Numbered from the stretch's first letter, positions 1 to 44,321 are shown. The stretch: DNA of 44,321 nucleotides from Candidatus Aminicenantales bacterium (GCA_049512315.1 JBEKXF010000027.1:1-44321), one strand, 5' to 3'. The notes: a model not told the origin generated them from the sequence alone. Made by a program: numbers and translations.

Positions 1-1
1 T

Positions 2-130
2 CCGAGCGCTTGGGTTGACGGAGGCCACTTAGATGTCGCCGTCACAACAGTGTCCGGGACGGCTCTTGCCGCGTGTGAGCCAATTCAAGTTAACCAAGTT
101 AAGTTTTTGCCCGAAAAGCCGGCTAATTAG
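2..130 (+). CDS. possible 3' end of a hypothetical CDS entering the window (PSAWVDGGHLDVAV...EKPAN*)
   Basis: Open frame from the window edge to TAG at 128-130; no recognisable motif. Confidence 0.25.
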   Translation, partial: PSAWVDGGHLDVAVTTVSGTALAACEPIQVNQVKFLPEKPAN

Positions 131-153
131 CGGCCAGGGTTGGGACTCTCCCC

Positions 154-182
154 GTGTGCCAGCCGTGTGCCGGTGGCGTGCC
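154..182. repeat. three direct repeats G(T/C)GTGCC at 11-bp period; candidate integrase arm-type sites
   Basis: GTGTGCC at 154 and 165, GCGTGCC at 176; about 110 bp from the tRNA fragment at 294. Confidence 0.65.
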
Positions 183-251
183 AAAATCGACTGAAAGCGC
201 CGTAAAATTACGGTTTCGGACGGAAGACGATGAGAGGGTCAGGCCTCATCG

Positions 252-264
252 CAAGTCGCTGATA
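252..264 (-). promoter_or_regulatory. IHF-consensus site within an att arm
   Basis: Minus strand TATCAGCGACTTG matches WATCARNNNNTTR and lies between the arm repeats and the tRNA fragment. Confidence 0.5.
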
Positions 265-293
265 AATCGGAGAATCAGGGTAGAAAAAGAGAA

Positions 294-340
294 GCGCGCC
301 CGGAGGGATTCGAACCTCCAACCTTTGGATCCGGAGTCCA
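294..340 (-). mobile_element. 3' half of tRNA-Arg(CCG); att-site remnant 1, not an intact tRNA
   Basis: Minus strand TGGA-CTCCGGA-TCCAA-AGGTT-GGAGG-TTCGAAT-CCCTC-CGGGCGC-G has an anticodon loop with CCG, a T-loop and the 3' acceptor strand; no complementary 5' acceptor strand upstream. Confidence 0.8.
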
Positions 341-445
341 CGTCTCTACCCTCCTGGACATATGGGGAAAATCCGATTTCCAGGGGGAAATGCCTTGCTT
401 TCCTTTACGCACCTTTAGTCAGAATTAAGCGCGTTTAAGCAAAAT

Positions 446-464
446 CTGTGACATGGCTGTTACA
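446..464. repeat. direct repeat CTGT(G/T)ACA x2 at 11-bp period; candidate arm-type sites
   Basis: CTGTGACA at 446 and CTGTTACA at 457, on the other side of tRNA fragment 1. Confidence 0.55.
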
Positions 465-555
465 CGGGGAGAGGTCTGCCGGACGCTCATTAACCTCGGA
501 AGCCCCCTCTAAGGACCAGACTAATCTGCCCCCATAATTGACCCAAGATCCGGTT

Positions 556-930
556 CTACGCCTCGCCAAAGCTCTCCAAGGCAGCTTCAACAGTTGCAAA
601 AACGACTTCTTCCTTTCCGAAGTACCAGCGAGGATCTAAGGCTAAGTGGCTGCTCTTTGGTAAGCACGCCAGCTTGAGCTTGCCACCTAGGGACCGGCAT
701 GATATGTAACTAGCTACAACCTCCCCAACTCCAAAACTATCCACGAATTTGACGTTCTGAAAGTTAAAGATAAAGTTCCTCTTCCCCCTATCTAACTCGG
801 CCTTCACGAACTGATAGAGCGTCGGCTCATTTCCGCTATGCCGGCAGATCTTCCCTTCCAAATCCAGTATCGTCACATTCTTGACTTCCCTGGTTTTTGC
901 GACCAATCCACCCGCTAGTATGCTTATCAA
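556..930 (-). CDS. STAS-domain protein (anti-sigma-factor antagonist-like)
   Basis: VTILDLEG...FIFNFQNVKFVDSFGVGEVV...GGKLKL is a typical STAS pattern. Probable TTG start at 930 behind GAGGGG (the ORF track extends to 969). Confidence 0.85.
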   Translation of the reverse strand: MISILAGGLVAKTREVKNVTILDLEGKICRHSGNEPTLYQFVKAELDRGKRNFIFNFQNVKFVDSFGVGEVVASYISCRSLGGKLKLACLPKSSHLALDPRWYFGKEEVVFATVEAALESFGEA

Positions 931-947
931 AGGCGCCCCCCTCGCTG

Positions 948-1772
948 TCACTTCCAGAACCACCTCCATTTTTTCCCGGCTTTCCCTGGCGAGGGAGATC
1001 CCGCTTCGATGGGGATATCTTTGATCTCTACCACTTGAACACCCTCACTGCATGCCGAGCATTTAGAGGTGAATGATACCGAAACTTCATTCTTGGGCAG
1101 GTTAGGGAACACGACTCGGACAAAATCGGAGGGTGCATCGAGGAGTTCCGTGAGCCCGCATTTGTTGCAGGGGTGGATCACCCAACGATCACGTTCTGCC
1201 AGATATTTGTCTGTAACCATAACAGGATGTGCGCCACCTTGGGGCATAAGGAACTTGATAACTAAGCCCTTATGGACGTTAGTTAGTCCGAATGGAGTAT
1301 TGAGGACGATGCCCGTATAGACTCCTTCCAACGAACCGGTCACTCGGACCCACATCCCCTCAGGAGGATGCTTTGCGATGCGGGCGCCACCTTCGTGGAC
1401 AAGAACCTGAATGTCGTCCGGGAACTCCGGATGAAACTTACCCTTGAGCCCCGGGTCATTGCGCCAGGTGCCCCATAGACTCCCAGGTTGCGGCTGCGGA
1501 CCGTAGAATTGCAGCCAGTCGGGCTTGGCAGGCAGAGAAAGGGCGCTGACTTCCTCGTCGGACAAGGGTATACAAGTGATTCCCGTCCAGGGCGGACGCG
1601 CGACAATGCTCACTTTGGGGGCGTCCGATCTCTCCGGTCCGTCAGAGCCAGCCGAGAATCCCGCTTCCGGATCAATGTACGTGAACCAGATATGGTTGGG
1701 AAAGTTGGCAAGGTCGAGACGAACCCATACTCCCGCAGGCCAAGGTTCTTCGGCCCCGTAGATATGCGACAT
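948..1772 (-). CDS. hypothetical protein with a DUF2314-like motif and a C-terminal CxxC...CxxC zinc ribbon
   Basis: 274 aa behind a GAGGGG RBS; EGMWVRV...YTGIVLNTP; CNKC...CSAC; KKWRWFWK tail. Confidence 0.7.
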   Translation of the reverse strand: MSHIYGAEEPWPAGVWVRLDLANFPNHIWFTYIDPEAGFSAGSDGPERSDAPKVSIVARPPWTGITCIPLSDEEVSALSLPAKPDWLQFYGPQPQPGSLWGTWRNDPGLKGKFHPEFPDDIQVLVHEGGARIAKHPPEGMWVRVTGSLEGVYTGIVLNTPFGLTNVHKGLVIKFLMPQGGAHPVMVTDKYLAERDRWVIHPCNKCGLTELLDAPSDFVRVVFPNLPKNEVSVSFTSKCSACSEGVQVVEIKDIPIEAGSPSPGKAGKKWRWFWK

Positions 1773-1911
1773 TTTATCCCCTCCCCGACCTTTCTTTTTA
1801 AATATACTACACGTGAATTGCGATGTTCAAGTTGCAGACTTATCCGATGATCGTGGAAAATCTCGAGTGATGTGTTTGCCTATCTGTTCGATAATAGGTT
1901 AATTAAATGAA

Positions 1912-1950
1912 GTGCCCCCTAGCCTGACTCGAAAAGCCGACACATGGATC
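1912..1950 (-). mobile_element. degenerate tRNA(Arg-like) 3' fragment; att-site remnant 2
   Basis: 1909-1944 matches 3141-3175 at 32/36 positions; minus strand ..GATCCAT-GTGTC-GGCTT-TTCGAGT-CAGGC-TAGGGGGC-A. Confidence 0.65.
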
Positions 1951-2084
1951 GTCTCTCTCCTGAGCACTAAAACGTTGACTGCTCTACAGACATTTCTCAT
2001 ATTCTTAACAAACTCTTGACAACTTTTCCTCCCGACAAACCTAGATTATTAGCAGAGAAATCAATGGAAAGGAGAGCCGAATTG

Positions 2085-2915
2085 ATGAAAGCAAGATTTT
2101 GGGGAAAAAGGGATTCAGCGGTTGGAGGGGCTGTTCTCAACGCCGCGAAACTCATAGTCTTTTTAACTGGCTGCATAGTTTTGTTGCCAGCCTTTGCGTT
2201 GGCTCAAAAAACAATAATCATTGATGAAAGCCTGAGCGCTAATGCTGATAAAATGAACGTGAAAATGGGATGGCAAGTGGGTGAGGTATGGAAGTTCCGT
2301 TTTGGAGATTATGCAGTTGTATCACCCAAATTGACAGTGACAACCGGCACTTCAAAGACTAATATTTGGGGCAGCCGGACTGAAACTAAAAGCAAAAGAA
2401 AATTCTTGTATTTATTGAAGGGGCCTACACCTGATACCGCCCGTGTGAATGCAGCCCAAAATATTGACGTCAAGACGTCGCAGAGTATTGAAATACTATC
2501 CCATATTTCTCTGGGAAGTGACGAGGTGCTAGCAGAGACCGATAATTTTGTCGCCTTCATTAAAATTAATGAAGATGATGCTGATACCTGGACCCTGATC
2601 ATGAATGTCGTGAGACGCACCGGGGGGGAACAGGAAAACCCAAAATCCTTTCTGACTAATGGTGTAAGAAAAATTCTCCTTATTCCAGTGACATCAAACA
2701 AAGATGGCGATGCCCGTGGTACCCCTGCTCTGGGGTACGAATTATCAGAAAACGGGCAGGCATTGGGGGCGGTCCAGTATAATGGTGGTGGATTATTTGC
2801 ATGGAATAAAACTATTATTTATATAGACCGGAACCTGGAACCAAAAATGAAACTCTTATTAGCTGCAGCAATGACTGCTGTTTTGCAGGTAAAGGTAAGA
2901 CCTCCAAAGTTTTAA
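2085..2915 (+). CDS. hypothetical exported protein, AT-rich cargo gene
   Basis: Long ORF; ATG at 2085 behind GGAG (alternative 2064); signal-like KLIVFLTGCIVLLPAFALA-Q; visibly more AT-rich than the genes after 3.8 kb. Confidence 0.75.
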   Translation: MKARFWGKRDSAVGGAVLNAAKLIVFLTGCIVLLPAFALAQKTIIIDESLSANADKMNVKMGWQVGEVWKFRFGDYAVVSPKLTVTTGTSKTNIWGSRTETKSKRKFLYLLKGPTPDTARVNAAQNIDVKTSQSIEILSHISLGSDEVLAETDNFVAFIKINEDDADTWTLIMNVVRRTGGEQENPKSFLTNGVRKILLIPVTSNKDGDARGTPALGYELSENGQALGAVQYNGGGLFAWNKTIIYIDRNLEPKMKLLLAAAMTAVLQVKVRPPKF

Positions 2916-3143
2916 ATGCCTGGGGCTGGCGCAAACTGACGTCCACAGTTTTACACAGCAGGAAGGCCAACCTCTTCTCCTATGCCAACAATGGTTAATT
3001 GCCTCTAAAATAATGGCTGTCGAGATTTGTGACGTGCTGAACGCTAAAAAGCGGAGAAGCAACCTAAAAGGACTTAAAACCAGCGATCACTCGATGATCG
3101 AGTGACGGGTTGATCTTCAAGGCTTATTTGGGAAAAAACGGAA

Positions 3144-3185
3144 GTGCCCCTGGCCTGACTCGAACAGGCGACACACCGCCTTCGG
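3144..3185 (-). mobile_element. tRNA(Arg-like) 3' fragment; att-site remnant 3
   Basis: Minus strand CCGAAG-GCGGT-GTGTC-GCCTG-TTCGAGT-CAGGC-CAGGGGC-AC has a perfect 5-bp T-stem, T-loop and 3' acceptor strand; 5' half absent; isotype uncertain. Confidence 0.75.
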
Positions 3186-3234
3186 CAGTGCTGGCAAGGC
3201 CGGCATGGATTAGGAATCCCACGACCTAGCGTTT

Positions 3235-3247
3235 CAACTAACTGATA
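3235..3247 (-). promoter_or_regulatory. IHF-consensus site within an att arm
   Basis: Minus strand TATCAGTTAGTTG matches WATCARNNNNTTR, between fragment 3 and the repeats at 3279. Confidence 0.5.
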
Positions 3248-3278
3248 ATAAAGAGAATTCCACAGCCCCAAGTCTGGG

Positions 3279-3297
3279 TGTGCACAGATTGTGCTCA
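3279..3297. repeat. direct repeat TGTGC(A/T)CA x2 at 11-bp period; candidate arm-type sites
   Basis: TGTGCACA at 3279 and TGTGCTCA at 3290. Confidence 0.55.
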
Positions 3298-3564
3298 ACT
3301 GCGGCCCCCACCCGCACCAGAAGCGACACAGGGGCTCACGCAGCGCCAACCGCTCGGAAGCAGAAACCCCAAGACATTAGAACAGCAGCGTCAGAAAGAT
3401 GAACGTGAATAGTTCTGTACGCAAGCCCGTTTCCCCCATTTCTTGAGCCGCCGTCATTCGGCACGTAAGTATCGAACGAAGAACTTGCTCATGATGTAAT
3501 TCAGGCTGAAAACCGGGAAAGATTAAATGGCTGAAAATCAGGGAGAAATGTGTCGTAACTGAGA

Positions 3565-3599
3565 GGATTCGAGCCTCCGACCTTTGAATCCGGATTCGA
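3565..3599 (-). mobile_element. degenerate tRNA-Arg(CCG) fragment; att-site remnant 4
   Basis: 30/35 identical to 306-340 (GGATTCGAgCCTCCgACCTTTGaATCCGGAtTCgA). Confidence 0.7.
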
Positions 3600-3629
3600 A
3601 CTTCTAATTTTTCGGGCGGCGTCTTCAAA

Positions 3630-3648
3630 GTCACAATTTGGTCACAAT
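3630..3648. repeat. direct repeat GTCACAAT x2 at 11-bp period; candidate arm-type sites
   Basis: Exact 8-mer at 3630 and 3641, 30 bp from fragment 4. Confidence 0.6.
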
Positions 3649-3747
3649 CCTTCCCTGCCGGGAGCACTTCTCCCCCATTGATTGCTGATTGTGAAAGAGA
3701 TTAAGAGGCCGGGACGGACTTAGGGACTTGGACGGGGAAGTCCGCGG

Positions 3748-3776
3748 CTGACAATCATCCGAAAGGATGATAAGAT
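3748..3776 (+). promoter_or_regulatory. candidate sigma70 promoter of pepP with a palindromic spacer
   Basis: CTGACA-N17-TAAGAT; the spacer is ATCATCC-GAAA-GGATGA(T). Confidence 0.5.
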
Positions 3777-3803
3777 AAGGTTCTCGGCCATAAAGGAATC
3801 GCC

Positions 3804-5189
3804 ATGTTTGATCAAAGCATTTACATTAAAAGACGGGACCGTCTGAAACAGCGCGTCCGGTCGGGCCTCGTCCTCTTCCTGGGAAACGAAGAGAGCCCGA
3901 TGAATTACGCGGATAACGGTTATCATTTCCGTCAGGACAGCTCGTTCCTCTATTTCTTCGGTCTCGACTTCGCCGGGTTGGCCGGTGTCGTCGACCTCGA
4001 CGAGGGAACCGTCGCGATCTACGGCAACGACCTGACGATCGACGATTTCGTCTGGATGGGCCCCCAGCCGACGATCCGGGAGCGGGCGCTCGCCGTCGGG
4101 GTCGAAAAAACGGGGCCCTGTGCCGCGCTCAAAGAGCTCTTGAAGGCCGTAAAGGCCGCGGGCCGGAAGGTCCATTTCCTGCCGCCTTACCGCGCCGAAA
4201 ACGCGATCATGCTCATGAATGGACTTGGGGTTGCGCCCGACAAAGCGGGAGTCGAGGCGTCCGTCGAGCTCATCAAGGCGGTCGTCGCCCAGCGGGCGAT
4301 CAAAGGCCTCGAGGAAGTGAAGGAAATCGAGGCTGCGGTCAACACCTCCGTCGATATGCACATGGCTGCCATGCGCATGGTCCGGCCCGGCGTCGGCGAA
4401 GCCGAAATCGCCGCCGAGGTCCACAGAATCGCACTGGCCGCAGGGGGTGATATCGCCTTCCCGATCATCGCCACGGTCCACGGCGAGACACTCCACAATC
4501 AATACCACGGCAACCGGCTGAAGGACGGGGACATGTTCCTGCTCGATGCCGGGGCCGAGAGCGCTCTCCATTATGCCGGCGATCTCTCCAGCACCATCCC
4601 GGTCTCACCGAAGTTTACGCCACGGCAAAGGGAGATCTATGAGATCGCGCTTGCCGCCCACGAGGCCGCCGCCGGCGCCCTCAAGCCCGGGGTGAAAAAT
4701 CTCGACGTCCATCTCCTGGCCTGCCGGACGATCGCCGCCGGGCTCAAGGATCTCGGCCTTATGAAGGGGGATGTGGACGAGGCCATCCGCCAGGGCGCCC
4801 ATGCCCTTTTCTTTCCGTGCGGCGTCGGCCATATGATGGGCCTCGACGTCCACGACATGGAAGACATCGGCGAGATCTACGTTGGCTATGAAGGCATGTC
4901 CAAGAGCAGCCAGTTCGGCCTGAAATCCCTGCGCTTGGCCCGGGAAATGAGGCCGGGGTTCGTCTTGACGATCGAGCCCGGCATTTACTTCATCCCGGAA
5001 CTAATCAACCAATGGAAGGCCGCGGGCAGATTCACCGATTTCCTGAATTACGACCGGATCGAGGCCTACAAGGATTTCGGGGGTATCCGCAACGAGGAGA
5101 ATTTCCTGATCACAGCCGACGGGAAGCGTCTCCTGGGGAAGCCGAAGCCCAAGACAATCGAAGACGTAGAGTCCATCGCCAGGATTTGA
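3804..5189 (+). CDS. pepP: Xaa-Pro aminopeptidase (peptidase M24B)
   Basis: FRQDSSFLYFFG N-domain; metal-ligand motifs DAG...YAGDLS, GHMMGLDVHD, TIEPGIY, GGIRNEE; AAGGA RBS. Confidence 0.93.
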   Translation: MFDQSIYIKRRDRLKQRVRSGLVLFLGNEESPMNYADNGYHFRQDSSFLYFFGLDFAGLAGVVDLDEGTVAIYGNDLTIDDFVWMGPQPTIRERALAVGVEKTGPCAALKELLKAVKAAGRKVHFLPPYRAENAIMLMNGLGVAPDKAGVEASVELIKAVVAQRAIKGLEEVKEIEAAVNTSVDMHMAAMRMVRPGVGEAEIAAEVHRIALAAGGDIAFPIIATVHGETLHNQYHGNRLKDGDMFLLDAGAESALHYAGDLSSTIPVSPKFTPRQREIYEIALAAHEAAAGALKPGVKNLDVHLLACRTIAAGLKDLGLMKGDVDEAIRQGAHALFFPCGVGHMMGLDVHDMEDIGEIYVGYEGMSKSSQFGLKSLRLAREMRPGFVLTIEPGIYFIPELINQWKAAGRFTDFLNYDRIEAYKDFGGIRNEENFLITADGKRLLGKPKPKTIEDVESIARI

Positions 5190-5511
5190 GGGGCCTTTTG
5201 AAGGATCTCTCGATGGCGGGCGCATCGAAGCTCTTCTTATTCAATCTTGGCCGCTGATCGTGAAACGTTCACGATCTTCCCGTGACCTGCAAATAATTGA
5301 TCATCTTCATTTGATAATTTGCCTTGGCATCGCTCAGCTGATCTTTGGCCTGTCATCGTGACCTGCCCCCCCTTAAACCGGTCCAGGTATAACGCGGGAA
5401 ACCCTAGGAGAGGAACTTTTTCAGTTCTTCTCGGTCTAGAGTCAACAGAACCTTCTTGATTCATTCTACTCGTTCAATGAGGTTTACACAGTTTTCCTTA
5501 TTCTCCGTCCG

Positions 5512-5540
5512 TTGACACGTCCCAAGCTTGAATTTATGAT
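5512..5540 (+). promoter_or_regulatory. sigma70 promoter of the GH29 gene
   Basis: TTGACA-N17-TATGAT; the ORF-track TTG start is actually the -35 box. Confidence 0.7.
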
Positions 5541-5547
5541 GCGCATC

Positions 5548-7110
5548 ATGAGTGAAATGAAAAGACGCAATTGCGCGAATATCGCGAAACTCCTGTCATC
5601 TGTGATCTTGGCATTATTATTTCTGGGAACGTCATCCGGCCAGGAAGCCGGCCCCCGGGAAGATTCGGTATCCCCGGGCCGGAAAAAGATTATCCGGGCA
5701 ATGAAGGAAAAAACATATGAAGCAAACTGGGAATCCCTTGCCCAGTGGGAGATGCCGAAATGGTTTGAGGATGCCGTTTTCGGGACCTACTGGCATTGGG
5801 GGCCGTATTCTGTAGCCGGCTACGGATATAGCTGCTGGTATGGAAGCAGCATGTACGAGCCGAATAATGGACCTGATTATCGAGGGGGAGATTGCTATAA
5901 GCATCATGTGGAGGTTTGGGGCGATCCGTTCACCCAGTTCGGCTATAAGGATTTTATTCCTCTGCTGACGGCGGCGAAATGGAATCCCGCTGAATGGGCT
6001 AAACTCTTCAAGGAGATCGGAGCGGATTTTGCCGGGCCCTGCGCTGAACATCACGATAACTTCTCGATGTGGGATTCCAAAGTCACGATGTGGAATTCGG
6101 TAAATATGGGCCCCCATCGGGACATTGTCGGTGACATCGCCAAGGCCTTGAAAGCGCAGGACGTGAAATTTATCGTAACCTTCCACAATAATGGATGCAA
6201 TAACTGGAACTACTTCAACGGAGGAAGAAAGGGCTGTCCCGAAGGCGTCGATGTCAATAATCCCGATTATTACGGGCTCTACGGCGAGCCGCATGATTCA
6301 CCGGGCGCGCGCCATAGGATGTGTCTCAAGTTTTTCAACAAAGCGATGGAAGTCATCGATAAGTACAATCCCCAAATGATATGGCTGGAAGGCTGCATGG
6401 ACAAGGAAATCATTGCCGATTTTATGCCCAAGATGATGGCCTATTATTTCAACAAGAACGAGAAGTTGGGCGGGGGTGTTGTCGTGACGCATAAGGGCCA
6501 GGAGCTGCCTCTCGCCTGTTCACCGCTGGATTTCGAGACAGGCGGAAAAGAGGAACCCGATATCCGCAAATGGCAGACCGATATGCCATTGCCGGGCTGT
6601 TCTTGGGCCTACGAGAGCACCATAAAAATGACCGCCGAGGATATTGAAAAAGGAGCGAATTCCCTGGTTGCCAGTATCGTGGACAGGACGAGCAAGAACG
6701 GCGTCACGTTGTTGAGCATCGGGCCAAGAGCCGATGGGACAATTCCGGAGTACCAGATCGAAATGCTGAAAAAGCTGGGCACATGGATGAAAGTCAATAA
6801 GGAAGCTCTCTATGGATCCAAGCCGGCTCCTTTTTCCAAGGGTGGCGTAGACACCTGGAAAGCCGGCACGATCAGGTTCACGGAGAAAGACGATTATCTC
6901 TATGCCATCGAATTGAAAATGCCGGCTGCAGGAGAGGTGATCCCGGGGGTCAAGTTATCACCGGGGTCGATAATCAACATGCTCGGTTACGCCAAAAATC
7001 TGCCTTGGCACCAGGAGGGCGGTGATGTTGTGATCGACAAGATACCCGATAAACTCCCCTGTCATTATGCCTGGTCATTTAAAATTAAAAAGGCTGATAT
7101 CGTGAATTGA
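5548..7110 (+). CDS. GH29 alpha-L-fucosidase family protein, exported
   Basis: WESL..PKWFEDAVFGTYWHWGPYSV, AEHHDNFSMWDS, SKNGVTLLSIGPRADGTIP, NKEALYG; signal peptide; start 5548 or 5557. Confidence 0.9.
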   Translation: MSEMKRRNCANIAKLLSSVILALLFLGTSSGQEAGPREDSVSPGRKKIIRAMKEKTYEANWESLAQWEMPKWFEDAVFGTYWHWGPYSVAGYGYSCWYGSSMYEPNNGPDYRGGDCYKHHVEVWGDPFTQFGYKDFIPLLTAAKWNPAEWAKLFKEIGADFAGPCAEHHDNFSMWDSKVTMWNSVNMGPHRDIVGDIAKALKAQDVKFIVTFHNNGCNNWNYFNGGRKGCPEGVDVNNPDYYGLYGEPHDSPGARHRMCLKFFNKAMEVIDKYNPQMIWLEGCMDKEIIADFMPKMMAYYFNKNEKLGGGVVVTHKGQELPLACSPLDFETGGKEEPDIRKWQTDMPLPGCSWAYESTIKMTAEDIEKGANSLVASIVDRTSKNGVTLLSIGPRADGTIPEYQIEMLKKLGTWMKVNKEALYGSKPAPFSKGGVDTWKAGTIRFTEKDDYLYAIELKMPAAGEVIPGVKLSPGSIINMLGYAKNLPWHQEGGDVVIDKIPDKLPCHYAWSFKIKKADIVN

Positions 7111-7148
7111 TTCAAATTGTCCGATAGAGGTGACTGCAAACCGTGGGG

Positions 7149-8693
7149 TCAAATGCCTTTCCCGTGCTTCTTCAGGTAAGAACGCCAGGTGATCGCCCAT
7201 TTCGCCGGGTCGTCGAACCAGCCGTGGTCGATCCGGTGGACGACGCTCCGGTAGGGAGCCCCCTTGACCTTCGCCGGGTCCTCATAAGCCTCCTCGGAGA
7301 TCTTTTTCAGGGCGGCTAGATACTCGTCTATCTCGGCTTTGGAGTAGGACTCGGTCGGCTCGATGGTGAAGGGCTCGGGCACGATGAAGGGATGATGGCT
7401 CGACCAAAGGTGGAAGCCGAAGTCCGCCATCCGGAGCGCGACGTCCTCGGTCGTGACGCCCGTGTCCCTCGTGAGTTTCTCCCAACTGTAGCGCACCTGT
7501 TCGATCCGGTGCCGTCCCTGGGCATAGGGGGCGCTTGCTCCGCGGATCTTCTTGACCTTTTCCAAAATGTAATTGTTGTTGAGCACGGCCACATTCGCCG
7601 CCTCCCGAAGGCCGCGTTCTCCTAAACTCATAATCCAGGCGTAGGCCTTGAGGATCGCGGGAAATACGCCGTAGAAGCTCCGGACTTTGCCGATCGTGTT
7701 CTTCAGGTCATGGCGGAGGAAATATCTTTCGCCGTCGAAATCGACGACCGGGACGGGAAGGTAATCCATGAGCTCCCCGACGACGCCGAGGGCGCCGCAG
7801 GCCGGGCCGCCGCAGCCGTGGGGCGTCCCGAACGTCTTGTGGAGGTTGAAGAAACACATGTCGAAGCCGGCTTCGCGCGCCCGGGTCACGCCCAGGATGC
7901 CGTTGGCGTTGGCCTGGTCATAACCACACAGCCCGCCAGCCCCACGGACGGTCCGGGTGATCTCGTCTATTTTCGGGTTGAAGATGCCCGTGTCCTCGGG
8001 GTTCGTGATGAGAAGCCCGGCCGTCCGCTCCGAGACGGCGAGCTTCAGAGCTTCGAGGTCGGGAAGGCCGTCTTCCGTTTGACAAATCGTGACGACCTTG
8101 TAGCCTTTGACGGCGGCCGCAGCCGCGTCGGAGGGATGGGAGAAGATGGTCGTGATGACCTCGTCGCGTGTCTTCCCCTCGCCCCGTGATTCGTGCCAGG
8201 CCTGGATCATCGAGGCCATGGCGAGGATGGCCGCTGAGCCCGAAGCCGGCTGGAAGGAGAACCGGTCGAGCCCCGAAATCTCCCGCATGAAAAGGTCCGT
8301 CCGGTGGATGATCTCCAGGGCGCCCTGGATGGTGCTCTCGTCCTGGAAGGGGTGGAGCTCCGCCACTTTAGGCGACGCGGCCAGGGCGTCGTTGATCTTC
8401 GGGTTGTACTTGATCGTGCACGTCCCCTGGCCGATGTCCACGTTGAGGTCGGCGCCGAGGGTGTGCTGGGAGAGGCGGAGGTAATGTTTCAGGACCCGCA
8501 TCTGGGAGATCTCGGGAAGCGCGGGCGGGGTCTTGCGGCGAAGAGATTCGGGAAGGGCCGAGATCCCGTCGCCGACTTCATCCGCGATGGCCTTCTCGAC
8601 CGGCGGGACGAGGATCCCTCTCTCTCCCTTCGTGCTAAGCTCGAAGATGACCTCCTCGTCCCATTTTGCCTGATGGAAAGCCCGCGGCTTCAT
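7149..8693 (-). CDS. gcvPB: glycine dehydrogenase (decarboxylating) subunit 2-like, divergent
   Basis: PLP lysine motif FNLHKTF, TNPEDTG, IEPTE; start MKPRAF at 8693 overlaps the gcvPA stop (ATGA). Confidence 0.88.
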   Translation of the reverse strand: MKPRAFHQAKWDEEVIFELSTKGERGILVPPVEKAIADEVGDGISALPESLRRKTPPALPEISQMRVLKHYLRLSQHTLGADLNVDIGQGTCTIKYNPKINDALAASPKVAELHPFQDESTIQGALEIIHRTDLFMREISGLDRFSFQPASGSAAILAMASMIQAWHESRGEGKTRDEVITTIFSHPSDAAAAAVKGYKVVTICQTEDGLPDLEALKLAVSERTAGLLITNPEDTGIFNPKIDEITRTVRGAGGLCGYDQANANGILGVTRAREAGFDMCFFNLHKTFGTPHGCGGPACGALGVVGELMDYLPVPVVDFDGERYFLRHDLKNTIGKVRSFYGVFPAILKAYAWIMSLGERGLREAANVAVLNNNYILEKVKKIRGASAPYAQGRHRIEQVRYSWEKLTRDTGVTTEDVALRMADFGFHLWSSHHPFIVPEPFTIEPTESYSKAEIDEYLAALKKISEEAYEDPAKVKGAPYRSVVHRIDHGWFDDPAKWAITWRSYLKKHGKGI

Positions 8694-10093
8694 CGGACCA
8701 CCCCCTCGAGAGCCGCCGCCAGGGAATCGATGTCGTCTTTCGTGTGGACCTCCGTGACGCAGAAAAGGGCACAGCCCGCCAGGCCAAGGAAATCCCGGCC
8801 CAGGTCTCTCCCCCCGAAAATCCCACGCCCGAGGAGGGCTTGGTTGATGTCGGCCACGCTCTTCCCCGTCCCCGTGAAATCGACGACGAATTCCTTGAAA
8901 TACGGCGACCTGAAGCGGGGGGCTTTCACGCCGGGAAGCTTGGCGATTTTTTTCACGGCATATTGGGACCTCTGAAGGATATGTTGTCCCAGTTCCCGCA
9001 TCCCCTGCGGCCCCATGAGGGCCAGATAGACGCCGGCCGTGATCCCCCAGAGAGCGGCCGCCGTCCCGACGAACTCCTTGCCCTTTTCCCGGACGCTGAA
9101 CGAGGTCCGGTCGTAAGCCACATCGCCAAAGCCCCATTCCCCTTCGACCGCCGTTTTGGCGATCCCGAAGAGCCGCGACGGGTATTCCATGACGAACCTT
9201 TCTTCGTCCCGGGTTGAAATGAAGCCGCCCTGGCCGCCTCCGAAGTTCATGTGGACGCCGAGGGGCTGGATGTCACCGCAGACGATATCGGCACCGTAGT
9301 GGCTCGGCGGGGCGATGACGCCCAGCGATATGGGGTCCACGCCGACGACGCACAGCCCGCCGCGGGCGTGGGCCATCTCGGCGATCCGCTGCCCCTGGGT
9401 ATCGAGGAAGCCCAGGTAGGAGGGATTCTCAAAATAGACCGCGGCCGTCTTTTCCGTGAATTTGGCCGCCAGGTCTTCGAGATCCATGCCGCCCGTCTCA
9501 GGATCATGACGGACCGGGACGAGGCTCATCACGCCGCGGCAATAGTTCTTCATGACCAGCAGACGGTCGGGACCGATCGTGTCCGCGACGAGGGCCTCAT
9601 CCCTTTTCGTGATCCGGCCGGCCATGCGGACCGACGTGCTGGCCGCCTGGCACCAGTCAAAGGTCGGGACGTTGACGACATCCATGTCGAGGAGCTCGGC
9701 CATCAGGCTTTCATACTCGAAGAGGGCCTGGAACCGGCCGTGGTCCTCGTACGGCTCTCCGGCGTAGGCCGTCAGGAATTCCGATCGGCGGTTGATCTCA
9801 TCGCAGACGGCCGGCACGTAGTGTGGCCAGCAGCCGCCGCCGAGGAAGCTCAGCGCCTCGGCGCAGGACCGGTTTCTGCCGAGGATGCCCTCGACATGCC
9901 GTTTCAGCGCCGCTTCCGATGTCAACGGCTCGGGCAGGTTCATCCGGCCGCGGAAGCGCAGCCGCTCGGGGATATCGCCGTAAAGCTCATCAACGTTCCG
10001 GACGCCGATCTCCCTCAGCATCTGTTCCTTCGCCTCGGGGATGGAATTCGGGATGTAGGGATGGACAAATGACTTTTCGTCGCTCATGGGCAC
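8690..10093 (-). CDS. gcvPA: glycine dehydrogenase (decarboxylating) subunit 1-like
   Basis: YIPN..MLREIGV, FLGGGCWPHYVP, RSEFLTAY, QALFEYE, GADIVCGDIQPLG..FGG, VTEVH; start 10093 or 10087. Confidence 0.88.
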   Translation of the reverse strand: MPMSDEKSFVHPYIPNSIPEAKEQMLREIGVRNVDELYGDIPERLRFRGRMNLPEPLTSEAALKRHVEGILGRNRSCAEALSFLGGGCWPHYVPAVCDEINRRSEFLTAYAGEPYEDHGRFQALFEYESLMAELLDMDVVNVPTFDWCQAASTSVRMAGRITKRDEALVADTIGPDRLLVMKNYCRGVMSLVPVRHDPETGGMDLEDLAAKFTEKTAAVYFENPSYLGFLDTQGQRIAEMAHARGGLCVVGVDPISLGVIAPPSHYGADIVCGDIQPLGVHMNFGGGQGGFISTRDEERFVMEYPSRLFGIAKTAVEGEWGFGDVAYDRTSFSVREKGKEFVGTAAALWGITAGVYLALMGPQGMRELGQHILQRSQYAVKKIAKLPGVKAPRFRSPYFKEFVVDFTGTGKSVADINQALLGRGIFGGRDLGRDFLGLAGCALFCVTEVHTKDDIDSLAAALEGVVR

Positions 10094-10186
10094 CTCAAGG
10101 GTCGGACTGCGCGTTCATCAGTCGTTCTCATCTCGGCCGGGCGGCCCGCCGGTCTCGTGCGGGAAAGACGGGCCCTGATCCCGGCG

Positions 10187-10969
10187 CTAGGCGATGCCGC
10201 CGCCATCCACGACGAGGAAGGCGCCGGTCACCCATTTCGAAAGGTCGCTCGCGAAAAAGAGGACGGCGTTAGCCACGTCATCGGGCGTCCCCACCCGAGC
10301 CAGAGGCCGGAGGGCCGCGGCTGCCATGAACGCCTCCTCCTCCTGACCGAGCTGGGCGCATTCGCTCCGGAGCAAAGGCGTGTCGATATCGCCCGGGCAG
10401 ACGCAGTTGACCCGGATGCCGTGGCGGCCGTGGTCGATGGCCATGGCCCGGGTGATGTTGAGGATTCCGCCCTTGGCTGCACAGTAGGCGACTGCGTCAG
10501 GGCCGCCTTTGAGGGCCCAGCCGGAGCCCATGTTGATGATGCTCCCCCCTCCGGCGGCGATCATGTGGGGGATGACGTGACGCGACAGGAGATAGGTCCC
10601 TTTGAGCATGACGTCGAGCGTAAGATCCCACTCCTCTTCCCCGAGCTCGATGGCGTTCTTCCGGACAATGACGCCGGCGTTATTGAAGAGGATATCGATG
10701 CGACCGAACTCGCGGACCGTCTCGCCGACGGCACGACGGCAATCGGCCTCCGAGCGGACGTCGCAGGAGATGAAGAGCGTCCGGCCGCCGCGGGCGGTGA
10801 TTCCGGCCGCGGCCGCGGTTCCTTTCTCCCGGTGGACATCAAGAAGGACGACCCCGGCCCCGAATTCGGCCAGCCGGCGAGCTGTGCCCAGACCGATTCC
10901 CGAAGCGCCACCGGAAATGACGGCCACCCGTCCTTCAAGAGAAACGATCTCTAATGCTTTTGGATTCAT
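10187..10969 (-). CDS. short-chain dehydrogenase/reductase (classical SDR)
   Basis: SGGASGIG, NNAG, YCAAK, IRVNCVCPG; ATG at 10969 behind GAGG. Confidence 0.93.
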   Translation of the reverse strand: MNPKALEIVSLEGRVAVISGGASGIGLGTARRLAEFGAGVVLLDVHREKGTAAAAGITARGGRTLFISCDVRSEADCRRAVGETVREFGRIDILFNNAGVIVRKNAIELGEEEWDLTLDVMLKGTYLLSRHVIPHMIAAGGGSIINMGSGWALKGGPDAVAYCAAKGGILNITRAMAIDHGRHGIRVNCVCPGDIDTPLLRSECAQLGQEEEAFMAAAALRPLARVGTPDDVANAVLFFASDLSKWVTGAFLVVDGGGIA

Positions 10970-11001
10970 GAAGGCCTCGCCCATGTCGCGAAGCGACCCT
11001 C

Positions 11002-11030
11002 GATATACCACAGGGACCGGGGACTGTCAA
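11002..11030 (-). promoter_or_regulatory. sigma70 promoter for SDR-gcvPA-gcvPB
   Basis: Minus strand TTGACA-N17-TATATC with a TG extended -10. Confidence 0.6.
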
Positions 11031-11184
11031 CATAACGGGTCTGATCTGCCTCCTCTTAAATATGGGTGTAAGGAAAAGGGATGAGGTCTAGGAAGATTGG
11101 CAACTCCATGCTGCCGATCCGGTTGAAGGACGGCGGCTAGCTCCAATACGCCGTGGTGGATATCCTCGGCCGCTAAGTTGCCTA

Positions 11185-11943
11185 TTATTCTCTCTGACTG
11201 GCCAGACCGCCGGCGATCTCCCCCCCGTCGATGACGAACGATTGGCCCGTAATGAACGCGGCGTCATCGGAGGCTAAGAAAGCGAAGAGGGCCGCTACTT
11301 CTTCCGGCCGGCCGAGCCGGCCGAGCGGCACCTTGGCCTCGAAGACTCGGCGCTTGTCTGGGGTGTATTCGGCCTCCTGCATGGGCGTCAGGATGAAGCC
11401 CGGGCAGACGCAGTTGACTCGGACGCTGGGTGCGAGCTCGAGGGCCATGGACCGGGTCAGCTCGATGACTCCGGCCTTCGAGGCGTTGTAATCGGCGTAG
11501 TAATGATAGCCCATGATACCGTTGGTCGATCCCATGTTGAGGACGACGCCGCCCGAGTCGGCGGCCATGCGCCGGGCGGCTTCGCGGGCGCAATAAAACA
11601 CTCCGTTGAGGTTCGTGTCGATGACCCGCCGCCATTCCGCCTCCGTGATGTCGAGGAAGCGATGGCGGAGGCTGATGCCCGCGTTGTTGATGAGGACGTC
11701 GAGTCCGCCCCACAGATCATCCAGCCGGGCGAAAGCGCCGGCCACGGACTCGGGCTCCGAGACATCCGCTCGGAGGACCGCTTCCAGGCTGGAGAGCTGC
11801 TTCGTCACACCGTCGAGGGCCGCCTCGTTCCTGTCGAGGACGGCCACCCGAGCTCCCTCGGCGAGAAAGCGGGCCACGATGGCCGCCCCGATGCCCTGGG
11901 CCCCGCCCGTGACGACAGTTCGTTTGCCTTTCAATCCGCGCAT
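11185..11943 (-). CDS. short-chain dehydrogenase/reductase (FabG-like SDR)
   Basis: TGGAQGIG, NNAG, YNASK, VRVNCVCPG; ATG at 11943 behind GGGGAGG. Confidence 0.93.
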   Translation of the reverse strand: MRGLKGKRTVVTGGAQGIGAAIVARFLAEGARVAVLDRNEAALDGVTKQLSSLEAVLRADVSEPESVAGAFARLDDLWGGLDVLINNAGISLRHRFLDITEAEWRRVIDTNLNGVFYCAREAARRMAADSGGVVLNMGSTNGIMGYHYYADYNASKAGVIELTRSMALELAPSVRVNCVCPGFILTPMQEAEYTPDKRRVFEAKVPLGRLGRPEEVAALFAFLASDDAAFITGQSFVIDGGEIAGGLASQRE

Positions 11944-11959
11944 CGCCACCTCCCCTAAT

Positions 11960-11988
11960 ATTATAGCCCACATGATCTTAGCGAACAA
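11960..11988 (-). promoter_or_regulatory. sigma70 promoter for the second SDR
   Basis: Minus strand TTGTTC-N17-TATAAT immediately upstream of the RBS. Confidence 0.55.
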
Positions 11989-12247
11989 AGACCGCCCACT
12001 AAACGGGCCTATTCGGCTTAGAGATGGATGTGCATGCCATGTGGCTCAGTTTTAGTGACTCAGATTAAAAATATCAGGGAAGCTAGGTGTTTGTTCTTGA
12101 CCTCGATCCGCAGCCCGAATTATCCTGTGCGGGACGGAAGTGTTGAGGTGTGGGACAGGAACAAGCTGTAATCTCAGGTCGACATCTGGCGAAGAATCAG
12201 GGGGTAGAAGCCTGTAGCGAGGCCGAATCGGCTGTTGTGAGGTGCCA

Positions 12248-14725
12248 ATGAACAGACGGGATTTGTTTCGCCAAGGGTTTTGGAGCCTGGCTGCTCTTCG
12301 GGGACTTGGCCGCCGGGCATTGTTCGGCGCGGCGGCGTCAGGAGGCGCCGGGGTGCCTGCGGTGCCGCAAGCAGCGGCCGCTCTCCCGCTCAACAAGGCG
12401 CAAGTCTACAGGCTTTTGGGCTTCGTCACGATGACCGGCGAGGACCCGCTCAAGATGTGGGAACGGCTCCGAGACACTCGCGAATGGCTGGTCGGGCCGC
12501 TATCTCCTGACGCCTGGCCAGGGCAAGCCTTCATCGCGGATCATGCCGATATTTTCGCCTTCCGGTTTCTTACTGTTCCCGCGGCGTGGACGAAGCAACG
12601 GAATACAGAGGGCGCGGTGGAGTTCTGCGCGAAGAACTTTCGGGCTTGGTTCGCAGGCTGGCCCAAGTGGTGGAAATTCGTGGGCCCGAAGGCACCCGAC
12701 AATTCATACGCTCGCCTCGTGTGGCAGGTTCCGGATGGCGGACCCGAAGTGACGTACGAATGGGCGCAAACCGCTGTGAACGAAGTGGTCTGCCGGATCA
12801 GGCATTCGCGGCCCTGCGACCTCGTGGTACAAGCCTACACACCATGGGACAGCAACCCCCCTCATTTTTCTGTTCTGTACACAGACGACCCCAGCCGCCG
12901 TTTTCTGCGGGCGCGTTCCTGGGTGCCGGGCACCCGCAACGGGATGCGCTTCGTCACAGCTTTCAGTGCGCCCTTCGATGAGAGCCGGCAGATCACCCGG
13001 GATGAGAACGCCGGACCGGGTATGCCGCGCGACTGGAACGCGCTCTTCAGCAACATCCAGACATTGTATCTTTGTAAGCGGCAAGGGCAAACCTACGACG
13101 AATTGGAGGCGAGCACCGCGGCGTGGCTGGAATCCGGCCGGATCGATGATCTGTTGGAACGCAATCGCGAAAAGTATTTGCGCACGCGTCCGGAGGGCGC
13201 GGGCTGACTGGCCGATGTTCCGGCCGCCATCAACGACCAACTCCAATGGAGCGAGGTCTACACGCCCGAGCGGCGGCGCGCCTACATCACCGTCAGTCGC
13301 GCCTGGGCCGGAGAAAACAACAGCGCGCCGGACTTCCTCTGGGACAGCTTCTTCAGCGCGCTGCTGGTTGCCCAGGAAGACGAGAAAAAGGCCTCCGCGC
13401 TTGTGCGCGATATCACTTCCTGGCAGAACGAACAGGGCATGTTCGCGCAATACGGTCAATGGGTGGCCCGACCGAACGACTGGATCTTCCCGGTCGCATG
13501 GGGCCACACTCAGTACCCCGTCGGAGGCCTTGCCGTCTCCAAGATCTACATGCGCCGGCCCAACAAACCGTTCCTTGCGGAAATCTACCCGCGCCTGCTC
13601 AAGAACCACCGCTGGTGGTTTTCGGACCGCGGCGATGGCCAACCCTGGCGCGACGGCAACCGAAACGGGCTGCTCGAGTTAGGGTCCAACTATCCCGAGG
13701 AGATCCCTTACGAAGATCGCCAACAGACCGCCTATTTCGAGTCGCACGACGACAGCCCGCAATGGTGGCACGTCGCAAAATACAACGAGAAGACCAACAC
13801 GTGCGAGCTCGACACGGTCGAGCGGAACTGCCTCTACACCATGGATTGCTGGATCCTCGCATGGATAGCGCGCGAGTTGGGTCGGACAGCGGAAGCAGCC
13901 GCGCTCGAACAGGAACACCGCGCCATGACGGAGAAGATCAATCGGCTTCTTTGGGACCCTGGGCGCGGTTCGTACGCGAACCGCCGCTGGGCGCCGGAAA
14001 ATGGGAATTGGTTCACGCCGCACATGGCGCCAGACATATTCCTGTCTCTGCTCGGACGTGTGACGCCCGCCGACCGCGCCGAAGCGCTGAAAAATCATTT
14101 CTACGATCCAAACAAGTTCGCCGGCGAATGGATCCTGCCGACGATCAGCCGCGATGACCCATTGTACTCGAAACAGCACTACTGGCGGGGCAAGGTATGG
14201 GCGCCGATCAATTGGCTCGTTTACCAGGGCTTCAAGATTTACGACTGGGACCACGAAGCGAGAATGCTCGCCGAGTCGAGCGCGAAGATGTTCCTGAAGC
14301 CGTGGCGCGATAAGGCTGAGTGCTACGAGAACTTCCTGGCCACCACCGGCGAAGGATCCAGCGACCCGCATTACACCTGGGGCGCCCTGATGGTCCTCAC
14401 GGCGCTAGAGGAGTTCATTGATGCGAATCCCTGGCATGGCTTGCGCTTTGGAAACCTCGAGCCCGTCGAGGAAGGAGCGATCCGCCGGTACTACGTGGCC
14501 GGCTCGCTCTACGACGTCGAACTTTCCCTCAAGCATATCGAGGTGCGGCGCGACAGCCGCTTGCTCTTTTCCGCCAACGCGCCGGTCGAACTGCGCCATG
14601 TCGAGTTTGAGGGCGATACCGTGTGCTTTGCGGTACGATCGGCCCGCGGGGTAACGCTTCGGGTCGGCGAAGGCAAACCGGAAACCTATGCGGCCGGTTT
14701 GCAGCGTGGGCACGGCAGGATATAG
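12248..14725 (+). pseudogene. Tat-exported GH63/MGH1-like (alpha/alpha)6 glycoside hydrolase interrupted by one in-frame TGA at 13205-13207
   Basis: ORFs 12242-13207 and 13403-14725 share a frame. Reading through gives EGAG*LADVPAAINDQLQWSEVY...VSRAW...FLWDSFF, then FESHDDSPQW, YWRGKVWAPINW and YENF. Twin-arginine NRRDLF. Confidence 0.85.
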
Positions 14726-14832
14726 CTGCCCGTTCCGTTGCGGTCATAGGAATTTCCTATCCACGCGTTATTGTGTCGTTGATATCGACGGTGTCTGCTG
14801 AGGTCATGGCAGTTTGCTCTGGAGGAAGCGAA

Positions 14833-15975
14833 ATGGATAGTAAAAAACAAGAAGTTTCGCGGCGCGCGTTTCTGAAAGCCACAGGGGCCGCGGGTATTGC
14901 GGTTGCCGTTCCTCTCCTTCTCCCGTCATGTTCGAGTACGGCGCCAGGCAGCTGGGTGAATAGTGTAGGGCCAAATTCTCCCGCCATTCACAAGAATGAC
15001 GTCCGGATGAACACGGATGCACTGCGAAGTCTGGCCGCAAAGAGAGGTCTGCTTCTCGGCACGGCGTTCAGCGTCGATGCCTTCAGGAAAGATCCGAGAT
15101 ATCGCGAGGTCATCGCGCGCGAGTTCAACTGTCTCGTGGCCGAGAACGAGATGAAGCTGGATGTCCTTCAGCGCGTGCGGGGACAATTCGACTTCGGACC
15201 CGCGGAAGTGATGATGGCATTCGCCAGCCGGCACGGCATGAAAGTGCGCGCGGTCCCGCTGGTCTGGCACGACGCGCTGCCGGAGTGGGCCATGGACAAG
15301 ACGTTTCCTCGCCAGGAAGCCCTCGACATCCTTCGCGAGCATATCTTCACCGTGATGCGTCATTTCCGCGGGCGAGTGTTCGCGTGGGATGTCCTGAACG
15401 AAGGCTTGAGCGACAAGGGGCAGGGATTGCGGGAAGCGGGCCCCTGGTATCATTCCATCGGCCCCGAGTACGTCGAGAGGATCTACCGCTGGGCCCACGA
15501 GGCCGACCCGCAAGCCGTGCTCTTCTATAACGACTTCGATATGGACGGGATGTCGGAAAAGGCCGACCGGTGCTATCGTTGGATCAAGGAACTCCTAGCT
15601 CGCGGCGTGCCGATCCACGGGATCGGATTGCAGTATCACGTTCAACTGGATAAGCATCCCGCGCCGTCGGAGGTGAAGGAGAACATCAGGCGGTTCAACG
15701 ACCTCGGGCTGGTCATTCATATCACCGAGCTCGACGTTTGGCTTCCCAAGAACGCCACCGAGGCGGACTTCCGACAACAGGCGATGATCTACCGCGGCGT
15801 CTTCGAAGCCGCCCTCGCCGCGCCGAACTGTCCGGCCATCCTCCTCTGGGGTTTTACCGACCGTTACTCATGGGTCCCCGGGATCAGCAACGGCACATAC
15901 GATCATGCGTTGATCTTCGACAGGGACTACCGGCCCAAGCCGGCCTACGAAGCCATCGCCTCCGTTCTTCGGTGA
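14833..15975 (+). CDS. GH10 endo-1,4-beta-xylanase family protein, Tat lipoprotein
   Basis: SRRAFLK plus lipobox-like LPSC; AENEMK, WDVLNE (acid/base), YNDF, GIGLQYH, ITELD (nucleophile); ATG at 14833 behind GGAGG. Confidence 0.92.
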   Translation: MDSKKQEVSRRAFLKATGAAGIAVAVPLLLPSCSSTAPGSWVNSVGPNSPAIHKNDVRMNTDALRSLAAKRGLLLGTAFSVDAFRKDPRYREVIAREFNCLVAENEMKLDVLQRVRGQFDFGPAEVMMAFASRHGMKVRAVPLVWHDALPEWAMDKTFPRQEALDILREHIFTVMRHFRGRVFAWDVLNEGLSDKGQGLREAGPWYHSIGPEYVERIYRWAHEADPQAVLFYNDFDMDGMSEKADRCYRWIKELLARGVPIHGIGLQYHVQLDKHPAPSEVKENIRRFNDLGLVIHITELDVWLPKNATEADFRQQAMIYRGVFEAALAAPNCPAILLWGFTDRYSWVPGISNGTYDHALIFDRDYRPKPAYEAIASVLR

Positions 15976-16100
15976 AGCCCGGAGACATTGGGGTGCGACG
16001 GCACGGGGCGATTCGTAAATCGGGGCGCGCTTTTAAGATGGCACGGCCTTCCTGGATGCACGTCATGAATGAGTTTGCCGTCGAAGCCATCGCCTTTTTG

Positions 16101-16130
16101 TTGACATCGATCTGCACCTCGAATTATCCT
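16101..16130 (+). promoter_or_regulatory. candidate sigma70 promoter for the GH39-like gene
   Basis: TTGACA-N18-TATCCT. Confidence 0.4.
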
Positions 16131-16248
16131 TTTTTCGCGATGGGGAGCCTCGATATCAAGCCCAACGGAAGCGGAAGTCTCACAACCCCCGAAAACGATT
16201 TTGTAGGTCCTGAACCTCAACCGTCCATCCACACCCTGTAAGACGACC

Positions 16249-18264
16249 ATGATGCAAATCACGCGGGTCTTCGCCGTCTGCGCCTTGACCGCATGTTGCG
16301 CCATAGCGTCCATGGCGGAATCTCCTCGGCATCTGTTGACCGTCAGCGCCGATTATGACTCCACGGCTGGCGCGCTGGAGAAAGCCCGGCTGCTCAACGG
16401 ATCGGCGGGCGGCTATGAGCCGATGAATAACCTGAACTGGCTGCCGGAAGCCTACGACAATCTGGCCGCCATCGGCTTCAAGATGATTCGATTGGATCAT
16501 TTGGTGAACGACAAATTCTACCGGGTGGTCGCCCGGGATGAAGCCAGGAAACTCCGGTTCGACTTCAGCCGACTGGACCGGGTGATCAAACCGATGCTCC
16601 ACAAGGGGATGACTCCGCTAATGTGCCTGACGTATTGCCCCGGTGTGCTACTCCCCGACGGCGGCGATGACGGCAGCGTTCCCAAAAACCTGGACGAGTG
16701 GAAGCAAATCGTCAAGGCCTATGTCCAGCACTACAGGGACCTCGGCTCCACTGGCTGGTGCTGGGAAGTCTGGAACGAGCCGGATATATATCGGTTCTTC
16801 AAGGGCTCGGGCCGGGAGTACGTTGCCCTGTATGTCAAAACCGCGGAAGCGATTAAAGAAACGGACCCCACCGCCCGAGTGGGCGGAGCTGCCGACGCCG
16901 GCGTTCTCTCTCCAACCTCCAAGCTCGGACCCCTATTAGATTACGTCAAGGGGCATCCCGCGGTGCCGCTCGAGTTCATTTCCTACCATAAGTATGGCGG
17001 GAGCACTCTCGATGAGAAGCCGCCCTACGATCTAGAATGGAACGTCGACGAAGTGAATGTCCAGCTCGCATCCCGAGGTTTGCCGCCTCGCGACATTTTC
17101 GTCACCGAATGGAATTTGACGCCCGTCATGGACGCAGGCGCGGGGGCTGATGCCGATACGCACCGCGCGGCTGCGGGCGCAGCCGCCAGAATGTATAATG
17201 CCCTCCAGCGCCCCGCTTTGACGAAAGTCTTCTACTTCTCTCTGATCGAAGGCTATCGCTCGAACCGCATCTTCAACGGCGACCTGGGACTCTTGACGGT
17301 CAACAACCACAAGAAAGCTATCTACAACGTATTCAAGATGTTCGCCTCTCTGGGGGACACCATTCTGCGAACTGAAATCAAAGGCCCGACCTCGAAGAGC
17401 CACTCCACCTATGCCTTGGCGACCAGAGAGGCATCCAGCCAAAAAATAGCGATCTTGCTCTGGAATTATGGGGACCAGGCCGTGCCTGTTCAATTGACAG
17501 TCGACAATCTGCCCTATGGGCCCGACGGAAAGAACGTTCAGGTCACCCATTATCAGGTGGATGCGGACCATGCCAATTACTACAAAGACTTCCGGTCAGG
17601 CCTGCGCGGGTATAAGCCGGGGCCAACGGAGGATCTTGAGCCGGTGGAACGCATCGTCTTCGCTCCGACCACCACGTTCAGCCGGGCGGTCACGCTTCTC
17701 CCCTTCTGCGTTGCGGAAATCATTCTGGAGCCAGCGGGCCGGGTCGTTATGCCCGGTGTTTTAGCCAGCCGGCAGGCAGAGCAGGAATTGGACCTTGCCG
17801 CTGCGAAGCCGGTTTCCGCCAGTTCTTCTTTGGAAAAGGCCGGCTGGGGAACAAATCATTTGGTGAACGAAATCACTCACAGTCTGCCTGGCACGCTCGG
17901 CTGGAGCAGCGCCGGTCACGATACGCCGAATCATAGCGAATGGGTGTGCGTGGATCTGGGACGAGCGGTACGGATCGATAACATCAAACTTTACCCGCGA
18001 GATGACCAGGAGGCCGAGGGTGGCGGCTTTCCGGCTGATTTCAAGATTCAAGCGTCAGGTGACCTCAACAACTGGACGGACCTGGTGACCCGGACCGAAT
18101 ACGGTCACGGGCAGAAGACGCTGGGGGTGCAAGCTTTCGTTTTCACCAGCCGACGTTGCCGTTATGTCCGCGTTTATGCAACCAGGCTGGGCAAAGTATC
18201 TTCCAGCCCGCTTGAATATCGTTTTCAATTGGCGGAGCTGGAAGTCTATGGCAAGGACAACTAG
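16249..18264 (+). CDS. GH39-like (clan GH-A) glycoside hydrolase with a C-terminal F5/8 type C (discoidin) domain
   Basis: Signal peptide; FDFSRLD, WEVWNEPD, FISYHKY, VTEWN; C-terminal WVCVDLG..IKLYPR..RYVRV..LAELEVYG. Confidence 0.85.
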   Translation: MMQITRVFAVCALTACCAIASMAESPRHLLTVSADYDSTAGALEKARLLNGSAGGYEPMNNLNWLPEAYDNLAAIGFKMIRLDHLVNDKFYRVVARDEARKLRFDFSRLDRVIKPMLHKGMTPLMCLTYCPGVLLPDGGDDGSVPKNLDEWKQIVKAYVQHYRDLGSTGWCWEVWNEPDIYRFFKGSGREYVALYVKTAEAIKETDPTARVGGAADAGVLSPTSKLGPLLDYVKGHPAVPLEFISYHKYGGSTLDEKPPYDLEWNVDEVNVQLASRGLPPRDIFVTEWNLTPVMDAGAGADADTHRAAAGAAARMYNALQRPALTKVFYFSLIEGYRSNRIFNGDLGLLTVNNHKKAIYNVFKMFASLGDTILRTEIKGPTSKSHSTYALATREASSQKIAILLWNYGDQAVPVQLTVDNLPYGPDGKNVQVTHYQVDADHANYYKDFRSGLRGYKPGPTEDLEPVERIVFAPTTTFSRAVTLLPFCVAEIILEPAGRVVMPGVLASRQAEQELDLAAAKPVSASSSLEKAGWGTNHLVNEITHSLPGTLGWSSAGHDTPNHSEWVCVDLGRAVRIDNIKLYPRDDQEAEGGGFPADFKIQASGDLNNWTDLVTRTEYGHGQKTLGVQAFVFTSRRCRYVRVYATRLGKVSSSPLEYRFQLAELEVYGKDN

Positions 18265-20858
18265 CGAAGGCGGCCGTGGTCGAATGCGGTTCTCGAGCCG
18301 AGGGCGAATAATTCGTTCGCCGGCTTCGGATCGAAGAAGATCCCGCTCAGCGTGACACCGTCTCCCCGGACTCTGTCAATCCTGAACTTGGCCGATCTGT
18401 CATACGCATAAACCAAATATGCGCCGCCAGAAAATCCTTTCACAACGCGGACGGGGGCGATCAGTTTCAAGGTGTCGGAGTCGAACATCTCCACGGCCAG
18501 CCGCCGGCCTTTATCGTTCCAATCGACGAAATACAGGGCTACCTGATAGGACCGTGTGCCGTCGATGCCGATGGTCAGGGTCATGGTTTGATCGCTATTG
18601 GAAACACAGGCCGCGTTTCGCGGGGTGGTATTGTCTGGATCGGGCGAAAGGGCCCGTGAATCCGAGGTCCTTGAAGCCCAGGTCGTGGCATCAGGCAGGC
18701 CAGCTTTCGGAAATGCCCTGAAATATTCCAAAGACGTCACATAGGGAGGCAGAGATTTTTTGTCGCGGCCGGCGGTCGTGTAGTTACAGAGGACATATCC
18801 CTCCCTGCCGTAGACGCCGCCCCAGTCACCGCCAGTGGCCGTATCCAGCTTGATGAACCGGGCGGCGTACTCCACCGGCGGTTCGTGATAGGCTGGCGTC
18901 TCGCCGCGATACGTCGTGGAGAACGCATAAGTGCCGGGCTCGACCGAGGCGAAGATCACGAATTCCGAATCCTGGCGGGCCCCTCCGAGACCTGGAACCG
19001 GATGGAAATCGCCATCCCAGGCCAACCGACCGTTTACCGAGATACGGATGATCGTCTTTCCGACTTTCGGAATCCCGATGCGGCCCAGCGTCCCGGCCGG
19101 CGCCGAAACGGCGCCCTGCCCTGAGGCGACGTTGAAACGGACGCGGATGTCGCCGCGAGGAGTCGGGGTCGTTCCCGACACCCAGGTTAGTGTCCGACCC
19201 GGATGAGGAAGGACGTCATAGGTGGTGAAGCCGGGGGACGTGGGGACGATCCCGAGCACCTCTTCATTCAGCCATTTGACGGGTCCCGCACCCCAGGGAT
19301 GACAGAGGCTGACGATGCCGCACTGGGTGTTGGGAACGGCATCGTTCGGTCCGATGACCGAAAGCCACGACGGCCGGAACACCTCGAAGGTCGTGGTTCC
19401 TCCGTACTTAATCATGCCTCCCCATAGGTCCCTGACGGTACTTAAAGCGTCATCGTATTTGTTGAGCTTCGCCAGGGCCTGGAGAATGAAATATTGGTTG
19501 AAGGGCGAGAGCGAAACCCTGTTGACCCGGTCGCGGAATTCCTTTTCGAAGAGCGCTTCCCGCTCGACCGCAGTGAGCAGTCCGGTGGTCACGGCATCGG
19601 CCGCAGCATGAAGGCCAAGGCGGGAATACCAATTCCCGTCTTTCCTCAGGTCGGCCAGCTTGGAATGGGCATAGCTTGAATACTTGTCACGCAAATCCGG
19701 GCGGCCGAATTTTTCCATCGCTGCGGCAAAGTCCCTCCAGGTGCGGATCGATAGCATTTTGTAGGCTCTCTGAGCTTCCGGACACGGTTTGAACCAGATT
19801 TCGAATCCGGCGCACAAACGCTCGTCCCAGCCGTAAAACCTGAGCTTGGGGTCCGTTCCGAACGAAGCGTAGGATTCATCGAGCTTAGCACAGGCGTTGG
19901 CGACATAGCGCTCCAACGTCGCCGCGTCGCCCGTGTAATTGTAATAATCCAGTAAACTCAAGACCCAGTACAGCGAATAGCTCCGGATGCCGTTGTTCAG
20001 GTCCGCCGTGGACTCGATATTCCGCTTGACGAAATCGTAGTTGCCGAAGGCCACGAGGGCGGCGGCTTGCGAGGGGTGGGCATCGCCAGTCCATGACATG
20101 CGGTCGCCGCGGTCCATGAGAATGGCGCCAAAATAATCCTTGACCAAACTGGCTTTCACGCCGTACGCGGACGCATACCAAATCTTCGTCAGAAGGGGAT
20201 CGTCGCATGAGAAGCTGCCCGCATAATTGGCCGGCTTGACCTGGCATACGGCCCGAATCCCCTTGATATGCCAGGGAGCATCCGGCGACTTCGCGTGGAT
20301 CCAAGCGAACCGGACCCCCTCGTAGAGTTCGCGATTCAGTTCAAGCCTGTAGGTGTGGCCGTACTTGACCGGCGTTTTGGTTTTGTCCTGTCCGGGTTCA
20401 TTGTACTCGGAGATGCTCATCTCAATGCCCCCCGGGCAATCAGGACTGTCGAATTCCACCCAGGCGGCCATCTCCAAACCGAAATCGAGCCTGATGGCGC
20501 CCGCGCCCCTGACGGTCACGTCGGGCTTGGGACCGGTCAGGGACGGCAGATTCTCGAACGACCCGGCCGGGTCGGAGGAGACGGCCTTAGGCTCAAGAAG
20601 GAAAACCTCCAGCCCATCAGAGGCCTTGGGATTGGGCCAGCGGTATGCGACAAGCGGGTCGGGCGATTCAGGCACCGCCGGTCCGCTGAACCGTCCGGCG
20701 CCGACGTAGGCATAGAGCTCGGGAATCGGCGACCGGCCCCCGATGAGCGTGTCCTGAATGGCCGCTTGGGCGCCTTGAGGAACGATGCGGGCCAAGCCGG
20801 AGAGCACAGCCAGCGCGATGGCCCCGGTCATGAGGACTTTGATCAGGCGTTGGACCAT
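18261..20858 (-). CDS. GH78 alpha-L-rhamnosidase-like protein with an extra C-terminal domain
   Basis: IRLDFG, GSFSCDDPLLTKIW, DRGDRMSWTGD, TTTFE, SLCHPWGAGP, PTPRGDI; signal peptide. Confidence 0.8.
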   Translation of the reverse strand: MVQRLIKVLMTGAIALAVLSGLARIVPQGAQAAIQDTLIGGRSPIPELYAYVGAGRFSGPAVPESPDPLVAYRWPNPKASDGLEVFLLEPKAVSSDPAGSFENLPSLTGPKPDVTVRGAGAIRLDFGLEMAAWVEFDSPDCPGGIEMSISEYNEPGQDKTKTPVKYGHTYRLELNRELYEGVRFAWIHAKSPDAPWHIKGIRAVCQVKPANYAGSFSCDDPLLTKIWYASAYGVKASLVKDYFGAILMDRGDRMSWTGDAHPSQAAALVAFGNYDFVKRNIESTADLNNGIRSYSLYWVLSLLDYYNYTGDAATLERYVANACAKLDESYASFGTDPKLRFYGWDERLCAGFEIWFKPCPEAQRAYKMLSIRTWRDFAAAMEKFGRPDLRDKYSSYAHSKLADLRKDGNWYSRLGLHAAADAVTTGLLTAVEREALFEKEFRDRVNRVSLSPFNQYFILQALAKLNKYDDALSTVRDLWGGMIKYGGTTTFEVFRPSWLSVIGPNDAVPNTQCGIVSLCHPWGAGPVKWLNEEVLGIVPTSPGFTTYDVLPHPGRTLTWVSGTTPTPRGDIRVRFNVASGQGAVSAPAGTLGRIGIPKVGKTIIRISVNGRLAWDGDFHPVPGLGGARQDSEFVIFASVEPGTYAFSTTYRGETPAYHEPPVEYAARFIKLDTATGGDWGGVYGREGYVLCNYTTAGRDKKSLPPYVTSLEYFRAFPKAGLPDATTWASRTSDSRALSPDPDNTTPRNAACVSNSDQTMTLTIGIDGTRSYQVALYFVDWNDKGRRLAVEMFDSDTLKLIAPVRVVKGFSGGAYLVYAYDRSAKFRIDRVRGDGVTLSGIFFDPKPANELFALGSRTAFDHGRLR

Positions 20859-20925
20859 GACGTCATTCCTGTGGTCAAGCCCCGGTGATCATGGCTTGCC
20901 GTGGCATCTTCAGGATCGTCGCTGA

Positions 20926-23178
20926 TCAGCGAAGTTCTCGGGGGAATTCTTTAGTAATTCCCCAAAGCCCCATTTCGAAATTTTTGAAACCAAGCCGCAG
21001 GGCTGGCGATTCGGGCCGCACCCGGTAATCGTTCCTAGCCGGGTCGACGAAAAGGGGATCGGCGAAGACCGAGTTCCGGTCGAAACCGAGCTTGCGCCAT
21101 TCCTCGAGATCGACCCGGCGGGATCCGCTTTCGGGGCCGTTTTCGCCACGCATCTGGCTAATCCGGGCCGTGAATCGATCGGACCTGCTGAAGAGGCAGT
21201 TATAGTCGATCTCCTCGAGCCACAGGCCCCGCGCCGGCGGGGCGATAATCGAATAGACGTCGTCACGGGCCATCACCGTGATGTTCCGGAAATAGCGGTC
21301 GTGGTTGTCCTCGTTGCCCACATGGAAGCAGGGCGCGACGTTGCTGTCGACCCAGATGTTATTATAGACGGTCCGATAGGCCCCCTCGCGCAGCTTGATG
21401 CTGATGCCCTTGGAAATATTGTTATAGATTTCGTAGTTCGAGGCGCCGTCGTCCAGGTCCAGACCCCAGCCCGAGTGGTCCTCGAAGAGATTGTTCCGCA
21501 GGATGACCGGCTCCATGGCATCGATTTTGACGGCACCGGCCTCGAGACTTCGGTGGACGCTATATTCGGAGTGGGATTGCGTCAAACTCCAGAACCGCTC
21601 GCGCCCCCAAGCGTTGAACGGTCCGTGGTCACCCGTTTCGCGGACGGTGTCGTGGATGTAGTTGAACTCGATGACGTGGCCGCCCCACGTGCCGTCGCCG
21701 ATGCAAATGCCCGCCCGGGGCATGTTGTAAATGGTGTTGTGGGCGGCCGTGATGCGCTTGGCCCGGGAGATGTAGACGCCGGCGATCTGCTTGCCGAAGA
21801 CCCCGCAGTCGTGGATCAGGTTGTTGGACACCGTGCATTCGTAGGGGAAGGCGCGGCGGGTGCCGTTCGTAGCCCCCAGGGTCCCGACGAGGCAGACCGC
21901 GCTGTCGCCTGTTTCCGTGAACTTGCACCCCGTCACGGTGGCATTCCGGTTGTAATTGCTGATGAAGACGGCGTTGCCGCCGACGGCGTCGAACCAGCAG
22001 TTTCTGACCGAGCAGTCCTGGGTCCCCTCCAGGAACACTGTCCCCCCGCGGTGGATGGCCCAGTCGCTCAGGGATGGAATGTCGTAGGGTTCCAGGAAGG
22101 TCGAGGCCGTCTGTGTCAGGCAGAAGCCCTCGATGGCGATGTGGCGGACCGGGGCATCCTGCGTCCCGACGAACCGGACGAGCTGCTCGAGGAGCGGGGC
22201 CTCGACGCGCGTGGCGGTCATGTCGACTCCCGGCTCTGGCATGTAATAGAGAATTCCGGCTTTGACGTCCAGATACCATTCCCCCGGAGAGTCGAGCTCC
22301 TCAAACACGTTCTCAACAAAAAAGCGCGAGTCCGCTTCGATCTTGGCCGGGTCCTCGAACCACTTGGCACCCATCTGGAACCCGCCCTCCCCGAACCAGA
22401 TCGCCCGGCCGTCATAATCGATCGCCTTCAGCCTCCATTGGAGATTCCCCCACTCCCAGCCCTGGAAAATATGGATGACCGCCTCCTCGGGCCGGGCCCA
22501 GTGTTTGACCGTGAACGAAGCGGGGTCGAAGAGGATGCCCCGCGGGGCGCCGCCCGAGAAGGTCATGTCGTCGTTCTCTCCGGGTTTAGGGTCCGGACGC
22601 CCGTCCGGGATCGGGCCCACGGGATGGATATAGCCGCTTCGCCCGGGTTTCGAATCGTCCCGGTTTGGAAATCGGGCTAGAGTCTGGCGTTTGCCGTTGA
22701 CGAAGAGCTGCGAAAAACGGAGCCCCCCCTGTTTGATGGCGGGCAGCTCGCACATCAGGATCCCGTTTCGGTATGGCTTCCAGCGGCAATCCAGGGTGCG
22801 GCTCCCGCTGATGGTCACACGTTCGCCCGGGGCGGCAGCAAAGACGACGGGGGACGCCGCCGATCCGGAGTCCTCGGGCAAGAACACGAGAGGGCGGTCG
22901 AGAGCATAAGTGCCTTGACCCACCTCGACGACGGCCGGGCCAGAGGCCATCTTTTTCCATGCCCGCAGCGCCTGCTGGGCCCGGGCTAGCGTGGCGAACG
23001 GCGCCAACTTCGTGCCGGGATTTCTGTCGTGGCCGGAGCTCGAGACGTGGAACGTAGCCACCACAGAGGAAACGGATTTCGAAGAGGGCGGCGGATCGCC
23101 GGCCATCGGAAATAATCCGAAGGCTGACAGGATCATTGCACCGAGAAACACCCGTCGGCCATTCACCGCTCGCGTCAT
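20926..23178 (-). CDS. right-handed beta-helix glycosidase, GH141-like
   Basis: FHVSSSGHDRNPGT..PFATLARA, QLFVNG..LARFPN, ENVFEELDSPGEWY, beta-helix repeats, ETGDHG, LDLDDG; signal peptide. Confidence 0.8.
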   Translation of the reverse strand: MTRAVNGRRVFLGAMILSAFGLFPMAGDPPPSSKSVSSVVATFHVSSSGHDRNPGTKLAPFATLARAQQALRAWKKMASGPAVVEVGQGTYALDRPLVFLPEDSGSAASPVVFAAAPGERVTISGSRTLDCRWKPYRNGILMCELPAIKQGGLRFSQLFVNGKRQTLARFPNRDDSKPGRSGYIHPVGPIPDGRPDPKPGENDDMTFSGGAPRGILFDPASFTVKHWARPEEAVIHIFQGWEWGNLQWRLKAIDYDGRAIWFGEGGFQMGAKWFEDPAKIEADSRFFVENVFEELDSPGEWYLDVKAGILYYMPEPGVDMTATRVEAPLLEQLVRFVGTQDAPVRHIAIEGFCLTQTASTFLEPYDIPSLSDWAIHRGGTVFLEGTQDCSVRNCWFDAVGGNAVFISNYNRNATVTGCKFTETGDSAVCLVGTLGATNGTRRAFPYECTVSNNLIHDCGVFGKQIAGVYISRAKRITAAHNTIYNMPRAGICIGDGTWGGHVIEFNYIHDTVRETGDHGPFNAWGRERFWSLTQSHSEYSVHRSLEAGAVKIDAMEPVILRNNLFEDHSGWGLDLDDGASNYEIYNNISKGISIKLREGAYRTVYNNIWVDSNVAPCFHVGNEDNHDRYFRNITVMARDDVYSIIAPPARGLWLEEIDYNCLFSRSDRFTARISQMRGENGPESGSRRVDLEEWRKLGFDRNSVFADPLFVDPARNDYRVRPESPALRLGFKNFEMGLWGITKEFPRELR

Positions 23179-23367
23179 CCCCGGTTCTCCTTCTTGGCCG
23201 GCGCCGGACGCTGCCGTTTTGCCTCGGCCTAGCTGTGGGGAAAGTATAATAAACGGGACCTGCTGTCAAACACTCCGGAGCGGGCCACCCACGCCCTGCC
23301 AACTACGGCAATTGACCGGCCTGCCGGCCAGAAGCCAGCACGGAATCTCCAAGAAAGCGAACCCGGA

Positions 23368-25668
23368 TCAACGCGGTTTTTCTCGATAAACATCCAGTTC
23401 ATAGATCGACCAATGGTAGGTGGCATCCGTGCCGATCTGCGTGATCCTGATATAACGCGCAGTCTGAGCCGGAAAGATGATGGTGGTCATTCCCAACTGC
23501 CCCGGTCCCGAGGCGATAGGGCTTCCCCAATTGACTTCGTCGCTGGAGACTGAAACTGAATAGGACTTGGGAAAATCCCACAAAGCCCAAGTGTTGTCGA
23601 GAACAATTTTGGAAAACGTTTCCGCCCGTCTCATATCGACTTGGAACCATTGTCCGCTGTGTTGTGTTTTCGTCATGTCGCGCCAGCCGGTCCAATGGTC
23701 CCCGTCGATGGCATTGGCGGCCGAGACATCGACCGAGATATTATCTCCGCTGAAGAGAAAAGTGCCGTCTTTGACCGAGGCCGAAGCAATCCAGGATTTC
23801 TTCTCAAGCGGGATATCATCCGCCGGAGGCGGTGGCAGCGGCTTCGGCGAGCTTATCGGCAGCGCGCCCAAACCGAGAAAAGTCCATGTCCCCGGGTCCG
23901 TATTGAATTTGATATATCCGTCGTCCTCTCCATTCCAGGAGATGCCTTTCACCCCGCCCCGATAGGTTCCACTCCAAACGGTCGTCCCGTTGACCTTGAT
24001 GGCATTCAGCTCCAAAAATGAATTCTTGGGGATGCCGACGATGGCTTGGGTGTTCGGGGGCGATATCAATTCCAGGGAATATTCCGTTGTGGTTTTCTTC
24101 ATGTTGACCGTGATGTTGCCCTTGATGGAGGGGACATCGACCTTGATCGCAGTCAGAAACGCTTCTTTGGGCAGTACATGGTACGTCGTCCACCCGGGTG
24201 CCTCCGGGGCAATTCCAGCGATGGTTTGGGAAAGATTCAGGACAGGGGGATTCCAACCGTGATTGAGTGACGAGGCCGCGTCAAAGGCATTGAGGCCTGT
24301 CGCCCACCACCGATCGTAATGTTCCCACAAGGTCGTGAAGCTGCACGGGATCATGGTTTTATATCGATTGGACATTCTGAGCAAGGCCGCGTCCTGTTTT
24401 CCCATGGTGCACAGGGCCTCGAAGACCCAACGGTCGAAAAAGCAGCTGGCGTTCGTCATTTTCGTCAGCACCGTGTCGTAGATCGCGACCCATTTGGAGC
24501 GGTCTGCCAGTCCGGCATTGACCGCCATAGCATTCGCCCGGTCGTCCGGCGTGGAGACGTTCGCCGACATATAACAATTCCCTTTCCAATATTTGCCGTT
24601 AAACATGCTTTTGATGGCCTCGAGCCTCTCCTCGATGGCCGGGATATCCGCGTCATGCCCGGTCACTTGGGCCATCTTCTTTAGGGTTTTGAGGTCAATA
24701 TAAAAGAAACAGGTCTCGATGATGGGGATATCCTTGATATCCTTTCCCCAATCGAACCATTGCCGGGGATTGCCGAATTTATAGGTCTCCAAAAGAAAAG
24801 TCTTGGTCGAGTCATAGACGGCCTTTATGGAATCCAGATCTCCGGTGTGCAGGTAATAGAACCACAGCCCGTATTCGCCGAGAAATTCCAAGTGTTGACC
24901 CGGATAGAAATTGGGCTCGAGTTTCCTCAGAACCAGCTCTTTGCACAGCCGGTGGGACGCCATATCGAAGGCATAAAAGCACTGGTCGAGTTCAGGCGTC
25001 CCATCGCCCCAGAATCCGACCCTCTCCCGGTCGGGGCAGTCGTAGAAATGGTCTCTCATACAGATATAGGCGGTCCTGGCCCCCTTTTTCCAGAGGATAT
25101 TGTAGTCGTTGTCGTTGCACTCGAACGAACCGGCCAACGTTGTGTCGTATCCCGTTTCCCGGTACTTGACGGCTTTCACCGTCACGCCCGCAGGAATGGC
25201 ATAAATGGCGCCCTCCCCGCTGACCCAATTTCTCGCCTCATGCGTTTGCTTGCCCGAAACGGTCGTATATGTCTCCGTGGGCGTCAGATATAGGACAAGC
25301 GGGTTGCTGGAGTTGAAGCGGATCATTTGGCCTGCAGGGGCTTCCAGCTGAATCCAGGGCTGAAAATGGCAGTTATACGGCATGCGGCAGACGAGCTTCC
25401 AGCCCTTATTCTCCGAATGCGGCAGGTCCTCGGAGAGGCCGATATAATCTCTCAATCCATAATCCTTCAAGCCCGAAAATGCCTCCGTGGAGGCTTGGCT
25501 CGTCTGCCTCTGAGCCGGACTGGGTTTGGCCGACGGGATCAGGGCGGAATCCATCGGCGATGCGGCCGCTGTGAGAACGATGAATGCGCTGACCCTGATC
25601 AGCTTGATCCAGGGAGTCTTCATCAACGGGGCTTCGACCCGGAGGACCGAGCGGCTCTTATCCATCAA
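23368..25668 (-). CDS. GH78 alpha-L-rhamnosidase-like protein with a C-terminal F5/8 type C domain
   Basis: DCPDRERVGFWGD, TTLWE, SLNHGW; C-terminal NAIDGD..QWFQVDM..ARYIRI..WSIYELDVY; alternative start 25623. Confidence 0.82.
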   Translation of the reverse strand: MMDKSRSVLRVEAPLMKTPWIKLIRVSAFIVLTAAASPMDSALIPSAKPSPAQRQTSQASTEAFSGLKDYGLRDYIGLSEDLPHSENKGWKLVCRMPYNCHFQPWIQLEAPAGQMIRFNSSNPLVLYLTPTETYTTVSGKQTHEARNWVSGEGAIYAIPAGVTVKAVKYRETGYDTTLAGSFECNDNDYNILWKKGARTAYICMRDHFYDCPDRERVGFWGDGTPELDQCFYAFDMASHRLCKELVLRKLEPNFYPGQHLEFLGEYGLWFYYLHTGDLDSIKAVYDSTKTFLLETYKFGNPRQWFDWGKDIKDIPIIETCFFYIDLKTLKKMAQVTGHDADIPAIEERLEAIKSMFNGKYWKGNCYMSANVSTPDDRANAMAVNAGLADRSKWVAIYDTVLTKMTNASCFFDRWVFEALCTMGKQDAALLRMSNRYKTMIPCSFTTLWEHYDRWWATGLNAFDAASSLNHGWNPPVLNLSQTIAGIAPEAPGWTTYHVLPKEAFLTAIKVDVPSIKGNITVNMKKTTTEYSLELISPPNTQAIVGIPKNSFLELNAIKVNGTTVWSGTYRGGVKGISWNGEDDGYIKFNTDPGTWTFLGLGALPISSPKPLPPPPADDIPLEKKSWIASASVKDGTFLFSGDNISVDVSAANAIDGDHWTGWRDMTKTQHSGQWFQVDMRRAETFSKIVLDNTWALWDFPKSYSVSVSSDEVNWGSPIASGPGQLGMTTIIFPAQTARYIRITQIGTDATYHWSIYELDVYREKPR

Positions 25669-27440
25669 TTCCTGAAGACTGCCATCTCGGCGAGGCCAAC
25701 GTTGGCCGTTTCCCTGGAAACCGAATCAACGACGAACACCACCCAAGTGACGGACTTAGGAGCGAAGCTCAGCTCCTTGCAGGATCTCGCATCGTTGGGA
25801 AGCTCGCCCACGCGGACGGTGCTCCCATCGCTGAAAAGCAGCATGCCCGAGGTGATGTGGTCGGTCGGATTCGGCCGGTCAAAAAGCCAGACCCGTCGCA
25901 CGGTCTGTGGCGAATCCCAGCTGAGACGGATCATGGCCGTCTCCCGCTCGCCGCCGCTCACCCATTCACGCGCGTTAATCCCGGTATTCAGGTCGACGAT
26001 TCCGTCGACGGCCCCCTCACCAAAATATTCAATCAACTCAGTGAAAGGCCTGCTATTCTTGTGGGCCGACGAAACATTGACTCTGGCCCGGAGGGCGATA
26101 TTGTTCTCGCTCTTGAGCGGATCCTCCGGCGGCTGATCGCTCCCCGCCGGGCCGGACATCTCCCTGGTCCCGTCCAGGAGTTTGACCTCCTGGAGAGTCC
26201 AGGCGTAGCGGCTGCCCATCGGATCGGCCGCCGTCCGGTTGCCGAAGTAGGCCTTGTGGAAGTTCGCGGAGTAGGACAGCCACGCCATCCTGCCGTCGGC
26301 GCTGATGAACTTCGACGGGAAGTACAGGAAGTAGCCTTGCCGGCCAAACTTGTTCATGTATGTGACCATCCTGTAGGGTCCCGTGATCTCGTCCGCTTCC
26401 AGGATGTAGGAGTTCATGTCCCTGACGCCCGGCCAGCCGTCGGTGACGCACATCAGATATTTATGGAGCGGGGCGTTATAGGTTATCGTCGCGCAGCCCA
26501 TGTGGTCGTCCCAGGTCAGGAGCGGCCGGATGTCTGTAAAATTCCGGGACCAGACGGGACGCCCGTCGGTCCCCCGGCCAGCGAAAAATTCGTAGGCCCT
26601 GAGGTCATTGATGTTTTTCGGACAGGGGATCACGCGCGCGAGGTAGACGCCGTCGCCGGCGATCCAACTGTTCCCGGCGATGCGCGGCGTTGGGTCCGCC
26701 TCAAGGGCGCCGTGGCCGACGAGATAGGCCTTCCCGTCGGGGGAATGCTCCAGGTTGCGTCCGAAGTCCACGAAATGGGGCGTCCCCATCTTGACCTGAC
26801 GGCCGTCCTTCCCCGATTCCGGGAAGAGCGGCTTTTCGGGCAAAAGCGGGCTCGGGATCCAGGTTTTCCCGTAGTCCAATGAAATCCGGAATCCTGGGAC
26901 CGGGCCGCAGATGGCCCAGCTGTAGAGGTCCCGGTATTCCGGCTTGGACAGGTCGAAGTCGACGCAGTACGTCCCGTAATACCAGACACCGTTGTGCACG
27001 AGGTTGGCGCTGGGATAGCGGCCGCCGTACGGAAGGGCCGAGGCCGGTTCTGACCCGAGAGAAGTAATCGTCAGGTTCAAGGGATCGTCGCCGACGATTT
27101 TGGCGTTGCCTGTGCGAGCCTTCGCCCCGCCGCTTGAGTGGCAGGACTCCTCGCCGATCTCACCGTCAGTCCAGCCGCTGTACATGTTGCCGTTGGATGC
27201 CCAGGACGGATACCAAGTATCGGCATCCGTGTACGTTGCGGATTTGTGGGTGAAGGCGATACCCCGGATGTCCCGGGAGGGTTCGAAGGGACAGCCGGGC
27301 GGCGGTTCGGATTTCCAAACCCGCGGCGGCCACGGCTGGGAGGTGTAGGCGACGGTCCTCTCGGTGACCCTCCGCGAGCATCCGGCGAGGGCGAAAATGA
27401 TCAGGCCGGGAACAAACGGAATCAGGAAACGTTTCATCAT
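25665..27440 (-). CDS. lipoprotein with a DUF4185-like beta-propeller and a C-terminal discoidin-like domain
   Basis: Lipobox LAGC; ADTWYPSWA..YSGWTDG, YLARV, YNAPLHKY, ITGPY, GYFLYFPSKFIS; C-terminal NIALRARV..AVDG..LFDRPN..GLAEM. Confidence 0.65.
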   Translation of the reverse strand: MMKRFLIPFVPGLIIFALAGCSRRVTERTVAYTSQPWPPRVWKSEPPPGCPFEPSRDIRGIAFTHKSATYTDADTWYPSWASNGNMYSGWTDGEIGEESCHSSGGAKARTGNAKIVGDDPLNLTITSLGSEPASALPYGGRYPSANLVHNGVWYYGTYCVDFDLSKPEYRDLYSWAICGPVPGFRISLDYGKTWIPSPLLPEKPLFPESGKDGRQVKMGTPHFVDFGRNLEHSPDGKAYLVGHGALEADPTPRIAGNSWIAGDGVYLARVIPCPKNINDLRAYEFFAGRGTDGRPVWSRNFTDIRPLLTWDDHMGCATITYNAPLHKYLMCVTDGWPGVRDMNSYILEADEITGPYRMVTYMNKFGRQGYFLYFPSKFISADGRMAWLSYSANFHKAYFGNRTAADPMGSRYAWTLQEVKLLDGTREMSGPAGSDQPPEDPLKSENNIALRARVNVSSAHKNSRPFTELIEYFGEGAVDGIVDLNTGINAREWVSGGERETAMIRLSWDSPQTVRRVWLFDRPNPTDHITSGMLLFSDGSTVRVGELPNDARSCKELSFAPKSVTWVVFVVDSVSRETANVGLAEMAVFRN

Positions 27441-27486
27441 GTCTCCTCTGGTGCGCCCCTCAGCATATCGCGATATCACACCGGCC

Positions 27487-29943
27487 TTACTTTGTCTCCG
27501 GGGTCAGCTCGTACGCCGTCCCCGGCGCCGTTTTGAATTCCCAAACGTCTTTTTCCGGTTTCGTCACCGGGACGATCTTTCCCCCGGACGTGACCTTCAG
27601 CGCTCTGGCTGAGCGGATGCGGCAGGTGTTCCCATTTTTTGAGAAAACCGTGGCCTGCCCGAGCCGGCCCGCCGTCCAGCGCAGGCCGACCTCGAAACCG
27701 CCCCGGGTGCAAAGCCCCTTGACCTCGCCTTCTTTCCAGGTTTCGGGAAGGGCCGGCAGGAAACTCAATTCGTCCTCGTGCGACTGGAGAATCATCTCCG
27801 CCACGGCCGCGGCCATGCCGAACGCGCCGTCCACCTGCATGGCGCCGGAGCAAATCGAAAACAGGCTCTGGGTCGTATACTTGCGCATGGCGAAGGCGAA
27901 ATTCTCCATGGCCTTAGCGCCGTTCCCGAGCCGCGCCCAGCAGCCCGCCTTCCAGGCCGAGGACCAGCCGTTCCCTAGCAATCCGCGCTGCTCGAGGACG
28001 ACCTTGCTCCCTTCGGCCAATGCCGGAGTGAGGCGGGCCGAGATTTGGTGTCCGGGGAAAAGGCCCCAGAGGCCGGAGATGTGGCGGTGGCTCTTTTCCG
28101 CTTCGTCCCAGTCCTCGATCCATTCCTGGAGGTTGCCCTTCCGGCCGATCCGCATCGGGGCTAGCCTGGCTTTCGCCGCCAGCGCCCGGGCCCTGAATTC
28201 CGGGTCCACGCCCAGAACGGCGGCGGCCTTGGCCGCGTATCCAAAGAGGTCGTTCAGGATCTGCATGTCGATCGTGGACCCCGCGCAAATCGACGTCGTC
28301 GTCCTGAAGGTAGTGATCTCGTCGAAAAATGGGACCTGGCCGGGGACGGCCGGGAAATTCTCGGGCGACGTCGAGGGGTTCGTCACGAGCCAGCCGTACT
28401 TCGGATGGGGGACCAGGAAATCGAGGAAGAACTCGACGCTGCCTTTCATGACGGGGTAATACGTCTTTAGGAATTCCCTGTCTCCCGTGAACAGGAAGTG
28501 TTCCCAGAGGTGGGTGCAGAGCCACGCGCCGCCCGTCGTGAAGGTGCCCCAGCTCGGCCCGTCCATCGGGGCGGCCACGCGCCAGAGGTCGGTATTCTGG
28601 TGGAAGACCCAGCCGCGGGCGCCGTAATGTTCCCGGGCCACCTGGCTGCCCTGATCGGTCAGTTCCCCGATCATCCGGAAAAGAGGCTCGGCGCATTCGC
28701 TCAGGTTGCCGACTTCGGCCGGCCAGTAGTTCATTTCGGTGTTGATGTTGGTCGTATATTTCGAATCCCACATTGGATTCTGGTCTTTGTTCCAGATGCC
28801 CTGGAGGTTGGCCGGCTGCGTGCCCGGCCTGGAAGACGAGACGAGGAGGTAGCGGCCGAACTGAAAGACCAGGGCCGCGAGCGCCGGGTCGTTCATGCCA
28901 TCGGCGTTCTTCAGGCGCTCGTCGGTCGGGAGCGCCGAACCGGAGGTCGCAGGCAGGTCCAGGGAAACGCGCCGGAAAAGCCTCTGATGTTCTTTGACGT
29001 GGGCGGCCTGGATCGCGTCGAACGTCTTGCCGGCGACCGCCTTCATGACGGCATCGACCCGGGCGGCCGGGTTTCCGCTGACGTCCTTATAACTCACGAA
29101 ATTCGTGGCCGCGGCGATGAGCAGGGTGACGGCATCGGCATTTTTGATGCTCAATTCGTCCCAGTCAACGCGGAGCGCCCCGCCCTCGGGGACGGCCTTG
29201 AGGCGGGCCTCATAGCGTAGCTTTCCCTCGACGCCCATGTAATCCGCGGATTTTCCCCGGACGACGAGGCCGTCCGGACCGTCACCGTCCATCCGGAAAT
29301 AATCGGTCGCATAGTTGGAATGGGTTTCGTTCCGGTAGCCCCGCAGTTGCGCCGTGAAGGAGATCGAGCCGGGCCTGTCGGCGGTGAGGCGGACGACGAC
29401 GACCTGGTCGACGGGGCTCGAAAAGACTTCCCGGGTGTACCGGATGCCGTTCCGCTCGTAGTTCGTGGTCACGATGGCCGTGTCCAAATCGAGCGCACGG
29501 CGGTAGTTCGCGGCCGGGCCCTTGTCGTGGAAGTCCATGACCAGGTCCGCCAGGGCCTGGAACTTCATCTGCTCGACCGGGTAGCCCATGAGGTTCCGGC
29601 CGAACAGGATGTGAGCCATCTTATAATTCCCCTCGAAGACGAGCTTCTGGATCTCGGGCAGGACTTTGGCGCCGCCCTTCACCACCGTCGAATAGGGCCC
29701 GCCGGACCAATAGGTCTCTTCGTTGAGCTGGACCTGCTCCTCGTCGGTCTTCCCGAAGACCATGGCCCCGAGACGGCCATTGCCGACGGGATAGGCGTTC
29801 TCCCACTTGTCCGCGGGGTGTGTCGACCAGATCACGGTCGCGGGATTTGGAGCGGGCTTGTCGCTCTGCGAGGCGAAGGCGGCCGCCGTCACGGCGGCCA
29901 TGATGACGGCGGCAACCAGAAGCCAGGCGGCTTCTCTCGTCAT
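27487..29943 (-). CDS. GH95 alpha-L-fucosidase
   Basis: PVGNGRLGAMVFG, QLNEET, FGRYLLVSSSRPG..PANLQGIW, YTTNINTEMNYW, SPEN, HRHIS, QVDG; ATG at 29943 behind GGAGGAGG. Confidence 0.93.
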   Translation of the reverse strand: MTREAAWLLVAAVIMAAVTAAAFASQSDKPAPNPATVIWSTHPADKWENAYPVGNGRLGAMVFGKTDEEQVQLNEETYWSGGPYSTVVKGGAKVLPEIQKLVFEGNYKMAHILFGRNLMGYPVEQMKFQALADLVMDFHDKGPAANYRRALDLDTAIVTTNYERNGIRYTREVFSSPVDQVVVVRLTADRPGSISFTAQLRGYRNETHSNYATDYFRMDGDGPDGLVVRGKSADYMGVEGKLRYEARLKAVPEGGALRVDWDELSIKNADAVTLLIAAATNFVSYKDVSGNPAARVDAVMKAVAGKTFDAIQAAHVKEHQRLFRRVSLDLPATSGSALPTDERLKNADGMNDPALAALVFQFGRYLLVSSSRPGTQPANLQGIWNKDQNPMWDSKYTTNINTEMNYWPAEVGNLSECAEPLFRMIGELTDQGSQVAREHYGARGWVFHQNTDLWRVAAPMDGPSWGTFTTGGAWLCTHLWEHFLFTGDREFLKTYYPVMKGSVEFFLDFLVPHPKYGWLVTNPSTSPENFPAVPGQVPFFDEITTFRTTTSICAGSTIDMQILNDLFGYAAKAAAVLGVDPEFRARALAAKARLAPMRIGRKGNLQEWIEDWDEAEKSHRHISGLWGLFPGHQISARLTPALAEGSKVVLEQRGLLGNGWSSAWKAGCWARLGNGAKAMENFAFAMRKYTTQSLFSICSGAMQVDGAFGMAAAVAEMILQSHEDELSFLPALPETWKEGEVKGLCTRGGFEVGLRWTAGRLGQATVFSKNGNTCRIRSARALKVTSGGKIVPVTKPEKDVWEFKTAPGTAYELTPETK

Positions 29944-29975
29944 GATTCCTCCTCCCCGGTCCGACTCGGGCATGA

Positions 29976-32480
29976 TCAACGCCCGCCGAGCTCGAGCTCG
30001 ACCAGAACTTCCTGGCCGGCCGGGAGCGACACCTTGCGTCCCCTGGGATCACGAAGATTCTGGACCGCGGCCCGGCCTTTTTTCACGGCGATGGTCTTGA
30101 TCTCCCCGGGCGCGAAGAGCAAAATGTCCTGAGCCCTGGCCGCTTTGAACACGGCCTGGATCGTCCCGCCGTTCCACGTCAGGCGCGTGATTTCGATCTG
30201 GCCGCGGCATAGGACGCCTTCGATCGTCCCGGACGGCCAAGCCGCCGGACACGCCGGAAACAACCGGACGACTCCGGGCTCTGAAGCCACGAGCATCTTG
30301 ATGAGGACGGCCGGCAGGCCCCCGCTGATGTCCGTGTTGAACAGCTTTTTGGCATTGTGCATGGACGCCAGATTATGCAGCCAATACCGGTTGAGGAGCG
30401 GCACCAGGCAACGATAAGCCAGGTCCGCTTCTCCCAGGCTGGCCGACGCCTGCCCGAGCTGCACCAGGCCGAAGGACATGAACCCACCCTGTTTCTCCCA
30501 GTTGCTCCAGTGGCGCTCGAGCTTGAGCTCGATGAGCCGCTTGAAAGCGGCCTTGAGCTTCGGGTTCTTCGCGATCTCCTCCGGCATCCCGTCAAACAGG
30601 GCATAGAGTTGGGAATTGTGCCGGTGATTGTAATTGTCCGCGAGCTTGGGCGTCAGCCATTCCCGGACGGCGCCGTCCTCGTTGATCAGGTACTCCGGCA
30701 TCCTGGCCAGCATTTTTTCCCAAAGGGGGATCTTGTCCTTGTTGACGTTCAGCTCCCGGGAGGCGGCGATCGTATTCCGGAGCAGTTCCTTGGCCGCCGC
30801 CACGTCCATGGTGGCATTGAAGGTCGTCTGGGACCCTGTGTTGCTCGGGGCGTTCTCGGGCGACTGCGTGGGGCTGAACACGTATTTCCCGTCCGGGCCT
30901 TCGGTGAGATAGTCCTCGAAGAACAGGGCCGCTTTTTCCATGAAGGGCAGGGCATGTTCGGCTAGGAACTTCCGGTCGCCCGTGTAGAGCCAATAGTCGT
31001 AAAAAAAATGGGCCGCCCAGGAGGCGCCGGCGACCCAGAACTGTCCGGGGAAATCCGCTTCGAACGCGTTGTTGTAGCCGTTCGTGGTCGACCGTGACGG
31101 CAGAGCGATCCCCCGCGCCCCGAAGATCATCTTCGCGTTGACCTCGAGATACGGGACCAGTCCCTCCATATAGGACGTATAGGCCAGAAGGAGTTCGGGC
31201 GTGTTCCCCATGAGCATGCTGGCCAGGGCCGAAGGGACGTTCCCGTTGTGGGTGAAATCACTGGACCAGGGCGGGTCGTAGGTCCCGGCCCAGACGCCCT
31301 GGAGGGTCGGTGGCAGATCGCCCGTGCTGGAGATGATATTGTAGCGGCCGGCGTCGAAGACCTTTTCCAGGAGCGCCCTCGAGGGCTCGGCGTCGGTCGA
31401 CTTGGCCAGCAGCTGCTCCGACGTCAAGCCGCGGTCCGGGCCGCCACCAAGGTCGAGCCGCATGCGCCGGAACATCTCCCCGTGGATTTTCTCGTGTCTC
31501 TGCAGAAGCTCGCTATAAACCGGGGGTAAGCCGGCCAGGGCCCGTTTCGTCGCTTCGATCATGGATTTTTCGAAGTCGTCGAGCACCTTGATATCGACGA
31601 AAATAAGCACTTCGTCCGCGCCCGTGACTACCAAGGCCGGTCCGTCCGTCATCGTCGTGCCGTTCTTGGCAATGACCCGCGCGACGCCTTCCAACGCCTG
31701 GATGCTTCCGGGATACGCGTGGGTGAAGCCGTTGCGATACGTCAGGGTGGACGCGTCGGTGGTCATGGCCAGGTTAGTGACGTTCGCCCTGAACCTCTCG
31801 TTCTTGGGCTCCCGGGGGGTGAGCTCCAGCCGGCAGTTCACCCGGCCCGGTCCGGGCCCGATGATCTGCATCAGGGCGATCCCGTCGGCGCGGGAGACGA
31901 AGAGCCGGCGCTCGAACGGCCCCCGATCATCGGACCAGTAGACGAGCGTCTCGCCCGTCTCAAAGTTCGTCGAGCGCAGATAATTCGTGACGGCGCCTTC
32001 CGCGGCCATCTTGACCCTGAGGTCAAAAGCGGGCATGAGCGGGTCGGGGTAGAGGAATCCCTTCTGTTCGGCGAAATCTTCCGCCAGCTGCCCCGCCTGC
32101 GCGTAAAGCCCGCGGTCGATGAGGCGGCGGATCTCGAACAGCCGAGTGGCGGTCGCCGGCGGCAGGAGCGGGACGCGCTCAGGGACGAACAGATGCTTGT
32201 GGCTGAAAACGACGATATCATCGAGGGCCCGCCCGAGGACGCTAGCCCCGATCGTCCCGTTGCCGCTGAGCAAGCCCTGCTCCCAGGTCAGGCCGGGTTC
32301 GGAGCTGATGAATCCGCGCTCGGGGACAGGCAGTTTCGTTGAGGCCTGAGCTGGGGGCTCCGAAGGATCGGTGGCACGGCGCGCGGAACCGACCGCCGGG
32401 CTGAAGGCCGAAAAGATGACGAGGAGCGCCGCAGCGCCGTAGATCGCTTTTTTCACGGACGGTTTGTTCATGAGCCTCAT
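29976..32480 (-). CDS. GH95-like glycoside hydrolase (divergent)
   Basis: LLSGNGTIGA, AGRYNIISS..PPTLQGVW, DFTHNGN, SPEN, HRHNSQLY, FNTD; signal peptide. Confidence 0.85.
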   Translation of the reverse strand: MRLMNKPSVKKAIYGAAALLVIFSAFSPAVGSARRATDPSEPPAQASTKLPVPERGFISSEPGLTWEQGLLSGNGTIGASVLGRALDDIVVFSHKHLFVPERVPLLPPATATRLFEIRRLIDRGLYAQAGQLAEDFAEQKGFLYPDPLMPAFDLRVKMAAEGAVTNYLRSTNFETGETLVYWSDDRGPFERRLFVSRADGIALMQIIGPGPGRVNCRLELTPREPKNERFRANVTNLAMTTDASTLTYRNGFTHAYPGSIQALEGVARVIAKNGTTMTDGPALVVTGADEVLIFVDIKVLDDFEKSMIEATKRALAGLPPVYSELLQRHEKIHGEMFRRMRLDLGGGPDRGLTSEQLLAKSTDAEPSRALLEKVFDAGRYNIISSTGDLPPTLQGVWAGTYDPPWSSDFTHNGNVPSALASMLMGNTPELLLAYTSYMEGLVPYLEVNAKMIFGARGIALPSRSTTNGYNNAFEADFPGQFWVAGASWAAHFFYDYWLYTGDRKFLAEHALPFMEKAALFFEDYLTEGPDGKYVFSPTQSPENAPSNTGSQTTFNATMDVAAAKELLRNTIAASRELNVNKDKIPLWEKMLARMPEYLINEDGAVREWLTPKLADNYNHRHNSQLYALFDGMPEEIAKNPKLKAAFKRLIELKLERHWSNWEKQGGFMSFGLVQLGQASASLGEADLAYRCLVPLLNRYWLHNLASMHNAKKLFNTDISGGLPAVLIKMLVASEPGVVRLFPACPAAWPSGTIEGVLCRGQIEITRLTWNGGTIQAVFKAARAQDILLFAPGEIKTIAVKKGRAAVQNLRDPRGRKVSLPAGQEVLVELELGGR

Positions 32481-33484
32481 CTCCCTTTCTGTTTGCCGCT
32501 ATAAATTTCCCGGACCCGGTCGACGACGATCGCCAGCAGGATGAGCAGGCCGAGAAACGAGTTGGCGTAATAGGGGTTCGCCTTGACCTCGACCAGCCCG
32601 TGTTTGATGAGCATGAAAATGGACGACCCCATGAAGATCCCGAGCGCGGAGATGATCCCGCCGTTGAGCCCTGTCCCGCCGATGATGGCTACGGCGAACG
32701 ATATGATCAGCCAATCGTCGCCGGTTTCGGGGGCGGCCGAGCCGAGCTTAGACGCCCACAGGACGGCCGCCAGCGCCGCGATGGCCCCGGACAGGACGTG
32801 GGCCGAGACGACCATGCGGTCCGTGTGGATCCCGGACAGCCGGGCCGCGGCCGCGTTGCCGCCCGTGGCCAGCATGCGGCGGCCGAAGACCGTGTTCCTG
32901 TACATGAATCCGATGAGCCCCAGCAGAAGGGCCACAAGGATGAAAACGAACGGGACCCCCCAGAGGGTCTTCTGGCCGATGACGCTGAACGACTCTGGGA
33001 CTTTGTAGGGCGATCCGCCCGAGATGCCCGAGCGCAAACCCATGAAGATGAACATCATCGACAGCGTGACGATGAACGAATCGATCCGTAGGCGGGTGAT
33101 GATCAGGCCGTTGAGCCAGCCGGCCAGAACGCCGACGCCCAGGGCCAGGGCCACGGCCAGGCCCGCCGGGAGGCCCCAGGTGTCGAGTCCCAGGCCGAGA
33201 ACAACGGTGGCGATGCTGCCGATCGCTCCGACCGCCAGGCTCATCTGGCCCACGACAAGGCAAAAGGCCTGCGACAAAGCGATCAGGACATAGAACGCCA
33301 TCTGGCGCGAAATAACGAACATGGTGTAGCTGCTGAGGAAGCTTTGGGAACGAAGCGCCAGGATCGCGAAGAGGACGACGGTCGAGATGACCAGCCCGAG
33401 GGTCCGGCCGCTTATCCTTTCCCGCCGGTCGACCCCCGCCCCGGTTTTCGCTCCGCCGTTCTCTGCCGTGGTCTTCGTTGCCAT
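32477..33484 (-). CDS. monosaccharide ABC transporter permease (RbsC-like, CUT2)
   Basis: Polytopic; DSFIVTL, GR..ATGGNAAAARLSGI, IIGGTGLNGG; alternative GTG start at 33502. Confidence 0.92.
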   Translation of the reverse strand: MATKTTAENGGAKTGAGVDRRERISGRTLGLVISTVVLFAILALRSQSFLSSYTMFVISRQMAFYVLIALSQAFCLVVGQMSLAVGAIGSIATVVLGLGLDTWGLPAGLAVALALGVGVLAGWLNGLIITRLRIDSFIVTLSMMFIFMGLRSGISGGSPYKVPESFSVIGQKTLWGVPFVFILVALLLGLIGFMYRNTVFGRRMLATGGNAAAARLSGIHTDRMVVSAHVLSGAIAALAAVLWASKLGSAAPETGDDWLIISFAVAIIGGTGLNGGIISALGIFMGSSIFMLIKHGLVEVKANPYYANSFLGLLILLAIVVDRVREIYSGKQKGR

Positions 33485-33498
33485 GATCGTGTCCTTCC

Positions 33499-35007
33499 TC
33501 ACTGCAAGTACCGGCCGATGGCCGCACTGACCTGTCCGTAGGTCTTGGTCTCGTCATCCACGTCCTCAATCACGCCGACGACCCGGCGGTTCTTGAAGAC
33601 GAGGATCCGGCTGGCGATCTTGATGACCTCCGCCATGTCCGAGGAGATGAGGATGACCGCCTTCCGCCCGTTCTTCGCCAGGTCCCAGATGAGCTGGTGG
33701 ATCTGCTCCTTGGCCCCGATGTCCACGCCGACAGTCGGCTCGTCGATGATCAGGATGTCGCAATCGGCGGCCAGCCACTTCGAGATGCAGATCTTCTGCT
33801 GGTTGCCGCCGCTCAGGTCCTCGGTCTTCTGGTTGGGCCCGGTCGTCCGGATGTCCAGGGCCCGGATCATGCGCCGCGTCAGGGCTAACTCCCCGGCCCG
33901 GCTGATGGCCCGCGTCAGCCGGCTGCGGAGACGGGGCCAGACGGTGATCGTGACGTTGGTCGTGACGGGCGACTGGAGAAACAGGCCTTCCTCCTTGCGG
34001 TTCTCCGTGACGTAGCCGATGCGGTAGCGCTCCAGGCTGTCCGCGACGCTCTGGATGCGGGCCTTCTCGCCCCGGACATAGACCGCGCCACGGTCGAGCC
34101 GGTCCTCGCCGATCAGGACGCGGGCCAACTCGGTGCGGCCCGCCCCGACCAGACCGTAGAAACCGAGAATCTCGCCTTCGTAAAGGGTGAAGCTGACGTT
34201 ATCGACCTTGCCCTCGCGGACCACGTTCTCGGCCCGCAGCATTTCGCGGTCCTGGTTGACGTCGAGCGGGCCCAGATGGGCCTCTACGATCTCCCGTCCG
34301 ATCATCATCCGGACGAGTTCCCCCGGTTCGAGGCCGGCGATCCGCCGCGTGCCGACGTGGCGGCCGTCACGGAGCACGCTGACCGTATCGCACAGGGCGA
34401 ACACTTCTTCAACTTTGTGGGAAACGAAGATGATCGTAACGCCCCGGCCGCGGAGGTCCCGGAGGATGGAGAACAGATTGCCCGTCTCGTGTTCGGTTAG
34501 CGAGCTCGTCGGCTCGTCCAGAAAAAGGACGCGGGCATCGGCGGCCAGCGCCTTGGCGATCTGAACGAGCTGCTTGTGGGCGGCGCTCAGGTTCTTGATC
34601 ACGGCGTCCAGGGGGAGGGCCAGCCCAACCAGGTCGAGATATCTCCTGGCGACGCTTTCGACGGCCTTCCAATCGATAATCCCTGTCCGCCCGTACGTCA
34701 CGAGTTTGTCAAGCATGATGTTCTCGGCGACGGTGCTTTCGGGGATGATCTGGATCTCCTGGTTGACGACGTCGATGCCGCGGGCCAGGCTGTCGCGGTA
34801 GTCGCGGAAGCAGAGGCGCTCCCCCTCATAAAGAACTTCGCCTTCGTCGGGCTGCTCGATCCCGGTGGCGACCTTGATGAGCGTGCTCTTCCCGGCACCG
34901 TTCTCGCCGACGACGGCGTGGATCTCTCCGGGTTCGAACCTCAGGCTGATGCCATCGAGCGCCTGGACGCCCGGGAAGCGCTTGCGGATGCCCCTGAGTT
35001 CGAGCAT
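33499..35007 (-). CDS. monosaccharide ABC transporter ATP-binding protein (RbsA-like, double ABC)
   Basis: GENGAGKSTL, DEPT twice, LSGGNQQK. Confidence 0.95.
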   Translation of the reverse strand: MLELRGIRKRFPGVQALDGISLRFEPGEIHAVVGENGAGKSTLIKVATGIEQPDEGEVLYEGERLCFRDYRDSLARGIDVVNQEIQIIPESTVAENIMLDKLVTYGRTGIIDWKAVESVARRYLDLVGLALPLDAVIKNLSAAHKQLVQIAKALAADARVLFLDEPTSSLTEHETGNLFSILRDLRGRGVTIIFVSHKVEEVFALCDTVSVLRDGRHVGTRRIAGLEPGELVRMMIGREIVEAHLGPLDVNQDREMLRAENVVREGKVDNVSFTLYEGEILGFYGLVGAGRTELARVLIGEDRLDRGAVYVRGEKARIQSVADSLERYRIGYVTENRKEEGLFLQSPVTTNVTITVWPRLRSRLTRAISRAGELALTRRMIRALDIRTTGPNQKTEDLSGGNQQKICISKWLAADCDILIIDEPTVGVDIGAKEQIHQLIWDLAKNGRKAVILISSDMAEVIKIASRILVFKNRRVVGVIEDVDDETKTYGQVSAAIGRYLQ

Positions 35008-35022
35008 GGATTGGCGGCGTTC

Positions 35023-36039
35023 CTATTTCGGCGGTTGGAGATACTTCGTCTGGAGCTCGGCGGCGATGCCATCGGTGATCTTCCGGACCTCGATGGCGTA
35101 CGTGTCGATATTGTCCTTTGTGACAATGACGATTCCCGCGTTGATGAACTGGTAGGGGACTTTGGGCGTCCACCCGTCGAGCATCAGCCCGAGCAGTCGG
35201 GCCGAGAGGTAACCGTGTCCGGGCGGATTCTGGGCGATCGTGGCGTCGATGAAGCCGTCGCGGATCGCCTGGAGCACGGTCGGGCCGGTGTCGATCCCGA
35301 TGAAGCGGATCCGCTTGTGCCGGGGATCGCGGTGCCATTCGGTCAAAACGGACGCGGCGGCGATGGTCGGGTTGTAGCCCGTGGTGATGATGCCGTCGAT
35401 CTCGTCCATCCGGGCCGCGAGGGCGCTTTGGATCTTGGTGACGGCTTCGCTGACCTGGGTCATGTCCGAAATCGTCTGGACGATTTCCACGCCGGGATGC
35501 CGGGCCACGACCTCTTGGATGCCTTCGTCGCGCTTCTTGGTGTTGATGTCCGTGACCATCTCGAGGACGTTGAGAATCCGGCCCCGGCCGCCCATGAGTT
35601 CGATGAGTTTCTCCGCGGCCGTTATGGCCGCCGCCTTGATATCGGTAGCCACAGTGAAGGGAACGGGCGTCGGCAGGTCCGGCTCCGCTCCATAGGCGAC
35701 CACGAGCTGGCCGCGGCCTTTCAATTGAGCGAAAAGGGCGTTGGCGCCGGCGGGGTCGCCGGGATAGACGCTGAAGGCCCTGTATCCCTTGGTGGACAGG
35801 GCCTCGACGTTGACATTCTCGTTGTCCTGGGTCCACTGCTGGCCGACGACCTTGGCGGCCCGGGTGCCGGTTTCCCGTTCAAAGCGCTCGACGCCGCTCC
35901 GGACTTCGGTGACGTAGGGATGGGGCATCATGCCGTACCAACAGACAGGCTCAACCCCCACGTTTTTCTGTGTCAATTTGACCACGACGACCACGGCCGC
36001 CAAAACGACAACGGCGAGGATAAGGACCGTCTTTCTCAA
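35023..36039 (-). CDS. sugar ABC transporter substrate-binding protein (RbsB-like)
   Basis: HPY, VATD..A, KRDEG, IGID, DATIAQNP...GY, VTKDN; TTG start at 36039 behind GGAGG. Confidence 0.9.
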   Translation of the reverse strand: MRKTVLILAVVVLAAVVVVVKLTQKNVGVEPVCWYGMMPHPYVTEVRSGVERFERETGTRAAKVVGQQWTQDNENVNVEALSTKGYRAFSVYPGDPAGANALFAQLKGRGQLVVAYGAEPDLPTPVPFTVATDIKAAAITAAEKLIELMGGRGRILNVLEMVTDINTKKRDEGIQEVVARHPGVEIVQTISDMTQVSEAVTKIQSALAARMDEIDGIITTGYNPTIAAASVLTEWHRDPRHKRIRFIGIDTGPTVLQAIRDGFIDATIAQNPPGHGYLSARLLGLMLDGWTPKVPYQFINAGIVIVTKDNIDTYAIEVRKITDGIAAELQTKYLQPPK

Positions 36040-36122
36040 CGCGATTCCTCCCGATCCGCCGCCCACCGCGGATGCCGCCGGATCCGCGCGACGGATACCG
36101 GCCGAAGACTTAAGAATTTTTC

Positions 36123-36131
36123 ATTATAGCA
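36123..36131 (-). promoter_or_regulatory. extended -10 promoter upstream of the ABC operon
   Basis: Minus strand TG-C-TATAAT. Confidence 0.55.
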
Positions 36132-36145
36132 TGATTCAAATCCGC

Positions 36146-38242
36146 TCATCGGGGCCCCAAGCCGATCCTGACCGGCCGGACCGATTCCTTCTTGATCCAG
36201 ATCACAAGATCGGTCCCGTCGATCGTCCGGACATATCCAAGCTTGAGGGCCGGGCCGCGCTCGACGGGTTGTCCATCAACCGTCACCGCGGCGCTCCCGT
36301 CGCCCCAACCCCGGATATAAAGCACGATATTCACCGCCGGCCTTTCCGTGGCAGCTTGGAGCTCGCAGACCGCGACCGCCGGCCGCCCCGGCTGCGGACA
36401 GGCGAGCACATAGGCCCGCTGCGAAAGGTCATAGCCCTCGGAACGAAGGCCCGGACCCTGAACCGACAAGGCCGGAGCTTGGGTCCAGGACCTTCCGAGC
36501 GTCGCCAGGCCTCCGTATGGGCCCTCAGTGACGCCATAAACCCAACTCGCCCAAGTGGTATCTTCGGGCCCCGCGTGCCTTGGAGGGTCCGTGTAGGAGA
36601 TGGAAAAACTCGTCACGCGGTCGGCCGCCACCGCGTACCGGCCGTCCGAAGGCAGGAGAGAGACCGGGAAGTGGTTGTACGCCGGGAAATTCGAGACGCC
36701 GGCCCTGACCCTCCCGACATAAACGTTCATCTGGCAGCCCGGTTCGAAGAGGATGAAGGGCTTGGTCTTCGACTTCAGGTTCACAACCTGGATATTCGGA
36801 TTCTCGGGCCTGAGCTTCCGCCGGAGGTCAGGATCATTGATCTCTCCGGGCCAGGAGTACACCTGGCTCTCCCCTTTCAGATTGAGGAGCGTCAGGGCAT
36901 CAGGGTTCAGGACGTCCTCTGGGCCTTGGCCCGGCTGGCAGAAGGGAATCGTTTCCTGGATCTCGGACGGAGATTCCGGACCCAGGAACTCCGTGGGCCA
37001 AACCACCTTGCGGACGGCCGTCAGGTCGGGATAGAAATAGTAATACTCGTCCACCCATAATCCCCAGCCCGATTTTTCGTCGACCCGCCAGAAATGGTCG
37101 CGCGAGCTCACGGGGGCGTAGCGCCAGTGGACCACGATCCTGGCCTCGGTCGATTCCAGGATACGGACTTGGGAATAGAGGCACCGGGGGTCTTCCATGT
37201 GTTCGTAGCAGCCTTCGGTGGCGTCCCACGTTTCGAAACTCTGGTCGGCGAGCCACTGCCCGTTTTCCATGACCCAGGCCGGGCCGTAGCGCGTCCCCCG
37301 CCAGAATACGACGCGAACCGGCGAATCGTCGAACTGGACGACGATGTCCGCGGCGGGACCGACGGGCCATAAAGCGTCCCAACCGTCGTCGTATCGGAGC
37401 TTTGTGTAATAGGCTCCAAAACGCCCCGGTCCCGGGGGACCGGAAGGCAGCCCGGGGAGGGCAAGGTCGGGGGCCAGGGCCGGCGGCACAGCCTCATGGG
37501 ACCGTTTCAGCTCGTCGGGGGAGAGCGCCCGAATGAAGATCCTGACCTCGTCCATAATTCCGTCGAACGCGTACCAGCTTTCGAGCGTTCCGACCCCGGG
37601 CCCGACGATATGCGAGGGCTTTCTCTTGTCCGGGTTCATTCCGATCAAAAGGTCGGCGCCGCTGGCGTAGGCCGGGTTCCCCTGGAAAGCCAGCGAGCCT
37701 GCCTCCCGGCCGTCGAGAAACAGGGCGATGCCGCTCCGGCTGTCGAACACGGCGGCGATATGGGACCACTTTCTTGTGGGAACCCTGGCGCGGGACAGGC
37801 ATTCCTTCCATTCGCCGCGGACGGAGACTCTGAGGCCGAATTCGCCCTGGGGTCCGATCCCGAAGGAGTATCCGACGAGCCCGTCATTCTCCTGGCTCAG
37901 GACGGGACACCAGTTCCACGGCAGCGCCGCCGGGGCGACCCAGGCCTCCATCGTGAACGCTTCGCCCAGGCGCGGAGCCTGGTTTCCTTTCCGGATGATA
38001 CGGGTGGTGTAGCCATCGAACCTGAGGCCGGCTCCGGAGATCCCTGGAACAAACTTGAAATGTCCCTCGATCGCATCCTGGACGCCGCTCGCCGCATCGA
38101 GCGCCGTCCGAGTCGTCACTCTGTCGTCGAACGCCCACAGGGCCACCGGGTCCTTTCGAGCGGCCTGTGACCGGAGTTCGGCGACAGCTCCCGATAGAAT
38201 GGCGAAGGCCACAATAAAGGCCCAAAGCTGACGTCTGTTCAC
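36146..38242 (-). CDS. exported LamG/concanavalin-like domain protein with a large uncharacterised C-terminal region
   Basis: Signal peptide; ALWAFD..FDG..FTMEAWV..WSHIAAVFD..LFLDG..FDGIMDEVRIFIRALS; GTG at 38242 behind GGAGGAG. Confidence 0.85.
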   Translation of the reverse strand: MNRRQLWAFIVAFAILSGAVAELRSQAARKDPVALWAFDDRVTTRTALDAASGVQDAIEGHFKFVPGISGAGLRFDGYTTRIIRKGNQAPRLGEAFTMEAWVAPAALPWNWCPVLSQENDGLVGYSFGIGPQGEFGLRVSVRGEWKECLSRARVPTRKWSHIAAVFDSRSGIALFLDGREAGSLAFQGNPAYASGADLLIGMNPDKRKPSHIVGPGVGTLESWYAFDGIMDEVRIFIRALSPDELKRSHEAVPPALAPDLALPGLPSGPPGPGRFGAYYTKLRYDDGWDALWPVGPAADIVVQFDDSPVRVVFWRGTRYGPAWVMENGQWLADQSFETWDATEGCYEHMEDPRCLYSQVRILESTEARIVVHWRYAPVSSRDHFWRVDEKSGWGLWVDEYYYFYPDLTAVRKVVWPTEFLGPESPSEIQETIPFCQPGQGPEDVLNPDALTLLNLKGESQVYSWPGEINDPDLRRKLRPENPNIQVVNLKSKTKPFILFEPGCQMNVYVGRVRAGVSNFPAYNHFPVSLLPSDGRYAVAADRVTSFSISYTDPPRHAGPEDTTWASWVYGVTEGPYGGLATLGRSWTQAPALSVQGPGLRSEGYDLSQRAYVLACPQPGRPAVAVCELQAATERPAVNIVLYIRGWGDGSAAVTVDGQPVERGPALKLGYVRTIDGTDLVIWIKKESVRPVRIGLGPR

Positions 38243-38274
38243 GGCTCCTCCCCGGTGATGCGCAACCCGTCTCT

Positions 38275-39435
38275 TCAATGGCTTTCGCCGAGAATCCTCA
38301 CGACCTCGTCGAGGGTCGCAACCTTGGGATGGTTCCGGTAGTCCGGGAGCACGAGAGACTGAATCGCGAGCGCGGCCAGCTCGTCTTCAGGCACGTGAAG
38401 ATCGCGGAGTTTGAGATCCATCCCGATCTTCTTCATGAAGCGCTCGATCGTACCACACGACATCTCGGCGGCCTTCAGCCCTGTCTCGCCGGCAAGTCTT
38501 TTGTCAAGGATCCGGCCCACGGCGGCGAATTTCGCTGGGGCGGCCCGGAAACTGTAGCGCAGGACCGCCGGGTAGACCACGGCCAGGGCTTCGCCGTGAG
38601 CCACATGCGGATAAAGCCCGCCGATGGCCATGCCGATGCCGTGCGGAAGAGTCACACCGGAGTTGGCGATGCACAGGCCGGCCAGCGTGTCGGCCCACGC
38701 CATGTGCTCTCTGGCCTCGAGGTTTGTTCCGTCCTTGACGGCGGTCGGGAGGTGCTTCGCGACGATTGCCAGGGCTTCCAGAGCCATCAGGTCCGTATAA
38801 GGAGATCCGTTCGGGTTGATAAAACTCTCAAAGGCGTGGGCAAAGACATCGAACCCGGTCGTGGCCGTCACCCGGCCGGGCACGGAACGCATCAGCTCGG
38901 GATCGACAATGCTCGTCCGGGGGTAGAGCAGCGGATGAGACAGCGCAGATTTGTTTTTTTCCCCCGGATTCGTGATAACGGCCACCTGCGTGACATGGGA
39001 TCCGGTTCCCGAGGTGGTCGTTACAGCGATAATCGGCAGGGTTTTGCCGGTCGGCTGGCTTTCCCGGAAAAACAGGTAATCCCAGGCCGTGCCCGGGTGG
39101 GTGGCTTCGACGGCGATCGCCTTGGCTGTATCCATGCTCGAGCCACCGCCGACGCCAAGGACGATGTCGGCCTTGAAGTCCCTCGCTATTCTGGCACCCG
39201 ACGTCACGACTTCGCACGTGGGATTGGACATGACGCCGTCGAAATGGACGAAGGGGATCTTGGCCTCGGTCAGCAATCGTCTGACCCTTCCGAAAAGTTC
39301 CCCGAACTCAGGGGTCTCCAGGACCGTCACGAGTAGACAGCGGCTTCCGATCCGGGCCACGGCTGGCCCGATATCGGCCACGCGGCCCCGGCCGAACCGA
39401 ATTTCCGTTGGTTGGTGGTAGTTGAATGGCTTCAT
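38275..39435 (-). CDS. iron-containing alcohol dehydrogenase
   Basis: PTEIRFG, GGGSSMDTAK, TTSGTGS, VDPELM; metal ligands D..H (FDVFAH), PHG, HGEA. Confidence 0.93.
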   Translation of the reverse strand: MKPFNYHQPTEIRFGRGRVADIGPAVARIGSRCLLVTVLETPEFGELFGRVRRLLTEAKIPFVHFDGVMSNPTCEVVTSGARIARDFKADIVLGVGGGSSMDTAKAIAVEATHPGTAWDYLFFRESQPTGKTLPIIAVTTTSGTGSHVTQVAVITNPGEKNKSALSHPLLYPRTSIVDPELMRSVPGRVTATTGFDVFAHAFESFINPNGSPYTDLMALEALAIVAKHLPTAVKDGTNLEAREHMAWADTLAGLCIANSGVTLPHGIGMAIGGLYPHVAHGEALAVVYPAVLRYSFRAAPAKFAAVGRILDKRLAGETGLKAAEMSCGTIERFMKKIGMDLKLRDLHVPEDELAALAIQSLVLPDYRNHPKVATLDEVVRILGESH

Positions 39436-39499
39436 GTGTTCTCTATCCTCCGAACGAATAAAACCTTGGCTCCCTCTGAAATGCGTCCCGAGCGCCCGT

Positions 39500-40516
39500 T
39501 CAAAGGTCGATAAAGACCTTCATGGATCTGTCTCCTTCCTGGTCGATGAAGTCATAGGCGCTCCGGTAGCTTTCGAAGGGGAAATGAACGGTCTCCAGGG
39601 GCTTGGTGATGACGCGCCCGTCCTTGATCAGTTTGACCGCCTTGATGAAATCCCCCCGCTGGTACATCAGAGTCCCCTTCAGGACGAGCTCCCGGTCCTG
39701 GAGAAATCCCATGTTGACTCGCGGCCGCTCGCCGTAGACTCCGACGGCGATGATCGTCCCGCCTTTCCGGATGGCTCCAATGGCCTGATTGACGGCGGCC
39801 TCGGCGCCGGCGCATTCGAAGGCCGTGTCAAAACCCTTCCGGCCGAATACGCGGGCCGCGGCCTCCTCGAGACCCTCCGCCTTCGCCATGGATACCGACC
39901 GGAGCCTGGACCGCCGGGCGATATCGAGGCGGAAATCGCTGATGTCGGTGATCAAAACGTTCGCGCCCGCGGCCCGGGCAACCTGCCCAAGGAGGTTGCC
40001 GATGGGGCCGGCGCCGAGGACGACTACGTTCGTCCCGCCAATCCGCCCGGCCTGGGCGACCGCGTGGACCCCGACCGCTGTCGGCTCGATCAAAGCCCCC
40101 TGCTCGAAGCTGAACGACGCGGGGAGGGGCACGATCTTCGCCGCCTCGGTGACAAAGAAGTCCTGGGCGCAGCCCGGGGCCTGAAAGCCCTGGACCTTGA
40201 GGACATCGCAGATGTGGTAGTCCCCGCGCCGGCAGGGGCCGCAGCGGCCGCAAACGATCTGGGGAGTGGCCGTGACTTTCAGCCCGGGCCGGATGTTGCG
40301 GACGCGTCTTCCGACGGCCTCGACGACGCCCGAGAATTCGTGGCCCTGGACGACAGGGTAAGAGGTGAACGGGTGGCGTCCGTGCCGGACGTGAACGTCG
40401 GATCCGCAAACCCCGATGGTCTTGATGCGGATGAGGACTTCGTCGGGGCCGGGCTTGGGAACAGGCACGTCCCTGAACTTGATCTCACCGGGAGAAGTCA
40501 TGATCGCTTGTCTCAT
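39500..40516 (-). CDS. zinc-dependent alcohol/polyol dehydrogenase (MDR family)
   Basis: GVCGSD, GHE, CxxCxxC(7x)C structural zinc site, IEP, GAGPIG. Confidence 0.93.
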   Translation of the reverse strand: MRQAIMTSPGEIKFRDVPVPKPGPDEVLIRIKTIGVCGSDVHVRHGRHPFTSYPVVQGHEFSGVVEAVGRRVRNIRPGLKVTATPQIVCGRCGPCRRGDYHICDVLKVQGFQAPGCAQDFFVTEAAKIVPLPASFSFEQGALIEPTAVGVHAVAQAGRIGGTNVVVLGAGPIGNLLGQVARAAGANVLITDISDFRLDIARRSRLRSVSMAKAEGLEEAAARVFGRKGFDTAFECAGAEAAVNQAIGAIRKGGTIIAVGVYGERPRVNMGFLQDRELVLKGTLMYQRGDFIKAVKLIKDGRVITKPLETVHFPFESYRSAYDFIDQEGDRSMKVFIDL

Positions 40517-40944
40517 TCTTGTGCTCCTCGAATTTCCTAATATAATACCCTTCCCGCAGGCTCGATCAAATGAGCGCCTCCGGATTCGGTCGGCAAGCCA
40601 ACGGCGCCCTTCCCGGCCGCAGAGATCTTCACATCAAAGCCGTCACCGCAACGCACCCGGACCGAAAACACGACGAGGAGACGGTCGATGCCGGCCAGGA
40701 GTGAGCGTACGGCCACGGAGAGCCAGCGTCATTCTCGTCGGACGATGCCCACGTCGAAACCGGCTCGGGGCGTGAGGCCGCGGGAAGGGCCGGCCGAAGG
40801 CTCAAGACGTCCTCGTGGGAACGGTCAGCCGGCTCTCACGGGGCGATGGGGTTTCCTTGGGCATGTCTCCATTCCTCTCCCGGAGGGACTGGAGGGGGAA
40901 AGGCCGCGTGGCCCCTCCCTCTTGTCCCCATCATAATGCCGTGT

Positions 40945-43900
40945 TTAGAACCTGTACAGCAGGGAGAACTTGAACATGCGGGATCCGACAAATCCACGGA
41001 GGCCTGTCGAACCCTCGATGTAGGTGCCGGTCGTCGAGCTATTGTCGTCCGGCTTCCATGTCCCGCCGGGGTTCTGGGCGACGGTCAACGTGTAGGCACC
41101 GAGAATGTTGAAAGCGTCTACGAATGCCGCGAGTTTGCCAGGGCCCAGCTTGAAGTCTTTCTCGAGCCTCAAGTCTAGGTTGTCCGCGGCCTCGTTCCGC
41201 CGGGTGCCGGGTGGTTCAACGTAGATGTTGTAGGGTGTCGACGAGACGTTATTGGCCGCCGCCCAGTCCTCCGGCGGCTGGACCGTGACCGTCCGTCCCC
41301 AGGGCGAGCCGTCGGCATGTAGGTAGTTGAACGAGAACATCAACTGGTAAGGCAGGTTGAAGGTGCCATAAAGCTTAATCACGATGGGCCGGCTGTAGGG
41401 CAGTTCGCCATAGGTGTTGACGAAAGAGTTGGGGCTGGTGAACGTGGAGAACGAAGCCCAAGTGGCATAGCCCACAGGATAGTTCCCGGTGCTCTTGGTG
41501 AAGCTGACGGAGCCGCCGAGCTGCCATCCGTTGGACAGTCTTTTATCGAGGCTGACCTCCACGGAATGGTATTTCATGACACCTTGGGGGACATTGGTCA
41601 GGCGGGTGTATTGGTCGGGTGCGTCGTTGGAGAGGAAGTACATGGTGACTTGCTTGGCCGGGAAGTTGCCGGTCGCGGGAACCGTCGTGGTGAACGGGAT
41701 CCACCACTGGGGGGCCTGGTCATGCGTGTACCAGTATTGGCCGGTCGCTTGGTCCCAGAGTACACTGGCCAGGACGTTCTTGCGGTCCTTATGAATATAG
41801 CGGACGCCGACGTTGATGTCCTTGACGAGCTCGTGTTCGATGCCGGCCGTGATCTCATTGATGTGGGGCATCTTGACCTTGGGGTCGATGGAGTCCAGAT
41901 AACCCGTGGAGATCATGTTCAGAGGAGTCTCGTCGTAGAGCACCTGGTAATGGTCGCCGCCCAAGCCCGGGACATCGGGCACGCCGTTGTGGTTGTCGTC
42001 CCACCAGGAAAAATCGTAGCCGTACCAGTTCAGGGGAGGGAGGATTGTTCCGGTGGGGAAGCCCTCCTGCTGGCGGGAGAACGATGCCTTCAGAGCCGTC
42101 TTCCCGTTGCCGAAGAGGTCGTAGGTCAGGCCGACGCGCGGGGAAAACTGAGTGCCATATGGGAAGGCGTTGTTCCAGGCGGGGTACGAGACCGCGGCAT
42201 AAGGGTTGAAGCCGTAGAGGGGCTGGAAGTAGGTGGCACCGAGGGCCAGGGCCACGGGGTCCGTCGCCGCGCCCTTCACCGAGGTCGGCGTCCAGGCCGT
42301 CAGGTGGTCGGCCCGCAGGCCCAGGCTGATCGTCAAGCGCTTGATGGTGAAGGAGTCCTGGATGAAGCCGCCCACCCGGGATGTGATGCTGATACTGTCG
42401 CTGGCTCCGTACGTGGTTCCAATGGCTGCGTAATAAAGTGCGCCGTCGCCGTAGACCGGATCGGTCACGCCGCCGTTTTGAGCCGCCCAATAATAGGGGC
42501 TTCCATCGTAGTAGGTCCAGAACAGGGGCTGCTTCATATAGAAGCCCCAGTCGCCCCGGTTCCTGTCCCATTCCAGGCCGGCCTTGAGCTCGTGGTTTCC
42601 TCCAAGGAAGTTGTCTAGGAACTTGGTGGCCGTCAGCGAGATATTGAACTTGGGCTTGTACGTGTATTGCTCGCCACCCCCTTGGCCCCAGGTATAGCCG
42701 GTGTAGGCGTCTGAGAAATAAGGCCCGTTGGGATTGCCAGCTGCGGTGGTATGCCCTGTCCACTTGAAATACAGCCCACCGGCGCGGAGGTCGATGATCG
42801 TGCTGCTGTTGATAGTCCACGAGACCGTGCTGCCGTAATTGAAGCGGATGGGCTTGTTGTGGTAGTTGGCCTCGTCGGTGAGACTCCAGCCGCTGTAATA
42901 GTATGGGTCATCCTCCATGGAAAAATGTCCCATAGCGGAAGCACGTATATTCTTGGTCAGCTGGGTCGAGAACTTCAGGAAGCCGATATAGTTGGGGAAG
43001 GGACGGTCGTAGTTAGTGTATTGCTTTCCGTTGATGATCGTGGGCCGGAAATCGCCGGTGTACTTGCTATCGATATAACGGAATTCGCCCATGAACCAGA
43101 GCCTGTTCTTGATGATAGGCCCGCCGACGGCCAATGAGGCATCGTACGCGAAGACTGGGATCGAAGGCTTGGCGAGGTTGAGAGTCTGGAGGGCTGCATC
43201 GGGAAGATGGGCTGAGGCAAGGCCGTGGCTCGTGTAGTAGAAGGAGGCCTCACCCGAAAACTTGTTCCCTCCCGATTTCATAACGACGTTGGTTAGTCCG
43301 CTCCCACTGTCAAAGAATTGGGCGGTCGCTCCAGCTGTCACGATCTCGGCTTCTTCCACCATGTCCCAAGCGACTCCCACATCATATCCGAAGGCGACTC
43401 CGCCGACGTCGGGTTCCGTCATTTGGATGCCGTCCATGATGGCGCCGACTTCTCCCCGGCCGTCGCCTTGGATGCTGCCGCCGACGCTCCCCGGGATGAT
43501 GGCATAGATCGAGCTGACGTCGCGCGCCAGGGGAAGGGACGCCAGGACGTCGCTCGTCACGGTTCTGGACGTCGACGATTTCACGACGTCGACCGTGGGC
43601 GTCGGCGCCGTGATCGTGATCTCCGCCTTGAGCGTAGACGGCTTCATCCGGAATTCGACCGAAATCGTTTTCCCGACGTTGATGATCAGGCCTGTCTGGG
43701 TAACCGTCTCAAATCCGGAGATCTCGACTTTGATCTGGTAATCGGAGCCGGGCGTTAGGAGCGGAGCCCGGAATTGCCCTTCCGCGTTGGTCACGGCCGT
43801 GATCTTGCCGAGCAGAGCCGGTCCCGAGATCGTGATGGACACGCCCGGAAGGGGCTGCCCGTTTTCGTCCATGACCTTGCCTCTTATGGATCCGGACTGC

Positions 43901-43974
43901 AGTTCCTGGGAGCTGGCATACGATGTCAGCAAAAGGCAGGCCATGATGCCGATCAAAAAACTCCACTTTCTCAT
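40945..43974 (-). CDS. TonB-dependent outer-membrane receptor (Oar-like, N-terminal carboxypeptidase-regulatory-like domain)
   Basis: Signal peptide; GSIRGKV.D.NGQPLPGV, KSGGNKFSG, GGPIIKNRLWF, FSPRVG..YDLFGNGKTALK; C-terminal Phe; AGGAGG RBS. Confidence 0.92.
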   Translation of the reverse strand: MRKWSFLIGIMACLLLTSYASSQELQSGSIRGKVMDENGQPLPGVSITISGPALLGKITAVTNAEGQFRAPLLTPGSDYQIKVEISGFETVTQTGLIINVGKTISVEFRMKPSTLKAEITITAPTPTVDVVKSSTSRTVTSDVLASLPLARDVSSIYAIIPGSVGGSIQGDGRGEVGAIMDGIQMTEPDVGGVAFGYDVGVAWDMVEEAEIVTAGATAQFFDSGSGLTNVVMKSGGNKFSGEASFYYTSHGLASAHLPDAALQTLNLAKPSIPVFAYDASLAVGGPIIKNRLWFMGEFRYIDSKYTGDFRPTIINGKQYTNYDRPFPNYIGFLKFSTQLTKNIRASAMGHFSMEDDPYYYSGWSLTDEANYHNKPIRFNYGSTVSWTINSSTIIDLRAGGLYFKWTGHTTAAGNPNGPYFSDAYTGYTWGQGGGEQYTYKPKFNISLTATKFLDNFLGGNHELKAGLEWDRNRGDWGFYMKQPLFWTYYDGSPYYWAAQNGGVTDPVYGDGALYYAAIGTTYGASDSISITSRVGGFIQDSFTIKRLTISLGLRADHLTAWTPTSVKGAATDPVALALGATYFQPLYGFNPYAAVSYPAWNNAFPYGTQFSPRVGLTYDLFGNGKTALKASFSRQQEGFPTGTILPPLNWYGYDFSWWDDNHNGVPDVPGLGGDHYQVLYDETPLNMISTGYLDSIDPKVKMPHINEITAGIEHELVKDINVGVRYIHKDRKNVLASVLWDQATGQYWYTHDQAPQWWIPFTTTVPATGNFPAKQVTMYFLSNDAPDQYTRLTNVPQGVMKYHSVEVSLDKRLSNGWQLGGSVSFTKSTGNYPVGYATWASFSTFTSPNSFVNTYGELPYSRPIVIKLYGTFNLPYQLMFSFNYLHADGSPWGRTVTVQPPEDWAAANNVSSTPYNIYVEPPGTRRNEAADNLDLRLEKDFKLGPGKLAAFVDAFNILGAYTLTVAQNPGGTWKPDDNSSTTGTYIEGSTGLRGFVGSRMFKFSLLYRF

Positions 43975-44077
43975 GCTGCTTCCTCCTTTTTAACAAACCC
44001 CAATTAAAACCCTTGCCTCCCTAAAAATTTTCTGCGTATAGTTCGTCGCCACCTCCCTTTCCCAAGTTAGGAATTTA

Positions 44078-44100
44078 TACTTTCGTATATTAAGGAAGTA
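44078..44100. promoter_or_regulatory. candidate ROK-family operator
   Basis: Imperfect palindrome TACTTtC-N9-GgAAGTA, about 100 bp upstream of the receptor and just downstream of the ROK gene. Confidence 0.5.
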
Positions 44101-44190
44101 ATCAAATAAAATGCCAGCAACAAAACGCTTCTCCACCATGTTAGAAATTACAAGACGTCTGTCCGGTTAGCACTGCCCCAAGAAATAAAG

Positions 44191-44321
44191 TCATTTGCCG
44201 GCCCTGAAATTGATATTCTCATGATCCAAATTGACGACACCGCTGAGGATGAGGGATATCGCACCCATGACGGCCGCCCTGGGGCCAAACGTTGCGGGCT
44301 GGATGACGACGTCGCCGGCCG
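44191..44321 (-). CDS. 3' end of a ROK-family protein (XylR/NagC-like regulator), partial
   Basis: Not in the ORF track; 44319->44191 reads AGDVVIQPATFGPRAAVMGAISLILSGVVNLDHENINFRAGK*, matching the ROK C-terminal I..A..G..A...GA pattern. Confidence 0.7.
   Translation of the reverse strand, partial: AGDVVIQPATFGPRAAVMGAISLILSGVVNLDHENINFRAGK

Follow-up and report, generated by a model that had tools for sequence, protein, structure and literature searches.

Integrons combine an integrase (IntI) with an attI site and attC sites, and consist of rows of small, mostly promoter-poor blocks in which the recombinase is not carried by each block. CIMEs and site-specific accretion at streptococcal tRNA genes are reviewed in PMC5704250, whose references include Pavlovic (2004) and Bellanger (2011). 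According to the available text of this review, CIMEs lack genes for integration and transfer, keep both attL and attR, and can be moved by the integrase of a neighbouring or incoming element; in streptococci, they and other elements are arrayed one after another at a tRNA gene's 3′ end. In Dehalococcoides, many tandem islands were reported within 100 kb downstream of ssrA, each ending in a direct repeat of the 3′ end; fifteen of these ssrA islands have no integration module and were regarded as possible CIMEs, and extra conservation was noted around the repeats (PMC3146451, in the portion accessible). The tycheposon islands of Prochlorococcus, as far as the accessible text of bioRxiv 10.1101/2020.12.28.424599 describes them, are anchored at tRNA genes, with successive insertions pushing older elements inwards and with partial tRNAs and degenerate elements scattered inside; tycheposons themselves are defined by a deep-branching tyrosine recombinase of their own and by replication genes. 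Islander maps tandem tDNA islands as an intact tDNA with displaced 3′ fragments in the same orientation, the crossover lying in either the anticodon loop or the T-stem region; each island must encode an integrase and span no less than 2 kb, and tandems of at least three were encountered only 4 times in 2168 genomes (PMC4383910, available part).

Here, we analyzed a stretch of 44,321 nt (contig C27; hereafter, the window) from a Candidatus Aminicenantales bacterium (genome G000). Its left end belongs to a gene-exchange region that changes quickly, where small blocks of foreign genes are split by the tails of two tRNA-Arg genes, left as docking scars by mobile elements lacking their own recombinase. 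Integrase-less modules between att repeats are a category already described, within the accessible text of both reports, as CIMEs (PMC5704250) and as ssrA islands of Dehalococcoides (PMC3146451). Compared with CIMEs as portrayed there, the modules in this genome are far smaller (0 to 2 genes) and far more numerous, several tRNAs contribute cores to their rows, no conjugative element is visible, and their mobility is putative. Whereas the Dehalococcoides islands, as reported in the same portion of PMC3146451, target tmRNA through a 20-bp repeat and a serine recombinase, we found 20- to 60-nt pieces of tRNA-Arg, inverted arms of 85 nt, and tyrosine integrase candidates. Tycheposon islands, as outlined in the accessible text, are likened to this locus by island architecture only, and both lineage and habitat differ (here, Aminicenantes from peat). 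Given that Islander, as described, needs an integrase and at least 2 kb, the blocks presented below would be filtered out by design.

tRNA-Arg fragments at the left end of the window

The genome's own 49 tRNA genes, called by ARAGORN, were used as BLAST queries against the same genome. As shown in Table 1, four 3′ fragments of tRNA-Arg were found between positions 294 and 3594, all on the minus strand and in the order CCG, CCT, CCT, CCG, in agreement with the four co-oriented fragments, arranged A-B-B-A, that an earlier sequence-only reading had reported. The likeness it had noted within pairs was also reproduced: 306-338 and 3565-3597 were 88% identical, 1916-1944 and 3147-3175 were 90% identical, and 1909-1944 matched 3141-3175 at 32 of 36 positions. 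Its two types of 3′-half correspond to CCG and CCT, with the amendments that A1 is a near-complete tRNA missing only the first 13 bases, and that the parents of A1 and A2 are two different tRNA-Arg(CCG) gene types. Because their identity is only 88% and their parental gene types differ, A1 and A2 are not the two products of one insertion. With regard to tRNA origin, BLAST identified parent genes and 63 fragments genome-wide, whereas no tRNA was called in the 44-kb window by ARAGORN, or by Rfam cmscan at E up to 10; it is thus BLAST against the tRNA genes of the genome itself that identifies the fragments. An intact cognate tRNA at the head of the row was likewise absent from the 44-kb window by ARAGORN.

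If the 63 fragments were spread uniformly over 3.55 Mb, 0.06 would be expected in 3.4 kb (Poisson P for at least four, 5e-7). Each block has a core on either side; full arms were found at A1 only, and the arm of B2 was partial. Units of the B2 type, 76-82 nt in length, also occurred on C28 (four copies), on C34, and in a genome of another genus, G203 (also designated G009). Since the window begins at a contig end, the row may extend leftwards.

Table 1. Features at the left end of the window, with positions counted from its first nucleotide
Feature	Position	Strand	Remarks
Start of next leftward block	1-142		Repeated at start of contig C2; contig breaks here
Diverged inverted downstream arm of A1, 'R2' type	143-258	+	146-168 is an inverted repeat of 451-473 (23 nt, 87%)
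A1	294-354	-	tRNA-Arg(CCG) positions 14-74 of 74, gene on C4; 91.8% over 61 nt, E 5e-17; core of attP-like site
Spacer	355-396	-	CATATG and short palindrome (flank alignments)
Upstream arm of A1	397-482	-	Two TGTCACA-type repeats, four phased ∼10-nt GCNTAAA repeats; nhmmer E 9e-25
STAS-domain protein, 137 aa, cargo	556-969	-	Pfam PF01740, E 2e-8
274-aa protein, cargo	948-1772	-	No Pfam family
Conserved flank immediately downstream of B1	1875-1915	-	Similar flanks behind CCT fragments on C24, C28, C50 and behind a G203 fragment
B1	1916-1949	-	tRNA-Arg(CCT) positions 40-73 of 76; 91.2% over 34 nt, E 1e-5; decayed
AT-rich 276-aa exported or membrane protein, cargo	2085-2915	+	No known family
Flank downstream of B2	3014-3140	-	Resembles DNA behind intact tRNA-Arg(CCT); 3014-3175 is 78.7% identical to C24:45295-45457
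B2 unit	3141-3217	-	CCT positions 45-76, preceded by anticodon-arm remnant and 28-30-nt insert
B2	3144-3175	-	tRNA-Arg(CCT) positions 45-76 of 76; 100% over 32 nt, E 1e-11
'Empty' block	3218-3558		No credible gene
A2	3559-3594	-	tRNA-Arg(CCG) positions 34-69 of 77, gene on C11; 94.4% over 36 nt, E 3e-9; decayed
Upstream flank of A2	3595-3739	-	Two TGTGAC repeats; 92% identical to G002
pepP (Xaa-Pro aminopeptidase)	3804-5189	+	Pfam M24 and AMP_N; 94% aa identity to G002

Blocks, cargo and flanks

The blocks bounded by the fragments measure 1.6, 1.2, and 0.4 kb; our gene and Pfam calls agreed with the contents first described for them (two genes, one AT-rich gene, and none). In the first block (355-1915), the STAS gene had paralogues on C11, C33, and C2, and of the 201 genomes of the order only G000 carried the 274-aa gene; among the 69 homologues of its product, the few with a named taxon were from Planctomycetota or Verrucomicrobia. 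The second block (1950-3140; GC 0.40-0.46) contains one gene, antisense to the window's fragments, for which an alternative upstream TTG at 2016 would give a product of 299 aa. The family of this protein is mostly from Bacteroidota (30-56% identity), and among the species representatives scanned, 35 of 36 loci belonged to other phyla or unclassified bacteria, G203 being the sole other Aminicenantes genome. Given the dips in GC to 0.40-0.46 and the occurrence of the 274-aa gene in a single genome of the order, the cargo is foreign. In the third block (3176-3558), Pfam yielded no family for ORFs of 91 and 96 aa, and 3208-3304 shared 73% identity with DNA flanking a tRNA-Thr fragment on C55.

At the left margin, positions 1-249 were 94.8% identical to C2:1-249, and 1-47 was seen in tandem in contigs of three runs. 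Within the inverted arm of A1, 154-258 was 90% identical to C63:2965-3069, located 34 nt behind a tRNA-Gln gene, with more copies on C28, C26, and C2; the arm HMM gave no detection at 143-258. The palindrome of the spacer reads GGGGAAAA-N5-TTTTCCCC in the best copies elsewhere. The upstream arm of A1 belongs to a 175-nt repeat (306-480), of which G000 has 6 further copies at 85-91%, and the arm alone was present in relatives from several families. On the right, the upstream flank of A2 shared 69-71% identity with DNA flanking CCG fragments (C24:17575-17755 and C66:5237-5379), and pepP, the first gene of the conserved backbone, is the right limit of the array.

Fragments, arms and recombinases across the genome

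The 63 tRNA fragments outside tRNA genes were distributed over 27 contigs, and include two (C22:1-34 and C53:1-31) that are tRNA genes cut by contig ends. Twenty-six of the 63 were of Arg-CCG and 11 of Arg-CCT, and 55 were of 3′ type. Neighbouring fragments no more than 3 kb apart were co-oriented in 18 of 21 pairs. Relative to the nearest upstream gene, 37 fragments were co-oriented and 23 opposite (3 had no such gene). The starts of CCG fragments clustered at the anticodon loop, and those of CCT fragments at the edge of the T-stem; both places are known crossover subsites, as listed in Table 1 of PMC4383910 (available part). Moreover, cores of different tRNAs were mixed within rows.

Many of the fragments carry a conserved arm of about 85 nt, which occurs next to tRNA genes or their fragments throughout the order. 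The arm HMM detected 22 copies in G000, 19 of them with a tRNA gene or fragment at most 132 nt away; in relatives, an arm was within about 130 nt of one in 8 of 9 loci. At 3′ fragments the arm was forward and upstream, and at intact tRNA-His, tRNA-Leu(CAA), and two tRNA-Asp genes it was inverted and located 24-48 nt downstream. In G012, both arms, inverted relative to each other, flank one CCG core, and A1 is built alike.

The absence of an integrase from the blocks, as first claimed, extended to the whole 44-kb contig, which contained 0 of the genome's 13 tyrosine recombinase hits and 0 of its 3 serine recombinase hits; because the left end of C27 is open, an integrase gene could lie beyond it. 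One family (25-84% identity) comprises eight of the 13 tyrosine recombinases, and the genes for 6 of these 8 had a tRNA gene or fragment no more than about 500 nt away. The integrase gene at C34:11600-12760 adjoins a CCT fragment and an arm, and those at C24:35120-36223 and on C66 adjoin CCG fragments. Judging from their sequences and positions, integrases of this family are candidate enzymes for the sites in the window.

Comparison with related genomes

The closest relative, G002 (92-93% nucleotide identity), was collinear with the window only from 3588 rightwards, so that collinearity is lost inside A2, as had been anticipated for a breakpoint at a fragment; left of the break, G002 carries other small blocks. 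A 15.8-kb contig of an approximately 93% identical relative (run X5) diverged at 3630. Positions 1988-2958 and 3051-3217 were 92% and 88% identical to G203, respectively, although the baseline for a similarity above that of the backbone is imperfect (upstream of the tRNA, the syntenic flank was 72-82% identical, and one 803-nt stretch further upstream 89.9%). In G203, CCT fragments also bound this AT-rich block, and its neighbours differ on both sides; to judge from these alignments, the one-gene module moves as a unit. Exchange at the level of modules was thus seen for 1 of the 3 blocks in the window. Taken together, the conserved arms of recombination-site type, the break in the sister genome at a fragment, and the block common to another genus from core to core support the proposed origin of the fragments, which are att scars and not chance matches.

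The row in G203 has the classical polarity, with 11 co-oriented fragments spread over 73 kb behind an intact tRNA-Arg(CCT); arms precede 3 of the 11, and several intervals measure 8-20 kb. None of the 3 tyrosine recombinases of G203 was within this array, and no mobility family was detected in the 81 ORFs scanned there (4 ORFs crossing the locus borders were skipped), so no enzyme is at hand at that locus. A fragment-AKR-fragment segment (G000:C28:10647-12442) was missing from G203 between the same two peptidase genes, which, from the comparison of the two loci, is a cassette-level gain or loss. The 'empty' G203 junction carried no fragment at all; this misfits simple insertion into a pre-existing core, and a deletion must be assumed.

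No tRNA was found within about 8 kb of the pepP orthologues in G008 and G010; as the window likewise has no intact tRNA, the reading given below does not account for the location of a CCG-type row next to pepP. Public contigs offered no trustworthy excision or circle junction, and no single one spanned 3171-3187 inside B2, so it is the original assembly that links the left and right halves of the row.

Origin of the array

We consider it likely that positions 1-3740 represent a tRNA-anchored flexible island formed by repeated site-specific insertion (accretion) of integrase-less modules, comparable to CIMEs, to the ssrA islands of Dehalococcoides, and to tycheposon islands. Each module would once have borne an attP composed of an arm, a tRNA 3′ core, and an inverted arm. 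A tRNA-targeting tyrosine integrase, of the family encoded elsewhere in the genome, would have recombined attP with a chromosomal core, and recombination with the resident core would have duplicated that core. Later modules might then have used any surviving core, including a CCT core within a CCG-type row, which would yield the order CCG-CCT-CCT-CCG. The co-orientation of neighbouring fragments (18 of 21 pairs) and the polarity of the G203 row behind its head tRNA are what site-specific insertion predicts. We infer that the joints are the work of an integrase; likewise conjectural are the sequence of insertions and any present-day mobility. Lacking an integrase, the modules resemble CIMEs and would depend for their movement on an integrase acting in trans or on a mobile neighbour that takes them along; mobilisation in trans is plausible. 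Given that B1 and A2 are decayed, much of the row is probably fossil. The two options offered at the outset, cassettes mobilised in trans or eroded islands, are not mutually exclusive, with exchange in one of three blocks and decay in two of four cores.

As in integrons, small gene blocks are split by recombination sites and the recombinase is outside the blocks; unlike in integrons, the separators are tRNA cores with arms of double-strand type rather than folded attC sites, and gene orientation is mixed. An integron proper was not supported, as no IntI, attI, or attC was found on C27 and fragments genome-wide showed no uniform gene orientation. Folded as a single strand, the A1 unit gave a z of -2.2 only, and it had no Rfam match, unlike what attC sites would lead one to expect. 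The description 'integron-like in behaviour' therefore holds loosely, with no adjacent integrase, no attC-type sites, and mixed orientation. A working analogue, in which one-gene arm-core-arm circles are routinely inserted and excised by integrases in trans and the blocks of the window are mobile cassettes today, appears unlikely to us. It would account for the many blocks with 0 to 2 genes, for arms that are conserved throughout the order and among six or more tRNA specificities, for the 73-kb G203 row of 11 sites without an integrase, for the 1.2-kb module that two genera share with both cores, and for 'empty' sites in which about 200 nt separate one core from the next (e.g. C24:8278/8521). 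However, no row is headed by a fixed integrase, gene orientation is mixed (37/23/3 of 63), B1 and A2 are decayed, most G203 fragments are armless, circle and empty-site junctions were lacking in public contigs, and several G203 intervals of 8-20 kb are too big for single cassettes.

The co-oriented pairs and the polarity of the G203 row, the family integrases directly adjoining cores in G000, and the fragment starts at the crossover subsites given in the available part of PMC4383910 also argue against passive scars, that is, old att remnants acting only as dispersed repeats, among which RecA-type recombination, and natural transformation through flanking homology, would exchange, delete, and invert blocks without integrases. 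This explanation seems very improbable, even though arms and 76-175-nt units are 85-100% identical between many loci (enough length for homologous exchange), cores of different tRNAs are mixed in rows, the G203 AKR junction is fragment-free, and G203 has no island integrase. Least credible of all, in our estimation, is that the repeats are not att sites, and represent instead a tRNA-derived miniature transposon with the inverted arms as its ends, or an RNA signal behind genes, such as a terminator or processing site. The arms are indeed inverted around the core, a unit of about 290-340 nt recurs, and some fragments lie 25-70 nt past a stop codon; however, Rfam gave no match at E up to 10, 140-490 folded as a single strand only modestly better than shuffles (z -2.2; 4 of 100 shuffles were as good), and orientation relative to genes is mixed. 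Moreover, the centre of the unit varies with the adjoining tRNA (Arg, His, Asp, Leu, Glu, or Gln), which, together with the single arms behind intact tRNA genes, points to att halves and not to a transposon.

tRNA-Arg fragments and blocks at the left end of the window

The window begins at the start of contig C27, in a genome (G000) of 77 contigs and 3.55 Mb. Fragments were identified by BLAST of the 49 tRNA genes that ARAGORN predicts in the whole genome against the same genome. The sequence-only reading had claimed four co-oriented tRNA-Arg 3' fragments of two types; all four were placed on the minus strand by the genome's own tRNA genes, A1 and A2 as tRNA-Arg(CCG) and B1 and B2 as tRNA-Arg(CCT), and the pairwise likenesses claimed for them were reproduced. 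Detection as tRNA was split: ARAGORN found no tRNA gene in the window and Rfam cmscan of positions 1-4500 (E up to 10) returned three chance-level matches and no tRNA, whereas BLAST to the tRNA-Arg genes was positive. B1 and A2 are decayed. The contents of the three blocks were also as described (two genes, one AT-rich gene, and an empty stretch); for comparison with the GC content of the second block, that of the backbone to the right is 0.62-0.65 and that of the genome 0.608. The blocks had been said to encode no integrase, and neither a tyrosine nor a serine recombinase was found anywhere on C27. ARAGORN and BLAST likewise found no tRNA or tRNA fragment on C27 beyond the four, and because of this the reading of pepP (the first backbone gene right of the array) and the genes rightward of it as an island ending at A2 was dropped. 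At its left end C27 terminates in a repeat, since positions 1-47 occur as tandem copies with 4 other letters between them (in contigs of three public runs) and the beginning of contig C2 matches positions 1-249 at 95% identity.

Table. Coordinates of fragments, blocks, family integrases and insert-bearing units (window positions unless a contig is named)
Feature	Coordinates	Strand	Description
A1	294-354	-	Arg-CCG (C4 gene) positions 14-74, 92% (BLAST)
B1	1916-1949	-	Arg-CCT positions 40-73, 91% (BLAST)
B2	3144-3175	-	Arg-CCT positions 45-76, 100% (BLAST)
A2	3559-3594	-	Arg-CCG (C11 gene) positions 34-69, 94% (BLAST)
First block			STAS gene and 274-aa gene
Second block			single AT-rich gene, GC 0.40-0.46
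Third block			0.4 kb, no credible gene
Candidate integrase	C34:11600-12760		behind CCT fragment with arm
Candidate integrases	C24:35120-36223; partial gene on C66		adjoin CCG fragments
Other family integrases			beside tRNA-Ser, tRNA-SeC and a His fragment
CCT units with insert	3176-3217; C28:1262-1303, 10721-10762, 12361-12400, 32988-33031; C34:11254-11295		28-30-nt insert

Fragments and recombinases across the genome

In G000, 27 contigs carry a total of 63 tRNA fragments that BLAST placed outside tRNA genes, two of the 63 being simply tRNA genes truncated by contig ends. Arg-CCG accounted for 26 and Arg-CCT for 11, and 55 were 3' parts. Neighbouring fragments no more than 3 kb apart were co-oriented in 18 of 21 pairs, and several rows mixed cores (tRNA 3' fragments) of different tRNAs, e.g., CCG with CCT, Lys or Thr. 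By crude ORF calling, the nearest upstream gene was co-oriented with the fragment in 37 cases, opposite in 23 and absent in 3 (n = 63). When 66 ORFs on four fragment-bearing contigs were scanned, one was an integrase; the other 65 were ordinary accessory genes, with families that included Ser/Thr kinases with TPR or PD40 repeats, DUF1579, SnoaL-like proteins, methyltransferases, dehydrogenases and peptidases. Among the single-gene blocks flanked by tRNA-Arg fragments, a recurrent type encodes Ser/Thr protein kinases in which an N-terminal zinc ribbon is combined with TPR or PD40 repeats (C34:246-10886; C26:23876-27013, 34388-36835 and 39179-41710; C55:8519-10747).

Thirteen tyrosine recombinase genes were found in G000. 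Eight form one family (25-84% identity), six members of which have a tRNA gene or fragment no more than about 500 nt away. Three short tyrosine recombinases (213-250 aa; C2:15798-16547, C5:146814-147452 and C50:11675-12313), 87-90% identical to one another and away from tRNA sequence, make up a separate repeated family. A tRNA-Arg(CCG) fragment (C2:43669-43718) and an arm-like stretch are situated about 1 kb away from a large serine recombinase (C2:42160-42603; open frame of 522 aa).

A conserved arm beside the tRNA cores

Flank alignments and BLAST showed that the fragments belong to longer repeats. Window positions 306-480, comprising A1 and 125 nt upstream, have six more copies in G000 (85-91%) and copies in the relatives G012, G006 and G009. 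The distal ~85 nt of this repeat, termed the arm, align as two TGTCACA-type repeats plus four ~10-nt, helix-phased GCNTAAA repeats, a pattern that would be typical of stacked protein-binding sites. An arm HMM detected 22 copies in G000, 19 of them no more than 132 nt from tRNA sequence (gene or fragment) and the remaining three 1.0, 1.4 and 17 kb away from any. Two settings recurred: the arm stands forward, immediately upstream of a 3' fragment, or is inverted and follows an intact tRNA gene at a distance of 24-48 nt (tRNA-His, tRNA-Leu(CAA) and two tRNA-Asp genes in G000; tRNA-Glu and tRNA-Asp genes in relatives). In G012 one CCG core is flanked by two arms, inverted, and on C24 paired cores about 200 nt apart have only arm sequence between them. 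Judged by their layout, the two settings and the double-arm core of G012 would be the expected look of attR, attL and attP of a single element family.

A1 has the full build, with an arm at 397-482, a small-palindrome spacer, the core, and a diverged inverted arm at 143-258 whose first 23 nt pair with 451-473; the counterpart of this inverted arm lies on C63, 34 nt behind a tRNA-Gln gene. An attC-like folded site at A1 was also considered, and a single-strand DNA fold of only z -2.2 made no case for it. B2 is preceded by an anticodon-arm remnant and a 28-30-nt insert, and the DNA following it resembles, at 79% identity, the sequence that comes after the intact tRNA-Arg(CCT) gene. The same insert, which could form a small hairpin, lies between anticodon-arm remnant and T-arm in 6 of 11 CCT-type units, B2 included.

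Comparison with relatives and public runs

G002, of the same genus (DNA identity 92-93%), is collinear with the window only over 3588-11996; the break falls inside A2, and to the left of it G002 carries other small blocks, including a DUF1579-like gene whose paralogues occupy fragment rows of G000. The case for A2 as a decayed head tRNA was judged too weak: in G002 the identity to the anticodon arm is limited to 14 nt (E 0.004), and a likeness to a D-arm was seen only faintly, by eye. All four public runs consist of short contigs, and the uncovered parts in runs X5 and X6 were excluded as evidence. A 15.8-kb contig from a ~93% relative diverges at 3630, and in a 97.7% strain A2 is retained and the empty block continues to 3248 or further. 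Contigs of two other studies match 412-3170 without difference and 3188-5000 with at most 2 differences; no public-run contig spanned 3171-3187, inside the repeated B2 unit. Joints in these runs (339 to 3559, 340 to 3143, 2110 to 3148 and 3208 to 3141) were rejected as excision products, as their 21-42-nt sides lie inside repeated tRNA sequence and the intervening DNA is unseen. In runs X4 and X5 a ~91% copy of the STAS gene (window 659-963) is joined to the arm with a spacer 191 nt shorter, the remainder of these contigs being unlike the window; thus the STAS gene and arm travel together without the 274-aa gene.

The AT-rich module recurs in G203, a genome identical to G009 and of the same family as G000, in a different genus. 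Window 1988-2958 is present there at 92% and 3051-3217 at 88%; one end of the common stretch is the outer limit of the B2 unit and the other is at a CCT fragment matching B1, and its neighbours differ on both sides between G203 and the window. The module belongs to a 73-kb row in which an intact tRNA-Arg(CCT) is followed by 11 co-oriented 3' fragments at intervals of 0.9 to 20 kb, three of them with arms in front. Only three tyrosine recombinases were found in the G203 genome and none in the row, where none of 81 ORFs scanned belonged to a mobility family (four locus-border ORFs lay outside the scan). The backbone upstream of this tRNA-Arg(CCT) is syntenic with C24 of G000 (72-82%, with one 803-nt stretch further out at 89.9%), and several blocks of the row recur on scattered G000 contigs (83-92%). 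Between two peptidase genes of G000 lies a fragment-AKR-fragment segment (C28:10647-12442), which is absent from G203, where the same two genes are adjacent at a junction without any fragment. Defence-like genes were noted in the G203 row, encoding a SIR2_2 domain protein (L090:18361-19551), a staphylococcal-nuclease-like protein adjoining a MutS domain V protein (L091:654-2769), and an AAA_13 fragment (L089:13577-13996).

Interpretation

The observations are most simply explained if modules inserted one after another, site-specifically, at cores derived from tRNA-Arg; the enzymes would be a lineage-wide family of tRNA-targeting integrases, and the outcome would be rows of modules that carry no integrase themselves. 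The AT-rich module may have entered a CCT core already inside a CCG-type row; if so, the CCG-CCT-CCT-CCG order is explained. Serial insertion does not account for the lack of a head tRNA next to pepP, for A1 being unlike A2, for the G203 junction without a fragment or for where the integrase in G203 came from. A more far-reaching reading is that Aminicenantes possess an order-wide cassette-exchange system, integron-like in working and based on tRNA genes. Its site may be shared and symmetric (the ~85-nt arm with four phased 10-nt repeats, a tRNA 3' core, and an inverted arm) and may have been re-targeted to at least 6 different tRNAs; integrases acting in trans may insert and excise recombinase-less modules of one or two genes and pass them from species to species, building rows that reach 11 sites in 73 kb, with more than 60 sites per genome. 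We consider it rather unlikely that such a system exists with all of these features. An integron is not supported.

The sequence-only reading had proposed minimal cassettes mobilised in trans through att sites with tRNA cores, or eroded tandem islands; it was right as to kind but overstated the novelty. CIMEs are described as integrase-less elements between att repeats that accrete with incoming elements (PMC5704250), tandem islands behind ssrA are reported in Dehalococcoides, fifteen of them without an integration module (PMC3146451), and the scattered partial tRNAs of Prochlorococcus islands are attributed to successive tycheposon insertions (bioRxiv 10.1101/2020.12.28.424599). By its published criteria, Islander requires an integrase and an island of at least 2 kb, and among 2168 genomes it reports just four cases of three or more in tandem (PMC4383910); such rows would therefore be filtered out rather than rare by measurement, and standard finders of this kind reject such modules by design. 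A literature search on tRNA islands, tycheposons, CIMEs and accretion, and tRNA fragments found no description of such rows in Aminicenantes. New here are that the modules are so small and so numerous, the rows of mixed tRNA specificity, and the conserved symmetric arm common to an order and to several tRNA targets.

Aminicenantes, an uncultured group, are abundant in peat and sediment. Judging by this locus and its relatives, a large share of their accessory genes (among them kinases, hydrolases, defence-like genes, and genes taken from Bacteroidota and Planctomycetes-type bacteria) would reside in rows anchored at tRNAs and made up of very small modules without an integrase. The arm offers a simple sequence handle for mapping these regions order-wide, and supplies well-defined sites, together with candidate integrases, that a recombination assay could use.

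Cargo genes and a neighbouring hydrolase

A search of 201 genomes of the order detected the 274-aa gene in G000 itself and in no other; the few homologues with a taxon name belong to Planctomycetota or Verrucomicrobia. Assignment of its product as a DUF2314/Imm33-type protein was rejected, the structural likeness being sub-threshold (TM 0.27-0.31). The family of the AT-rich gene is mainly from Bacteroidota (30-56% identity), and its 36 loci among species representatives include only one other Aminicenantes genome, G203; when metagenome contigs were scanned with its 276-aa product, the source contig alone was recovered. To the right of the array, an alpha-L-fucosidase gene lies in a GC dip at 5250-7200 (0.46-0.55 vs. 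0.62-0.65 beside it), and its DNA is 89% identical to G203:C4:473262-474893. The rest of 3600-20000 matched G203 in only two short stretches of 71-73% (40 of 91 candidates scored). The alpha-L-fucosidase gene has the appearance of a single gene acquired recently, with no tRNA scar.
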